Below, piece by piece: positions 1-64,000 of a stretch of DNA of 64,000 nucleotides. Within the stretch, counting starts at the first letter, position 1. Every line of letters begins with the position of its first letter. The stretch lies in contig CM060734.1 in the NCBI GenBank assembly GCA_030704615.1, forward strand, positions 8,556,001 to 8,620,000, in the 5' to 3' direction. Source of the DNA: Takakia lepidozioides. Its lineage: Eukaryota > Plantae > Bryophyta. Position numbers and translations under genes: made by a program. Under the pieces are notes generated by a model. The model had not been told where the DNA came from, made no database searches, and saw only the letters and a list, made by a program, of their open reading frames with translations.

Positions 1-639
1 CACTTTTCCATGTGTGGATCCACCCCACCAATCACTTCCTGCTCCCTACTTAAGGTATCGCAGGCGAAAAAATGTAGAATGTGGTTTTATTGAAAGTAAT
101 GGTCAACATGTCGGGAATGACTTGGATGAACACTCCAGAAGGTGTACAGAGAGTTTTTGGAACAATGTCCGTGGTGTTGCATTCTACCCCCAGATTATTT
201 TCCGCTGATTCCTGCCATGTGATAACTTTGCGTGTCTTGCAAATCTGCCAAATCTGCACACAAACACCTACTACCTCAAACAATTGGTTACCAAGTGCAC
301 CAGAGTGGAGGAGCACCCACGGTCCACTTAGTGCGGCACAGTTATGCAATGCTCCAATCCCAGGCAACGCAAGGGGCACATTGATTATGAAATGGCCTAA
401 GAATGTCAATTGTACTGGTGTAGAATATACATTTTGCATTTTCAAGTTTTTGATCACACCCACCCACAAGCTGAATTCTAAATAAGTAGTTGCAAGACTC
501 TTAGGTGCCTGCATCTTAACGCTACGAGATAAGACACAAAATAACTATTGAAAGAGGTCCTTATGCCTTGGCAAATTGCCGGGCCCACGCGTCCCAAGAA
601 GGTCTCAGCATTGCAGCCAAAGTGCTCTCGCTGCTGGCC

Positions 640-2650
640 ACGAGTAACCCTTCATGTTCACATTTAAAGTGATAATGTCTGGCTTCAAGTCCTTTTTGTT
701 AATTCTTTCAAAGAGATGCAGGGCCTTCCTGTGACGACCATGCGGGCATTCATCCTGCAATCATTGCACTCCACCACACCATTACAACAAGTGGATGACA
801 TGTGTTGAAGAAGAAAGTGCCGGATTTTGACAAGTCTGCTGCTGCTGCAGCTTCCTGCAGTTGTCCATCCACCCATGCTTAATTGCTGAACCACATGTCG
901 ATCCCTCAAAGCCTATTGCGAGGCAGCTGCCGACATCTCGTGTTGTCTAGCTCTACATGTCGCAAGCTTTACCTGCACCCCTCGAAACACATTCGTCTTG
1001 AACAGATCATTACCAAACATGAAATATGCTAAGGCAAAGGAGTATGAAAGGCTCGTCGTTCCCTAACAGTTTGAGCTCCGCATCTGGATTTGAGCTCCGC
1101 ATTTGAGAGGAAGATGTCTCATCTCCAATTGTGTCTGCACTGTTATTCTCCTCTTCTTTATGGGGGCAATACAGAAGATCGGAGAAAGCAGTCCAGACTC
1201 AATGCCGGATTGAGTGTGGAATGCTATTAGGCGTGATTCAGTTTGATGAACCTTCTGCCCCACCCAGTTATCAGGTGCTATCGCCAGCTTACAAGACAAC
1301 ATGAACCCAAATGCCACTCATGACACGAGAGTGCAGGGTGCAATCTTTCTAAGCTACAGGCAAAAAAAGACAACAATACAAGGCATACCTCATTGCTGCA
1401 GCTCCTTTACAGGCTCCCTTTACCTGCATACCCCAGTAACCAAATACATGCGTGTGCCAGCCTAAATCCCCATATACATTGGTCACGTCAAGACACTTAA
1501 ACCTTTCCAGAAAACTAGTATTTCCCCCACAGAACAAACCCCCATCTTCAAAGTGATGAAGCGGTTTGAGTCCCGTACCACAATTGTTCAGCCAACAGTC
1601 TTTGAGTTGAGCTTGGTGGGGTGTGGCAGTCTCCACACACCACCCGAAGATTCTTCATCAGACGGAGAGGCATCCCAGGGGCCGTGCTATCAGCCCCAAA
1701 CCTTGTCAAATTAATATGTGGTGCAATCCTAGCTTTCAGGATGTCTGCATGGACCTTTCTTACCCAGTTCCAGAGCTCCTAGGTGTGCACACACATTGAG
1801 AACACACAGAGGAATGTAAAACTGTCCGGGCTGCACCCTTTCCCATTGCATTTCCTGATAGAGCTTGAAAGCCCCCTATCACACCTGTGCTGAGCATATC
1901 CTGCCATAATGGCAAATCCATGAGAACACATTTTGTTCAGGCATCATATGTTGAACACCTGACATGCATCCTTCATTGCTCCCCACACTTGGCATAACAT
2001 GTCAGCAAGGCAGTCTCCAGGGATAATATCTGGTTCAATTTCAGCTTGGATGATGTCAGCATGCACCTCTTTGCCCTGTTCCAAGGATCCTAAGCAGGCA
2101 CATACATTGAGAACGCTGTTGGGCATTGTCCCTTCCCATTCATTTGCTCATAGATATCAAAGCCTCTCTACCACACCCACACTGAGCATACCCAGCAATC
2201 ATTGCACTACATGAGACCACATCATGTTGAACCATTTTGTCAAACACTTGACGTGCATCCTTCACACCTCCCACATTTGGCATACATCAACAATGGTATT
2301 CTCCACAATGATATCTATCTTTATTTCACTTTTGTGAGGTCAGCATGGACCTCTTTCCCCTTTTTCAGCGATCCCAGACTTGGCACACGCGTTGATAAGA
2401 ACACTGATATATTTGGCCTTGGTGGGTGTTACCCCTTCCACTTGCATTTGCTCATAACCATCTCAAAAGCCCTCTCTAGCACACCCATGCGGGAATATCC
2501 TGCAATCATGGTGTTCCACAAACCACGTCTTGTAGAGACATGTTGTCAAATGTACTTGGCGCGCATCCTTACATTCCCACACTTGGCATACATGCTCAGC
2601 AAGGGCAGTCTCCAGAATGATATCTTGTCGAATTTCCAGCCTTCATGATA
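640..2650 (-). pseudogene. PLS-class pentatricopeptide repeat (PPR) gene remnants
   Basis: Frameshifted PPR motifs, e.g. SVLNVCACLGSLEQGKEVHADIIQAEIEPDI...LADM...MKDACQVF (1944-2126). Similar units occur across 1700-2650, plus GRHRKALHLFERINKKDLKPDIITL near 670-745. Many stops. Confidence 0.75.
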
Positions 2651-3067
2651 TCAATCAAGGAAGCATAGTACCCCCAGTAATCGACACACGCACAAGTCAT
2701 AAAGTATCTTGTCCCATCCAACACTACCAATGAATTGTGCTCAATATTTGAAACACATGCTCACGCAATCGTTTTAACAGCAATTTATTTCACACAAGCA
2801 GGAATAATCAGACTGGCTGTCTCCAACACAACCCATAGCCCAGTAACCTAAATTTTTTACGAGAACATGAATGTCTGAAGTCAAAACCCCGTGGAACATA
2901 GTACAATACAACAGTGCTTTTGGTGCAACAAGGAAGTGTGTACATATTTGAAGGTGTAAATCCACTGGACTTGTCAATCAATAGACCTCACCTAATGCTA
3001 CTCAGTACCTGTTACTGACTCTAAACCGATTCACTCACTCTGTGTCCCATCCCAGGTGTCCATCGTA

Positions 3068-3668
3068 CATGCTAGTCCTTTTTGACAAATGCTCAGAGAG
3101 GAAATGTACAAGTTCTGATGGCTTCTCGTCGCTTCACACTCCAATTTACTGCCACCTCAACCTCACATGACTAGTCAATACAGTGCATCATTTACAGCTC
3201 CTATTCATTGTCATTTTACATTGCATCTTTGTCTTTGCCCCAACTCTAGCTTCTTTAAACTCAACTGAGCACATAAAACATGACTATATTGGCAGCAGCT
3301 GACCCCAAATTTGAGGCACTACAATACAAGGCAGTTTATATTTTGTTGTCGACCCATCAAACACTTGCAGGCAAACGTCAGGAGACGAACCACACTGCTG
3401 CTATCCAACCCAAACACACCTGCAGAGTGAGTCCAGCTGGCGTCTTTGAAGAAACAGATGTGTTGGAAGAGGAGGTAAGCTGCTTGGCCTGGGGTTGCAC
3501 CTCCACATGCACGGGGTGCCCTGCTCGGGCCAGCTCCTCTACTGCCTCTGTCTGTGCTGCTGAAAAAAGGCCCGTACACTGCTGCTTGGGCAGCCGTGCT
3601 ATGACTGCTGTTAGCTGCCTCTGAAAACCCATATCGAGGAGCTTGTCTGCCTCATCCAGGATCAATAC
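3068..3668 (-). pseudogene. DEAD-box RNA helicase (DDX55/SPB4/RH18-like), two isolated exons
   Basis: Exon 3668-3420 has AG/GT borders and encodes [15 protein letters not shown]...[22 protein letters not shown]...SKTPAGL. A degenerate next exon at ~3148-3068 encodes DEKPSELVHFL. Other exons are absent. Confidence 0.8.
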
Positions 3669-3978
3669 CTGCAACCGTCCACTTTCAGAACACCCCAACA
3701 CACGCACCACTTCTAAGGCCTATGTTGTAAAATAAGGTACTCCTGCGTCCCAATCCAGACAGTCCCTGTAGGATGGGAACTCATGTACCACTAGTCTACC
3801 ACACCATTGCAGTTCTTACATGCAGTCCAACTTCATAATACTTGTAACATGATGTCCCCTTCCCCCATCATTTGCTCATAGGTCTCCAAAAGGGAAATCC
3901 CATGGGAAAGTAAGTATGTGATGGGCACAACAATGTTCACCTTACAGAATGACGGGCTGCAACTGACATCTTGAAAGC

Positions 3979-6900
3979 CTAATTGTCAGTAGAGTCCAGC
4001 TCCGCAATAGCGTGCATTATCCCCTCTTCTGCATATGGTGGCAATTTATACACTGGCTTGTTCCCTGACACCCTGTGGTCAGCAGGTAGCATCGGGAACT
4101 TTATGGCACGCACATGCTCAGGGTGCCAAAAGCTCGCATCTGCATTTTTGCATAGCACATAGGTGTCGCCGTCTGCCCCCCACTTCTGATAGCGATTACC
4201 AGCCACAGCCATGTCACCTTGGCCAAATGAAGGGCGCCATGCATCAGTGAAGCGCTTCTTCACTTCATGAAGAGGCCGAGAACAACAGAGGATGTAAAAT
4301 TCCACATTTTCCTCGTTGTCGTCCGTTGCCTTCACCGCAAAATTGTCCCCAATCTGTAGGACGGAGGCAAGCAAATCTCCATCATGTCCAAAGTGGTCCC
4401 ACCCCTCGTCTGCCCCCTCCACCATGGCTTGCCTTACATCTCTGGTGTTCTTGGGGGTCAGGATCTCCAACTCCCACTGTCCACACCATTCAACATTCTC
4501 ACAAGCACTCCATTGTGAGTCAACACAAAAGCAACAAAAACAAGCCAAATCCTTCCTCATCAGTTTGTTTGTATCACCACTAGGGACTGATCTCACCGAA
4601 TGCACTTTTTGGGTTCCCTTTATAGGGTCACAATCATGTCGTGAACGTCGGTTGATATCAGATTTCTTCACATTCCAAAAAACACGTTTTACATCCCGTC
4701 TTTGCCCACGTATGAAGTTTCAGGTCTTGATGACAGCCGCTCTCTCAAGAAATTCACCACGTCCTCGGCATTTTGTAATTTAGGGCCTGACACATCCAAC
4801 TGTGCTTGTCGCAGGAATCTTTTGACAACAGCACCTGCACCATCATGAGGACCCTTGCCGTGCCCTGTACCAAAAAAGCTCCAAAGCAAGGCACAACCAC
4901 CGGTGACATGAGGGTACCGACTCACAAAGTACCATGGGACTTTGCTTTTAAATTGGGAAGCACAACCGCTCCATATCCAATATTGGCCGAAGGCAAGTAG
5001 TGGGTTTTGTCGTCCGAAATAAAATAATGGTACTCCATCAAGCTATCACTTCGAGGGTCATTAGGATCAGGCTCAGGGTTTCGACGCCAAGTTATTAAAC
5101 CCATGATGGTAATCTGGTAGGAATGCCAGTGCATTGATTGCACTTCATTCTGGATCTCAAAAGTATAGTTCTCTGCAAAATCAACCACTGACACCAGAAT
5201 ATCAGATGGAAAATGCATCAAGCATTGTCGAAATTGCTTGTCCTCCCACCTTGCCACGAAATTGTGGCGAATGAATTCTTGCAGTTTAGGCTTCAAATAT
5301 GATACGAGCTCTTGAGGTGGAGAGCGTTTGTGGACGAGTTCTCCTCTCCTTCCTTTGTCAATACTATTTGTTTTGCAAAGTGCTTCCAATCTACCATGTG
5401 CTCCGACGAGACATCCTCATCCTCCTCATAAGGACAAAGAGCTAGATTGTCAACACCACAGTTTGCGGACTCTCCATACATGCACTCAATTTTGTGCCAA
5501 TCACTATACTAGTTTTTGGGGCATACCACTGACTCCCACATGTGGGACACCCTGTCAAAGGTGTTTACAGCAGCTTGGCAACCAAGCTGATCATCTGATT
5601 GACACACGGATTCACATTGACATGGGCAATAAGAGTGGATGCCCGATTTTGCTCTCATGTTGTTGAAGCCCAATCGGAGCTCCTCCATTTCGACGTGGTA
5701 AATACAACAACAGACATTCCTCTCTGTCATCCTCTTCACAAAGAACGGTTTAAGAGAATCAAACTTGCGGCTCCCAATTATGATATTGGGGTGGGCTCTT
5801 TGAAATCGTAGAAAGAAGTCCATCTACACACGCAACTAACTTGTTAGTCCATAAATGTCTACTGTACATTATCCATGGAAGCCCATAGAGAGTCCACAAA
5901 TAAACTAATGGACTCCAAAGCAACTCCATAAACCCTAAACCCCACATTCAATCCAGTGCATACATTCCAGACTTGTCCATGTCATTGCAAACAAAAGTAC
6001 AACAGTGGACTGGAATTCCACAAGTCCACATACATTCCAGACTTGTCCATGTCATTGCAACAAAAGTACAAACAGTGGACTGGAATTCCACAAGCCCACA
6101 TACAATCCAGTGGAGTCCACATACATTCCACACCTATCCATGTAATTGAAAAAATAGGTACACTTGTGGACTGCAAGTCCACAAGCCCACATACAATCCA
6201 CATTTCTCCATACACGATCCACGTGTCTCCATAAACTGGAACCAACAGTGGAACTGTGGACTGCTACTACCAAATTTTCCACATTTATGCTATACCATGA
6301 CTATGGAGATGGACGCTTCTCCAAGCAACCTTATGCATTCCATACAGACATACCTAATTCGGAAGAACTCCACTAAGTCCAATTCAGTTCGGATAAGTGG
6401 TCTACACTGCAGTCATGGACAACAAGGCCATACCCTAATTTCCACAACTTGCTATCCTAAAGCCTAAATGTCAGGAAGACACTCGTTCTTCCATAGCAAC
6501 TACTCATGGACTTAAAACTAGTGAATGGACTACAGAAGTTGAATGTACTTGTGGCTCCATCAAGTCATGGGTGGGCTTCACATCGTAATCAAATGCAGCC
6601 AGCCGCTTCCGTGTTACATCTTTGGAATTCGGGCTGATGCGTGTTTGCGTAATCCACCAAGAGGTCACGACATCCCTTGTTGTAGCTGAAATGATATCGT
6701 TTCTATGCTTCCTTTTTGACACACTCCACAGGAATCCTCCAGCAGAGTCAACCATGCTTGCGCGGCGAGCAACTGCTAAGCTGACGTTGCGGTGATGAAT
6801 ACCCAACATGCTGGCCGTGGATCTATACGATGCATTGACGCCCTTGCTAACTGCAGCTGTTAATAGGGCATGCTTGCTAGCAAGCTTACCAGCAGAGTTA

Positions 6901-7631
6901 GAAGTTTTAGTCTCAGCCAACGATTCCATCAAACCATCTATAATGGTTTGTTGAGTAAAAACAGTCTTTGGATCTTGCAAACCAACTGGCAGCACATGGA
7001 TGAGGTCAGAATGCGACAAAACCTTCCCCATAATGTGTCTCTTGCTTGGGGGTCCCGGAAATACATTTAAAGTGATAGTAATGTGTCCCACAATCGTCTT
7101 GCAGGCTCTTCGAATTTCCCAATCCCTTACAACCTCGTCCTTCTCCTCCTGTAGGACACCATCAGGTTGCTTGTTGCGTTCTCGAAAACAACGAACGCGT
7201 GCAAGAACCAGCGCCCTTTCTCTCTGAGCCCTCTCCTGTGCGTTCAATTCCCTCTCTTTGCGCGTGGCTTTGGCCCGCACACGTACGCGTTGTGATGCTG
7301 CAGTCGTCACGGTTTCCTAGCCTGTGATTAGTCAATGTGGGGTTCATGTTGTGTTCAATGGGGTCAGCAAGTTCAGCTGTCTTCTATCATGGGACTTGTT
7401 ATCTTTACCACTAAAATGACACAACAGTATGCTAGTATCTCCCAACGTTTGACGTCCTTTCTACCATTTTCCTGACTTTGTCAATGGTTTGTAATAGCTT
7501 ACGGTGAATAACGGCGCCGAAATAGGCCCAGCCGCTTCCAAAGACATCAGAAACCGACCCTATTACCGCGGATGTATGACCTAATACGTCGACAACGGCA
7601 GGAAAATTCTAATTCTGTGGATGCACCACTC
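3979..7631 (-). mobile_element. Degenerate DDE DNA transposon, probably Sola2-like
   Basis: Exon 7310-6549, GT-AG intron 6548-5824, then a frameshifted exon 5823-3979 with C.CIYH, DFAENY..Q.EVQSMHW, WS(D)GCASQFK, HGKGPHDGAGAVVKR and C.C..C. Candidate terminus GAGTGGTGCATCC at 7631 (minus). The other terminus was not found. Confidence 0.7.
5950..6270. repeat. ~69-bp minisatellite inside the transposase intron
   Basis: Repeated catacattccagacttgtccatgtcattgcaa...aacagtggactggaattccacaag units plus degenerate copies. Confidence 0.85.
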
Positions 7632-7640
7632 CCTGGACTA

Positions 7641-9123
7641 CCTGCTTTCCACCAAGCTCATGCATTTTTCCGTGCGCAAGGATGTCTTCAACAGTCTGTT
7701 CGCTGTCAAAAGTCACAAACCCAAAACCACGGGAACGCCCAGTACTGTGGTCTTGCATGATTTGATGCTCCACAACGTTTCCAAAGCCAGAAAAATAACC
7801 TTTGAAGTCCTCTGCAATCAATGTAGACAAAACTTCAACAGAAACCTTCCTAATGCACCTTTACCAACCACAAAATTGGATCATCTTGCAAAGACGAGCT
7901 CTTGCAGGGGAAAAATGTGAAAAACAACAGGGAGAGGCATGTTGTCGGCGTTCCACACATGCATACCATCTGTGATAGAAGGAGGAATGTCTCCCACAAA
8001 AATCTTCTTTGTCTTCAGTCCTTTACTTGTATAGATATTTTCATGAGGAACCGACTTTTTGGCCTCCACCTGCACCTACATCTAGTTAGCATCGCCATGC
8101 ACCGTTATGGATTCCAAACATATTCCCCGCGAATGAGACAGACAAAATAAAGGTTGGAAGAGGACCCCTGCTGCAGAAGCCCCTAAGTAAATCTACCTAA
8201 GGCGCACGAAATATCTAGCAACAGACAGAATAGGTCTACAGTTTGGACACTAACTGTTCTACCATCAATAACATGCTTGTCTAGCACAACACGATTGCAG
8301 ACGGCTGCATCGGCAAAGGTGAGGAACCCAAACCCGCGAGGATGGCCTGTGGTGCGATCTTTCATGATGACAGCATCTGTGTTTTCTCCATACTTTTTTG
8401 AAATGGCTTGTGAGGTTATCTGTACATAGAACGGGATGTCCGAGCCAAACCACAGGGAAGAATGTGGAAGGTATCTAATCATCCTAGATCATATCATATC
8501 TTTTCAGTGCTGGTATTAACTCAATACGATATACGCTGAGCACAACAACCATGTAGAAACAACCCTAAGCATTAGACTCAGCACTCAACTGTGAAAACCC
8601 CCAAAAGCCGGATAAAGGAGGTACAGACGCGCACCTGTAGATGTATCCCATGAAAAGGCCTCCGATGAAGACTTTCCCTCTATCCTACGAAGGGTAGTGA
8701 GTTAGCTACATGGGGATCGGTGACCACTCTTATTTTCTACAAACAAATCGCGTAATCCACACCACAATCATACCCTACTGCTTAACTAGAGCAAGTGCTA
8801 AAGCTCAATCTACAGCTAGGTCCATAAGGGGCTGAACCGACAACTAACCCTGAACTGGACATCTTTTCTGCGGATGCGTCTGGCGAGTCTTTGGCTTCCC
8901 TCTCTACCATATCGTCCTTTGGAGCATCTCCATTCTCATTCTCAATCTCATTCTCATCCTCATTCTCATTCTCATTCTCAAAGTTCTGCTCTTCTGGCTC
9001 ATCATCAGCCTGGTGCTGTGGCTCGGCGTCGGCCACATCCTGCTGCTGCTGCTGCTCATCCAATGCGTGGTTCAGATCGGGCGCCCCATCCTGCACGTTC
9101 TGTTCCTCCCCACCTCCCTCCAT
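7641..9123 (-). pseudogene. Truncated, frameshifted tandem duplicate of the hnRNP-like RRM gene
   Basis: Exons 1-5 are colinear with the 15085-12626 gene. There are +1 insertions in exon 2 (tgaaaagg vs tgaaagg) and exon 3. The Gly-rich last exon is missing because the copy ends at the transposon. A (GAGAAT)n expansion lies at ~8930-8980. Confidence 0.85.
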
Positions 9124-9391
9124 TGGCGGCAGCAGCGACCCTCGCACAAACCCGCAATACCACAACAGACTAGCCCTGTGCCTACCTTACTCGCCTGCCC
9201 TACCTGCTTGCCCTCTTCCTTTCCTGCCTACATATCCTTGCCTCTGTCTTCCTCTTCCAGCAATGCCCTGCACCTCTATGGCCTCCTTCACCCTCTCCAC
9301 TGTTGCGCCTTAGGGTTTGACGACGAAAAGAAACCTCTCTCTCGGTCGAATCTTTCCACGAATACTCTCCACCGTCTTCTTTAGGTTTGTA

Positions 9392-11322
9392 CTAGGGTAG
9401 CCTCTGCCATTGGCCCAAGTATCATCAGCTAAGTCCAAGTGCAATCCCCTATGTATCCACAGACCCTGCAGTTTGGGAGATCTAGGGTAGCATGTGCCAT
9501 TTGGCCATGTGTGAAGAATTGAGATCTAAGCCCTAGTGCACCCTCCTATGCATCCAAGGGCTTCTCCCATGTATAGGCCCAAGTGTGGCCTCCACTGTCC
9601 AATGTCATCTAAGTCCAAGTGCAATCCCCTATGTATCTATGTATCCAGAGAACCTCATGTTTGGGAGATCTAGGCCTAGGGTAGCCTGTGCCATTGGCCC
9701 AAGTGTCCAGTGTCATCTAAATCCAAGTGCAATCCCCTATGTAACTAGAGACCCTCCTGTTTGAGAGATGTAGGCCTAAGGTAGTTTGTGCCATTGGCCC
9801 ATGTGTGAAGAATTGAAATCTAAGCCCGAGTGCAATCTGCTATGTATCCAGGTGCTTCTCCCATGTGGAGAGGCCCAAGTGCGACCTCCAGTGTCTAATG
9901 TCATCTGAGTCCCAGTGCAACCCTATGTATCCAAAGACCCTACAGTTTGGGAGATCTCCACTCATTGTTCCAGCAAAGCCCACTTTGTTATTTTTGCAAT
10001 CTCCCCTATTGAGGCTTTATATATTGATATATCCACTTTGCTTATTTTCGCGAATTTCCAGCAACCAAAAGGACATGAAATTTCCAGATCTCCCACATGA
10101 AAGGCCAATCTTTGCTCCATGAAAGCCCACTTTGCTATTTTTCACAAATTTCCAGCGACCCAAAGCACTTGAAATTCCACATCTCCCACACCGCAAGTCC
10201 AAAAATCATGAGACCAAGCCCGTGCACCCCTCCTCATCGAGACCAAGCACCGGGGCTGGGCCCGCGGTTTGGGGGATCTCAACGATGTTACAAAACAAAA
10301 CAAAACAAATGTCCCGCTTCATATATTGACTAGGGTAGCCTATGCCATTGGCCCAAGTGTCCAGTGTCATCTAAGTCCAAGTGCAATCCCCTACGTATCC
10401 CTCCTGATTGGGAGATCTAGGCCTTAGGGTAGCCTACGCCATTGGCCCATGTTTGAAGAATTGAAATCTAAGTCCAAGTGCAATCCCCTATGTATCGAAG
10501 TAGCGTCTCCTATGTCAAGGCCCATGTGTGAAGAATTGAAATCTAAGCCCAAGTGCAATTTCTTATGTATCCAGTGGGTCTCTTATGTCGAGGCCCAAGT
10601 GCGACCTCTAGTGTAGTCTATGCCATTGGCCCATGTGTGAAGAATTGAAATCTAAGCCCAAGTGCAATCTTCTATTCATGTATCCAAGTGCATCTCCCAT
10701 GTACAGGCCCAAGTGTCCACTGTCATCTAAGTCCAAGTGCAATCCCATATATATATATATTTTCCGGAGAGCCTACGACCAGATTTGAACCGGAGACCTT
10801 TCCCTTGATATCTCTCCCCTCGAGGCTCCAACCATTGTCCCAGGAATTGCCCACTTTGCCATTTTTGCTATTTTTTGTGAATTTCCTGCGACCAAAAGTA
10901 CTTGAAATTCCATATCTCCCACACCGTAGGTCCAAAAGTCATGAGACTAAGCTGGTGCACCCCTCCTCATCGAGGGCTTTTCAACGGTACCAAGCACCAA
11001 TGCGGGGGCCTCGCGGTTTGGGACATCTCAACGCTACAAAACAAAACAAAACAAAACAAACATCTCGCTTCATATATTGAGGTATATACAATCAATACTA
11101 GGGTAGCCTATGCCGTTGGCCCAAGTGTCTGTGTCATCTAAGCCCAAGTGCAATCTCCTATGTATCCAAGGGTGTCTCCCATGTGCGGCCTCCTATGTCG
11201 AGGCCCATCTAAGCCCAAGCTGCAATCTCCTATGTATCTAAGTACATCTCCCATGTTAAGGCCCCATTTATATTTTTCCATGAATTTACTGAGTAGTAAT
11301 ATATCCAATCATTATTTATAGA
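9392..11322 (-). mobile_element. Head-to-tail array of non-autonomous Helitrons with amplified 3' ends
   Basis: On the plus strand A|CTAG at 9391/9392 and GA|T at 11322/11323, i.e. a TC...CTAG element in an AT site on minus. An internal TTGA|CTAG junction lies at 10329/10330. Many ctagggtagcctgtgccattggcccaagtg units. Confidence 0.7.
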
Positions 11323-12625
11323 TCTCCCGTCGAGGTTCTTGTCTCGAGAGTGCTTGTGCTTAATGGTATGGACTCTTTCTCTTGTCAACTCTGAAACAGA
11401 TGAGGTGCATCTCATATGCTGATCTTGTGGTATTAAATGGTGAAAAAATGCCTCATCGTAGGAGAGGTGAAGAGACTAGCAATTTTTAGGAGTAGCACAA
11501 CTGATGCTATCCCAAGCCTGTCCGGGACATACAAAAGAGAAGCAACTTCCAGGGCACTAAAAACATGGATATATTACACCAGACGGATCTCCCACAGCCT
11601 TGCTGCAAGATTCCACTACTTGACAATCTGTCATCTCCAAATGCATGCTCATGGTCCCAAGGTGTGGATGAGGGCAAGCACTTGGGTACAATTGATATAC
11701 TTGAGATTCAGTGATCACCTTGGCCCATTTCACTTGTCTGAGTAGTATTACAAACTCCTCTGTTATCGGAATATTTAAGATGGGGAAATTAGCGGCATAG
11801 ATTATTCCTCACATGACCATTTGTTGCCTGGCTGGAGGACGGCCAAAGATAAAGAAGGAAAGGCTAGGGCCTGCTATCTCCAAGACCCTCCCAGTGGGCG
11901 CACCATGCTGACCCTTAACAGTCAATATGCATTGTTGCATGAAACAAATTCACTGCATAGAACGCTTGGGCTTTACCATACACTCCTCAATCCAGTTGAA
12001 GGAAAAGCTCCTACTTCAAGGCACAAAGATCCATCCTTAAAAAGGCTAGATAATGAACACCCATAGCCATTCACAGTTAAAATTAATACTTGAGAGATTG
12101 CTCTGCTGGCATACAACCTTAAGGATGATGCCCTCAAGCATTGCCAAGGGGCAGCTTTGCATGAATTCAACAGACAACCTTGGTAAACACTAACAATGAT
12201 GCCCATTGACTCAGGATTTGATAGAAGGTAACACCCACAACCCGTTCCAGTGTTGCTGAAAAATGTACCATCCCACGTGAAGATCAAAAGGGTCTGTAGG
12301 AATTGTACATCATTTCCTCTTGCCCTTGGTCCCCCACTGGCTGGCAACACATCATTCACTGCAGATACTACACCAAGGAGAAAGACTAAAGCACTAGGAG
12401 GTGTGACCACCCACACATAACTCCTCAGCAAGCCCTCCTAAAAAAAAAGGGAACGGACTTGAGGTCTTCCACATTGCTGACCAGAGATTTGGGGATGAGG
12501 AGACTTGAAATCAATCTGAAAGTCATTATAGCCAAAAGGAATATCCAGTGAACATACAACTAACCCTGTGCAGATATTATCTGCCTCAGCTCTACACTGT
12601 TCTATGACACTGAGCAAAAAAGGCT

Positions 12626-15085
12626 CTAACTCCTGCCATAGGGATGGTATCGTCCATTGCTACTACCATAACCCCGACTACTCCCATAGCCACTGTAGGC
12701 CCCATTTGTACCGTAGCCACCCCCATAGCCAGCAGCACTGTAACCACCATACCCCATTCCTCCGTACGCATCACTGACATCACTATACCCACCCATCATG
12801 CCACCACCATAGTCAGCAGATCCATACAATCCCATATTGCCTCCATACCCTCCTCCACCCATGGACCCACTCCCATAGCCTGCAACACCCATGTTGCCAC
12901 GTCCGTAGCCTCCGTCCCCATAACCACCTCCATATCCACCACCGTAGCCTCCAGCCCCGTAACCTCCAGCCCCATATCCACCTCTTCCACCATAAACACC
13001 CCCTCCTGACCTGTATGAACTCCCATATCCTCCGCCACCCCCCAAATTGTCATATGCTCCTCCATCTCCATACCCTCCATAAGCAGCACTACCGCCAACA
13101 CTGTATCCACCTCCCCTTCCGGCACCCCCATATCCCCCTGGACTTTCTTGCACTGGTCTTTTAGGTTCTGCTTTCTTTAACTCCACCTGTCAAATAACAA
13201 GAAACCACTCAGCACTTCAAAAACCAAGCACTTGATGTACCTACTCAGTAATCCCTGTAGTCACATGGATATATGTAGTGAACCTACTGTGGGTTTGACT
13301 TAACTTACCTACCACCAAAGACCTACAAAAGGGTACTTACATACATGGGCAACTCGTCTTAAGATGCAGCCCCCAACTACAGATGAAGGAAATGGCCACC
13401 AAGAATTGGCCCTGCTGTTTGAACCAAATACCCTAAGTTGGAGCTTATATTGTGTGGTCTACAAAGCCACAAAATGGTGGTGTAAGCTACCCCCCTAGGC
13501 CAGCATGCATATGGAAACTAGCAAGACTGACAGAGGAAGAGATTGCATAAGTCGATAGATTCTGAAAGTAGCTTGTATTGAAAGCTGGCATATGTGGACA
13601 AGCTTCAAACTCACACCTACAACTGCAAGTTCTCATTGCACCGTACACAAAATCCTGCTCACTAATTCCTCCAAGGGAGAGAGAGTACCTGCTTTCCACC
13701 AAGCTCATGCATTTTCCCATGTGCAAGGATGTCTTCGACAGACTGTTCACTATCAAAAGTCACAAACCCAAAACCACGAGAGCGCCCTGTGCTGTGATCT
13801 TGCATAATTTGATGCTCCACAACCCTTCCAAACCCGGCGAAGTAGCCTTTGAACTCCTCTGTAATTAATTTACACAGAAGTCAGAAAGTACTTCCTAATG
13901 AACTTTCACCCACCACAGAAATAAAAGCTCCAACTCAGACTTCCACCTTTGCGGACATGAGAAAGAAGAACGAGAGGGCAGTTGTCAGCATCCACACAAG
14001 CATACCATCTGTGATAGTAGGAGGTATGCCTCCTACAAAAATCTTCTTTGTCTTCGGTCCTTGGGTTGCAGAGATGTTGTCCCGAGGAACCGACTTTTTG
14101 GCCTCCACCTGCACCTCCATCTAGTGAGCGTTGTGATTCACCGCTGTGGATTCCAAGATCTTCCCAAAACTGGAACATACAAAATAAAAACTGAAAACGG
14201 ACCCCTTCCGCACAAGCTCCTAAGTGAATGCACCCAAGGTCTACAGTTTTGACACTAACCGTTCTACCATCAATGACATGCTTGTCTAGGACAACACGAT
14301 CGCAGACGGCTGCATCGGCAAAGGTGACGAACCCAAACCCGCGAGGATGACCCGTGGAGCGATCTTTCATGATGACAGCATCTGTGATTTCTCCATAATC
14401 CTTGAAGTGGCTTGTGAGGTTATCTGTACGTAGTGTGGGATGTAAGTGCCCGACTAGAAAAAGAATGTGGAAGGTATCTAATCTATCTTCCCAATCAGTG
14501 TAGACCCCAAAGACCAGAACCTACCGTCTGAGTGCGCACGGCTCTAAGTGAACAGAATAAACAGTGAACGTAGTTACCATGCAGAAACGATTCATTCAGT
14601 TGTGCACCTTTACTTGGAAACCTCAAAACCCCGGGAAACGGGGAATAGGCACGCACCTGTAGATGTATCCCATGAAAGGCCTCCGATGAAGATTTTCCCT
14701 CTATCATGCGAATGGTAGTGAGTTAGCTACATGGGGATCGACGACCACTCTTACTTTTTACAAGCAAATCGCGTCATCCATACCACAATCAGACCCTACA
14801 GCGAGTGCTAAAGCTCAAACTACAGCTAGGTCCATAAGGGGCTGAACTTGCAACTAACCCTGGACTCGACGTTTTCTCTGCGGAGGCGTCTGGCGAAGAC
14901 TTGGCTTCGCTTTCTACCACAACGGCCTTTGGAGTCCCTCCATTCTGAAAGTGCTGCTCTTCCGGCTCATCGTCAGCCTGGTGTTGCGGTTCACCCTCGG
15001 CCGCATGCTGCTCCTCATCCAACTCTTGATTCAAATCGGGCTGGGCCCCTTCCTGCCCCCTCTGCTCCTCCCCCCCTCCTTCCAT
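12626..15085 (-). CDS. hnRNP A/B-like (Musashi-type) RNA-binding protein with two RRMs and a Gly/Tyr-rich tail, 422 aa
   Basis: Exons 15085-14859, 14700-14657, 14423-14260, 14108-14006, 13858-13689 and 13186-12626, all GT-AG, totalling 1269 nt in frame. RNP2 KIFIGGL/KIFVGGI, RNP1 RGFGFVTF twice, C-terminal RYHPYGRS (PY-NLS-like). Confidence 0.93.
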
Positions 15086-15494
15086 CACCAGCAGCAGCAG
15101 CAGCAGCAGCGACCCTCGTGCAAGCCAGCAACACCACAACTGACGAGACCTTTGCCTCTACCTCTTACTCCCCTCCTGCCCTACCTGCCTGCCCTCTTCC
15201 TCTTTCTCTGCTTGCGTACAAAGCCGTGTTGCTCTCCTGTCTGCGAGCTTCCCTCTCTTCCTGCAGCAATCGCTGGCTATGGCGGCCACACACAAGCACC
15301 GTCCCCCTCCTGCCGAGGCACCCCGACGGCAAACCCTGTCTGCACGCAACGTGTCGCACCGACTCCATTGGCACCAACATGGAATCTTCGTCCTCGATCC
15401 CACGTTCTTGCATCGATTATTAGTAGTATTATGATTGTCATTTTATAGTTGAAGTTAATGTTGGTGGGCGGCCAGTACGCAGACAGGTTTATTT

Positions 15495-15857
15495 GCCTCT
15501 CATTTTAAGATAATAGGGTCTTCAATGGGCACGTGCGATGTGGCCGGTGGGCCCCGCGCACGGACGCCCGGCTCCCGAGCACCCTGCCCGCCGCTGCGCG
15601 CGGGCGCGGCTGCAGCAACCGCCCACGCGCCCCCGTCCGCCGCGCGGCCAGTCCCCCGCCCATGAGTCCGCTGCCCAGCAGTATGCCAGTCCGTCAGTCT
15701 GCCCGTCAGTCCGGTGTTGGCCAGCAGCAGTCTGCCAGTCCGCCAGTCTGCCCGCCAGTCCGCTGGCCAGTCCCCTGCCATCCAGTCTGCTGACGGCGCA
15801 TGATCGCCACCGTCCATTCCCATAACCCATCCGAGCCCTCCATTTTTAGGGCTGCAA
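15495..15857 (+). repeat. MULE terminal inverted repeat (left)
   Basis: GC-rich gcctctcattttaagataatagggtc...catttttagggctgcaa, near-identical to 25393-25763. Confidence 0.85.
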
Positions 15858-17548
15858 AAATGACAATGATCTTCCCACCAAATCCCGGCCGCTCTCTTTT
15901 GACGGCTGTTTATTGTCCGATGTTGCGGTAGGCGTTTTCATGCACGCGACTGTTCCTCTTTTGCGCGCGATGTTCATGATGATGATGAAGCGTGTGCTTG
16001 AACATGAGAGGATTGTCTCGGCACTACAGCCACCATCGTGCATATGCTTCCACTATTTTTGTCTTCTTGTTGTGCTTTCGGGAACCTTTGTTTTATGGTT
16101 TGGTTCTATGTCATAAATATGGAAAATGTGGACATCTATCGTTGATAACGTCCTCTGCTTGTGATCCGTCATGATACGTTTAGCCCCTTCGTACTGCATC
16201 CCTCATGAGAGCCTTCACAAGTTTAGTTCGTTTAAAGGAACCCATGGGTAACATGGGCGCGAAAATGGTGGAAGCGTATGCACATGGGGGCGTGTATTGC
16301 AGATTTCGTATCGGACGATGGGACTGTTTATGTGACCAAGTATAGCGGCTTGCATCCGTCGTGCATAAGTTGTGGAAAAGGGTGAAGAATCTGAAGAAAC
16401 CCAGCTTTGTGATGGATCCACATGATATTATATAAGGGATGGCAGCACAAAAAAACAATTCGAGTCGTCACGGAACACCATCCAGTCGTAAGGTCCTCAA
16501 ACATCCACACGCATCTGCTGAATGCAGATGTCTGAGCCACGACGGGAGATGTCTGAGACAATTGCATCTGCAAATGCGCGTGGATGTTTGAGGTCCGTTG
16601 TGTCGCGAGTCTGTTCACAGTGGGTCCGCTGGCCCGTCAGTGCTCCGGATATTCCCCTTATCGTGTGCATAACAGTCAGTTTGGAGGCGGTCTGCTGGAA
16701 GTCCATCTGTTGGGATATCAGTCTGTTGCACTTGTGAATTTGTCAGTCTGTTGTGTCGAAAGTCTGTTGCACTAAGTCTGTTTGACTTCTTATTTTCCCT
16801 CCGGTCAGTCTTTTGGCTTGTTCTCCCGCCAGTCTGGTGAAACGTCCGTCTGTTGGACAGTTCTCCTCTATGGATATCAGTCTGTTGGACTGTGCATGCA
16901 TCAGTCTGTTGTGCCGCGAGTCTGTTCGCAATGGATGTGTTCGACTTTCCTGTTCTCCCCTTACTCTCTTTTGTCTTCATTCCGCTGGCAGGGAAGTGCC
17001 TCCAATATAAAGCCGCTTCGCCTCAGCAAAGCGAATAGTCCGCTGGACTGGCGGTCCGGTGGACTCTCGGCCCGATGGGAAATGAGTCTGTTGCACTTGC
17101 GAGGAGCGTGGATGAATTTAGTACGATGGGTTCGTTCGGTGGACGTATTCAATGCGATGACGGCGGATAGTTGGCGCCTGTGAAATCGCGACACGTTGGC
17201 AGTGCCATGCCCGCTTTCCCCCTTCTACTTCTACTTTCTTCATTCTCTTCGCACCTGTTTCTTCGCACAGTTTTGCACTGCTTTGTTTTCCTCTTTGCGT
17301 TTCCATCACCGTAACAAAAGACGACCGTTCTTCCCCAGGTGTGGAGAGTCGCGGTGAGCCGCGAAGCGTCGCAAACACGCTCACCTTCGTAACAACTCGA
17401 AGTTCATCGGCTCGGTGAGGTTCTCACTTGCTGCGGTGTTTCCATTCCATTCTGTGTCATCTTCTTGCTTAGGGTGAGTCTTTTCATAGGACTTCTATCT
17501 GTCGCTCTGTCGCTCATTGTCCTTGCACCTTCGTTTCATTCTGTAGCG

Positions 17549-20500
17549 ATGGAGGATGCTTGTGAAAAAGGTGGAGCGGACTGGTTGGATTTTGTGTACC
17601 AAACCAGACTGAAGAAGGAGCGAAGGTACTGGTACTCACCAGACGAGTTTGATCATAAAATAGTGGAAGCATTTGTAGACCTCCGCGTCCGGAAGCCCAA
17701 AAACTCGAATTGGCAGAAGGACAAGCTCTTCTGTCCCTTCTGTGAAGAGGTAATCAAGGACAAAATCCAACTAAATCGGCATTGTGTTGACACGGGTTGC
17801 AAGGAGACTGTTGCAATGATTCCACGGGATTTCAAGCCTTGGCCGATACTGAAAGAAATATCGATTGTCAAAGAGGCCACAATGCGCTTGCGCGGATCAG
17901 TGCTTGACCCCCGCACTTTGGAATTAGACGAAGTGCGCGCACGGTATGGCGTCCATTGTGGTGGCCCGTCAATGGAGGATTTGCAAGTGCAGGGAATGCC
18001 GGACGCTCCCAGAAAACGTAAACTGAGTGATGGGGCCCAAAAAAAGGAGAGGCAAAAAAAGGAGAAGGCTGTAAGGTCTGCTCGCGAGGCAAGGGCAAAA
18101 TCCACGCAACAGACTGAACCCCGTCCTGGGCGGCAGACCCACACCATCAGTACTGATACTGAAAGTGAATTTGCTCAGGGCCTGGAAGGGGTGACAAGTC
18201 CAGTGGACATTGACTTGCCTGACCAGACTCGGCAGCAGACTCACACAAATACCGCGATCCATGCCATCGGTTTAGGGTCAAAACCAAAAACTCAACAGAG
18301 CACTAAAGGGCCAGTCTGCCCTGATACATTGCGCCTCGTTGACTTTGGGCTTTTCCCACCAGAGTGCCCACCAATTGGGGATCCAGACTTCTTCCGTTAT
18401 TTCTATAGAGTTGCCCAGTCAGGTCTGCTACGCACATTCATCCGACAGGCGGAACAGAACTGGTTGAACAGCTTTGAAAAAAAAGATGAGGATTCTGAAG
18501 TAGAGGAGGTAATGGTCAGTCTGACTGCCCAGTCTGTTCTCTGTGCTGTTTGAGTCCATCATCGGGGTCACGTTGCCTATTCAGTCTGGTCAGTCCGTTG
18601 CGTTCTCTCCTCAGTCCGCTGGCTAACTCCGCTCGTCAGTTAGTCTGTTTTATATCGCTGCATTATTTACTGAGTCCGTTTGCCAGTCTGCTGGTCCAGT
18701 CCACTGATATAGTCTACTAGTTGCCTCCACCCTACGTACGCACGTTACAGTCTACTGGTCTGTGAGTCCAGTCCGCTGCATGAGGTGAATATAGAGTCCA
18801 CGTCCATGTTCCTGACGTCGAAGTTCTCTGCCGTGTATCAGGATGAACGTGTTTCTATTCGTAGGGCCATTCAGGCTTGGCGGATACCTAGCAATGATGC
18901 TCCTTTACAAGCGACTGCAGTGCGTGCGGAAGTGGACCGCGTGCGAGAGTACATATTATTGAAGTATCCTGGGTCATCTGCTGCTATAGCGACATTATAT
19001 ATTCAAGACGCGTCGGGGGGGGGGGAATGCGTCTGGGACAGCCGAGTCTGCCATCCAGCAGACTCCCATTCAGCAGGCCGTCATCCAGCAGACTCTCGTT
19101 CAGCAGCCTGTCATCCAACAGACTCCAACGGAGCAGACTCCCAACGAGCAGCCTGTCATCCTGCAGACTCCTCTCCAGGAGCCCATCATGCAGCCCATGC
19201 CAATGGGAAGTCCTGTCATCCAACAGACTGTGGACCAGCAGACTGACCAGCAGACTGCCTTTCTCTCACATAGCACGACGTTTTTTTGCAGTTTGGCGAT
19301 CGCCATCACCGGTAATTCGACCCGGAGCTGAAGACCTCACACTTCCCCGGCTTAGGGTGGGAGAAATTAATCCCCATTTGGATTGGCATAATGAGCTCCA
19401 CCGGATTGTTGTGGACCACCGGTGGTCATTTGTACCCTTTCATTATTCCATGGAGTTTTCTATTGAGGAAGCCAACCATGTTCTAGAAGCCGCCTCTGCT
19501 GTTGCCATTGAAGCCACAAGCGACCAAAATGCGCTGCCTCTACTTGTGCAGCTGATTCTCATGGATGACCCACGGCCTGAAGACCTTAGACATATGCCTA
19601 TGGCACATCCAATCTTTGGGGTGCGAAGAAAGCACTTGTTTGGATTGACTGAGGAGGACTTTGAGCGCATGACAGCTTCTTCCCTACAACACAGATGGAT
19701 GCAATTTGGCAATTTCCGCTCATACAACAAGTTGATGAAGGATTCGCATAGTTTGAGGATAGACTTACTCCATGGAACAGACCATTCACAGAAGTTTGTG
19801 GTGGATGACGCATTGCACTGGTTTGCATTGGTGATGGAGCGAGCAGTATTCGACATTGTTTTGCAGAATCCCAATGTCTTCAAAAGTCATGTGGTGTGGG
19901 ATCCCAACTGAAGACCGCATCGGCGCCATTGCTCATCTCGATGGAGCATGCCTGTGCCGGCAAATCAAGGACATTGGCCTCGTCAGAAATCTCTTGGAAG
20001 GTAAAATGTTATGGGCAACTTTCGTGTTTCAGCTCAATTTCTTTTGCCAATTTTTTTACAAGTTCACATTTGCATAAACATGTGTTGCAGGGCGAGTTGA
20101 TCTGGGAGACAAGCAAGTGCAGGCTGCTTTCGACTCTTTTGCCAGAGGTGCAAGGGACCTTGTCCTGGCTTTACAAGGAGTTCGGGAGACTGTCCAGCAG
20201 ACTAGCCACAAGAATGTCGAACAACATATTCCCCACGACACATGTGGGCAGACTGCCCAAGTACTGGAGACCGAGCATGTGCACCAGACCATCCCGGGTA
20301 ATAGGCCGGATCACTCCCAGCAGACTGCCCCGCACACACATACTGAGTATGTGCAAACAGTACTGAGCGGGCAGCAAACTTTGCAGACTTTGCAACAGAC
20401 TGAAGAACAAATCGGCCAATAGACTGCCCCTCAGCCGACTGTGCAGTAGACCAGCGAACATGGCCACCAGACTGCCCCTCAGCAAACTGTACAGCAGACC

Positions 20501-23053
20501 GTGCAGTAGAGCGACGAATCCAGCCATCAGATTGCCCCTCAGCAGACCGTGCAGCAGACCGACGAATCCAGCCAGCAGATTGCCCCTCAGCAGACTGTGC
20601 AGCATACTGGCGAACCCACTCAGCAGATGGCCGAGCAGACTATCCAGGAGACTAACAGCCAGTCTGTTCCCTGGATTGTGCAACAGACTCGGATGCATTG
20701 GCCTCACCGGGACCCTGTGGACGAATTTCTGCTGAGTTCCCAACAACATGTTTTTGGATCTGCCAGTATGAGTGTTTTGACCGAGTCCACTTTTCCCCCA
20801 AGCACATTCACTGACAACGTCATCAGGTCACTGGTAAAGCATTCTTATCCAGCTCCCCGTGGCCTGCCTTCTATGACCTTCCAGGTTAGTCTGGTTTTCG
20901 TGCGCTCAGTGGCGAAAGCCATAGATGAGTCTTACGTGATGACCGAACTCAATCTGGGAACGCAAAACCGTATCATAGATCTTACAGAAGAGTCCGAGGA
21001 AGCAATTGCCGGTGGGTCTTCCATACAAGTTCTTGATGTTTCCCAAGTCCATGGAGATCCGAACACCCAGCCGGCTGTCCACCAGACTGACCAGCACACT
21101 GAACAGTGGACACATGGAAGGACTGCCGAGCAACCTGTGGCGGGGCAGCATACTGTCTTCATTGATGAGCAGACTAAACCGCAGACTAACCAACAGACTG
21201 CACAAGTCACAGATGGAAGGACTGACCAGGATGGCTCGGAGCGGCAGACTGCATAGCTGAGCTCTGACTGCACAGTTCAGATTGCACGGCCTGACCAGCA
21301 CACTGCACACTTCACAGAGGGAAGGACTGACGACCAACCTGCCACCGAGCACATTGCTCACATTGAGGAAGAGACTGAACCACAGAGTTGCCAGCAGACT
21401 GCACAGTTCACAGACGAAAGGACTGACGAAGAACCGGCGGCCGAGCAGACTACCCACATTGAGCAACAGACTGAACATGCTGGCAGGCACACTGACAAGG
21501 AACCACATGTGGCGCAAACACCGTCTGGTATAGCGCTGGATTACATGGAGTCTGCTCCCTCACCCCTTGGGCAGGTTGTGCCATTTCCTCTTTCAGCACT
21601 GTTGTTTATATTTTAGCACATTGTGAAATTGGGCTAATTCGACATTTTGCTCGGTATCCTCACAGGATGTTCGTCCCTCCGTCGGCAGACTGTCTACTTC
21701 TGAGGACATGACATCTTCCACCCATGCTGCAAACGTGGGATCGACAACCAAGAAAGGTGTGGGGGTGAGCACGCCCCCCGATGCGCGGGTCAGTTCTACG
21801 CATGTGACCCACGAAGCTGCAAAGACAGGTCCAGCAAGTGTAAACAAACCTGCTGACCAGCCTTTGTTGCGAAGTAGGGCGGCAGCGCTGCGCTTGTCTG
21901 CTCTATCTAGCCCGCCTACAGCTGTCCCTGCTTCCCAGGTGAGAGGCAAAGCCAAGAAGCGGACTGTCGTGGACCATGCTGAGGAGGTCGAGGAGGGTCC
22001 GAGTACCAAGAGACCGGCGAAGAAAAAGTCTGGCGTCTTTATGAACAAGAACCGCAAGCTAGCCTTGAACATGGACAAAGATGTGGGTCGTCTCCTGGAG
22101 CAGCACATGTGAGTATTGTGCTCAGTCTCCTCGTCTGTCTTTGTTGTTAAGTGCTTTGCGCTCTGTTGCGGTCAGTCTGATGCTGGTTTCATCATTGTCT
22201 GTTGTGGTTAGTCTTGTCAGTTTGATGAATTGTTCAGCCTGTAGAGTGTTTGGTACCATGTTGACGTCAGTCTGTTCAGTACATGAGGCTTCCCGAAGGA
22301 TGGTCTGCTCTGTGCAGGATGGGTGCTCGGTTTTGCAAAGCACATGCTCTGCACGTGAAGGCGGGTAATTCCATGCTGATGTTTTTTGAAGGGGACCTAC
22401 GGTTTGAATGCGGACTGTTGCCAGATGACATAAAGGCAGTCCAAAAGGTTGAGTCGGAGTGCACAGATAGACTCTTGGAGCTGTGGTGTCGATTCTATGA
22501 GAAGTCGGTTGAGGCTGCGTTCACCAACACTATTGCTGTTCTTCCAACGTCGACATGGACGGTGTTGAAGTCATTGGGGGTGGGGCAACATGAAAGCCTT
22601 CTGGAGGTCTTGAAAGGTTGCCTCAGCACTGAACGACTGGGCAAGGACTTGAAAGAGTGCGATTTCATTTTGGTGCCAATTGGGGACGAGTAAGAACTCT
22701 TCTGAGTCTGCTGAGACTGTCTCCTGAGTCATAGTCTGGTTTCGCAGTGTCGTCTTGACTCTGAGCAATTAAGTTGACCTCTGTATTTGTGCAGTGGACT
22801 GGGTTTGAAGATTGAGTCTGCTGAGTGCTGAGTCTGCTGAGTGTCAGTCTGCTGAGTCTGCCCATCATGATTGTGCAATGACGCCATGTTGTTTGATACC
22901 ATTGCAGGGGGCACTGGAGTGTTACCTCCGCAAGGGCTGTTACACTCACCTCAACTCTATCAGGGACTTGCATAAATGTCCCTTTGTTCTAGGGTGGATT
23001 CGGAAGCTTCATGCGCAGTGCTTAGGGTACTCGATGGACTCACCAAAGTGGCA
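17549..23053 (+). pseudogene. MULE second gene: Cys/His motif, Gln/Thr-rich repeats, N-terminal half of a Ulp1/C48 peptidase
   Basis: CPFC...HC...C near the N-terminus and long QT-rich repeats (20100-21530). DFILVPIGDE, an intron, then GHWS...YTHLNSIR match the Ulp1 catalytic His region. Stops and frameshifts present. Confidence 0.65.
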
Positions 23054-23589
23054 GGTATTAATAGGTTCTTCGAGAACCTACCAGTCGGGTAGGTGGTAGG
23101 TCAAAAACCCAGGCATACCATGGATTAGGGTTTGGGGCTTCCATTTCGTATCAGGGTGCTACCAGTATTGTATGGCTATAAGAGCTCATTATTCATATTG
23201 TAGGCACGGATTGCTTGAAATTTGGTTGTGCAACCTCGGTAGGGTCTCGCGGACACTAAAGGCACATAATGGGGAGTGACGGCTCCGTAGTAGGATATCT
23301 CTTTTGTTGGACTATATCATATTTCGGATTGATATGCACACAACAATCTTTGCATCATGCCCCTCATGCGTGTATAATCTTTTGTGTGATATTCTGAAAG
23401 TTGCATGTTTTGTTTGTCATGTTTCATCTTTCATTTTGGATGGAAGACAATAGGAATAATGTAAGAACTTAATGGACGCGTGCGATCTGAAGGTACTTTC
23501 GCCGGATTCCGGCAGTTTGGGCTCCTCTGGTGAGGCCCCTCTCAAATCCTCCCCACCCCCTCTTACCTCGGTTTCACTATTAAATACTT

Positions 23590-24170
23590 AAGAAATGGGT
23601 TTTATGTTGTGGTGGGTAGTGTGATGTCGTGCACCTAAGCATCGTGCCACAACATACATCGCTGTCCAACCACACTTCCTAGCATATAGTCCTAGAAAGC
23701 CACGCCACAATCGCCCCCCTAGCTGGTGATTAGGTCCCTCTAACACCGGATAGCTTGCAAGTATCCACCCTAATAAGATCATCGCTTGGTCTTCAATCGC
23801 ACACGTCCCAACACTTGAAGTCGATAGATCAAGAGGCCGGGTGCAAACGTAGCCCCATCGTTAGTCGCCTTCATGCAATCCATGATCTTCAGTTGAGTAT
23901 CCATGGCATTGAAGCCCACTAGCTAGACCTTGGATCACTTGTCCGCCTCACCATTGTCATGCCCACTACCTCTGTCCAAGGCATCGTGGACACAACCATT
24001 CTCCGATAGGAACCTCCTCAAGTGGCGGTGTCAAGCATCCCGTGTGCCACCCCCTTGAGCATTTGTCACACACCAACATGGTTGCGGCGCCACCAGCATG
24101 CCCACATAGCATGCAACGCAACCCTGCAGGTACCACTGCAAGGTTGGGATCTATCCTCCCATCCACTTTT
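23590..24170 (-). mobile_element. Remnant of a related PHD-bearing Gypsy element (PHD finger, 3' UTR, PPT, part of LTR)
   Basis: CMLCG....ATMLVCDKCSRGWHTGCLTPPLEEVPIGEWLCPRC is nearly the same as 54697-54924. The PPT/LTR junction gccacaatcgccccccta is shared with ~54431-54448. Confidence 0.85.
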
Positions 24171-24717
24171 AGCATAGGGAAATGGCTTCCACCGTAGTAT
24201 GATTGATCAGCTGAGACTCTGGATCGTACTCAAATCTGCTGCTTGGAGTTTGCTACTGCAGAGTCCTTGTATGTTAAAATTGGCCTTGAAGTCATGAAAA
24301 CTTACTGGCAGATTTGAAGCTCTTACATGAAACAAGAACTTGAACTTTGATTCCATTGTGTACAAACCACCGTTTACTCTTTGACCTCACACACCATATT
24401 GCATAACCTGCAGAGCTTTATATAAAGACCCAAGTGGGGTGACTGTACAAATAGGTGTAACTGTCCCCAAGAGGAAAAAATCAAATCTTGTAGAGCTAGA
24501 TATATTGACACAAAGAAAGAAATCAAACTATTCTAGTATCACCTACAGCCTGAAGAAGGTCAGACAACAGAAAAGAGGGTGGATATTGGCCTTCTGCTGA
24601 GCACTGTGGAGTTGGTGTCCAGGGAAACATTGAACCTGACATCAAAACCTTGTAAACATGATACAGCCCCCTCGATACATGCAAAAAGATACAACTTTTT
24701 TCAGTGATCAGAATTAC

Positions 24718-24860
24718 CTCATTGTCGTCAATTGCACAGAGTCGTGCAACAGATTGCCCACAACCCGCAGGCGTCTGTCCACTGCTTCCCTTGATTCCTC
24801 CCCCTCCTTCTCCTTGGCCGCTCTCAATTCCACCAGATTTCTCATTTGGGCCACCAGCTC
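24718..24860 (-). pseudogene. Seryl-tRNA synthetase exon fragment
   Basis: AKEKEGEESREAVDRRLRVVGNLLHDSV(P)IDDNE followed by a GT donor resembles the cytosolic SerRS GNLVHDSVP motif. A 1-bp deletion is present. Confidence 0.7.
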
Positions 24861-25392
24861 TCTTCCTTCAATTTCGTCAGCCTCTCTTCAGCTGTCTCCC
24901 ATCAATAGCTCAATCTTCAGCTATGGCGTGAAATACCGATGCAAACTGGCAGCGCGGCCGGGCAGGGAGAACAGGTTAGCGGGCAGCGAGGACGCTAACA
25001 GCCCTTAACCCTGGCTTACTTTAGCCATTCTGTGCGGCCGCCCTCTAACCACGGCTAACTAACTATAGTTTAACCAGCCACGGCTACTGGCGGCTAGCTA
25101 ACCACCAGTGCGGCCGGGGGGGGGGAATAAATTGGCTAATGAAATGAAATACATATATATATCTGTTTCCCAACTACAAGGTCAAGTTTATCATGGTTCC
25201 GACCAATCATTCCTCTTTCCGTTGTAGAACCCAAAATTTGAAAAAACATGTGAAATGGACCCACAAAGCCGACCAACTGCAGTCAACGGAATTGACTAGA
25301 TGGTCAAAAAGGACGTGCGTATACTGAAATATTCTATCTGTTGCAACCAGGTAGCATGATTGCTACTCTGAAATTCTCTGCCACAATAAACC

Positions 25393-25763
25393 GCCTCTCA
25401 TTTTAAGATAATAGGGTCTTCAATGGGCACGTGCGATGTGGCCGGTGGGCCCCGCGCACGGACGCCCGGCTACCCAGCACCCCGCCCGCCCCGCCCGCCG
25501 CTGCGCGCGGTCGCCCAGCCGCGGGCGCGGCTGCAGCAACCGCGCCCGCGCCCTCGTCCGCCGCGCGGCCAGTCCCCCGCCCATGAGTCCGCTGCCCTCC
25601 AGTTTGCCAGTCCGCCAGTCCGGTGCTGGCCAGTCCACTGCCCAGCAGTCTGTCAGTCCGCCAGTCCGCTGGCTAGTCCCCTGCCATCCAGTCCGCTGAC
25701 AGCGCATGATCGCCACCGTCCATTCCCTAAACCCATCCGAGCCCTCCATTTTTAGGGCTGCAA
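25393..25763 (+). repeat. MULE terminal repeat (originally the right TIR, now in direct orientation)
   Basis: Copy of 15495-15857, preceded by the reverse-complemented TSD. Confidence 0.85.
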
Positions 25764-25904
25764 TTCAAACTTGCATCCCTGCCGCCTGCCACTTACCAGC
25801 AGCCGCGAACGTGCGCACTGTTCTCCTGGCACGTTGTCGATCGTGTCTTGTACTGCGGCGCGTTTCTTGCATATTCAGAAGCGTGTCCTTTGTACTGTAT
25901 AGGT

Positions 25905-28216
25905 ATGGGTGTGCGAGTGAATGTTGAAAAGGCCTGCATACCTTGGGATAGAGTTGGTGACTTCATCCTGGGAGAGGAGAGTTTGGAGGACTGCCCCACT
26001 CAGTTTTGGGTGAATGTCCATTCTAAAGTGGAACCCGGCTCGCGAAAAACACCCAGAGCCAACACATTTCTGTCCTGCATTATGTGTGCACCATCCTCAG
26101 TCCTTTTGACGTTTCATTGCATGTCTGTTGCCATTTTTTGTTTCACGAGTTCTCTGATTTTATGCTTCCTCAAGTCGTTGGATATCGATTTTAGAATTTT
26201 CTGTCCAGATATCAATGCTGTTACGGTCCTGATGACAAGCGCACCAACAAGGCAATAGTGGAGGATCCAAAACAGAAGCGTGAAGGACCTCTTGTGGGTG
26301 CTGGAACATCTTGCCCTCATAAAGGCCCAAGGAGAAAGAAGTCGGAGTATGGAGAGTCTTACAAACGTGGTTGCCAATGTTGTTTCAAGGTCCAGCAATG
26401 CTATCTCGCCCCTGACATCTGTGTCCTCACGTACTACAACAACATGGAGCATACAGATGCGCAAGGGAAACCCTCGCATGGAAGTTCGCAACGTTCAGGA
26501 ACACCCGCCACGCCTATGCACCACACATTAGCGAGGAATTGAAAGCCTGGGTCGTCGAGTGTTTGTGCCGAGGCCTGTCGGTCGCCCAAATCATGATGGA
26601 GCATAAAGAGCACGTGATGAACAACACCGGCTTGAGTGATGCATGGACCCGCGATGATTTCTTGTTGGAGAACCTTGCCGAGAAACGTGCGTGACAAACC
26701 TTCAAAAAGCACGCCGATGATGCAGAGAGTGTGCGCATGTGGAGAGACCAGAATCATGCGTCCGTTTTTTTCTATCAAGAGGAGAAATTAGAGCCAACAT
26801 TCGAGCATTTTGATGGAGATTTAACATTCACTATTGGCATACAGACTCCGTGGCAGAAACGACGAATGCTGGAACTAAGACATGACCGTATCGTTGCATG
26901 TGATGCAACTTTTGGGACAAATCATGACAAGGTGCTATTCGAACGATTCCATGGACTTGTACGAGCATGATAGCATAATACCATGCAACATTCACATAAT
27001 ATTTGGTGTGCTGACCCTTTCTGTATGTTTAGGGTTGTGTACATTGCGGAAGACCGAGAGGCAGACCCATTGTGAACCGCTACAGACCTCATCACTCTTA
27101 TGAAGTCTTCTCGTGCAGAACTGAGTGAAATTTGCATGCTCTGACCATCTTACATTGTGCATTCCAACAGTTCTCATTGTACACGTTGATGGTCTTCGAC
27201 GAGTGGTTGAACGGTATACCAGTTGCCTATATTCTATCCGCAAGGAATCGGACAAGAGACCTGGTTCCGTGGATGAGAGCCTTACGCGATTCACTCCTCG
27301 CAGATTTGCCGAGCTGGCGACCCAATGCCTTCATTGTGGACGATGCCGAAGCAGAAATCAACGCTATTCGGTAAGTCTGTTGGTCCACAGCACCGGTCCA
27401 TTGTTGAGGTCCACTGCAGCAGTCCATTGCTACAGTCCACTGGCAGACTCATGTGGCGAAACCCGATGGCAGTTCGCTGGGCAAATCCACTGGTAGTCCG
27501 CTGTCAAGTCCGGTCATCAGTCCCCTGGCAAGTCCGCTGGCAGTCCCCGGCAAGTCCGCTCGGCAGTCCGCTGCCAAGTCCGCTGCCAAGTCCACTCAGC
27601 AGTCCCTGGGGTCGGCCGTCCGCTGCCAAGTCCACTCGGCAGTCCCTGGCAAGTCCGCTTGGCAGTCCGCTGTGGTAGTCCAATGGGGCAGTCCGCTGCC
27701 CCAGTCCTAGCTAGGGGAAGTCCAATGGGGTTATTCCAGCACATCAACGTCATGGCATTGTACTTCCTTCTCTTCCGAACCGAACAAGGAACCCTCTCCA
27801 GCTTGACTACCTCTCTTCCTCCGGACAACTTCCCCTACGACGAGGCACCTCTGGAGGTCTCAGCCTCATTGAAACAAGAATTCGCGGACATACTTCGCAT
27901 TGTAGGTGATGACAAATATCTGGAGGCACATGCCCGATCTACTCTTCATATGTGCAGAGGGCAGCTCGTTGATATCCTGGCGAAAAATGCGGCTGAAATG
28001 TTGCACCCTGCGGCAGCGAAGGCTTTCCGTCCTCTGAACGACAACAACAACATGTCTCTGAAAAGGAGACGAGATTTCGTGGAGGCCTGGAAAACCCGGC
28101 CTAGGGTTTTGCGGAGAACCAGCAAGAGGGTGTCTGCGCCTGTACCTGCAGCACATATATACTCGAAAATTCGCAAGGTTTCAGGTCGTGTAGATGTCAC
28201 GAAGAAGACAATATAA
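25905..28216 (+). pseudogene. MULE (MuDR-type) transposase, degenerate
   Basis: RGCQC.F...H zinc motif; IGIQTPWQ...VACDATFGTN; LYTLMVFDEWLNGIPVAY...FIVDDAEAEINAIR. GT-AG introns, stops and frameshifts; C-terminal catalytic/SWIM exons not seen. Confidence 0.85.
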
Positions 28217-28424
28217 GTCTGCAATGCCTCGAAAAGAGACAAGGTTTCACGTCGTGTAGGTGTCACGGAGAAGACAATATAAGTCTGCAATTCCTCGAAA
28301 AGAGACAAGGTTTCATGTCGTGTAGGTGTCACGAAGAAGACAATATAAGTCTGCAATTCCTCGAAAAGAGACAAGGTTTCATGTCGTGTAGGTGTCACGA
28401 AGAAAACAATATAAGTCTGCAATT
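28174..28424. repeat. 66-bp tandem repeat, about 4 copies
   Basis: caaggtttcaNgtcgtgtaggtgtcacgaagaagacaatataagtctgcaattcctcgaaaagaga repeated. Confidence 0.9.
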
Positions 28425-28958
28425 CTTCTGGTAGCATTGTCCCTTTCTGAAATACAAGTCCGCAATGGACTAATGCACAGTCTCCCAACGGACTCCTCCA
28501 GTCTCCCAACTGACTCCTACACAGTCTCGCAAGCATAGTCTCCCAACGGACTCACGCACAGTCTCCCAACAGAGTCACAGTCAACAGACTGCGAACGCCA
28601 GTAAGCCAGTCTGCTGCCCACTCCAAAAGTCTGCTCACCACACTTCCACCTCATCCCTGCAACTTATGCCAATCCAGCGTCCCAGCGGACTCATGGACAT
28701 GGTGCCTCCCAAACTAGGTACCAGACCCAGCAGTCCTAGCCTCGGCAGCGTACTGCTCGCACATTCAAGCTCAGTAGACTCGGGTGCACAGTGCATGGAA
28801 AAATTGACACCATTGTGTCCATTGAGTTTAGTGGCAACATTACAAAACATGCCAGCACCCACAGTACACAAAAGTGCTCATCACCATTGGAATAGTAAGC
28901 GAAAAGACTCGCATTTTTTATTTCGGTACATAGACTTCACAGGACAAGTACATCATAC

Positions 28959-29228
28959 TCATGAGAGCAGTTTCTCTACATTGTCCAACCCCCGCATGAT
29001 ATACTGGGCACACTGCATTCGCTGCCCAAGTGCAAACTTGAAAGTAAACCAGTCCTTCGTGAAAGGTGTTCCTCTCTCTGGCTTTGCAGTGTTAGAGACA
29101 TTTGCTCTGACTTTTACCCACTCATAAAACACTTGAATGAATGACATGACGTAAAAGCCACACTCCCAGCTGAATGGTTGTTGGGGCACATCAGGCGCGT
29201 GGAACTGAAATGCTTGGACAATCATTTG
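28959..29228 (-). pseudogene. C-terminal half of the Ulp1/C48 peptidase
   Basis: QMIVQAFQFHAPDVPQQPFSWECGFYVMSF contains the oxyanion Gln and catalytic Cys motif of C48 proteases. Confidence 0.8.
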
Positions 29229-30559
29229 TCCCGGGAAGACCCGCAACACTGGTTTCTGGTACAACACTGGTTTCTTCCCCAGTCCTGCGCAATTTCCTAC
29301 GTGGGAAAAGTCACAGGAGGCAAATTCAATAGGGCCATATGTCGGTGATTTGTCAACTCCAGGGGACCACCCACCCTCTCCTTCCGCATCGAGAGAATCT
29401 TCGAGCCTGCACATGAGGCAACGGTTGGCTGACCCAGGTTTTCCCTGGTAACCATAACCAGTGCTGCTCTCCACCTTCCTAAAGCCCTGCTCAAACAATG
29501 TAACTTACTGAAAACATAACATGTCTTTTGTTCGTCTTTATAACCTCACCTCCCCTCCTTCGCGTTTGTTTTGTTCTGCATGTTGTCCACATGTTGCTGA
29601 ACTTGTGCTCAAGAGGCTGCCCAAAATGGGCTCAGTGGGAGTGAAGACAAGACCCCTTTTCTTGCATGCTCTAAACTCTACACCACCAGCTTGACACCTG
29701 GAGAGTAGCTTTCTACTGCTATGTCGTTCCAACTTTGCCAGAGATATGCAATTGTGACCACACAAAGAAGTGAAGGGAATCAATATTGGTGGATTGAAAG
29801 CTATAACCTTTGTGAAGGAGAAGGCGGAGGCATAAGTGCTACCTTTTTCAACTACAAGGTCTCTTCTGGCCAAGAACATACATCATTTGCAAGGCCGGGA
29901 TGCTGTGGAATGTGTAAACCAAACTCACAATTCATCATAAACAGCAAATATGTTATTAGAGGCAAACATATGCCCACCTTGTGCTGTGGTAAACATTGAA
30001 GGGAAAAATCTCTTAAAGAATGCTTCATCGTTACATCAGTTCAATGTCACAACGCCTAGGCATCTATGCATAGGAACCACTTCTGAGACAAACAATCTTT
30101 CCATGCCATACATGCAACTTTCAAACAATTGCCTCTGAAGCTGATGATGAAAGAGGATGGATAAAGCACTACGCATCCTCATTTTTCCAGTGCCACTAAG
30201 TATCTGGGTTCCCCGTTGTAGAATGCACTCCTACAAACAATTAAAAGGAGAAAGACCTACATGTAGCAATGTCTCTGGTGGAAATAAAACTGTCTGTATG
30301 TCCTAGCATCCAGTCATCACATGAGTCCAGAATAAGAAAATGCATAATAGCAGCAATACTACACTGCCACAGTTTCTAAACTGCCAGATCCATCCAACCA
30401 CAATGAATTCAGAACCCTTCCACAGACAATAAGTAGAAGCAAACATCCCTTTGGCGTGAAGTGACATTGCTTGTTTCGGGAGGATTGTTTTATTTTTCCC
30501 TTGAACATATGTTGGTTCTCTCTTTTCTCCCTGTCCTCTAGGGAGCCTATTGACATTGG

Positions 30560-33500
30560 GTGGACTTGAAACGGTAGTACATTAATGTCTCTGTGACTAA
30601 ATGCCGGCCTTGTGACCTCGTGTCCTTGTTTGTTTCGACCTGAAGCGCTTGCTTCAGGTGAGGTAGTGCATTGGATTTAGTTGGAAAGCTTGGGGCCTTT
30701 CCCTCTTTAGAATATGCCTACACGGGCCATTCCCTGCAACTCCCTGGAGTGTGATCTCTGAATGGTAACAAGCGGACTCCTACCGCTTGGGGGCAGCCCC
30801 TCCGCCCAAATTGGGCAGTCGTATGCTCTGTCTAGCATACTCCGCACTTGGGCTCGGGTTGGTTCCTGTGCTTAAACTTATGGCCTGCGAAAACAATCAA
30901 AAATTTAGCTCCTATCAACATCAACACTCCTCAGGGTGATCCCTGGGAATTGGTTACTTATGCCAAATCTAGGGCTTCATGTATAGTTTTTGGAGTGAAT
31001 CCCAGGATGGACGATGTGTCCTTTAAAACTACATGCTCTAGCTTAGGCTTGGATTTCATGACTAATGGTACCATCTCGAGACTTGATAACAAGGGTACGT
31101 TGAAGGTTGCAATGACCAAAAGTGCTTCTAATAGAGTCCCGCATCAATTCAATCTCAAAGAAGTTCGTCCCTTGACTGGCTGGAGAGCGGTCTTAGACAT
31201 TGGTGATTCAATGGGGCGCTCTAGGAAGACAACCAAGGGCAACAACTTCAACTTGAGAGTTTCTAATCGGTTTGATGCTCTGGATGAGGTTGAATCCAAA
31301 CAGCCAGAAGGACAAGATGCCCCTGCGTGTACGGAACCTGAACGTCCTGAATCTGAAGGATTTGGTACTCTGAATGGTTTACCAATCCTCAAGGTTTACA
31401 CAAGACGAACAAATTCTATACACGGGGTAATTGTCCCCAAGCCGTCAGATGGACAATCTGTCCCTAAGTGTGCAGAGCCTGAACGTCGTGTAACATTGTC
31501 CCCAAGCAGTCTGACGGACAATCTGCCCCTATGTGTGCAGAGCCTGTGCGTCGTGTAACTGAAAGATTTGGTACCCTGAATGGTTTACCAATTCTCAAAG
31601 TTTACAGAAGACGAGCAAAATCTACACATGGGGTAACTGTCCCCCCTTCGCAGAACGGTTGGCCGTCCAGGAGCAATCACAAGCTACCTAGACGACAAAC
31701 AATTCACACGCAAAGGGCTGGCTTGCGGCTGGCCACTTTCAACTTCTCCGGGTTGACCAACCAAAGGAAACAAGTTGAAGTGGGACAAGTTCTTCGGACT
31801 AATGATATTCATATCTGTGCTAGGCAAGAAACATGGGAAACGTCGGATAAACTGGTTGGAGATGTCATTGGTTATAAATGGGCAGGTAAGATGTGTACTC
31901 TCAAGACAGCCTCTGCCAAACGCGGTCAAAAAGGGGTCGGATTCTTTGTCCGTGATTTCTTGTTTGACAATTGTGAAATTATCAACAAGGGTTTGAGGTA
32001 CGAGCATAGTATCTGGCTAAAACTGAATTTGAAGGGCGGCATGAGTACAAAGGACCTCTTTGTTGGTTGTGTTTACATGCCCACAGAGGGGACCCTTAGT
32101 GCTGACGCAGACAAGGCCCTCGAAGATGTAAAGCTGGACTGTGCTTTGTTCCTTGCCAAAGGTCAGGTGGTACTATTGGGGGACTTCAATGCCCGGGTGG
32201 GCAAAGGGATCCATCAGGACGATATCATTGGACCTTTTGGTGAGGACGAGCTGAATTCTAATGGCAGACGGTTAATTAACTGTCTAGAAGAGCTTCAGCT
32301 TTTGACCTTGAATAACAGGACAAGAGGTGACCAAGTGCAGTGGACTCGTGAGAAACCCCAAACTGGGGAACGTTCCATTGTGGACTATATCATAATGGAC
32401 AAAATTTTGTTCCCCCAGTGTGCCAATGTGTTGATCGACAGAACTGATATTGGTACCTCTGACCACTTCCTGGTTTGGACTGAGATCAAAAGGTGTTTTC
32501 CCACCACGAAGAGATCTGTGAAACGTTCGATTCGGAAGTGGCGCATACAAAAATTCCACAATTCTCCCTCATTTTGTCCAATCGCTCCAAGAACTTCAGT
32601 CACGCTCTGTTAACGCAAGAAATGAAGTCGAAAGAGCAGTGGACTCTTGGGAGAGTTTCGTTTCCTCCATGGCTGACAAGATCATTGGGAGGAAACTAAT
32701 TGTCTGCGGTAGAGCAGTTAATTGGTGGACTAATGAGATTAAACTCAAGATAGCTGAGAGACGAGCCCTCTATAAAGAGTGCTGCAATTTGGAAACCAAC
32801 AGAGAATTGTGGGCGAGGTACTACCAGCTCCGTAAAGATATCAATCAGCTTGTTAGGTCTCAGAAGAAATTATACTGGGACAAGTTATACAGTGAAATAA
32901 ACTCAAACCACCATGGTGGTAATGACAAGAAATTCTGGTTGGCCCTTCAACGTTTGTACAAACCGAAAAACGGTCAGCAAGTACAAGCGCTGAAGACTAC
33001 TAAAGGTAAAGTGGTGACTTCATCGGTTGACATTGTCAAAACCTTTGAAACTCACTACAGTATCCTTGGCAGAACTTCTAGGTCTAACAGTGAGGGGTCT
33101 TCTGCTGAATGGAGGGACACAGTTGGAAAAACTGTTCCTATGATTCAAAACAGCCCTGATGAACTGGAGTATATTTCAATGGCTTATAATGCTCCCATTA
33201 GTTCTTCTGAGATTGTGGAAGCAAATGGATATAAAGCTGGTGGACCTGATGGTATTGTCAACGAGCTTATCAAGCACGGTGGCGATCCCATGATAGAGGC
33301 CCTAGTTCTCCTCTTTAACCTTATCTGGAAGACTGAAATGATCCCCTTTCGCTGGCGACAGGGGGTCATTGTCAATCTATACAAGAAGGGTGACAGAGAA
33401 GAACCGGGGAACTACCGTGGCATCACGCTCCTCAATGCTGTTGGCAAGACATTCTGCAGAGTTATAAGTACTCGTCTCGAGGTTGATCTGGAGTCTAGAG

Positions 33501-35250
33501 GTTGTTTCCACGAAGGCCAAGCTGGCTTTCGGCGAAACAGGGGCTGTGTGGATCATATCTTCACTCTAAGCAAGATTATCCAGGGAAGGAAAAAAGAAGG
33601 GAAACCCACTTATGTCTTTTTCCTGGATGTCAAAAAGGCTTATGACACAGTGTGGAGAGATGGCCTGGTTCCGCCTCTGGTCTTGTGGGATCAAGGGAAA
33701 GATGTGGAGAGTTGTCCACAACTTGTATGCTCACACCAAAAGCTGTGTCACTGTTTAACGGACAGAAGTCCAACTTCTTTGACATAGACCAAGGTGTAGC
33801 TCAAGGATGTACTCTCTCCCCTCTGCTCTTCAATGTTTTCATCAATCAACTCCTCGAGGATGTGGAAAGTGAGGGATTTGGGTTAAGGGTGGGTGATACC
33901 ACCGTACCAGCCCTTATGTTTGCGGATGACTTCGCAGGCATAGGGGAGACTCCAACCAATCTCCAGGAGTTGATTGATTGCGCGAAGAGATACTTTGATC
34001 TTTGGGGCTAGAGGCTAATGTCAGCAAATGTGCAGTGGTAGCATTCAACGACAGAGGAGAGGGAGGAAGTGATCTTAAGTGGCAGTGGGGTAGCCAAGAG
34101 ATCCCGGTCCTCCCTTCCTACACTTACCTGGGCGTTGAGTTCTCCTCCAATTGTAACTGGGATGCACATATCCGGAAAGTTGTTCAAACTGGCAAGGGCA
34201 AAGCTCTGGGGCTCACTAAATTTTTCCACTGCAGAGGGGTCAACTCTGAGGTTAAGAAAACCATGCTTTGTCGCGTTATTAGACCTGCCTTGGAGTACGG
34301 ATCTGCTATATGGGTTGATAACTCCAACCAGGCTAAGTCTCTAGAATCCATTCAAGTGGGGGTGCTTAAGGAGTGTATGTCAGCATGCTCCAAAACAGCC
34401 AATGTGGCTGTTCGGGGTGAGTTTGGCATTCCGTCCTTAAGCTCCCGACGAGATGAATTCAAGGTCAGATGGTGGGGTCAGCTGCAACATATGCCCAACA
34501 CCAGATATCCTAAATTAATCGACTCTATATCTTGGAAACAGGACCGCCCTGTCAAACAGGCTAAGTCCTGGCAGAAGAGAGTAGAAGAGATCCTCAAGGA
34601 CCTGGACCTGGATCCGCAAGTCTTGACCCTGCTGGATAAATCTGACTTAGAGGCTGTAGTGTCCTCAGCCATGTCTGTTGCCATGAGATTGTCTGATGAA
34701 AATGAAGTTAGGCAGAAAACTTCCCTGAACTTGTTTCCAGTCTGTGACATGGGGGAGGACATCTTGGATGACCTCAAGGGTCTACCCACTCTCGGCACTA
34801 GACTGAAATTTAAACTCAGGGCAGGAAGCCTACCTTTGAACAGCAAACAGAAGCAGAGAGGAAAGGGAGAGTGCAATTGCCCGTTGTGTGGGCAATCTGA
34901 AGACAGTATTCATTTTCTGATACACTGTCCGGGGTTCTCTCACCAAAGAGACGCTCTCTTCAAATCTATTAAGGGAATTGTGCCTGTACCCCTGTTTACC
35001 AACTTTGAAAGTCTCGAGGCTGAGCCAAAAGCCCAGGCCCTCCTGAGGCCTAGTTTTTGGGCAAATCACACACAGCAGATTGATGCTTGTGTGAAGGGAT
35101 TTCTAGAGGATATCTGGAAAACCCGGATTAATTCTTTATATGGAGGTAAGTCTTACTACCAACGTCAGCCCCTGACAGAGGTAGGTTCTGTCCCTTTTGT
35201 TCCCGCTCAAACTGGGCGCGGGGTCAATGGCCACAAGGCTACGGCAAACA
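30560..35250 (+). mobile_element. APE-type LINE (non-L1; RTE/RTEX-like), frameshifted
   Basis: Endonuclease (TFNFSGL, QETW, LLGDFNARVG, IVDYI, SDH; ~31720-32490), RT (NYRGITLL, QAGFR, QGCTLSP, MFADD) and a C-terminal CPLC...H...HC knuckle. The 5' boundary is approximate and no TSD was found. Confidence 0.88.
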
Positions 35251-35337
35251 ACGTCTTATGAGTACAATCTCTCCCCCCATTGAAATCCATGCATACATTA
35301 ACCTGACATGCAGGGCTCAAAATAGAATAGGGAGTAC

Positions 35338-38300
35338 ACTTGAAAAGGAGCTTGGAGCCTTCAACTTGTTGAATATCCGAAACATGTATCCAAATATTAG
35401 AAACTGCAGTGGTTTCCACTCTGCTGAACCTGCTGACACCATCCAGATGGACTGTCCCCACACACCCACACCCCATCCTGCTGGGATCTCTCAAACGGTC
35501 CATGAACATCATACATGCAAAAATTTATGCAACTCACACAGTTGTCCTTTTTGTATTTCCAAATGTCATGCTTAACTATGAATGATATATCCCATGAATC
35601 CTTGGATAAACTTGCCCTAGGTTAACACATAAGCTTCTACATATCCTACTAGCACCTCAATCCCACTGAGGATGAAGAAAGTAGCTTACAAAAAGGACAG
35701 AGATGGCCAGATTGATAAGAATGTCCCTTTTATTTGAGTGCGCTGCCCTGCAGCATGCAATCCCCTGATTGGTAAGCAAAAATGAGCTCATTCTGGACAC
35801 ACAGTGTACTCTTAGTTTAACATTTTGCATAGTGCCGAGTGAGGGAAGGTCCTTAAGGTAGTCCTTGAGTCCCACTTGTTCATCACAGGCTGTGGAGAAG
35901 CTCAGTGTAGCCCCAGCTAGGCTTCAGCTAATGTGGGCCTGCATCTCTCAACTGCCTTCTCTAGAAAGTCCACCAACATACCACGAACAGGGAAGGATCA
36001 GGAGACAAACGTGGGGGGTGAGAACTAAATTAATCTAGAAAGCATGATGCTGATTCCGACAGGGAGAAAGAGAGATGGACAGTGTAATTGGGACATGTAT
36101 GGCTTGAAGAGGAGAAAGAGGCAGACAAGAAAGGAGAAATCGTTGTGTACCTTGGGCACCAAGGGAACAGTGCCTGCTTGTCTGCATACTTGATCTCCTT
36201 GGACACCTGTGTATCAAAATCTGTCATAGCTCACTGCCATGAACTTTTTGATGATGGCAGTCTAATCCTCTATCAACTAATAACATGACACTGAAATGGT
36301 GATCACAAACTTATGATGCAACTGCCAGGTATCTAATTGTCACTGCAATGGGTCTTGGTAACCAGGTCCAAGAAGTTGTCGAGACTTGAGAATTTTCACT
36401 CGTAGCTTTATACAGACAGGTTCCCAAGAGCCAACACTCCATCTAAACTAAGAACTTCCAGAGCAAGTTTCTCAACCAGTAAAAGATACCTCAAAAGAAC
36501 CAAAAGTAAGGCCCTGTTTGCGGTTGGAGAGCTGTGTCATCATGATCTTGTCATAGGCTCTCTCGAACTGCATACCATCCCACCGCCCCGAGTCCATAAT
36601 GGGTAAAACCCCTTTCTCCCTCGTACAACGAGCATACTGAGCTCCATGTACTTGCAGAGCAGACTCCAGATATCCAATAAAGAGTACAAGGACAACACAT
36701 CCAAGGCCAGAAAGGAGCTCCTTGCAAGAACAATGTGCCAATCTCTCAGACAACCGACCACCTAGCGGAAAGAGAAGACTTTGAAAAAAGATTAGAGATA
36801 GGAGAAAAAGAAACAAATAAACCCACAAATGCGACTGCAGCTTTGTATCTACTAGACAATACAACCTCTCCTGACAGAAATGACTAGCTGCTAACAGGAA
36901 AATTGGTTCGGGATATACAACAGGAAAGGGAGGACATGCACTCACCCGGGCCATAGCAGCCTCATCCCCTTGCCTTTCAGCATCTTTGCGTCTCCTGGTA
37001 TAGACAGCCTTGATATTGTCAAATTTGTCCAATGGGCTCACACCCAGAACCTGCGGTTGCTCAAAAGAAGATCCCAACCCACAACATTAAATCCACCAGC
37101 AGGTTTACAATCTGGCATGACAGATACAACCCAGCAACAGAATACCAAAACCAGATCCCTCTCTGTGTATTGCAGCAGATCAAAAGTCTCTCATGGAAAC
37201 AATCCCACAAGCTATGCCTCTTGAAGACATGAGATCCTGATATATACCCTACAAAAAATAAGGATAGCTCAAACAATGCCAATATAACCAATAGTACCTT
37301 CATCTCACGTACGAAAGTGACGGCTGCCATTGCTAAAACTCATTGCTGCTGGTCAGTACACACATTAAGACCAAGGGTGATAGGAACTCAGGGTTTATAC
37401 CTGATATGGACTAAGTTCATCTGAAGGCTCCCCACCAACAGCCCACGCACCTGCTGCACTGCATTCTATCGCATGTCTTCTTAATCCCACCCTTTCCTTC
37501 CTGCATTCATATGCTTCCAAGTGTGAGAGTACATTCTTGGCAAGGACAAAAGTTGGTCAAGTAAAGTCTAAGTGCACTCTTTCTTGGAACAATGCTCAAA
37601 TTCTCTTTGAACATGGATCTGCGATAGGTGGCGCGCACAGTTCGTTTTAAAAATGTGACGGGCAACCAAAAGGTTGAAGCACAATGGAGCCCCTGCCTAA
37701 AAGCTGAACACATAGATCATCAGAACAACTGGCTGTGAATAGTCATGAGTCAGTGCCAACACTCCCTTGCAAGGGCAATGCCTCTCAGCCTGCTCCTAAA
37801 CCCCAAATCCTGATTGTAACCAGTAGATCTGAGACCTGACCAGCCAAAATATTGGTATATTGGTTCTGCAAACTGAGGAGAGAAATATTACCGCGCACCT
37901 CCGTTGTAACACACAACATAAGAAGGAAAAGGGTTGGATGGCACTAATGACATTTAAGGAAGACCTGAACTCCTAAACATGCCCTCTACAACACTGGTTT
38001 CGAAGTTCTAATAGAAATGTCTCTCCCTCCGAAACAAACTCCCAAACTCAGAGGTGAAATGCAGGCATTGCGGCGGCACTATGCCTGCCCATACTGAGCG
38101 TAAACACGTCCTAAGCACACACCTGAAAATACAAGAAAACGGATTTCTAGACTTATAATACCCTGCAAGCCAAATGCGTCAAACTGAATCGATCTCCATA
38201 AAACCCAAACACTAGACCTGACAATACAGAGAGAGTCCCAAGCCGGCACCACGAGACAGATGTACAAACCTGCCAAATGCGTGCGAGGGCCTAACAGTGA

Positions 38301-38433
38301 ATGCAAGCCTTGCAGCCCATGCGCTGTACAGATTCCTGTTAGAAGAGATGAACTCCACTTGTCGTTGCTTGAAGCCTTGTGAGGCAGCAAGGCGAGGAAC
38401 ATAAGAATTGCAGCTTCGAGCACGGGACGCCAT
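35338..38433 (-). pseudogene. Chaperone-like protein of POR1 (CPP1)/DUF3353-family plastid J-like gene, 3' exons missing
   Basis: In-phase GT-AG exons 38433-38270, 37500-37401, 37050-36946, 36567-36490, 36206-36151, 35747-35690 and 35451-~35338. They give a transit-like N-terminus, then PYQVLGVSP...AYDKIMMTQLSNRKQGLTFGSFEVSKEIKYADKQ..FPW.PR...WKPLQF...RIFNKLK. Confidence 0.8.
35810..35960 (-). mobile_element. Old fragment related to the 30560-35250 LINE, inside an intron
   Basis: GLKDYLKDLPSLGTMQNVKLR resembles GEDILDDLKGLPTLGTRLKFKLR of the adjacent LINE. Confidence 0.55.
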
Positions 38434-38494
38434 AGCTCTTCACACTCTTGATGAAACCCACAGACCACAGTCGTCCTATACCCTCAACTGCCTC

Positions 38495-41400
38495 TTTCTT
38501 TTTTCTTTTTTTTTTCTTTTGGGGACAGTGGCCCTGTTTCAATCTTTATTGGAGAGTGTCGAGGAAAAAATAACCTCGATAAGAACACCATAGAGGCAGA
38601 AAAAGGAGTCACCGCCCCAAGAACCAAAAAACTGAATAAGGCCCGCTGCAGTAAGGAAGCTACAACGGGAAGCCGGAGAACTAAGAGAGCAGGGCCTGCG
38701 AAGGGATTCCTGTTGCAGAGAAGTGAAATCTGCCTAACAGGAAGTACATCATCAGAGAGAAGAATCGCTAGAGAAGAGAAAAGAGATTAGAAAGCAGAGC
38801 TAAAGGCTTCCTCTCTTCCTTTTCGAAGTCTCGAAGGATAACTGAGCTTTGGGCTTTCCCTTTCTGAAGCTACGATTGTGCCTCCAGTTAACGTCCGCGT
38901 CCTCACCCTCAGCAGGGGATTGCATCGCGCTAGCAGAACTCCCAGCATGCCGGGAGGTGGTCGTACCAGACAATCTTTGAATCAGAAATTCGGGTGCAGA
39001 TCCAGCTTCCTTTTCCCCAAGTGTTGTCAAAATCAGCAAGAAGCTGTTGTCGCCTTCCTTCAGAGCATCTGGGAAGCGCTGCACATAAAACTCGCCAAAC
39101 CTTACGAGCTTCAGACAAGGTGTCTGAGTGAACCCCGAACAAAACAGCCCTAACACTTGGCTGCGCACCTTCGTACACCCTTGAACATCTACCCTTCCAA
39201 ATGTTCCATAAGACGTGGCCTCTAATAGTGGCCCACATTGGACAATGAGACCACATCTGGCCCCTATGGAAATTTAAAAGCAAGAGAGGAGGTGAGAGGG
39301 GGAGCCCAGGCTTCCATGCAGAAGTAAACTTAGCAACAGCAGCCCACACTGCCATGGCGAATCTGCAGGTTACCAAACAATGCTCGATTGTCTCGCTGCA
39401 CGGTGAGTCACAAATAGGGCAAGGGGAGGGAGAGTCTGAGGAGAAGGAGAGAACTGGAAGTATCCAATTGACCAGTTTCCAAAGAAAACTATTTATCTTG
39501 GTCGCCCTGTGTTTCCTCCATACGTCAACCCAGATAGACTTCCAATCCTGTGGGATGTCAGCAAGGTGTCTCCACTTTTTAACCCATTTGGCAGTGAACA
39601 TGAGGGGGGGGGTTGAGAAGAGAATACTCCAACTTCACCGTACTGTTGTTTTCTAGACATCCACCCCCATTCTGCTGGGTCAAATTGAAGAAGCTTTAAG
39701 GGAGCAGAGAGAAACCAACGGAAAGAGGAGGAGTAATGGGTAATAATAGGAGGGGCAGGGTCAACATTTCCACTTTGCAAACAGAATACCCGAATTGGGT
39801 AATGCATAGATTCAAGAGAGGAAGAGAGCATGGGGTAGAGTAAGGTACCATTGTGGGTGGCAACAAATTTCCAGCCACTAACCATGTCTCCATGCCGAGA
39901 GATAGCATAGAAGGCAAAGAGCACCGAATTCTCAGATCCCCCCAACCAAGTGGGCGGAGAGCGGAGATTACCAGGGAGAGAACAGAGGGAGATCCATCTC
40001 GGAGGAATTTGAGAGACAATCATGTCAAAAGAGAGGGTCTGCGAGCGGATATAGAACCAGAGACTTCAGACAAAGAAATGAAGTCATCAGTGTTCCAAAT
40101 GTGAGAGAAGTGAGAGAACCCCCCTTGCTCCCAAAAGGACCACTTTCTGTGACAAGGGAGCAAAACTTCTGAATCCGAGTTATAATTGGCAAAGAGAGGC
40201 TGTCGAAGAGCTTCTTCAGCATTACCTGGCATACGTTGAAATAGCTGAGATCTCATCTTAACCCATGCAGCCCAGATGGACTACCACGCCTTGGAACCGA
40301 GAGATCTACATGTAAGTGACCTTTTACCTTGTACTATCCAACGAAGGGATTGAAGCCATGGGCCCGAATTGGGGCTGGCATCAGTAATGTGCCGACGAAC
40401 CAACAGGCTCCAGGGAGAGGAGATGTGCGTGAGCACCCTAGGAACCCACTTTGCCAAGAGCGTTGTAATCTGCGATAGTGGGTCAATCAAGCCCAACCCT
40501 CCATATTTCTTTTTTTGGGTAACTTGGGCCCAAGAGACAAGAGAACGCCTGTTGGGGGAAGCTGGGGTAGCACCCCAAAGGAAGTTTCTTACCATGGCCT
40601 TAATTTGTTTGATGATGGCGGATCCCGGAGACCAAACGGAAGCAGAGAACCAAGAGCAGGCAAGAATTACTTGATTAGCGATTAAGGCCCTCCCTGCAAT
40701 GGATAAATGCTTCGAGCTCCAATAGGAGAGGTGCTTCCTGATCTTAGCTAACACAGCCTCACATCTTTGCAAGTCGGAGAGACCATGGCCTACAAGATGA
40801 CCTAGGAGGTTGTGGGCCTGCCCATCCTGGAGCCATCTGAGGCCAATATCCTCTCCCCAAGAGTCACAATGTGTAGCTATTGCAGAAGGAAGAAGCTTGG
40901 ATAAGATTGCCACCGTTTTTGACCAGTTCACCTTAAGACCAAAGGCAGTGCAGAAGGAATCAAGCGCATCTAGAGCAGAGGCAACATTGGAGGAGGAGGA
41001 ATTGTCAATGAGTAACGTCGTATCATCAGCATAGAGAGAAGATTTGATAGAGGAGGGAGGTGGAAGAGAGCGGGGGATTTTAAGCCCTTGAATAGCTGGG
41101 TTGCTGTCAAGGAGATGACTCAAAGCGTCAGCAGCAAACAAGAAAAGGAAAGGAGAGAGCGGACAACCTTGACGAACTGATCTAAAGAGCGGGAAGAAGG
41201 TAGAGAGGGCACCGTTAAGAACCACCTTACTCGAGGCAGAGGAGAGAAGAATAGAAACCCAAGATAGGAAGTTCCCCTCGATACCGGAGTTGCGCAGAGC
41301 ACCAAACAAAAAAGGCGAGTCGACATTGTCAAAAGCCTTTTCAAAATCCAGCATAAGCAAGGCCAGGGGCTGGTTGGACTCCTGCGCAGAGAAGAGAGCC

Positions 41401-42833
41401 TCGTTTGCCAGTAACACATTGTCCAAAATCATCCGGTTCTTCATAAAGCCAGACTGCTCTGGGCGATTTGTGAAGAAGAGGCTGCAGACGTAAGGCCAGC
41501 GCTTTTGCTATTATCTTATAGGAGGAATTCAAAAGCGTGATCGGCCGGTAATTGGTGATGCAATCTCTGTCATCTTTTTAAAAAATCAAGGTGATGACTC
41601 CTTGAGATATTTGAGAAGGCATTATCCCTTTCTCAAGGATATCATTCGCCATATTGAGAAGGTCATCCCCCACAGTCCCCCATAATACTTTGAAGAACTC
41701 AACCGGTAATCCGTCTAAGCCCGGCGATTTATTGGAGCTAAGAGCTTCAGTCGCCAATAAGAGCAGGGGGCATTCAGACTCAAAAGATCATCCGGAGACA
41801 GAACTTTCGGGACACATGCCAGGACTTTACTCCTATGCAACCTCATATTTGGGGAATCCACTCTCTTCCCAAATAGGTCTGTAAAGTAAGAGGCCGCCAC
41901 AGAGGCCATAGATTTAGGAGAGGTGTGAAGCTCATTCGAGGAGTCCCTTAAAGAACAGATAGATGTGGCAGTCTGCCTCTGTTTGACTTTCTGAAAAAAG
42001 TAAGCCGTCATTTTTTCCCCCTTCAATGACCAATTTACCCCGGCTTTCCTTTTAAGGTTGAGCTCCTTCTAGCTACGCAACTCAGCAAGGTTTCTTTTTG
42101 CGGTATTGAAGGACTCAAAAAGTGACAGGACCCACTTCACCATTCTCAATCAACCATTGGCAATGCGAGATGCATTTGATGAGAGCTCTGTCCCTCTCAG
42201 CCCTACTTAAAGCAAGGGCCTTTGAGAGGGATTGAGCCGCTTTCCTATCAGCGGAAATCTTTTCAAGAAACTTGACCGTAGGAGAAGAGGCGGAGACCCC
42301 TGCTTCTTTCCACACCGAGGCAAGGTTCAAAACCATGGCGGGGATAGAGAGCAGAGAGGGGTTTAACTTAAAAAAACTACGACCCTTGGCATGAAGCCGT
42401 GGAGGCCTGAATTCAGCTGAGATTAGCGCGTGATCAAAATCAGGGAGGATGGGAGGAAGAGGTACAGGCTTGCCCATGCTGCAGAGATAGGAGAACAGTA
42501 AATCCTATCGAGCCTAGCCATGCAAAGATCAGAAGCATCACGGTTATTGGTCCAAGTATATCTGAGAGCCCTCTGCTCTGGAACAAAAATATCAGATAGA
42601 CCAACTGAAAAACATAGCCTGTCCCAGGCAGCAAGCTCATCACCAGAGATAGAATGAGAAGAGGACCCACGACAGTCACTAGAAGACTCTACCATATTAA
42701 AATCCCCAGCAAGAACCCAAGTGGATACCAGAAGACTCTACCATATTAAAATCCCCAGCAAGAACCCAAGTGGATACCAGCGGACATTGAAGGATCTTAG
42801 AGTGGAGCAAGGTCCAAAGCTCAATGCGCTAGG
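38495..42833 (-). mobile_element. L1/Tx1-clade LINE, 3' portion of ORF2 to the poly(A) tail
   Basis: Endonuclease C-half (WVLAGDFN, RLDR.Y, DH), RT (LDFEKAFD, SVRQGCPLSP, YADD) and zf-RVT (CPIC..ETIEH...C). AATAAA and an A-rich tail at ~38495-38550. A 49-bp tandem duplication lies at 42681-42780. Confidence 0.9.
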
Positions 42834-45800
42834 CACTAGTATAGATTAACGTTTTTATGACTACGGATATAATTGTACATTTGCAGTGATAAGTGCTTTT
42901 ATGACTACCTCACTCTGCGAGGCCTCTCCATGACATGGGATACTTGGGATTTGACATATGTATTCATCTCCATATGGTGCAGTGGACTACACAATTGCAC
43001 GACTACATGTCATGACTACCATGATAACTACATTACTACATAAGTCCGCCTACATGGATAGTCGTCTGTGTGACACGCGTAATTCCTCTGCTATGACACG
43101 TGTCCAAATCATGAGATGGAGTGTAGCGATGTATTCGTAACTTTATGACTACATGACTACATTGTGTGACTACATTGATGACTACATAACTACTCAGTAC
43201 ATCGCTGAGGATGACATGTGGCACATTTCCTGAATACATGTATGACTACATTACTATGGGTGTGACTATATCGCTACAACACTAAATATGTCACGTGGTC
43301 TTGTTGGCGATGTGTGAATGACACGTGTTGGTCATGTAGATTTTAAAATCTGTTACATATTATTCAATTTCAAATGACTAATTTAAATAATAAATTAAAA
43401 TAAATTAATATGAAATCTAAACAAACCATGTGGAGCTCTCATACGCACAACAATTGGCAAAGCAATTGGCCCTCTATACCAAGACACACACCCCTTCTGG
43501 AGGGAAGGAGAGCCTGCATTAATCTTCCAATGACCAAAGAGTGGACCCCCAACCCTGCTGGCAGTTGCAAAGAGTGACAAAGAAAGATTCTACCACCAAC
43601 CCTGTTGCATAGACTGACAGAAGCAACAATATGATACAGTCTGAAAGACAACTACAATCAAACATGCCATCCATAGAAACAGCAATACACAACCACATGT
43701 AGAATAAAAACTATAATCAATTCTAAAAGAAGAATTAATCAGTTCAGAGTTTTGTTCGCGGGAAAAGCACACAACAGCAATGAAATAGTGACTATAAGTT
43801 GCTCGATACCACTTAATTCCCTCTCTCAAGTGGTCTTTACAACCAATCGTCTTCATCCAACTCAATTAAAGATCTCCCAGACCCAAAGTTATCACACTAA
43901 TTCTGGGTATCCTTCAAAGAGACGATACCAAATTTCTACCCAGTTATGTCTCCGATAGCACTCTTTATATTAAATTGACAAATCTTTATACCAGGCCCTA
44001 CCCACAAGCTGTAGCTTTAATATCTCTAAATCACTACAATATAGCTTCTTGAATATCCCAATTGATATATCATTTGATAGACCAGTAATTAATGCCTGAA
44101 TAATATTATCATTTCCATCATTGATACACATTCTCACTATTTCAAATAGATCATTGAACTTCAACACTTCATTAATAAAACATTCCACATTTTTATTGTC
44201 CTTCAATCAGAGAATACAGATTCAACTTCTCTCTCTTTTCCTTCTTCAATGTCAAATACATAATTGCAGAATTAAACTACAATCGAGGAATAAATCTATC
44301 GGTCTATTTCTATACTACACTTTGACATACTCCCACACACACACACTATCTCCCTCTATATGGCCGCGACTCTTTGGCTCAACTGGCATCGATTACTTCC
44401 ACAGATGCTCATTTATAGCAGAATTGCCCAACATCTATTGTAACCGCTTCTAAGTCCTTCTATTCATCCAAAGATTTCATCCATTACTTACATCTGATAT
44501 CAAATAGAATCAAGTCATCCGACATTACAAAGTATCGAGAAGAACCGTCCTATCGCGATTGTATCGATGGTATTACGAAGTATATCAGCCGCTAATACAC
44601 TAAAAAGTCATAAGATTAAAACTTAACTAAAAATTTCTATTATTCTACATAGTCCCACTCCTAGTTGTGCAGCGTCCCCGCAAACAATAGTACCGTGCTC
44701 CTAAGTCTTAGGCCTCTTATGCCGTCCATCAGACTCCTGCAATCGACGACGGTCTGCACGCTCATCGGCCTCCCACTGTCCCTTTTTTAATGCAATGTAG
44801 GGATGATATCGCGCAGGTCCCCAGTCATCATAAATGGTCGAATCCATGTTCTGTAGAAACCCTGTCAGGCACATCAATTCAAATACCCTGATCGTTCTGG
44901 CTGGATGATGCAGCAGCTTGGCCACAAGCCCGAACTCATACCCTCCCAATATAGGCATATTGGCATCGATAGCAAAGTGAAAATGAATGCACCACCTCGC
45001 CAATACTCCACAAAAGATCGACGCCATGAAACACAATGGATCATAATGAGAGCTATTTCTGATCGCCGATAATGTCCAGACATAGGCAGCTCCGTGCAAA
45101 TCTTGTCCATCTGTGCCTGCACGACACCTGCGATAGGCCCTATCGATCATGGACTGAAACTTTTCCTTATCCAACACAATAGCCATAAGTGGCTGCACCA
45201 TTTCCAAATAACTGCTCTTGAGTACTTCTCTTCAGGCAATGGGCGTGCATTGAGGAACCCGCAAGATGGTAGACGATTCCATGACCGATTGTCAGCCTGG
45301 CGTCCCCGATAGGTATCCAACCTTTTCTCCAACTGCTGGTAGTACAGGAAACAACGGCTGGCAGGATCGCCCACTGTAAAAAGAAATTGGTCTGGATTGG
45401 CTGCCTCCAGATCCCCTCTTATAACCATTTCCACTGCCAAGTTCTCCAAATGATGCGTACACATAAACTCCCAGTCCTCTTCAAAATCTATGGGCTCCTC
45501 TGCCCCATTGAGAGCTGCTTTCAGGATATCGCTATCATACAAATACCCCTGACTAAGGCTATCGGCATGACAGATACACCCAATACACAAGGATATGGCT
45601 CCCCAACAAATATGGAGCTTGCACCGAAACATCCATCAATCGTTCTAACTCCTCCAATTGAGCAGTTGCTGCATTCTGCAAGGTCGCAAATTCTGCCTCT
45701 GCCATAGCCTCATACTTGTCCAAATCGGCCTCCGACTTCGCATATCACTCCTTAGGATCCATCATGGTAGGAGGTCGCTTCTCCAGTTCAGCCTTCTGCT

Positions 45801-47560
45801 CCAGAGCCTCTGCTTTTTCAATTCTGCAATTCGAGCATCCTTGTGCTGCGATCGTTATGTCTGCATCGCAATAAGTGCATCTTTCTCTGCAATAGTCCTA
45901 ACATACCGAGCGTCCCATGTCTTCCATTGCTCTCTCAATTTCTCAACCTCCTTGGAATCTGCCTCTATCTTTTTTTTCAACTCATCCCAGCCTTTCTGCA
46001 ATTGTTGATTGTGCGATAGAGCTGCGGCATGGCTAACTCGCAAATCGATCAATTCTTTGTGCACATCCTCAATATCGATGGCCTCTGCTGCCACCACTTG
46101 CAGGCCTGCGACTAAATCACGGAGTCTGGCTGAAAAAGAAGGATTTGTCTGGCTTGCTACATCATTTCCCTTTGATAGAACCATCGCATTACCCACATTG
46201 GTTGTCGCTGTCTCTATCGCTGCAGCCTTCTCTCCAGCAGCGCTACTTTCTGCCTTCACTTTTTCTGGTGCATTAAGGTCCTCAATAGGGAGTGGTACTA
46301 CCAATTGATGACTAAGAATCATAGACAAATAAGTTGCAGACAGCAAACCAGATCGGTTTTTCCAGCTCTCCTCTTAGCCAGCATCTCTTCATGGATCTTC
46401 CCACACAAGAATTCGGCCCAATTGATACGCAATCCTTGAAAGCTCGCCACCATAGAATTCAATTAAGTCTTAGCCACGTATGTGGCCACCTTCTTCAAAA
46501 CTAATCGACTGACCGCAAATTTCAACCATTCCATCAAATCGGGTCTCTTCACCTTCTGAGGTGTCCACCCACCACTCGAATTGAAAGCAGTGGGACCTCG
46601 TGAAGTTATCGTTTGTATTAAAACTTGCGTCTTTAAAACCATCGACCTCCTGCTCTGCTCCAGGGAATCGTAAAACCTCTGTAATTGTCTGCGCATCAAC
46701 CACAATATCCACTCCATTGACTATTCCACTTCTCCTGAGAGGATCACATGAACCGTAGTACTGCATAACCACTGCCATGAGCGGTTTCGGCAAATCGTTC
46801 GACAAAACGAGGAAGTCATATATTCCTGCTTCCCTCCACTTCCTCTGCTCTCCATCGCCCAAAACTAAGGGAGTGTCACAAAGCTTCATGTCTGCCCCTA
46901 TCATAGAAAGCGACAATTTGTTGCTCTTCGATCGTCCCATTGTGCACACGCGGATACAACAATCGCTCTTTCTCACAACCCTCACAGCACTTGAAAAATG
47001 CCAAGCCCGTCACTTACACTCTCAAGACACGCGAGCAAAGAATGAAAGTCGAAAAACGATGACGCCTCAATGACAGTAGCGGCCCCACTCCTATCCATAA
47101 ACCTAACAGCTGTCACTATCTGGTGCAATCTTCAGTCCGTAATTAATACTCCTAACCATCTCTCATAACTGTCATTTCTTTCTCTGCCGGCTGAACCGTA
47201 CGGCACCACTAACCATTCATGATGACACTGTACCATTTCTGTTTTTGTAAATGACCCTCCCCCCACTTAACCTAGATTCTGCCCTTACAATCGGTTGATG
47301 GGGTTGAGCGGGAAGAACATGAGGGACAAGCAATAGGATGGAGATCCGGCAGGCAACAAAGAGGGGGCTCATTCCCAAGAGGCCTCCCACCTGTTCGTAG
47401 GTATGCTATCTAAATATTCGTCTCTTGTCTTTCCATTCTATTTTTCTCCCCCATGTATAAGCTTCTTCATGCATGCTTTCATGTATATGAAGAACTAATA
47501 AAATGAGGATGAAGCTAGATTAAGCTGGTACTACAAGAAATTCCACTCTGACTGGAATTC
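42834..47560. mobile_element. CACTA-like element (one end) with degenerate internal ORFs
   Basis: Starts CACTAG exactly where the L1 breaks, followed by many atgactac subterminal repeats (42850-43380). Minus-strand ORF remnants at 43590-46985. The second end was not found, so the right boundary is approximate. Confidence 0.55.
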
Positions 47561-47569
47561 CTGCTTCTC

Positions 47570-48265
47570 CACTCTTTCTTCTCTCTTGCTATTAAATGTC
47601 TCTCCTCTTGTTATTTGGAGCCACTGGCCTCTGTGGGCAGCCCTTCGTACTCCCACTTTATGGAATATATGGAAATCTAGGTGTTCCTCGGTGTATGATG
47701 GGAGGGCAGTTGCAGCCTACGGTGGACCAAAAATGTTGTCACAACACTGTTTTTTGGGACCTTGATTAGTTGTAAATTATCATACTCCTAAATGGCAATG
47801 TTGATAGTGAAAAAGGACTAAGCTATGAATAAAGTCTTTAATGGTCAATAACAGACGGTTGAGATCGTAAATTGAAGCGAATCCAATGGTTGAGGATTCG
47901 CCACAACCCCCTTTATGTATTTTTAGGGACTCATGGTGTTTCTCATTTTGGTACACCGTAGGCTGCAACTACCCGGGAACACTCCATGTGCTAGGGTTAT
48001 TTTGTGTAGAATTCACTCGGACCTTTTGTCTAAAGCCAGGAAAACCTGGTTTGTGCTTTGTGCAGCTGTTCCCAAATGTTCACAAAGGAGGAAACTGCAA
48101 CTACTCACTGCTTTTGACAACACCTGGGCTAAGGGCGGCAAACTCTACTCCAGATCCTATAATTCCATTATTAACTGGAACGACAACCTCCCTGCTAGCT
48201 GGAACCTCTGCTAGCGCTCGCTCGTCCCCCACCGATGGGGAAGAGTCTGATGCCAATTGGAGGCA
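47570..48265 (+). mobile_element. L1 3' fragment related to 38870-39300
   Basis: LWNIWKSRCSSVYDGNTPCARVIL...FDNTWAKG...WNDNLPASW aligns with the zf-RVT tail of the minus-strand L1. Confidence 0.8.
47704..47974. mobile_element. 271-bp MITE with ~30-bp TIRs and a 4-bp TSD (Sola2-like)
   Basis: TIRs gggcagttgcagcctacggtggaccaaaaatg / cattttggtacaccgtaggctgcaactaccc. TSD GGGA at 47700-47703 and 47975-47978. Removing it restores the host L1 reading frame. Confidence 0.88.
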
Positions 48266-48269
48266 GAAG

Positions 48270-48655
48270 AACACGAGCTCACACGAGCTCACACAAACTA
48301 ATGCATATATAAAATCATCACTCAGATACAGTCAAGCCAAGTGCACCCCATGTCATAGGGAATCTACACTACGACGCCATAGCTAGACGCCGTGGCTCAA
48401 CTCGAGAAACATGAGCCTCCTCGCGCTTGCCGTGGAGATAACCACTCCAGGGGCCTAAACATGCTTTGACCCCTAGATTGACACTTCGGCCAAGTATCAA
48501 TATATAAAACTAGTTATTTCGTAGCTACTTTCACAATGGTGGTAAATTAACTTGACAGCTGTCGTGCGCATACATATCACTACACAACTACATCGTTGTC
48601 CACATCACACAACACATATGCACACCACACACACTAGTTTGTCACTAGTCTACCA
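48270..48655 (-). mobile_element. Diverged LTR remnant of the Gypsy family at 54002-62150
   Basis: Shares ggctcaactcgaga and ttaacttgacagctgtcgtgcgcatacatatc.ctacacaactacatcg with 54002-54436. Confidence 0.75.
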
Positions 48656-48659
48656 CTAG

Positions 48660-50050
48660 CACTACAACGGTCGGGTTGGGGAAGGGGGTGTAGCGACGGC
48701 CCAACGACGGCCCAAGCGACGCTAATCGTGTATTTTCGGGCCGGTGGAAATAAAAAATCTGCAACACCCCTGCCTTCACATATGCGTCGCTATGGAGGAG
48801 TTGCAGATTGCGGACTTAAGGCGACGTGGGGGGGGGGTCGTAGATTGTGCCACCCAGGAGTCCCAGCTTTGCGACGCTCCTGGCGTCGGTTATACATGCA
48901 ACGTCTTAGGCGTCGCATGTGGTGGGAGCCTGCGGTGCCCGACCGGTGACGCGAACAACGTCGCATTCCAGAGCGACGCCCTATGCGTCGCCCCTCCACT
49001 GCGTCGTCGTTTCCGTGCGACGGTTTTTATTTGAAGTTTTTAAATAATTACTGTTAATTATAAATTGTTCTTGTTTAATCCATTTCGTGCGACGTCCTGT
49101 GCATTGCAGTAAAACTGCGACGTTTTTCACTTTTTTTTTTAAATTAGACATTTTCTTTTTCGAAGTGCCCGCGTCTGCGACGTCTTTCGAGTAATAGCAA
49201 TTTTTATTTTTTTTCCCTTTGGGGTTATTGTAATTGTTTTTATGCCCCGCCTACGACGTCAGGGGTGTCGCGGGCATCGCAGTAAAACTGCGACGCTTTT
49301 GGGGGCCCCAATATGTGCCCCTATGTGCGACGACAGAGACGTCACATTCAATCTGCGACGATTTTATTCAAATTGAATTTTAGGGGGCCCCAATTTGCGA
49401 CGCCTTGGGCGTCGGAGTAAACCTGCGACGGTTTTGTTTTAAAAAATATATTAGGGTGGCCCCCATCTGCGACGCCCTGGGCGTCGCATTAAACCTGCGA
49501 CGCTTTTTTTCTAGATTTTTAGGGCGGCCCCCAGATTTGCGACGCCTGGGAGGTCGCACCAGGGTTTGAGGCCCGGATTAGGATTGGGAGTTTAGGGTTA
49601 GGTTTAGGTTTAGGGAATTTGGGGATTGTCCACATTTAGTTTAAATCAAGACTGAATGAAAGAGCACACATCATGCGCATGCGTATATACGTATATACTT
49701 GAAAATTGACCTCAAAGGTCATGTACATCATCCCTACTACTCACCCTGGCCCTCCGAACTCCCGGGCTAGATCCCTCATTAGCTGCGTCACCGTCGTCAT
49801 CGCCGTCGTCATCACCATCACCGTCGGTCTCAGTCTCACTCACATGACTATCATCACTCTCACTACCCTCACTATCGCCACTCTCATCATCGTGGTTCTC
49901 CCCGTCATCACCCTCAACACCTGGCTAAACCTGCAAAGACAACCTCTTCCTCCTCCTCCTGTTCTTGAGCATCTTACATGCCTTCATGCGTGTAACGAGG
50001 CCAACATACCCATGGATCTTGGCATACTCCACCTCCTCAACGGAGGGATG
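48660..50050. mobile_element. CACTA element end with subterminal repeats
   Basis: Starts CACTAC, followed by many direct and inverted tgcgacg/cgtcgca motifs to ~49560, then an acidic ORF remnant on minus. Confidence 0.65.
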
Positions 50051-50823
50051 TCTTGCATACCTTTTTGTCTACACATGAATACAAACAAATAAAATTTACG
50101 CATTAGAAAGAGAGAGAGAAGATTAGCGAAGACATACACGAAGAAAAAAACAAATAAACAAAATCGATAGGGAATGAAGATCTTACAAAGCGGGCGGCGA
50201 ACGATTTGGCTCCTCCCGGGCTAAATTTGTGCGTGGAATCCCCCTTCTCTAGGCGAAAGGTGGCTGCCTCACGACCCGAGCAAACCTCGGCTTTTTTTCC
50301 CATCAGTCTCCTCGGCAATGGGACCTCCCACGACTCCTAGGCATCTGGCTTTTTAGGTTACCAGGCGGTGTCCCCCTTCTCAGTCTCCATGGCCTGTCAT
50401 GTGAGGTTATTTTTTCCTCATCATCCATATATCTAGCCTATCTCAGGCCCTCTTCTGAAAAGTAAAAAATAAAAAATAAATTCCAGATCAGGATTATAGA
50501 CATGTTCCAAAGGTCAGATTTTTTGGATTGATTTGGATCAGAAGTAATGGCCATTTGTGTTGCAGTAGGTCATGTTGGTGTTTATGAATATGAAATTAAT
50601 CCAAAAGGCAAAGTACAGATGAGCGAGGAAAAAATAACCTTGAAATGCCAAGAGGGGATACCACCCCGGAACCCGAACTAAAAACCAGGCCTAAAGAAAG
50701 ATACGAAAGGAGGGTGGTGTAAAGAGTGGACAAAGAACTACTTGGAGGCATAAAAAAGTTGGGCCTTAATCTTTGTTACGACCCTTTTTGTGCCTCCAAT
50801 TAACCTCCCTATCATCATCCCTA

Positions 50824-51198
50824 TCAATACATGAATCGAGACGTTCGTTTTGTTTTGTTTGTTTGATTTGTAGAGTTGCGATGTCCCAAACTGCTGGGCC
50901 CCACCTGAGTGCTTGGTACCGTTGGAAAGCCCTCCATGAGGACAGGTGCACCGACTTGGTCTCATGATTTTTGGACCAGTGGTGTGGGAGATGTTGAATT
51001 TCAAGTAGTTTTGGTCTCTGGAAATTCACAAAAAATAGCAAAGTGGGCTTTCCTGGGACAATGACCGGAGCCTCGACATGAGAGATATCAATGAAAATGT
51101 CTTCGGTTCAAATCAAGTCGTGGTCCTGTTAAAAATGATTAGACTTGGATTACTTAGATGACATTGGACACTTGGGCCAACGGCACAGGCTACCCTAG
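50824..51198 (+). mobile_element. Complete 375-bp non-autonomous Helitron (same family as 9392-11322)
   Basis: A|TCAATAC...tgggccaacggcaca (hairpin) ggctaccCTAG|T, with no TSD. Reverse-complement homology to ~10700-11080. Confidence 0.78.
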
Positions 51199-51339
51199 TG
51201 AGTTATAGGGCCTCCGTCTCCTTTCTTTTAAAAAAAGAAAGCAAAAAAGAAAGCAAAAAAGAAAGAAAATTGGGAAGCAAAAACTGCTAATAAGGCAGTT
51301 ATGGGATGAAGGAAAAAAAAAATTTCTTCCTTCCTCCCA

Positions 51340-52519
51340 TACTTGCAGCTCTCCTCTGATACCTCTATCTTTTTTGGGTCTCGCCTGTATCATTCTTCCT
51401 CCAATAACAATCTCTTCTTTGTTCAAGTTTTGCCTCTCATGAGGCTAACAGATGTCAATAAGGATGACATAGGTCTCTCTGTTCTCCCCTGGCTGTCTGG
51501 AGACAACATTCCGCCAAATGTGGGAACCAAAAAAGGGCGTCCTTATATGGTGGCCACATACGCGGCTGGGATGAAGTTGATCGAGGCAATGATGTCTTCG
51601 CAGAAGTACTCCCGAAAGCTCGAGAAATCCCACTCCAACGAAGATCTGCAAGTTATGCCAGCAGCGGCAGAGGCCTCTCCGTCAGTTTCTCTGGCCCCTA
51701 TGGACCTGGCTCTCTCTTCTCCACCAGTGGTGAGCCCTGAGCATCTTTCTATTCCCATGTGCATCTATTTTTCTGAATATGGTGCGCCCTCATGCTCGGT
51801 CCTAGCTGATGACAGCTCTGATCCTCTCTCCTTCGATCTTCCATCCATGGCCTTCCCCAGGCACTCACCGACTTCTTCTGCCCTATCTACAATTGCAGAA
51901 TTCATGGGGGTTCCATCTCTTCCCTGCCCTCTCTTCTCCAGTATTGATAAGAACTCCTCTTCCCTAAATGTTTGTTGTTCTCACTCTGACCCTGGTTCGG
52001 TGCCAATTTGGATTGTGGAAACGCCAGAAGTTCCTGCTCCTGTAGGATTCAAGTGGATCTCTTCTCCGCTCCCTCTTGACCCTGAATGAAGTTCGATGTT
52101 TCTCCTTTATAGCCATCAACTCGTGCTATCAACACGGGCTTGCTTGATATTCCTCCATGAGTTGGTGCCTGTCCTCTTGGAACATTAGAGGCATAGGCTC
52201 TGATGCCTCTACGCCCAAGCGTCGCAAACTTCAGCACTGGGCTTCCTCTCTTATTTCTGCTAATGGTATTTTGTTTTTGCAAGAACATAAATTAGACTCT
52301 AAGAAGATTAGTGCTCTTGGTCACTCACTTTGGCCTCTCTCTTCTTCTTGGTGGAACCCTACAATTATGGATACAAGAGGGGGTACTGCTATTCTGATTT
52401 CCCCATCTATTGCCTCTTGCTTCCTCAAAGTCGAAACCTGGATGCCAGGAAGGGTTCAATGAGCATTTACTACCTCTTCCTCTATCTTTGGCTCTTGCGC
52501 TTTCATAAATGTGAATGCC
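51340..52519 (+). mobile_element. L1 fragment: end of ORF1 and N-terminal half of the ORF2 endonuclease
   Basis: MSWCLSSWNIRGIG...ILFLQEHKL...GGTAILI...FINVNA from 52157. Confidence 0.8.
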
Positions 52520-52639
52520 ATGTGCATTTCCATAGGACGGATAGAACTTTGTCACTGTGCCTCTTTCAATTCCCTCTGTCCATGTGCAAGGTGCTGGCAC
52601 GCTCCCCCCCATACCGTTAGCAGTTATTGCGCAAAGGCT

Positions 52640-53090
52640 AGGGGCCGCATTTCCGAGACCAGGTTCATGAAAAACTCTGACAGTGGATTTTTTGGAGTGT
52701 GGGCTCGCCGAATTCGTGGATATGCTTCCGCGCTCGCAAAGTTGAGTGTGGACGGAAATGCGGTGCCGCATTTCCATCCACTATGACACCTAACACATGG
52801 TGGAATGGAAATGTGGTACCGTATTTCCGTCCGGGCTCTTCCTTTCAAGGAGAGTGGACAGAAATGTGGCACCGCATTTGCACTGTGACACCTAACACAT
52901 GGTGGAACGGAAATGTGGTGCCGAATTTCCGTCCGGGCTCTTCCATTCAAAGAGTCTAGACGGAAATCCGGCACTTACACCTAACACATGGTGGAACGGA
53001 CCCGCATTTCCGTCTGAGCGCTCCCTTTCACACCCTAACACATGTTGGAACGGAAATGTGGTGCCGCATTACTGTCCAGACTCAATCTAA
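52640..53090. repeat. Palindromic tandem repeat cluster, probably a transposon subterminal region
   Basis: Four acacctaacacatggtggaacggaaatgtgg units with ggaaatg...catttcc hairpins. Confidence 0.7.
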
Positions 53091-54001
53091 GATGCCTCTC
53101 TTACAGTAGTCATTATTCACCATTTCGACTCAAAATCATTGAGAAGGTCAGCAAACGGAAACAGAAGAGTACAAACGCCAGGAGTTACTAGACTCCTATT
53201 GTGCCATGTTGGTGCATAAGATAAGAAGTCCCATGACAGAAGACGACAGAACTTGCAGACCTCATTGAACAACACATGAATCCCACATCGACTACTTAAA
53301 AAATCCCAGGAAATTGTCATTCACAGGAGGAATCCATACGTCACCAAAATCATTTATTATTCTCGAGGGGAACAAGTCTTAGCATCTCTCCTCTCAATAC
53401 CATTCTCCCCAAATGGATTCTATAAGAAAGCTCCAAGTACAGGACCACCCCCGCCTGCACCCTTTAAACACCCGTAAGAATGTTCATCATACGACAATGT
53501 CCCATTCATTTACCTATGCCGCTGTGTTGATATCGACAACACGAACGACGGAGTCGTCAAAAAACATGTCCAGAATGAGGAGTGGCGCGGTATTTGTCTA
53601 GTCACCATTGCCGATATCTTGATGGAGATGACACACATGAAGATACAACACATCTATATTCATGAGGTTCGTGAAAACATGCAGATATTCCAGGCCAAGT
53701 GGGAGCTCCTCTACAATATCGTTGTGATATTCGCGTACATCCAACACAAACCTGTTCCGATTCTCCCTCAGTATCAGCAAAATATTCCCGGGCCCAGAAA
53801 AATGAGTCAGCAAAAAGGTGAATTCCGTGGTGAAGCAACTCCTGTGAAATTATGTTCGGCGGATCAGTCAGACTAGATGGATTACTTGGATGCGACAGAT
53901 TTCTGTTATAATAACTGTCGTGCGCATACATATCGCTACACAACTACATCGCTGTCCAAACCACACCACACATATATGCACAATAAAGTAGTCTGCCACA
54001 A

Positions 54002-54436
54002 TGATAGAAATCCAACGAACACATTGTTGACACAAAACATGAAAACCAAACCATCACTCTTAGAAATAGTAGTCGAGTCAGGGGCACCCCAAGCTATGGG
54101 GACTCCACCCCACAACAACCTGTACCCCTACATAAGCACACTCAAATCTAAACGCATGCAGGAGCTCGGTCGCGCAGGCTCAACTCGAGAGAGATGAACT
54201 GCGCGACTGCCGCTCTCGTGAAGATAAGACGGACCAGGTGTCAAACTAAACTTGACACCTGATTTAACACTTGACCTAAATCCAAGTGTTAAATACAAAT
54301 AACTAGTTTTATTCTAGCTGTTTTCACACTATGCTTATTTAACTTGACAGCTGTCGTGCGCATACATATCGCTACACAACTACATCGCTGTCCAAACCAC
54401 ACCACACATATATGCACAATAAAGTAGTCTGCCACA
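54002..54436 (-). repeat. 3' LTR (~435 bp)
   Basis: Starts TGTGGCAG directly after the PPT AGGGGGGCGAT and ends TATCA. Homologous to 48270-48655 and ~23620-23710. Confidence 0.7.
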
Positions 54437-54696
54437 ATCGCCCCCCTAGCTGGTGGATAGGTCCCTCTACCTCCAGATAGCTACAAGATGTAATAGCCAC
54501 AGCCGTACTAAGTCCTCTATCACTGTCCCTATTGTACTCAAACTCTATAGACCAAGAGGCCGGGTACAAGAGTAGTCCCATCGTTAGTCGCCATCTTGCA
54601 ATCTGTGAACTTGAGCCAGGACCTCGTGTGTTCAAGGTCTCCTAGTAGCTGGGCCTTGAGTTTCTTGTTAGCTTTCCATGGTTGTATCCACTCCCA

Positions 54697-54924
54697 CTAT
54701 CCAATGCAATGTGGACATAACCAATCCCCATCCGGAACCATCTCAAGAGGTGGAGTCAAGCATCCCATATGCCAACCTCTAGAGCATCGATCGCACACCA
54801 GCATGGTGGCTGCCCCTTTAGCAGACCCACACAACATGCACCTCAAACCTGCAGATATCACTACCAGGTTTGGGTCAATCCTGCCATCGACATTCGGAAG
54901 GTGACATGGCGCACAATTACGCAC
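54697..54924 (-). CDS. PHD finger at the integrase C-terminus
   Basis: C4HC3 pattern: CMLC...LVCDRCSRGWHMGCLTPPLEMVPDGDWLCPHC. Confidence 0.9.
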   Translation of the reverse strand: MRNCAPCHLPNVDGRIDPNLVVISAGLRCMLCGSAKGAATMLVCDRCSRGWHMGCLTPPLEMVPDGDWLCPHCIG

Positions 54925-55015
54925 ATGGTCCTTCCAAGTTATGCATCCCGACCCTCCAAGACCAAGACGCCTGAGGGCAAGACCTCTCGAACCCTCAAAA
55001 TAACACGTCCTGCAG

Positions 55016-56081
55016 TCACATCCAGGGTTGTAGGAGCAGTCTGCTGCAGATAGACATAGTCACCAGGGTTGAATCTCCGAACCCCAGGACGATAGCCCCA
55101 CCACGTATGGTAGCATACCTCAACGTATCACGGTGTTGTGCAATGGCAAGGTTCTCGAAAGCCATGGGCATGACTCTCTTGAACAACTCTGCACGCTGCT
55201 CACATGCACGTGCCCACACGTCCGGATCGTCAAGGTTAAGAACTGTAGCAGCTTCTTTGCGAATGGATGTAGGCAAATCCGGCTCTCGGCCAAAGAGAAG
55301 AAAGTATGGTGAGAAGGAGGCAAGTGATGCTTGCTTGTTGAACCTGTAGCCCATGGCTAACCAGGGTAACTGAAGGTCCCAATCTCCTAGGTGTCCCTTC
55401 TGCAAGCCATACTTGCGCAAACCCCTCTTTACTGTCTGAACAACTCTCTCTGCCAAGCCATCGGCCTCAGGATGATCCCGAGAAGTGGTGCGGTGGTCTA
55501 TCAAGGCCTTGTCACACAAAGCCTGAAACTCCCCCAAGAACTCTCTCCCTTGGTCCGTGAGTACCTCAGCTGGAGCACCGAATCGGCTAAGCACACAATC
55601 CAGGAATGCATACGCAGCTCCCTCACTAGCCTTATCAGGCAATGGAACCAATTCAATCCACTTGGAGAAGTGCTCCACCATCACCAACACGTACTTGTTG
55701 TGGGCGCATGGTCAGTGGCAACGGCCCTGCGAAGTCAAGACTCCACCTGTAGCCCAATCCCATGATCGGAAGAGGGTGCAATTGTGGAGTAGGGGCGTTG
55801 AATGAAGCACGCACCCTGTCACACACCATGCACCTAGCCACAAATTGTTGCACCTCTGTGTGCATACCACGCCACCAATACTGCCCCTGCAGTAGACTAT
55901 GAGTGCGTCGCACCCCAAAATGCCCCAACTCCTCATGGGCATGGCGCACTAACCGTGCCCGCTGTATTGGGTGAGGCACAATCCTCACTCGACCATCCTC
56001 CCACACTCGGAGTAGGTGTGTCCCCTCCCACTTGAACCTCTTGGCTCGTTGTAGGATCCGATCCCTCTCCTTGGCAGTCAA
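55016..56081 (-). pseudogene. Gypsy integrase (H2C2 zinc domain and DDE core)
   Basis: HEELGHFG...YWWRGM...CMVC; LDFAGPLP; EHFSKWIE; LTDQGREF; DGLAERVVQTVK. Frameshifted. Confidence 0.92.
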
Positions 56082-56316
56082 GTGGCTGTCGTGTCTCCAG
56101 TGCGGAGGTAGTCCAACACAACTGAATCCTCATGTATATCTTTGGCGCCACCTTGCTCATTGCTGGCCTCAGGGTCCTCAGACACTTGATCTACAGTCAT
56201 CCCTGTTGCAGGTCCAACCTGGCCTTCCGCTGCCAAATACACAGAACAGATGCATGCCATCCGGGCACCATCTCCTCGTCCGTCTCACCATGCCACCGAG
56301 CTCCAGTGTCATCCTG

Positions 56317-57682
56317 CTAGCTCGTGCATGGATTGTGACTCAACCCATTTGCATTGCGATTGACCAAACCCGGTCGATGCACTACCTGGAAGTCATACTC
56401 TTGAAGGATGAGTGCCCACCGTGCAAGCTTCCCCGTAAGCTTGTCTGACTCCATCAACCACTTGAGTGGTTGGTGATCCGTGACAAGGGTGAAGAGATTG
56501 CCATATAGATAGCACCTGAAGTGTGCCACGGCCCACACTGCAGCTAAGCATTCTCCCTCATATGAGCTATACTTAGACTCTGCAGCATTGTTCGAGCGGC
56601 TAGCATAAGCCACTACGAACTCTCTTCCCTCATCATCCACCTGTGTGAACACCGCTCCAAGCCCCAGCATGCTCCAATCTGTATGCAGCTGAAAAGGATG
56701 CCCCCTGATAGGTTGTCTCAAGATGGGCGCCGAGGTCAACCTCGCCTTGAGCTCTTGAAAAGCTTGTTCTTGCTCATCTTCCCACTGCCACTCCTGGTCC
56801 ACCTTGGTCAGCTTGGTTAGAGCCTTTGCAATGGCACTGAATCCCTTAACAAACCGTCTGTAATAGTTTGCTAACCCCATGAAAGCTCGAACTCGGCTCA
56901 CATCCGTGGGGCGTGGAACCTGTGCAATGGACTCTACCTTAGTCTGCTGTATCCCCAATCCTCCAGGATATATCATGTGACCCAGATACTCAATCTGGTT
57001 GTGGAAAAACTTGCATTTGCCCGGATGTAACTTCAATCCGTGCGTCCTTAAGCGCTCAAATACCCCCTGAAGGTGTCTCTCATGCTCCTCCACCGTAGCA
57101 CTAAAGATGATGATGTCATCTATGTAGCACCGAGCAAACTCCACCCGTGCTAGAATCGTGTCCATGACTCTTTGAAACTCAGCGGGAGCGTTTTTAAGCC
57201 CAAATGGTAAGAACCGCCACTGGTATAGGCAATCCTTCCCGTGCTCATTGATCCCCCAGAATGCCGTCTTTTGCTTATCCGCCTCCTTGATCGGCAACTG
57301 GTGATATCCGGATCGTAAATCCAACGTGCTAAAGACCTTGGAATGCCCAATGGCATCAAAGATCTCCTCTAGTGTTGGCATGGCATACCTATCGGACTTG
57401 GTCTGACGATTTACAGGCCGATAATCACCGCACATACGTCTCTCTCCGTCAATTGCCATAGACATCCTTCTTAGCTGGCATCACTATGGCTGAAGCATAC
57501 TCTCCACCAGAGAGCTCCACCAAACCTGCCTCCCAGAGATCTTGAGTCCTCATCTGAATCAAAGACCTCTCCATGTTACTGTATCTATAGGGTCTCCGAA
57601 AGATTGGCGTGTCAGTGGCCAACTCAATACGGATCTCTTGACCCTTCAGTGCTCCCAAGTCCTTCAAACTAAGGCAAAGCAA
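56317..57682 (-). CDS. Gypsy reverse transcriptase and RNase H
   Basis: RMCGDYR, LDLRSGYHQ, PFGLKNAPAEFQ, YIDDII, LHTDWS, TDHQPL. One frameshift near 57460. Confidence 0.95.
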
Positions 57683-58039
57683 TTCTGTAAGCCCTCAGGA
57701 ACCGCCGTATACGTCGTCTCTCTCCTCCGGTGACAATGGGTCCAATGTCAGGCTCCCAATTGTCCTCCGTAACTGCAACCTTAAGTCCAGTGGGCTTAGA
57801 GGTAGAGGACGCGTCCCGTGGTTGCTATGCTGCAACCTCTGAACAACCCCCTTCCTCCATCACAGGCTGCCTTGGCTGCCAACTCCCTTTGGACCTCGAG
57901 CACCTCCCACGTGTGCCATGGATGTCTACCCCTTGGTCCTCACCGGCTCGCCCCCACTCGCTGCCTGTACCATCTCGGTAGGCAGAGAGACCATGAGGGG
58001 AGTGCACTCCGCACTCTACGTTGCTCAGCCATAGCCAAG

Positions 58040-58990
58040 CTGATAATCCAAGTCAAGCAATTGAGATCCATTGCTTGCCCCAACACCTGACGTCGTGATG
58101 CCTCAGAAAGAGAAGGCACCGCCGTGGTCCCAGTGGAAAACCCCATAGCCCGCTCTCGCTCGTCGGCATTAGCTCCACTAACTGCTGCAACTGAGCATCC
58201 CACAGGAGGCCAGGTCCACCATCCCGAAAGCATGAGATCCTGGAAGCTGAGCAGTGTAGGTAATGCTGCTCGTGGTTGACCCACCCTGTTGACCACTGCC
58301 AAGGGCGAACGGTCATCGTGTCTCACACGTTGAGACTGTCTCCCTGTGTCCAAAATGCCATCCACGGTGAGGTGTGCTGGCCGCTGCACCCCATCAAATG
58401 CACGCTTGAGTAGTGCGGGTGGCATCAAGTTAGTCCACCAAGCCGTGGACGATGAGCCCAAGACCCCATTGCAGCTGCATCCAGTAACACTGCTGACCCA
58501 AGCCACGACCGGACTTGATGCACACTGGCCATCACCCTGGCCCGAGAATCACCCATCAGTGGTACATTCTCCAAGATGTATGCTGGAGATACAGCTTGAT
58601 GAAGCTGCAATCAGCGCAAAATCCGCACCATCTCCCAAACAGACCCGTCCTCGAGTCTCGCAATCCATTGCCATGCCCGCTGATGAATGCCCTTGGCAGG
58701 GCCAACCTGCCACTACCAGTTCAAGGAGCCAACCTGCTCCAAATCCTGCGCCCCCAGCAAAGAAATGTCTGCTGGCAAGGCTTGTTGGTATCCACGAACT
58801 GCAGACACTGGCAACAAGTCAGGGTATTGCTGTACCAACTGAGCAACATGGCGCAGTGAGACGCGTCGTGCAGTCTCATCCCTCTCCACATACAGGTAAC
58901 GTCGAACTCGTACACCTGCCTGTAGCACAGCAGTCAATCCGGTGCTGATCCCGCCAAACAAGTCCAGAAGGCAAATGCCTTCATCTGGAT
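58040..58990 (-). pseudogene. C5 cytosine DNA methyltransferase domain (DNMT3/DRM-like) within pol
   Basis: Motif I LLDLFGGISTG, motif II YVERD, motif IV VVAGWPCQG (58691-58720), motif VI YILENV, motif VIII LDAAAMGSWAHRPRL..TN, motifs IX/X ERERAMGF...RRQVLGQAMD. Canonical order, split by frameshifts. Confidence 0.9.
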
Positions 58991-59087
58991 ACTGCCACAC
59001 AATAGGTGTGGTATCCAATGGTGACAACTGAGGTGGTCTTGGTGCAATACACCGCACTCTCCTCCTCTCCTGACGGAACAAAAGCCT

Positions 59088-59912
59088 CTACCCAGGCTTG
59101 TTGCACCCGTCGATCAGCAACCTGCTGCAAATCCTTGCTCGTACCCCACATGGAGTGTGAGCAACCATGGCAGGCAACTCCGCCATACCATGCATGTCAT
59201 CCTGCTCTGCTGGAGGTGGCACATCCTCTGCATGGGCATTGCCTTCCAACAACTCTCCAGGCCAACTAACTGCAGCTGTAAAGGCGGTTAGTGTTGGCAT
59301 CTTGCCCCGCTGGGCAGCCGCTATACCCCCAATGAATGTCATAGGGAGCTGTGCACGGCGACCATCGCCTGACTGCCATCCACGCCTGTAGGATGCTGAC
59401 TCCTCCCAAAAATCCAAGGTGAAGCCCATAGGGTATAACACTGCCCCACCAACGAGGACATCGTAAGAGACTGCGTCTGTCACAATGGCCTTGGCTCGCA
59501 TTACTGAGCCATCGATAGGATGATCCGGCTGCAGTCTAATGGCCAACTGATGCCGTGTCATGCCCCGAGCCTGCTCTGATCCTCCCAGAGATGTCTGTAT
59601 CTAGAAAGGACAAGGCTCCATATCCGCCTCCATGAGGCCCAAACCTGCAATAGCAGCTCTGCCTAACATCAGTGGCTGAGCTCCCGAGTCCAACAAGACC
59701 CGCAGTGGCCGGTACTTCTTGCCTGCCGGTCCACTCAAAGTGAAAATGCCTCCCTGGTTGTCTAACAAGACAACTCCAGGTGTCACCATGGCGCGCTCAA
59801 AGGCTGGCCTAGCTGATAGCTCCGTCAACCTGACAGTTGCAGCTTGCCAGGGCGCAGCCGTGGCAGTCTTGACCCTCAAATCCGAGGATCCCTCTGCCAC
59901 TACACCTTCCAC
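59088..59912 (-). pseudogene. Retroviral-type aspartic protease
   Basis: RVLLDSGAQPLM and YDVLVGG motifs; in-frame TAG at 59601-59603. Confidence 0.8.
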
Positions 59913-60155
59913 TAACTCCGCAAAGATGAAGTGACCTCCCCACTCTCACAGAGTGTTGCTGCTAGTCGGAACACTGCAGCTGGTCTCACCCCCGGCGTCG
60001 CAATCATTGTTGCCGAGAACAGTGGGGCCTGACACACAGAGGTGGCTGCCCCCAATACACACCGCCGCACTAGCCTTGGCAGCAGGTGTCAGTGCTGCAC
60101 GTGTAGCTCTCCCAATGGCATAGAAACCTCCGCCTCGGTAACAGTCGGGCGAGAA

Positions 60156-61721
60156 CTAGGTGCCATGGATGGCGTTGACATTGTCTCCGCCAAGGTGAAC
60201 GACTGAGGCAGCCTTGCCTGACGGCTTGCCTCCCCACGTTGTGGATCCAACTCCCCCTGCACCTCGTGGCTCAGGAACTCGTGCTGCTCCTCGAGTCACG
60301 GCTGCAGCAGACTCCACCTGCTCTAGTGGTAGTGCTGCTCCGCACATGAATCCCATGCCTCCCATATCTCCTCCCTCAGGAGCAGGAGGTGGACCATCCC
60401 GCCTGGGGCCGGTACCCCCCTGAGCTATAGCCATGACAGCGAGCCTCTGCTCTAGCTGCTGAAGCCGATTGGCCATGCCTTGGTCAACACCCTGACCTCC
60501 GCGTCCTTGGCCATGTGGAGCTTGCCCTTGGCCTGCACCTCGTGCCCGACCACCTCGTCCTCTTTGGGCTGGTCCACCTCGCCTCCGGCCACCATTGTTC
60601 CCTGGAACTGGCCTGGCGCAACTCAGGATGCAAGTCATAACACTGAGCATCTCCATACCCATACTTGCCACAATGCCCACACTGCAACTGTGCAGGCTGT
60701 GCTTGTGTCGGCCTTCTGCCACTCTCTGGGCAATCTCTCTTGACATGGGGTCCTCCACATGTCCAACATATCACCCCTGGTTGCTGTTGGCCTGCAAAAG
60801 ATGCCACGGGCCTCTGCACCTGAGGTCCCCTGTAAGCTCCATGGAACTTGGGCTGGGCAACCTTGCCCCCCTGACCACGCTGTTGAGCGGTTCCTTGTGC
60901 CTGTGGGCTGGCAGCTACTGCCTCGTGTAGGCATGTCCTTGCCAAATCCAATGGTAACAACTCGCTCCTCTACCATGTTGAGCTCAATCCGCTCAGCCAG
61001 CAGAAACACATCTGCTAATGTGGGTTGGGCTGCTTGTAACAGGGTTGCATCTCGCACCCTTCTCTTGAGCTCCTTATCCAAAATTCCATACCAAAACTGG
61101 ATTGCCTGAGCTTCAGTAACCCCTTGGGTCACACTTATCAAGCGCCTCATACGAGTGTACGCCTCTCGCAGGCTCTCACTGGGTTTGCGCTGGAAGTCTT
61201 GCAAACTTCGCAGCTTCTCTGTCCGTACACCTTGGTAGTTTCTCCGCAACTCCTGGAAGAACTCCACCACCGGTTGAATCTAGGCACATGTGTTGTAGTC
61301 GTGGCAGGAGGAGTAGTAGCACCTTTGAACTGGTACCACCTGCAGAAGTACCAGCACTACTTGCTCCACTACTAGTGCTGGCAGTGGGAGCTATTGGTAC
61401 TGACGCAGCTACTGGTCGCGTCGTGCCTCGAGTAATGGAGACGTAGTCAGGTGACCAATACATCCTCCACTCCTCAATCTCTGCTTCATGTCCCCGCCTG
61501 AACTCGTGGTAATCGTCCATAGGCGGGCCTTCCAAATGCTGGAACAGTCCCTTCCACGCCATGAATGGGGTGAATAGCTGTGGATTGCGCATCTGCTGCA
61601 AATCACACCAGCTGTCGAACTCCTGGATAAAGTCATCCAAACTCGATTTGCCCACAGCTCCAGAGTACCTACGAGGCCCCTTGGTAGCTCCATACATCTC
61701 CTCCATGTCGTCCCACAACAA
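60156..61721 (-). pseudogene. Gag with zinc knuckles
   Basis: Retrotransposon gag-like helical region (LRSLQDFQRKPSESLREAYTRMRRL), CWTCGGPHVKRDC and a degenerate CGHCGKYGYGDAQC. Confidence 0.8.
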
Positions 61722-64000
61722 TGGCGAATGAACTGCACACCTGTTGATGAACCTCCGAGTCTGTGTCTGACTCTACAGTAGTTGAGGTGGCGGTGAAGGT
61801 GGTCTGAACCGAATACCTCGTCTTGTGAACCCACTCTCACTGTACTGCTTGTAGCCGTACTCCCTCAAACCCTTGGGTAACTCCGTAATGACACTCACAA
61901 TGTGCACCTCCTCCACGTGACACTATAAGTCTCTAGTACTAATCTAATAGTGACACGGGTGGGCACCTGTTGCAGTCTAAGGGTCATATCCCAATGGCTC
62001 AGGGCACCTGCATCCACCGCAAGAACTCATATGGTTGGCTGGTCATCAACCCAGCCTCACCATAGAAACACTGGTGGTCTTGCTGGTCATCACTCCAGCC
62101 TCACCACCGACAGCATACTCTAGGATTGACCGGTGATCAAATCCGGCCTAATCCCTATGAAAGCAAGCGCCCACACAAAACCAACATGGCGCACAGTCAA
62201 GCATGCATGTGTTGGGGGGGATCCAAACACAAGAAATCAAAACATCAACACCCCCACACCAAAATCCAGCAGCAACGCTGATCCTGCAGAATATCCCAGC
62301 CCAAACCCCCGGACTGACTGCCTCCACCAAGAGAGGCTTTGGCAACTACAAGTACAAGGTAATGAAAATAGTACAGAGATGGAGGGGAAGAATAGAAGCC
62401 CGACCCAGCAAACTCTAATCCTGATCTATGCTATCAACTGCCAGACTTCTCTCAAAGTGCCTTGCTCTGCATGATGGTAAGGTGTAGGAGGTATATCTAT
62501 GTCCAGAAACCTGCCACTAACCTTGTCCCAAGCTACAGTAGCTCGCTCTAACCACCCTCCTCCTCTTTTTGCCAAGTAGAGACAAAGCAACACTCTGCTA
62601 TCTCCCGCTCACTGAACACTAAGAAAACAAAGGTAGAGTTTGATAGTCTCTCAACTCGAAAGCTTTGAGACGGTTGCGGGTGTCCTCATTGCGAATGACT
62701 GTATCTCCTTCAAACAGAACAAACTTGTCCTCGCTAATGAACCCCCGTCGTGGTTGCCTTGTGCAGAGCGTGTCCGGCTGCAACGCTGTCTGATTGCACA
62801 AACTTGTGTAGCTCCTGCTCCTTGCTCCAGTACACCCAGCCTTGTGGCTGAGTACACCCCTTGCCTTGTGGCTGAACACCTTGGTCCCCGGGCTGTCTTT
62901 GGCTGTGTTCCAAGCCTAGCTTTCACCCACTTTGGTATTTCACTTACAGCTGCAGAACTGCTGGCTCCAACAGAGTTCTGACTGTCCAAAGCGATATTGA
63001 GGCCCTCAACGCCAACTACAGCAGTCTGTTGTCTACTGCTAATGCCTGACTCCCAGTATGCAATCAACTCGTCCAACTGTTCTCCACTCAAATCAGTCTG
63101 AGTTCCTTGGGAAACATAAATCATGTCCCCTTGTGTGCACAGGCTAAGAGAAGAGACCTGCCCTTCAATTACGTCCTCATTTCCCCCAGCCATACAAGGA
63201 GTACATCCACAGATTTGTCTCTCATATAGACCAGCACAGGTTCTAGAAACAGAATTGTGGATCTTTCATGGCACACTCACACTCTAAAAATTCCATAGAT
63301 TTTTAGTAGAGTCCTAAAAATAAAAACCAGATCTAGATTGGTAGATTTCCCCTTTCTGCAGCTATCCCCTCAAAAACTGGGTCAAACAGAGTCCATTTGA
63401 CAAAGATATGACCAATTTGGCTTTAAATCATTTAAATTAGATCAAAATGCCCTGTTTATTTTTTATTTTTTTTTTTTTTTTTTTCTAAGGTTTTCAAATT
63501 TAAAAATTTAAAGTTACACCCAAACTATCTGGTAACTGGTTCCCGGTTCCCTACGCTCTATATGGTTTCCTAGGTTCCCTGGCCACGTGCCCTATAATTC
63601 ACACCTTGCTCCAGTCTTCTGCATACCGAGAGTGAGAGAGAGAGAGAGAGGAAGGGAACTGTGGCACTCAGTAGTGTCTTGTTGTGAAAGAGAGTGGATT
63701 CCGTGATTGCTTGCAGGCTTGCGCACCAAGAGAGGGGGAGGAAAGACATGTTTATGGACATGTTTATGGACGCCATGTACAGGCGAGGGGTCACTCACAG
63801 TCTGTTCGAGGCCTTGGTGGCTAACGATAAATCACTGAGGAGGATTACCAACGGGAAGCACTGGACTTTGTGCTGGAGCTTGCGGGTCCCCGGCCCATTC
63901 CAATTACGGGGGAGAAAGCCCTGGCTCCTGAATCGCCCGTCTATCCCCAGCGTAGCTCGGCTCCGCTGTTCCCAAACCCGTCGTCTCCATCCTGCAGCTG

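Follow-up and report, generated by a model that had tools for sequence, protein, structure and literature searches.

A 2018 study reported retrotransposons with a cytosine methyltransferase of their own in dinoflagellates and one alga (de Mendoza et al., PMC5890265). The window analyzed here, a stretch of 64,000 nucleotides from Takakia lepidozioides, was said in an earlier note to hold a Gypsy element with such an enzyme and a PHD finger, a combination not known to its author to be characterized in a land plant. The analysis supported a Gypsy-type element that encodes a DNMT3-like domain, with relatives in land plants; no publication was found on land-plant members of the DNMT-bearing Gypsy family. 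The combination is not rare, Gypsy polyproteins with both DNMT and PHD being common in chlorophytes.

The minus-strand element has decayed; it belongs to a Gypsy-type retrotransposon family that is present in many copies and has split direct repeats (Table 1). Pfam searches and motif positions located every part named earlier, in the order claimed: Gag, protease, DNMT3-like domain, reverse transcriptase (RT), RNase H, integrase and PHD finger. The earlier description was sound in domain set and order, and overlooked both the split repeats and a conserved stop. Pfam matches in the window were RVT_1 (E 2e-33), RNase H (E 1e-35), Integrase_H2C2 (E 1e-16), rve (E 7e-13) and PHD (E 2e-11), with weak matches to Retrotrans_gag and Asp_protease_2. 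The copy is disrupted by many indels, and it and all 80 loci compared with it are decayed. The limits first proposed, 54002..62150, were revised: the 3' end lies at 53916 and the 5' end past 62150, as read depth stays at repeat level to at least 63500 on the 5' side and is at background level beyond repeat B2. ORFs at 62654-63265 and 63688-63999 had no Pfam match, and the left repeat A1 was not found in the window, A2 having no match within 62000-64000. The element is depleted in CpG (o/e 0.46-0.56) no differently from the remainder of the window. Viral contigs were searched and gave no match. Read joints were seen to cluster at GATC-containing sites and resemble proximity-ligation products.

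Table 1. Features of the element in the window.
Feature	Position	Strand	Basis or remark
5' part upstream of gag	61833..63500	-	repeat-level depth; runs towards or past window end
Gag, frameshifted	60600..61832	-	tblastn with intact ORF1 P0327; PF03732 E 2.5e-4
Two zinc-knuckle-like motifs in Gag	CWTC 60768, CGHC 60681	-	
Aspartic protease, one in-frame stop	59373..59786	-	LLDSGAQ at 59696-59676
DNMT3-like C5 cytosine methyltransferase domain, motifs I-X, several frameshifts	58039..58979	-	motif positions and relatives
Conserved in-frame stop TAG, end of ORF1, likely readthrough site	57819..57827 (TAG 57827-57825, then CAA CCA)	-	
Reverse transcriptase and RNase H	56320..57694	-	Pfam; YIDD 57126-57115
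Integrase zinc-binding and core domains	55019..56129	-	Pfam
PHD finger, C-terminus of ORF2 (stop 54699-54697)	54706..54840	-	Pfam and relatives
Split direct repeat B1, ends CGACA	54352..54438	-	88-bp identical pair
Repeat A2, starts TGTCA; copy of the left end of the element in relatives	54003..54349	-	layout in relatives
Repeat B2, right end of element (..GACA)	53916..54002	-	pair with B1; depth drop

The full A1..B1-A2-B2 layout was found in relative loci L063, L060, L036 and L055; the window shows B1-A2-B2, with a B1/A2 junction of CA-GC-TG. Element termini are TG..CA, and 4-bp target duplications (CATA, AAGG, TACA, TGTT, TACA, TCTC and TGTG) flank 7 of the 9 relative loci in which both ends were found. 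These do not fit the NCGN insertion preference of Phygy (REXdb). Troyka, considered as a split-repeat Gypsy element, is unrelated, having CG..CG ends and a 3-bp duplication. A DIRS/PAT-like tyrosine-recombinase element was ruled out by the rve integrase and the 4-bp duplications. This family, whose copies are very numerous in this genome at least, would probably be missed or mis-annotated by standard LTR finders on account of its split-repeat ends.

The methyltransferase lies between protease and RT on the pol strand without evident introns, as first described. Its motifs (I DLFGGISTG, 58964-58938; II, 58892; III, 58769; IV AGWPCQG, 58710-58690; VI ILENV, 58577; VIII AHRPRL, 58457; IX, 58161; X GQAMD, 58080-58066) stand in canonical order and include all the catalytic residues reported as intact (PC, ENV and RxR), but are split among several reading frames, which bears out the frameshifted state noted before. 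The Pfam methylase check that had been proposed gave a divided result: none of five in-frame pieces of the window from 59600 to 57943 matched alone, and intact relatives match PF00145. These relatives also match DNMT3A by sequence (E 6e-12) and by fold (E 1e-18). A structure model built from 86 sequences reached pLDDT 94 (only 43 in an 11-sequence version), with DNMT3A as its best fold match. By sequence and fold DNMT3A/B are the best matches, and the domain is non-permuted and intronless. The host enzyme PpDNMT3b, which carries out de novo CG and CHH methylation, shares the non-permuted DNMT3 catalytic domain (PMC6453930); the domain described here differs in being intronless and part of a TE polyprotein.

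The possibility that the DNMT segment was a one-off insertion did not hold, its read depth being equal to that of RT across the family. Purifying selection on it and the existence of relatives in other bryophytes likewise mark the DNMT as a fixed component of the element family. Substitution patterns indicate purifying selection between families (pN 0.22, pS 0.72, window versus 75 loci, resembling gag and protease) and weak selection within the decayed family, where close moss-type copies are near neutral, as for dead copies (pN 0.06-0.09 versus pS 0.08-0.14). Catalytic C, Q, E, R and R are kept in at least 90% of 86 relatives, and from sequence the methyltransferase is likely to be catalytically active.

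Relatives 60-80% identical occur in Marchantia, Calypogeia and Sphagnum, and further relatives in Closterium and chlorophytes. DNMT and RT trees were quick IQ-TREE runs with SH-aLRT support only, drawn with midpoint rooting and leaving out host DNMT3s; in the RT tree (56 rows, 8 over-long), and in that tree only, three Klebsormidium RTs fall within the same 44-row clade (SH-aLRT 92). The closest known element is KnitGypsy-Dnmt3 of Klebsormidium nitens (PMC5890265), which shares the Gypsy domain set (PR-RT-RH-IN with DDE integrase), an intronless non-permuted Dnmt3-like domain with key residues, DIRS-like split repeats A1..B1-A2-B2 and purifying selection on the DNMT. By its text description, KnitGypsy-Dnmt3 has the DNMT in one ORF with RT and RNase H, whereas here a stop stands between them; it has few copies, whereas the copy number of the window's family is very high; the main text of that paper does not mention a PHD finger, which is present here; and it is algal, whereas close relatives of the window element are in land plants.

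The conserved stop, at one homologous codon, divides Gag-PR-DNMT from RT-RH-IN-PHD, alone and in frame, in 44 of 47 distinct insertions. A CAG codon occupies the position in none of the 47. By comparison, none of 1,439 sense positions has more than 32% stops, and the figure for CAG codons is 19%; stop frequency against this background, together with the lack of CAG alleles, ruled out C-to-T decay as its source. The continuous PR-DNMT-RT ORF expected earlier is not what intact relatives have. ORF1 proteins intact in independent sources (P0326, 1331 aa; P0327, 1329 aa; P0330; P0325; Marchantia P0009, P0016 and P0025; Calypogeia P0012) terminate 59-88 residues past the DNMT, and the closest intact ORF2 proteins consist of RT-RH-IN-PHD alone (1,000-1,090 aa). 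In three families whose synonymous sites are saturated, the sequences agree at 8 of 9 bases from the stop onward, against 5/21 and 1/30 further upstream and 7/31 downstream. None of the variant sites listed for the window's own family (40 of about 890) lies at 57825-57827. Programmed frameshifting 3' of the DNMT was ruled out, DNMT and RT being in the same frame in 40 of 50 loci. A conserved stimulatory stem 3' of the stop was unsupported: each of the three families has a downstream stem, yet equally good folds occur in 78 of 176 control windows, single-sequence fold z values are -2.46, -0.63 and -1.26, and the consensus fold is ordinary, no better than background.

Inheritance of the stop as a lesion in non-autonomous lineages, with RT supplied in trans by stop-free partners, is very improbable and largely refuted. 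The decay of every sampled locus and of the window copy, and the frequency with which C-to-T decay makes stops, would suit such an origin; the recurrence of the same stop and context at saturated divergence and the missing CAG allele contradict it, as do the intactness of both ORFs in other copies and purifying selection on the downstream RT.

How the RT part is made is a separate matter. The window context TAG-CAA-CCA is of the type of the tobacco mosaic virus (TMV) readthrough signal, UAG-CAR-YYA (PMC2754532, PMC2194720). CAR-YYA follows the stop in 4 of 47 insertions, among them the window copy and L033, and CAACCC in 40 of 47; the large moss-type family, the largest sampled, has CAA-CCC and an ATG two codons past the stop. 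TMV, SIRE1, MuLV and Tca2 likewise have a lone in-frame stop between two polyprotein parts (PMC2754532, PMC2194720), and the present case differs in that the stop follows protease and methyltransferase, with CAA-CCC in the largest family and readthrough predicted from sequence. We consider it moderately probable that the RT part would arise by readthrough and not by splicing or from an internal promoter. With the same anatomy and the DNMT still made with Gag, RT-RH-IN-PHD might instead come from a spliced or subgenomic RNA, as in Ogre and Tca2, which we judge unlikely. CAA-CCC is an imperfect readthrough context, the TAG is formally an AG acceptor and in the moss-type family has a U-rich stretch ahead of it, Ogre splices a region between Gag-PR and RT (PMC6317226), and the Tca2 junction has promoter activity (PMC2754532, PMC2194720). 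Against splicing, conservation lies on the 3' side of the AG (CAA-CC), where acceptors do not need it; none of 30 shared GT sites scores at least 6/9 across all three families, leaving no strong donor common to them; and Marchantia and Sphagnum gene models bypass the stop at different places. A subgenomic RNA is countered by the lack of a conserved start codon, no conserved Met being found downstream of the stop in the three families. TAG-to-TAA change, at a frequency of 13/44 against a background of 0.16, did not discriminate between a stop and a splice acceptor.

In the preferred scheme, ORF1 encodes Gag, protease and the DNMT3-like domain and ends at the conserved stop, low-rate readthrough of which would likely add RT, RNase H, integrase and PHD. 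Since the stop is placed after the DNMT, the enzyme would be made at capsid level; with the DNMT in the capsid frame, particles would therefore likely contain the methyltransferase, which is probably active, in many copies, enough for the predicted methylation of each new cDNA ahead of integration. We hold the chances of this scheme as a whole to be evenly balanced, and the same applies to the element's own cDNA being the main substrate. In more distant relatives (P0074, P0082, P0349, P0358, P0388 and P0390) a single open frame covers both DNMT and RT, thus capsid-level dosage is not required by the clade.

The proposal that an element-borne DNMT methylates cDNA goes back to de Mendoza et al. 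(PMC5890265) and covers SymbioDIRS-Dnmt3, a dinoflagellate DIRS element that also carries a Dnmt3-like domain; the present element differs in its DDE integrase, TG..CA ends and 4-bp target duplications. Another role, such as acting in trans on DNA of the host or of sibling elements or binding nucleic acid in the particle, with the DNMT position marking only an insertion site, seems to us quite improbable. It draws on the variation of DNMT position by lineage (after RNase H in chlorophyte-type, before RT in streptophyte-type elements), on Gag-PR as a first ORF being a known layout (PMC6317226) and on the KnitGypsy-Dnmt3 domain, which gave no methylation in yeast, a result its authors called inconclusive (PMC5890265). 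The related SymbioDIRS-Dnmt3 domain, however, methylates CG de novo in yeast (PMC5890265), and retention of catalytic and SAM-binding motifs across the clade speaks against a purely structural role.

A PHD finger after the integrase, as first described, was confirmed. It had been likened to the ADD domain of DNMT3 as a partner of the methyltransferase; the PHD is not a covalent partner of the DNMT, because it follows the integrase, past the conserved stop. The nearest solved PHDs are those of CHD4, PHF12, KDM5A/B, ATXR5, PHF21A, BAZ2, UHRF1 and AIRE, whose ligand class we take to be the H3 tail lacking K4 methylation. By analogy, the finger may steer the integrase to chromatin lacking H3K4 methylation, a proposal that could equally hold or fail. 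PHD fingers are known accessory domains in TEs of green algae (PMC9940879, PMC8557442): REM1 of Chlamydomonas is a PHD-bearing Gypsy element (cited in PMC8557442), and in Gypsy-7a_cRei, also of Chlamydomonas, the PHD is an accessory Pol domain suggested to guide insertion, with no methyltransferase given in that account (PMC9940879).

A broader reading, tentative and rather doubtful in our view, is a green-lineage-wide split-repeat Gypsy clade with an active DNMT3 since before land plants, in which a leaky bryophyte stop would load DNMT at capsid stoichiometry and copies would insert pre-methylated in PHD-chosen, H3K4-unmethylated chromatin. If this were true, with thousands of copies, element DNMT could add to the host methylome. 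In bryophytes, many gene models that carry a DNA methyltransferase annotation are fragments of TEs, which matters when host DNMTs are counted. The conserved stop makes a sharp prediction of enzyme dosage. As the family occurs in Marchantia, a model for which genetics and methylomes are available, it is directly testable whether a transposon methylates its own new copies, and whether this helps or restrains the element.

The element lies on the minus strand, and its parts were located by minus-strand translation and Pfam (table). An earlier note, made from the sequence alone, had claimed a C5-methyltransferase (DNMT) with intact catalytic residues between protease and reverse transcriptase (RT), a PHD finger beyond the integrase, and a frameshifted copy; all three were borne out, the catalytic PCQ, ENV and RxR being intact, yet spread over different frames. 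At least 12 single-site indels among those listed (55095-62319), with 91 further, are absent from a large share of other copies, and at least three of those listed fall inside the DNMT; the window copy is therefore dead. The limits first placed on the element, 54002..62150, were too narrow, as read depth drops near 53900 and remains high out to 63500. The pre-gag region measures at least 1.7 kb, versus only about 1.5 kb in the moss-type family, and two ORFs without a Pfam match lie in or beside the element's 5' part.

Features of the element and of the rest of the window
Feature	Window position	Strand	Basis
ORF without Pfam match	63688-63999	+	
ORF without Pfam match	62651-63265	-	
Gag	61832-60600	-	translation/Pfam
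Aspartic protease	DSG near 59690	-	translation/Pfam
C5-methyltransferase motifs I to X, canonical order, between protease and RT	58964-58066	-	
Junction stop TAG CAA CCA	57827-57819	-	
RT and RNase H	57694-56320	-	translation/Pfam
Integrase	56129-55019	-	translation/Pfam
PHD finger, C-terminal	54840-54706	-	translation/Pfam
88-bp repeat pair	54351-54438; 53915-54002		identical copies
LINE-type elements or fragments	30836-35258; 52148-52460	+	endonuclease, RT, zf-RVT
LINE-type element or fragment	38933-41507	-	endonuclease, RT, zf-RVT
Complex repeat family, inverted copies 40 kb apart	9391-11164; 50819-51199		
B-A junction fragment	48490-48646	-	..CACGACA-GC-TGTCAAG..
3' end of related element	23625-24184	-	PHD finger, B-like repeat
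Ulp1-protease match, weak	28962-29504		E 0.002
Long repetitive region	15600-29500		Gln-rich tandem repeats, unassigned ORFs
Glycine-rich RNA-binding gene and partial duplicate	7300-8950; 12629-14950	-	RRM domain (PF00076, E 5e-12)

In read run X1, summed depth, which is not a copy number, was 627,000-1,036,000 in DNMT bins, 951,000-1,096,000 in RT, 613,000-762,000 in gag and 403-1,146 in the flank (64 and 84 in two contigs without differences). Three of the four runs came from one sample; X7, from a second study, gave the same profile. This indicates a very abundant element family in which the DNMT is as common as RT. A one-off DNMT insertion, which the earlier note had named as a way to be wrong, is contradicted by this parity and by the many related proteins: the first DNMT piece as query returned 65, many 60-80% identical, under names including Marchantia polymorpha, Calypogeia fissa and Sphagnum. 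The intact relative P0002 matched DNMT3A (E 6e-12) above DRM2 and bacterial enzymes, and the matches listed for its structure model (pLDDT 94) were all DNMT3A/B/C. Conservation of the catalytic C, Q, E and the two R residues reaches 90% or more across 86 relatives. Neutral evolution of the DNMT does not describe the window against 75 moss-type loci (pN 0.22, pS 0.72, similar to gag at 0.20 and 0.87 and protease at 0.24 and 0.83); near-neutral pN/pS was found among close, decayed copies.

The junction between DNMT and RT was sampled in 80 metagenome loci, 50 of which cover the DNMT end and the RT start. Both domains share one frame in 40 of the 50, and 39 of these 40 carry a stop at a single position. 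The junction codon in 53 anchored loci of 57 was TAG in 36, TAA in 15, and TAC and GAG in one each. When repeated insertions were merged (81 sequences including the window, giving 65 clusters, 47 having the junction), the codon was TAG in 31, TAA in 13, TAT, TAC and GAG once each, and CAG in none. Decay as the source of this stop was ruled out, because the stop fraction peaks at 0.32 over 1,439 sense positions. The window's TAG CAA CCA recurs in the divergent locus L033, and the moss-type family, whose translation is almost identical to the Sphagnum protein P0063, has CAA CCC after the stop. Across the window, L033 and L006 (a further metagenome locus), 8/9 bases are identical from the stop onward and 6/9 before it, versus 5/21, 1/30 and 7/31 in the flanks. 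The uninterrupted ORF1 (Gag-protease-DNMT) proteins P0326, P0327 and P0330 (1,280-1,331 aa) end 59-88 residues past the DNMT, as do those of Marchantia and Calypogeia. The nearest intact RT proteins are separate RT-RNase H-integrase-PHD products (ORF2), about 1,000-1,090 aa long, that do not share a start residue. Those bryophyte entries in which DNMT and RT are fused are eukaryotic gene models, which bypass the stop at differing places. The intact protease-DNMT-RT frame sought by the earlier note is thus interrupted after the DNMT in bryophyte-type relatives and open from DNMT to RT in several distant elements with the DNMT before RT; the split is therefore a branch-specific state.

In-frame stops are known from SIRE1, MuLV and Tca2, and CAR-YYA following UAG is the readthrough signal of TMV (PMC2754532, PMC2194720). 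The window and L033 junctions fit this signal, whereas the moss-type junction, CAACCC at 40/47 junctions, differs. Also against readthrough, the moss-type family has an ATG two codons past the stop, and a stem downstream of the stop was not better than background (78/176 controls). The RT product could instead arise by splicing or re-initiation. However, of the 30 GT sites that the three families share, not one fits the donor consensus well in every family, and the first Met comes at codon 48 in L033, against codon 3 in two moss-type loci.

The long loci L063, L060, L036 and L055 show split direct repeats in the layout A1..B1-A2-B2. Their termini are TGTCA..GACA, and their internal CA-GC-TG junction is shared with the window, in which A1 was not found. 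Full elements measure about 9.1-9.2 kb. Exact 4-bp target duplications flank seven of nine two-ended loci (one other has a mismatch and one is mis-anchored), and no NCGN duplication occurs among them. Given these termini and duplications, the DDE integrase works on ordinary TG..CA ends made of split repeats. Some elements (L037, L042, L076, L030, L027) lack A2-B2 and close at B1, where a proper target duplication follows; either their B repeats would have recombined or they would represent a second form of the cDNA.

Elsewhere in the window, a related element's 3' end retains a PHD finger (77% identical) and a B-like repeat ending CACGACA but has no pol upstream, which makes it a relative that was truncated or has recombined, and an isolated B-A fragment from a related family is possibly a solo repeat. 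The long repetitive region looks like a large DNA transposon. The RNA-binding gene's partial duplicate is 84-94% identical and about 6 kb off.

A full-library search gave 281 clusters (E up to 1e-30). Among 218 DNMT-hit proteins, the DNMT lies after RNase H or before integrase in 74 (Scenedesmus, Monoraphidium and Haematococcus among those named), after protease or before RT in 61 (Closterium), and could not be placed in 83. In quick trees that left out host DNMT3s, the DNMT tree (58 rows) gave SH-aLRT 100 for the bryophyte-type group and 98 for the after-RNase-H group, and the RT-RNase H tree (56 rows) gave a 44-row group (support 92) that takes in all DNMT-bearing elements together with three Klebsormidium RTs, Coleochaete and two Tetraselmis rows; in it the window groups with L033, Calypogeia and Marchantia, which suggests that the host is a bryophyte or near kin. 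Two clade members, P0245 and P0505, carry bacterial names from metagenome bins, likely through contamination. Proteins P0428 and P0439 (the latter with precomputed annotation PF05869) come from different Gypsy lineages, in which a PHD separates RNase H from integrase; neither gave a DNMT hit.

The element is best classified in a branch of land plants that is related to KnitGypsy-Dnmt3 of Klebsormidium nitens and differs from it in expression layout. No land-plant or chlorophyte member, and no such stop, was found described in the literature covered, which excluded Repbase, theses, subscription journals and the figures and main supplement of PMC5890265, which may show domain order, PHD or stop. 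According to the text of that paper, its yeast assay showed no activity for the Klebsormidium domain, and none for human DNMT3B either.

The PHD resembles those of CHD4, KDM5 PHD1, PHF21A, ATXR5, BAZ2, UHRF1 and AIRE. These are generally known as readers of the unmodified H3 tail. Since it is carried on the integrase, the PHD is more likely to choose where the element inserts than to steer the DNMT. With ORF1 as the main product, the DNMT would be made at Gag level, and RT and integrase would come from occasional readthrough. Protease cleavage and packaging would then place the predicted enzyme next to new cDNA, which it may methylate ahead of integration, cDNA methylation having been proposed in general terms by de Mendoza et al. 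(PMC5890265).
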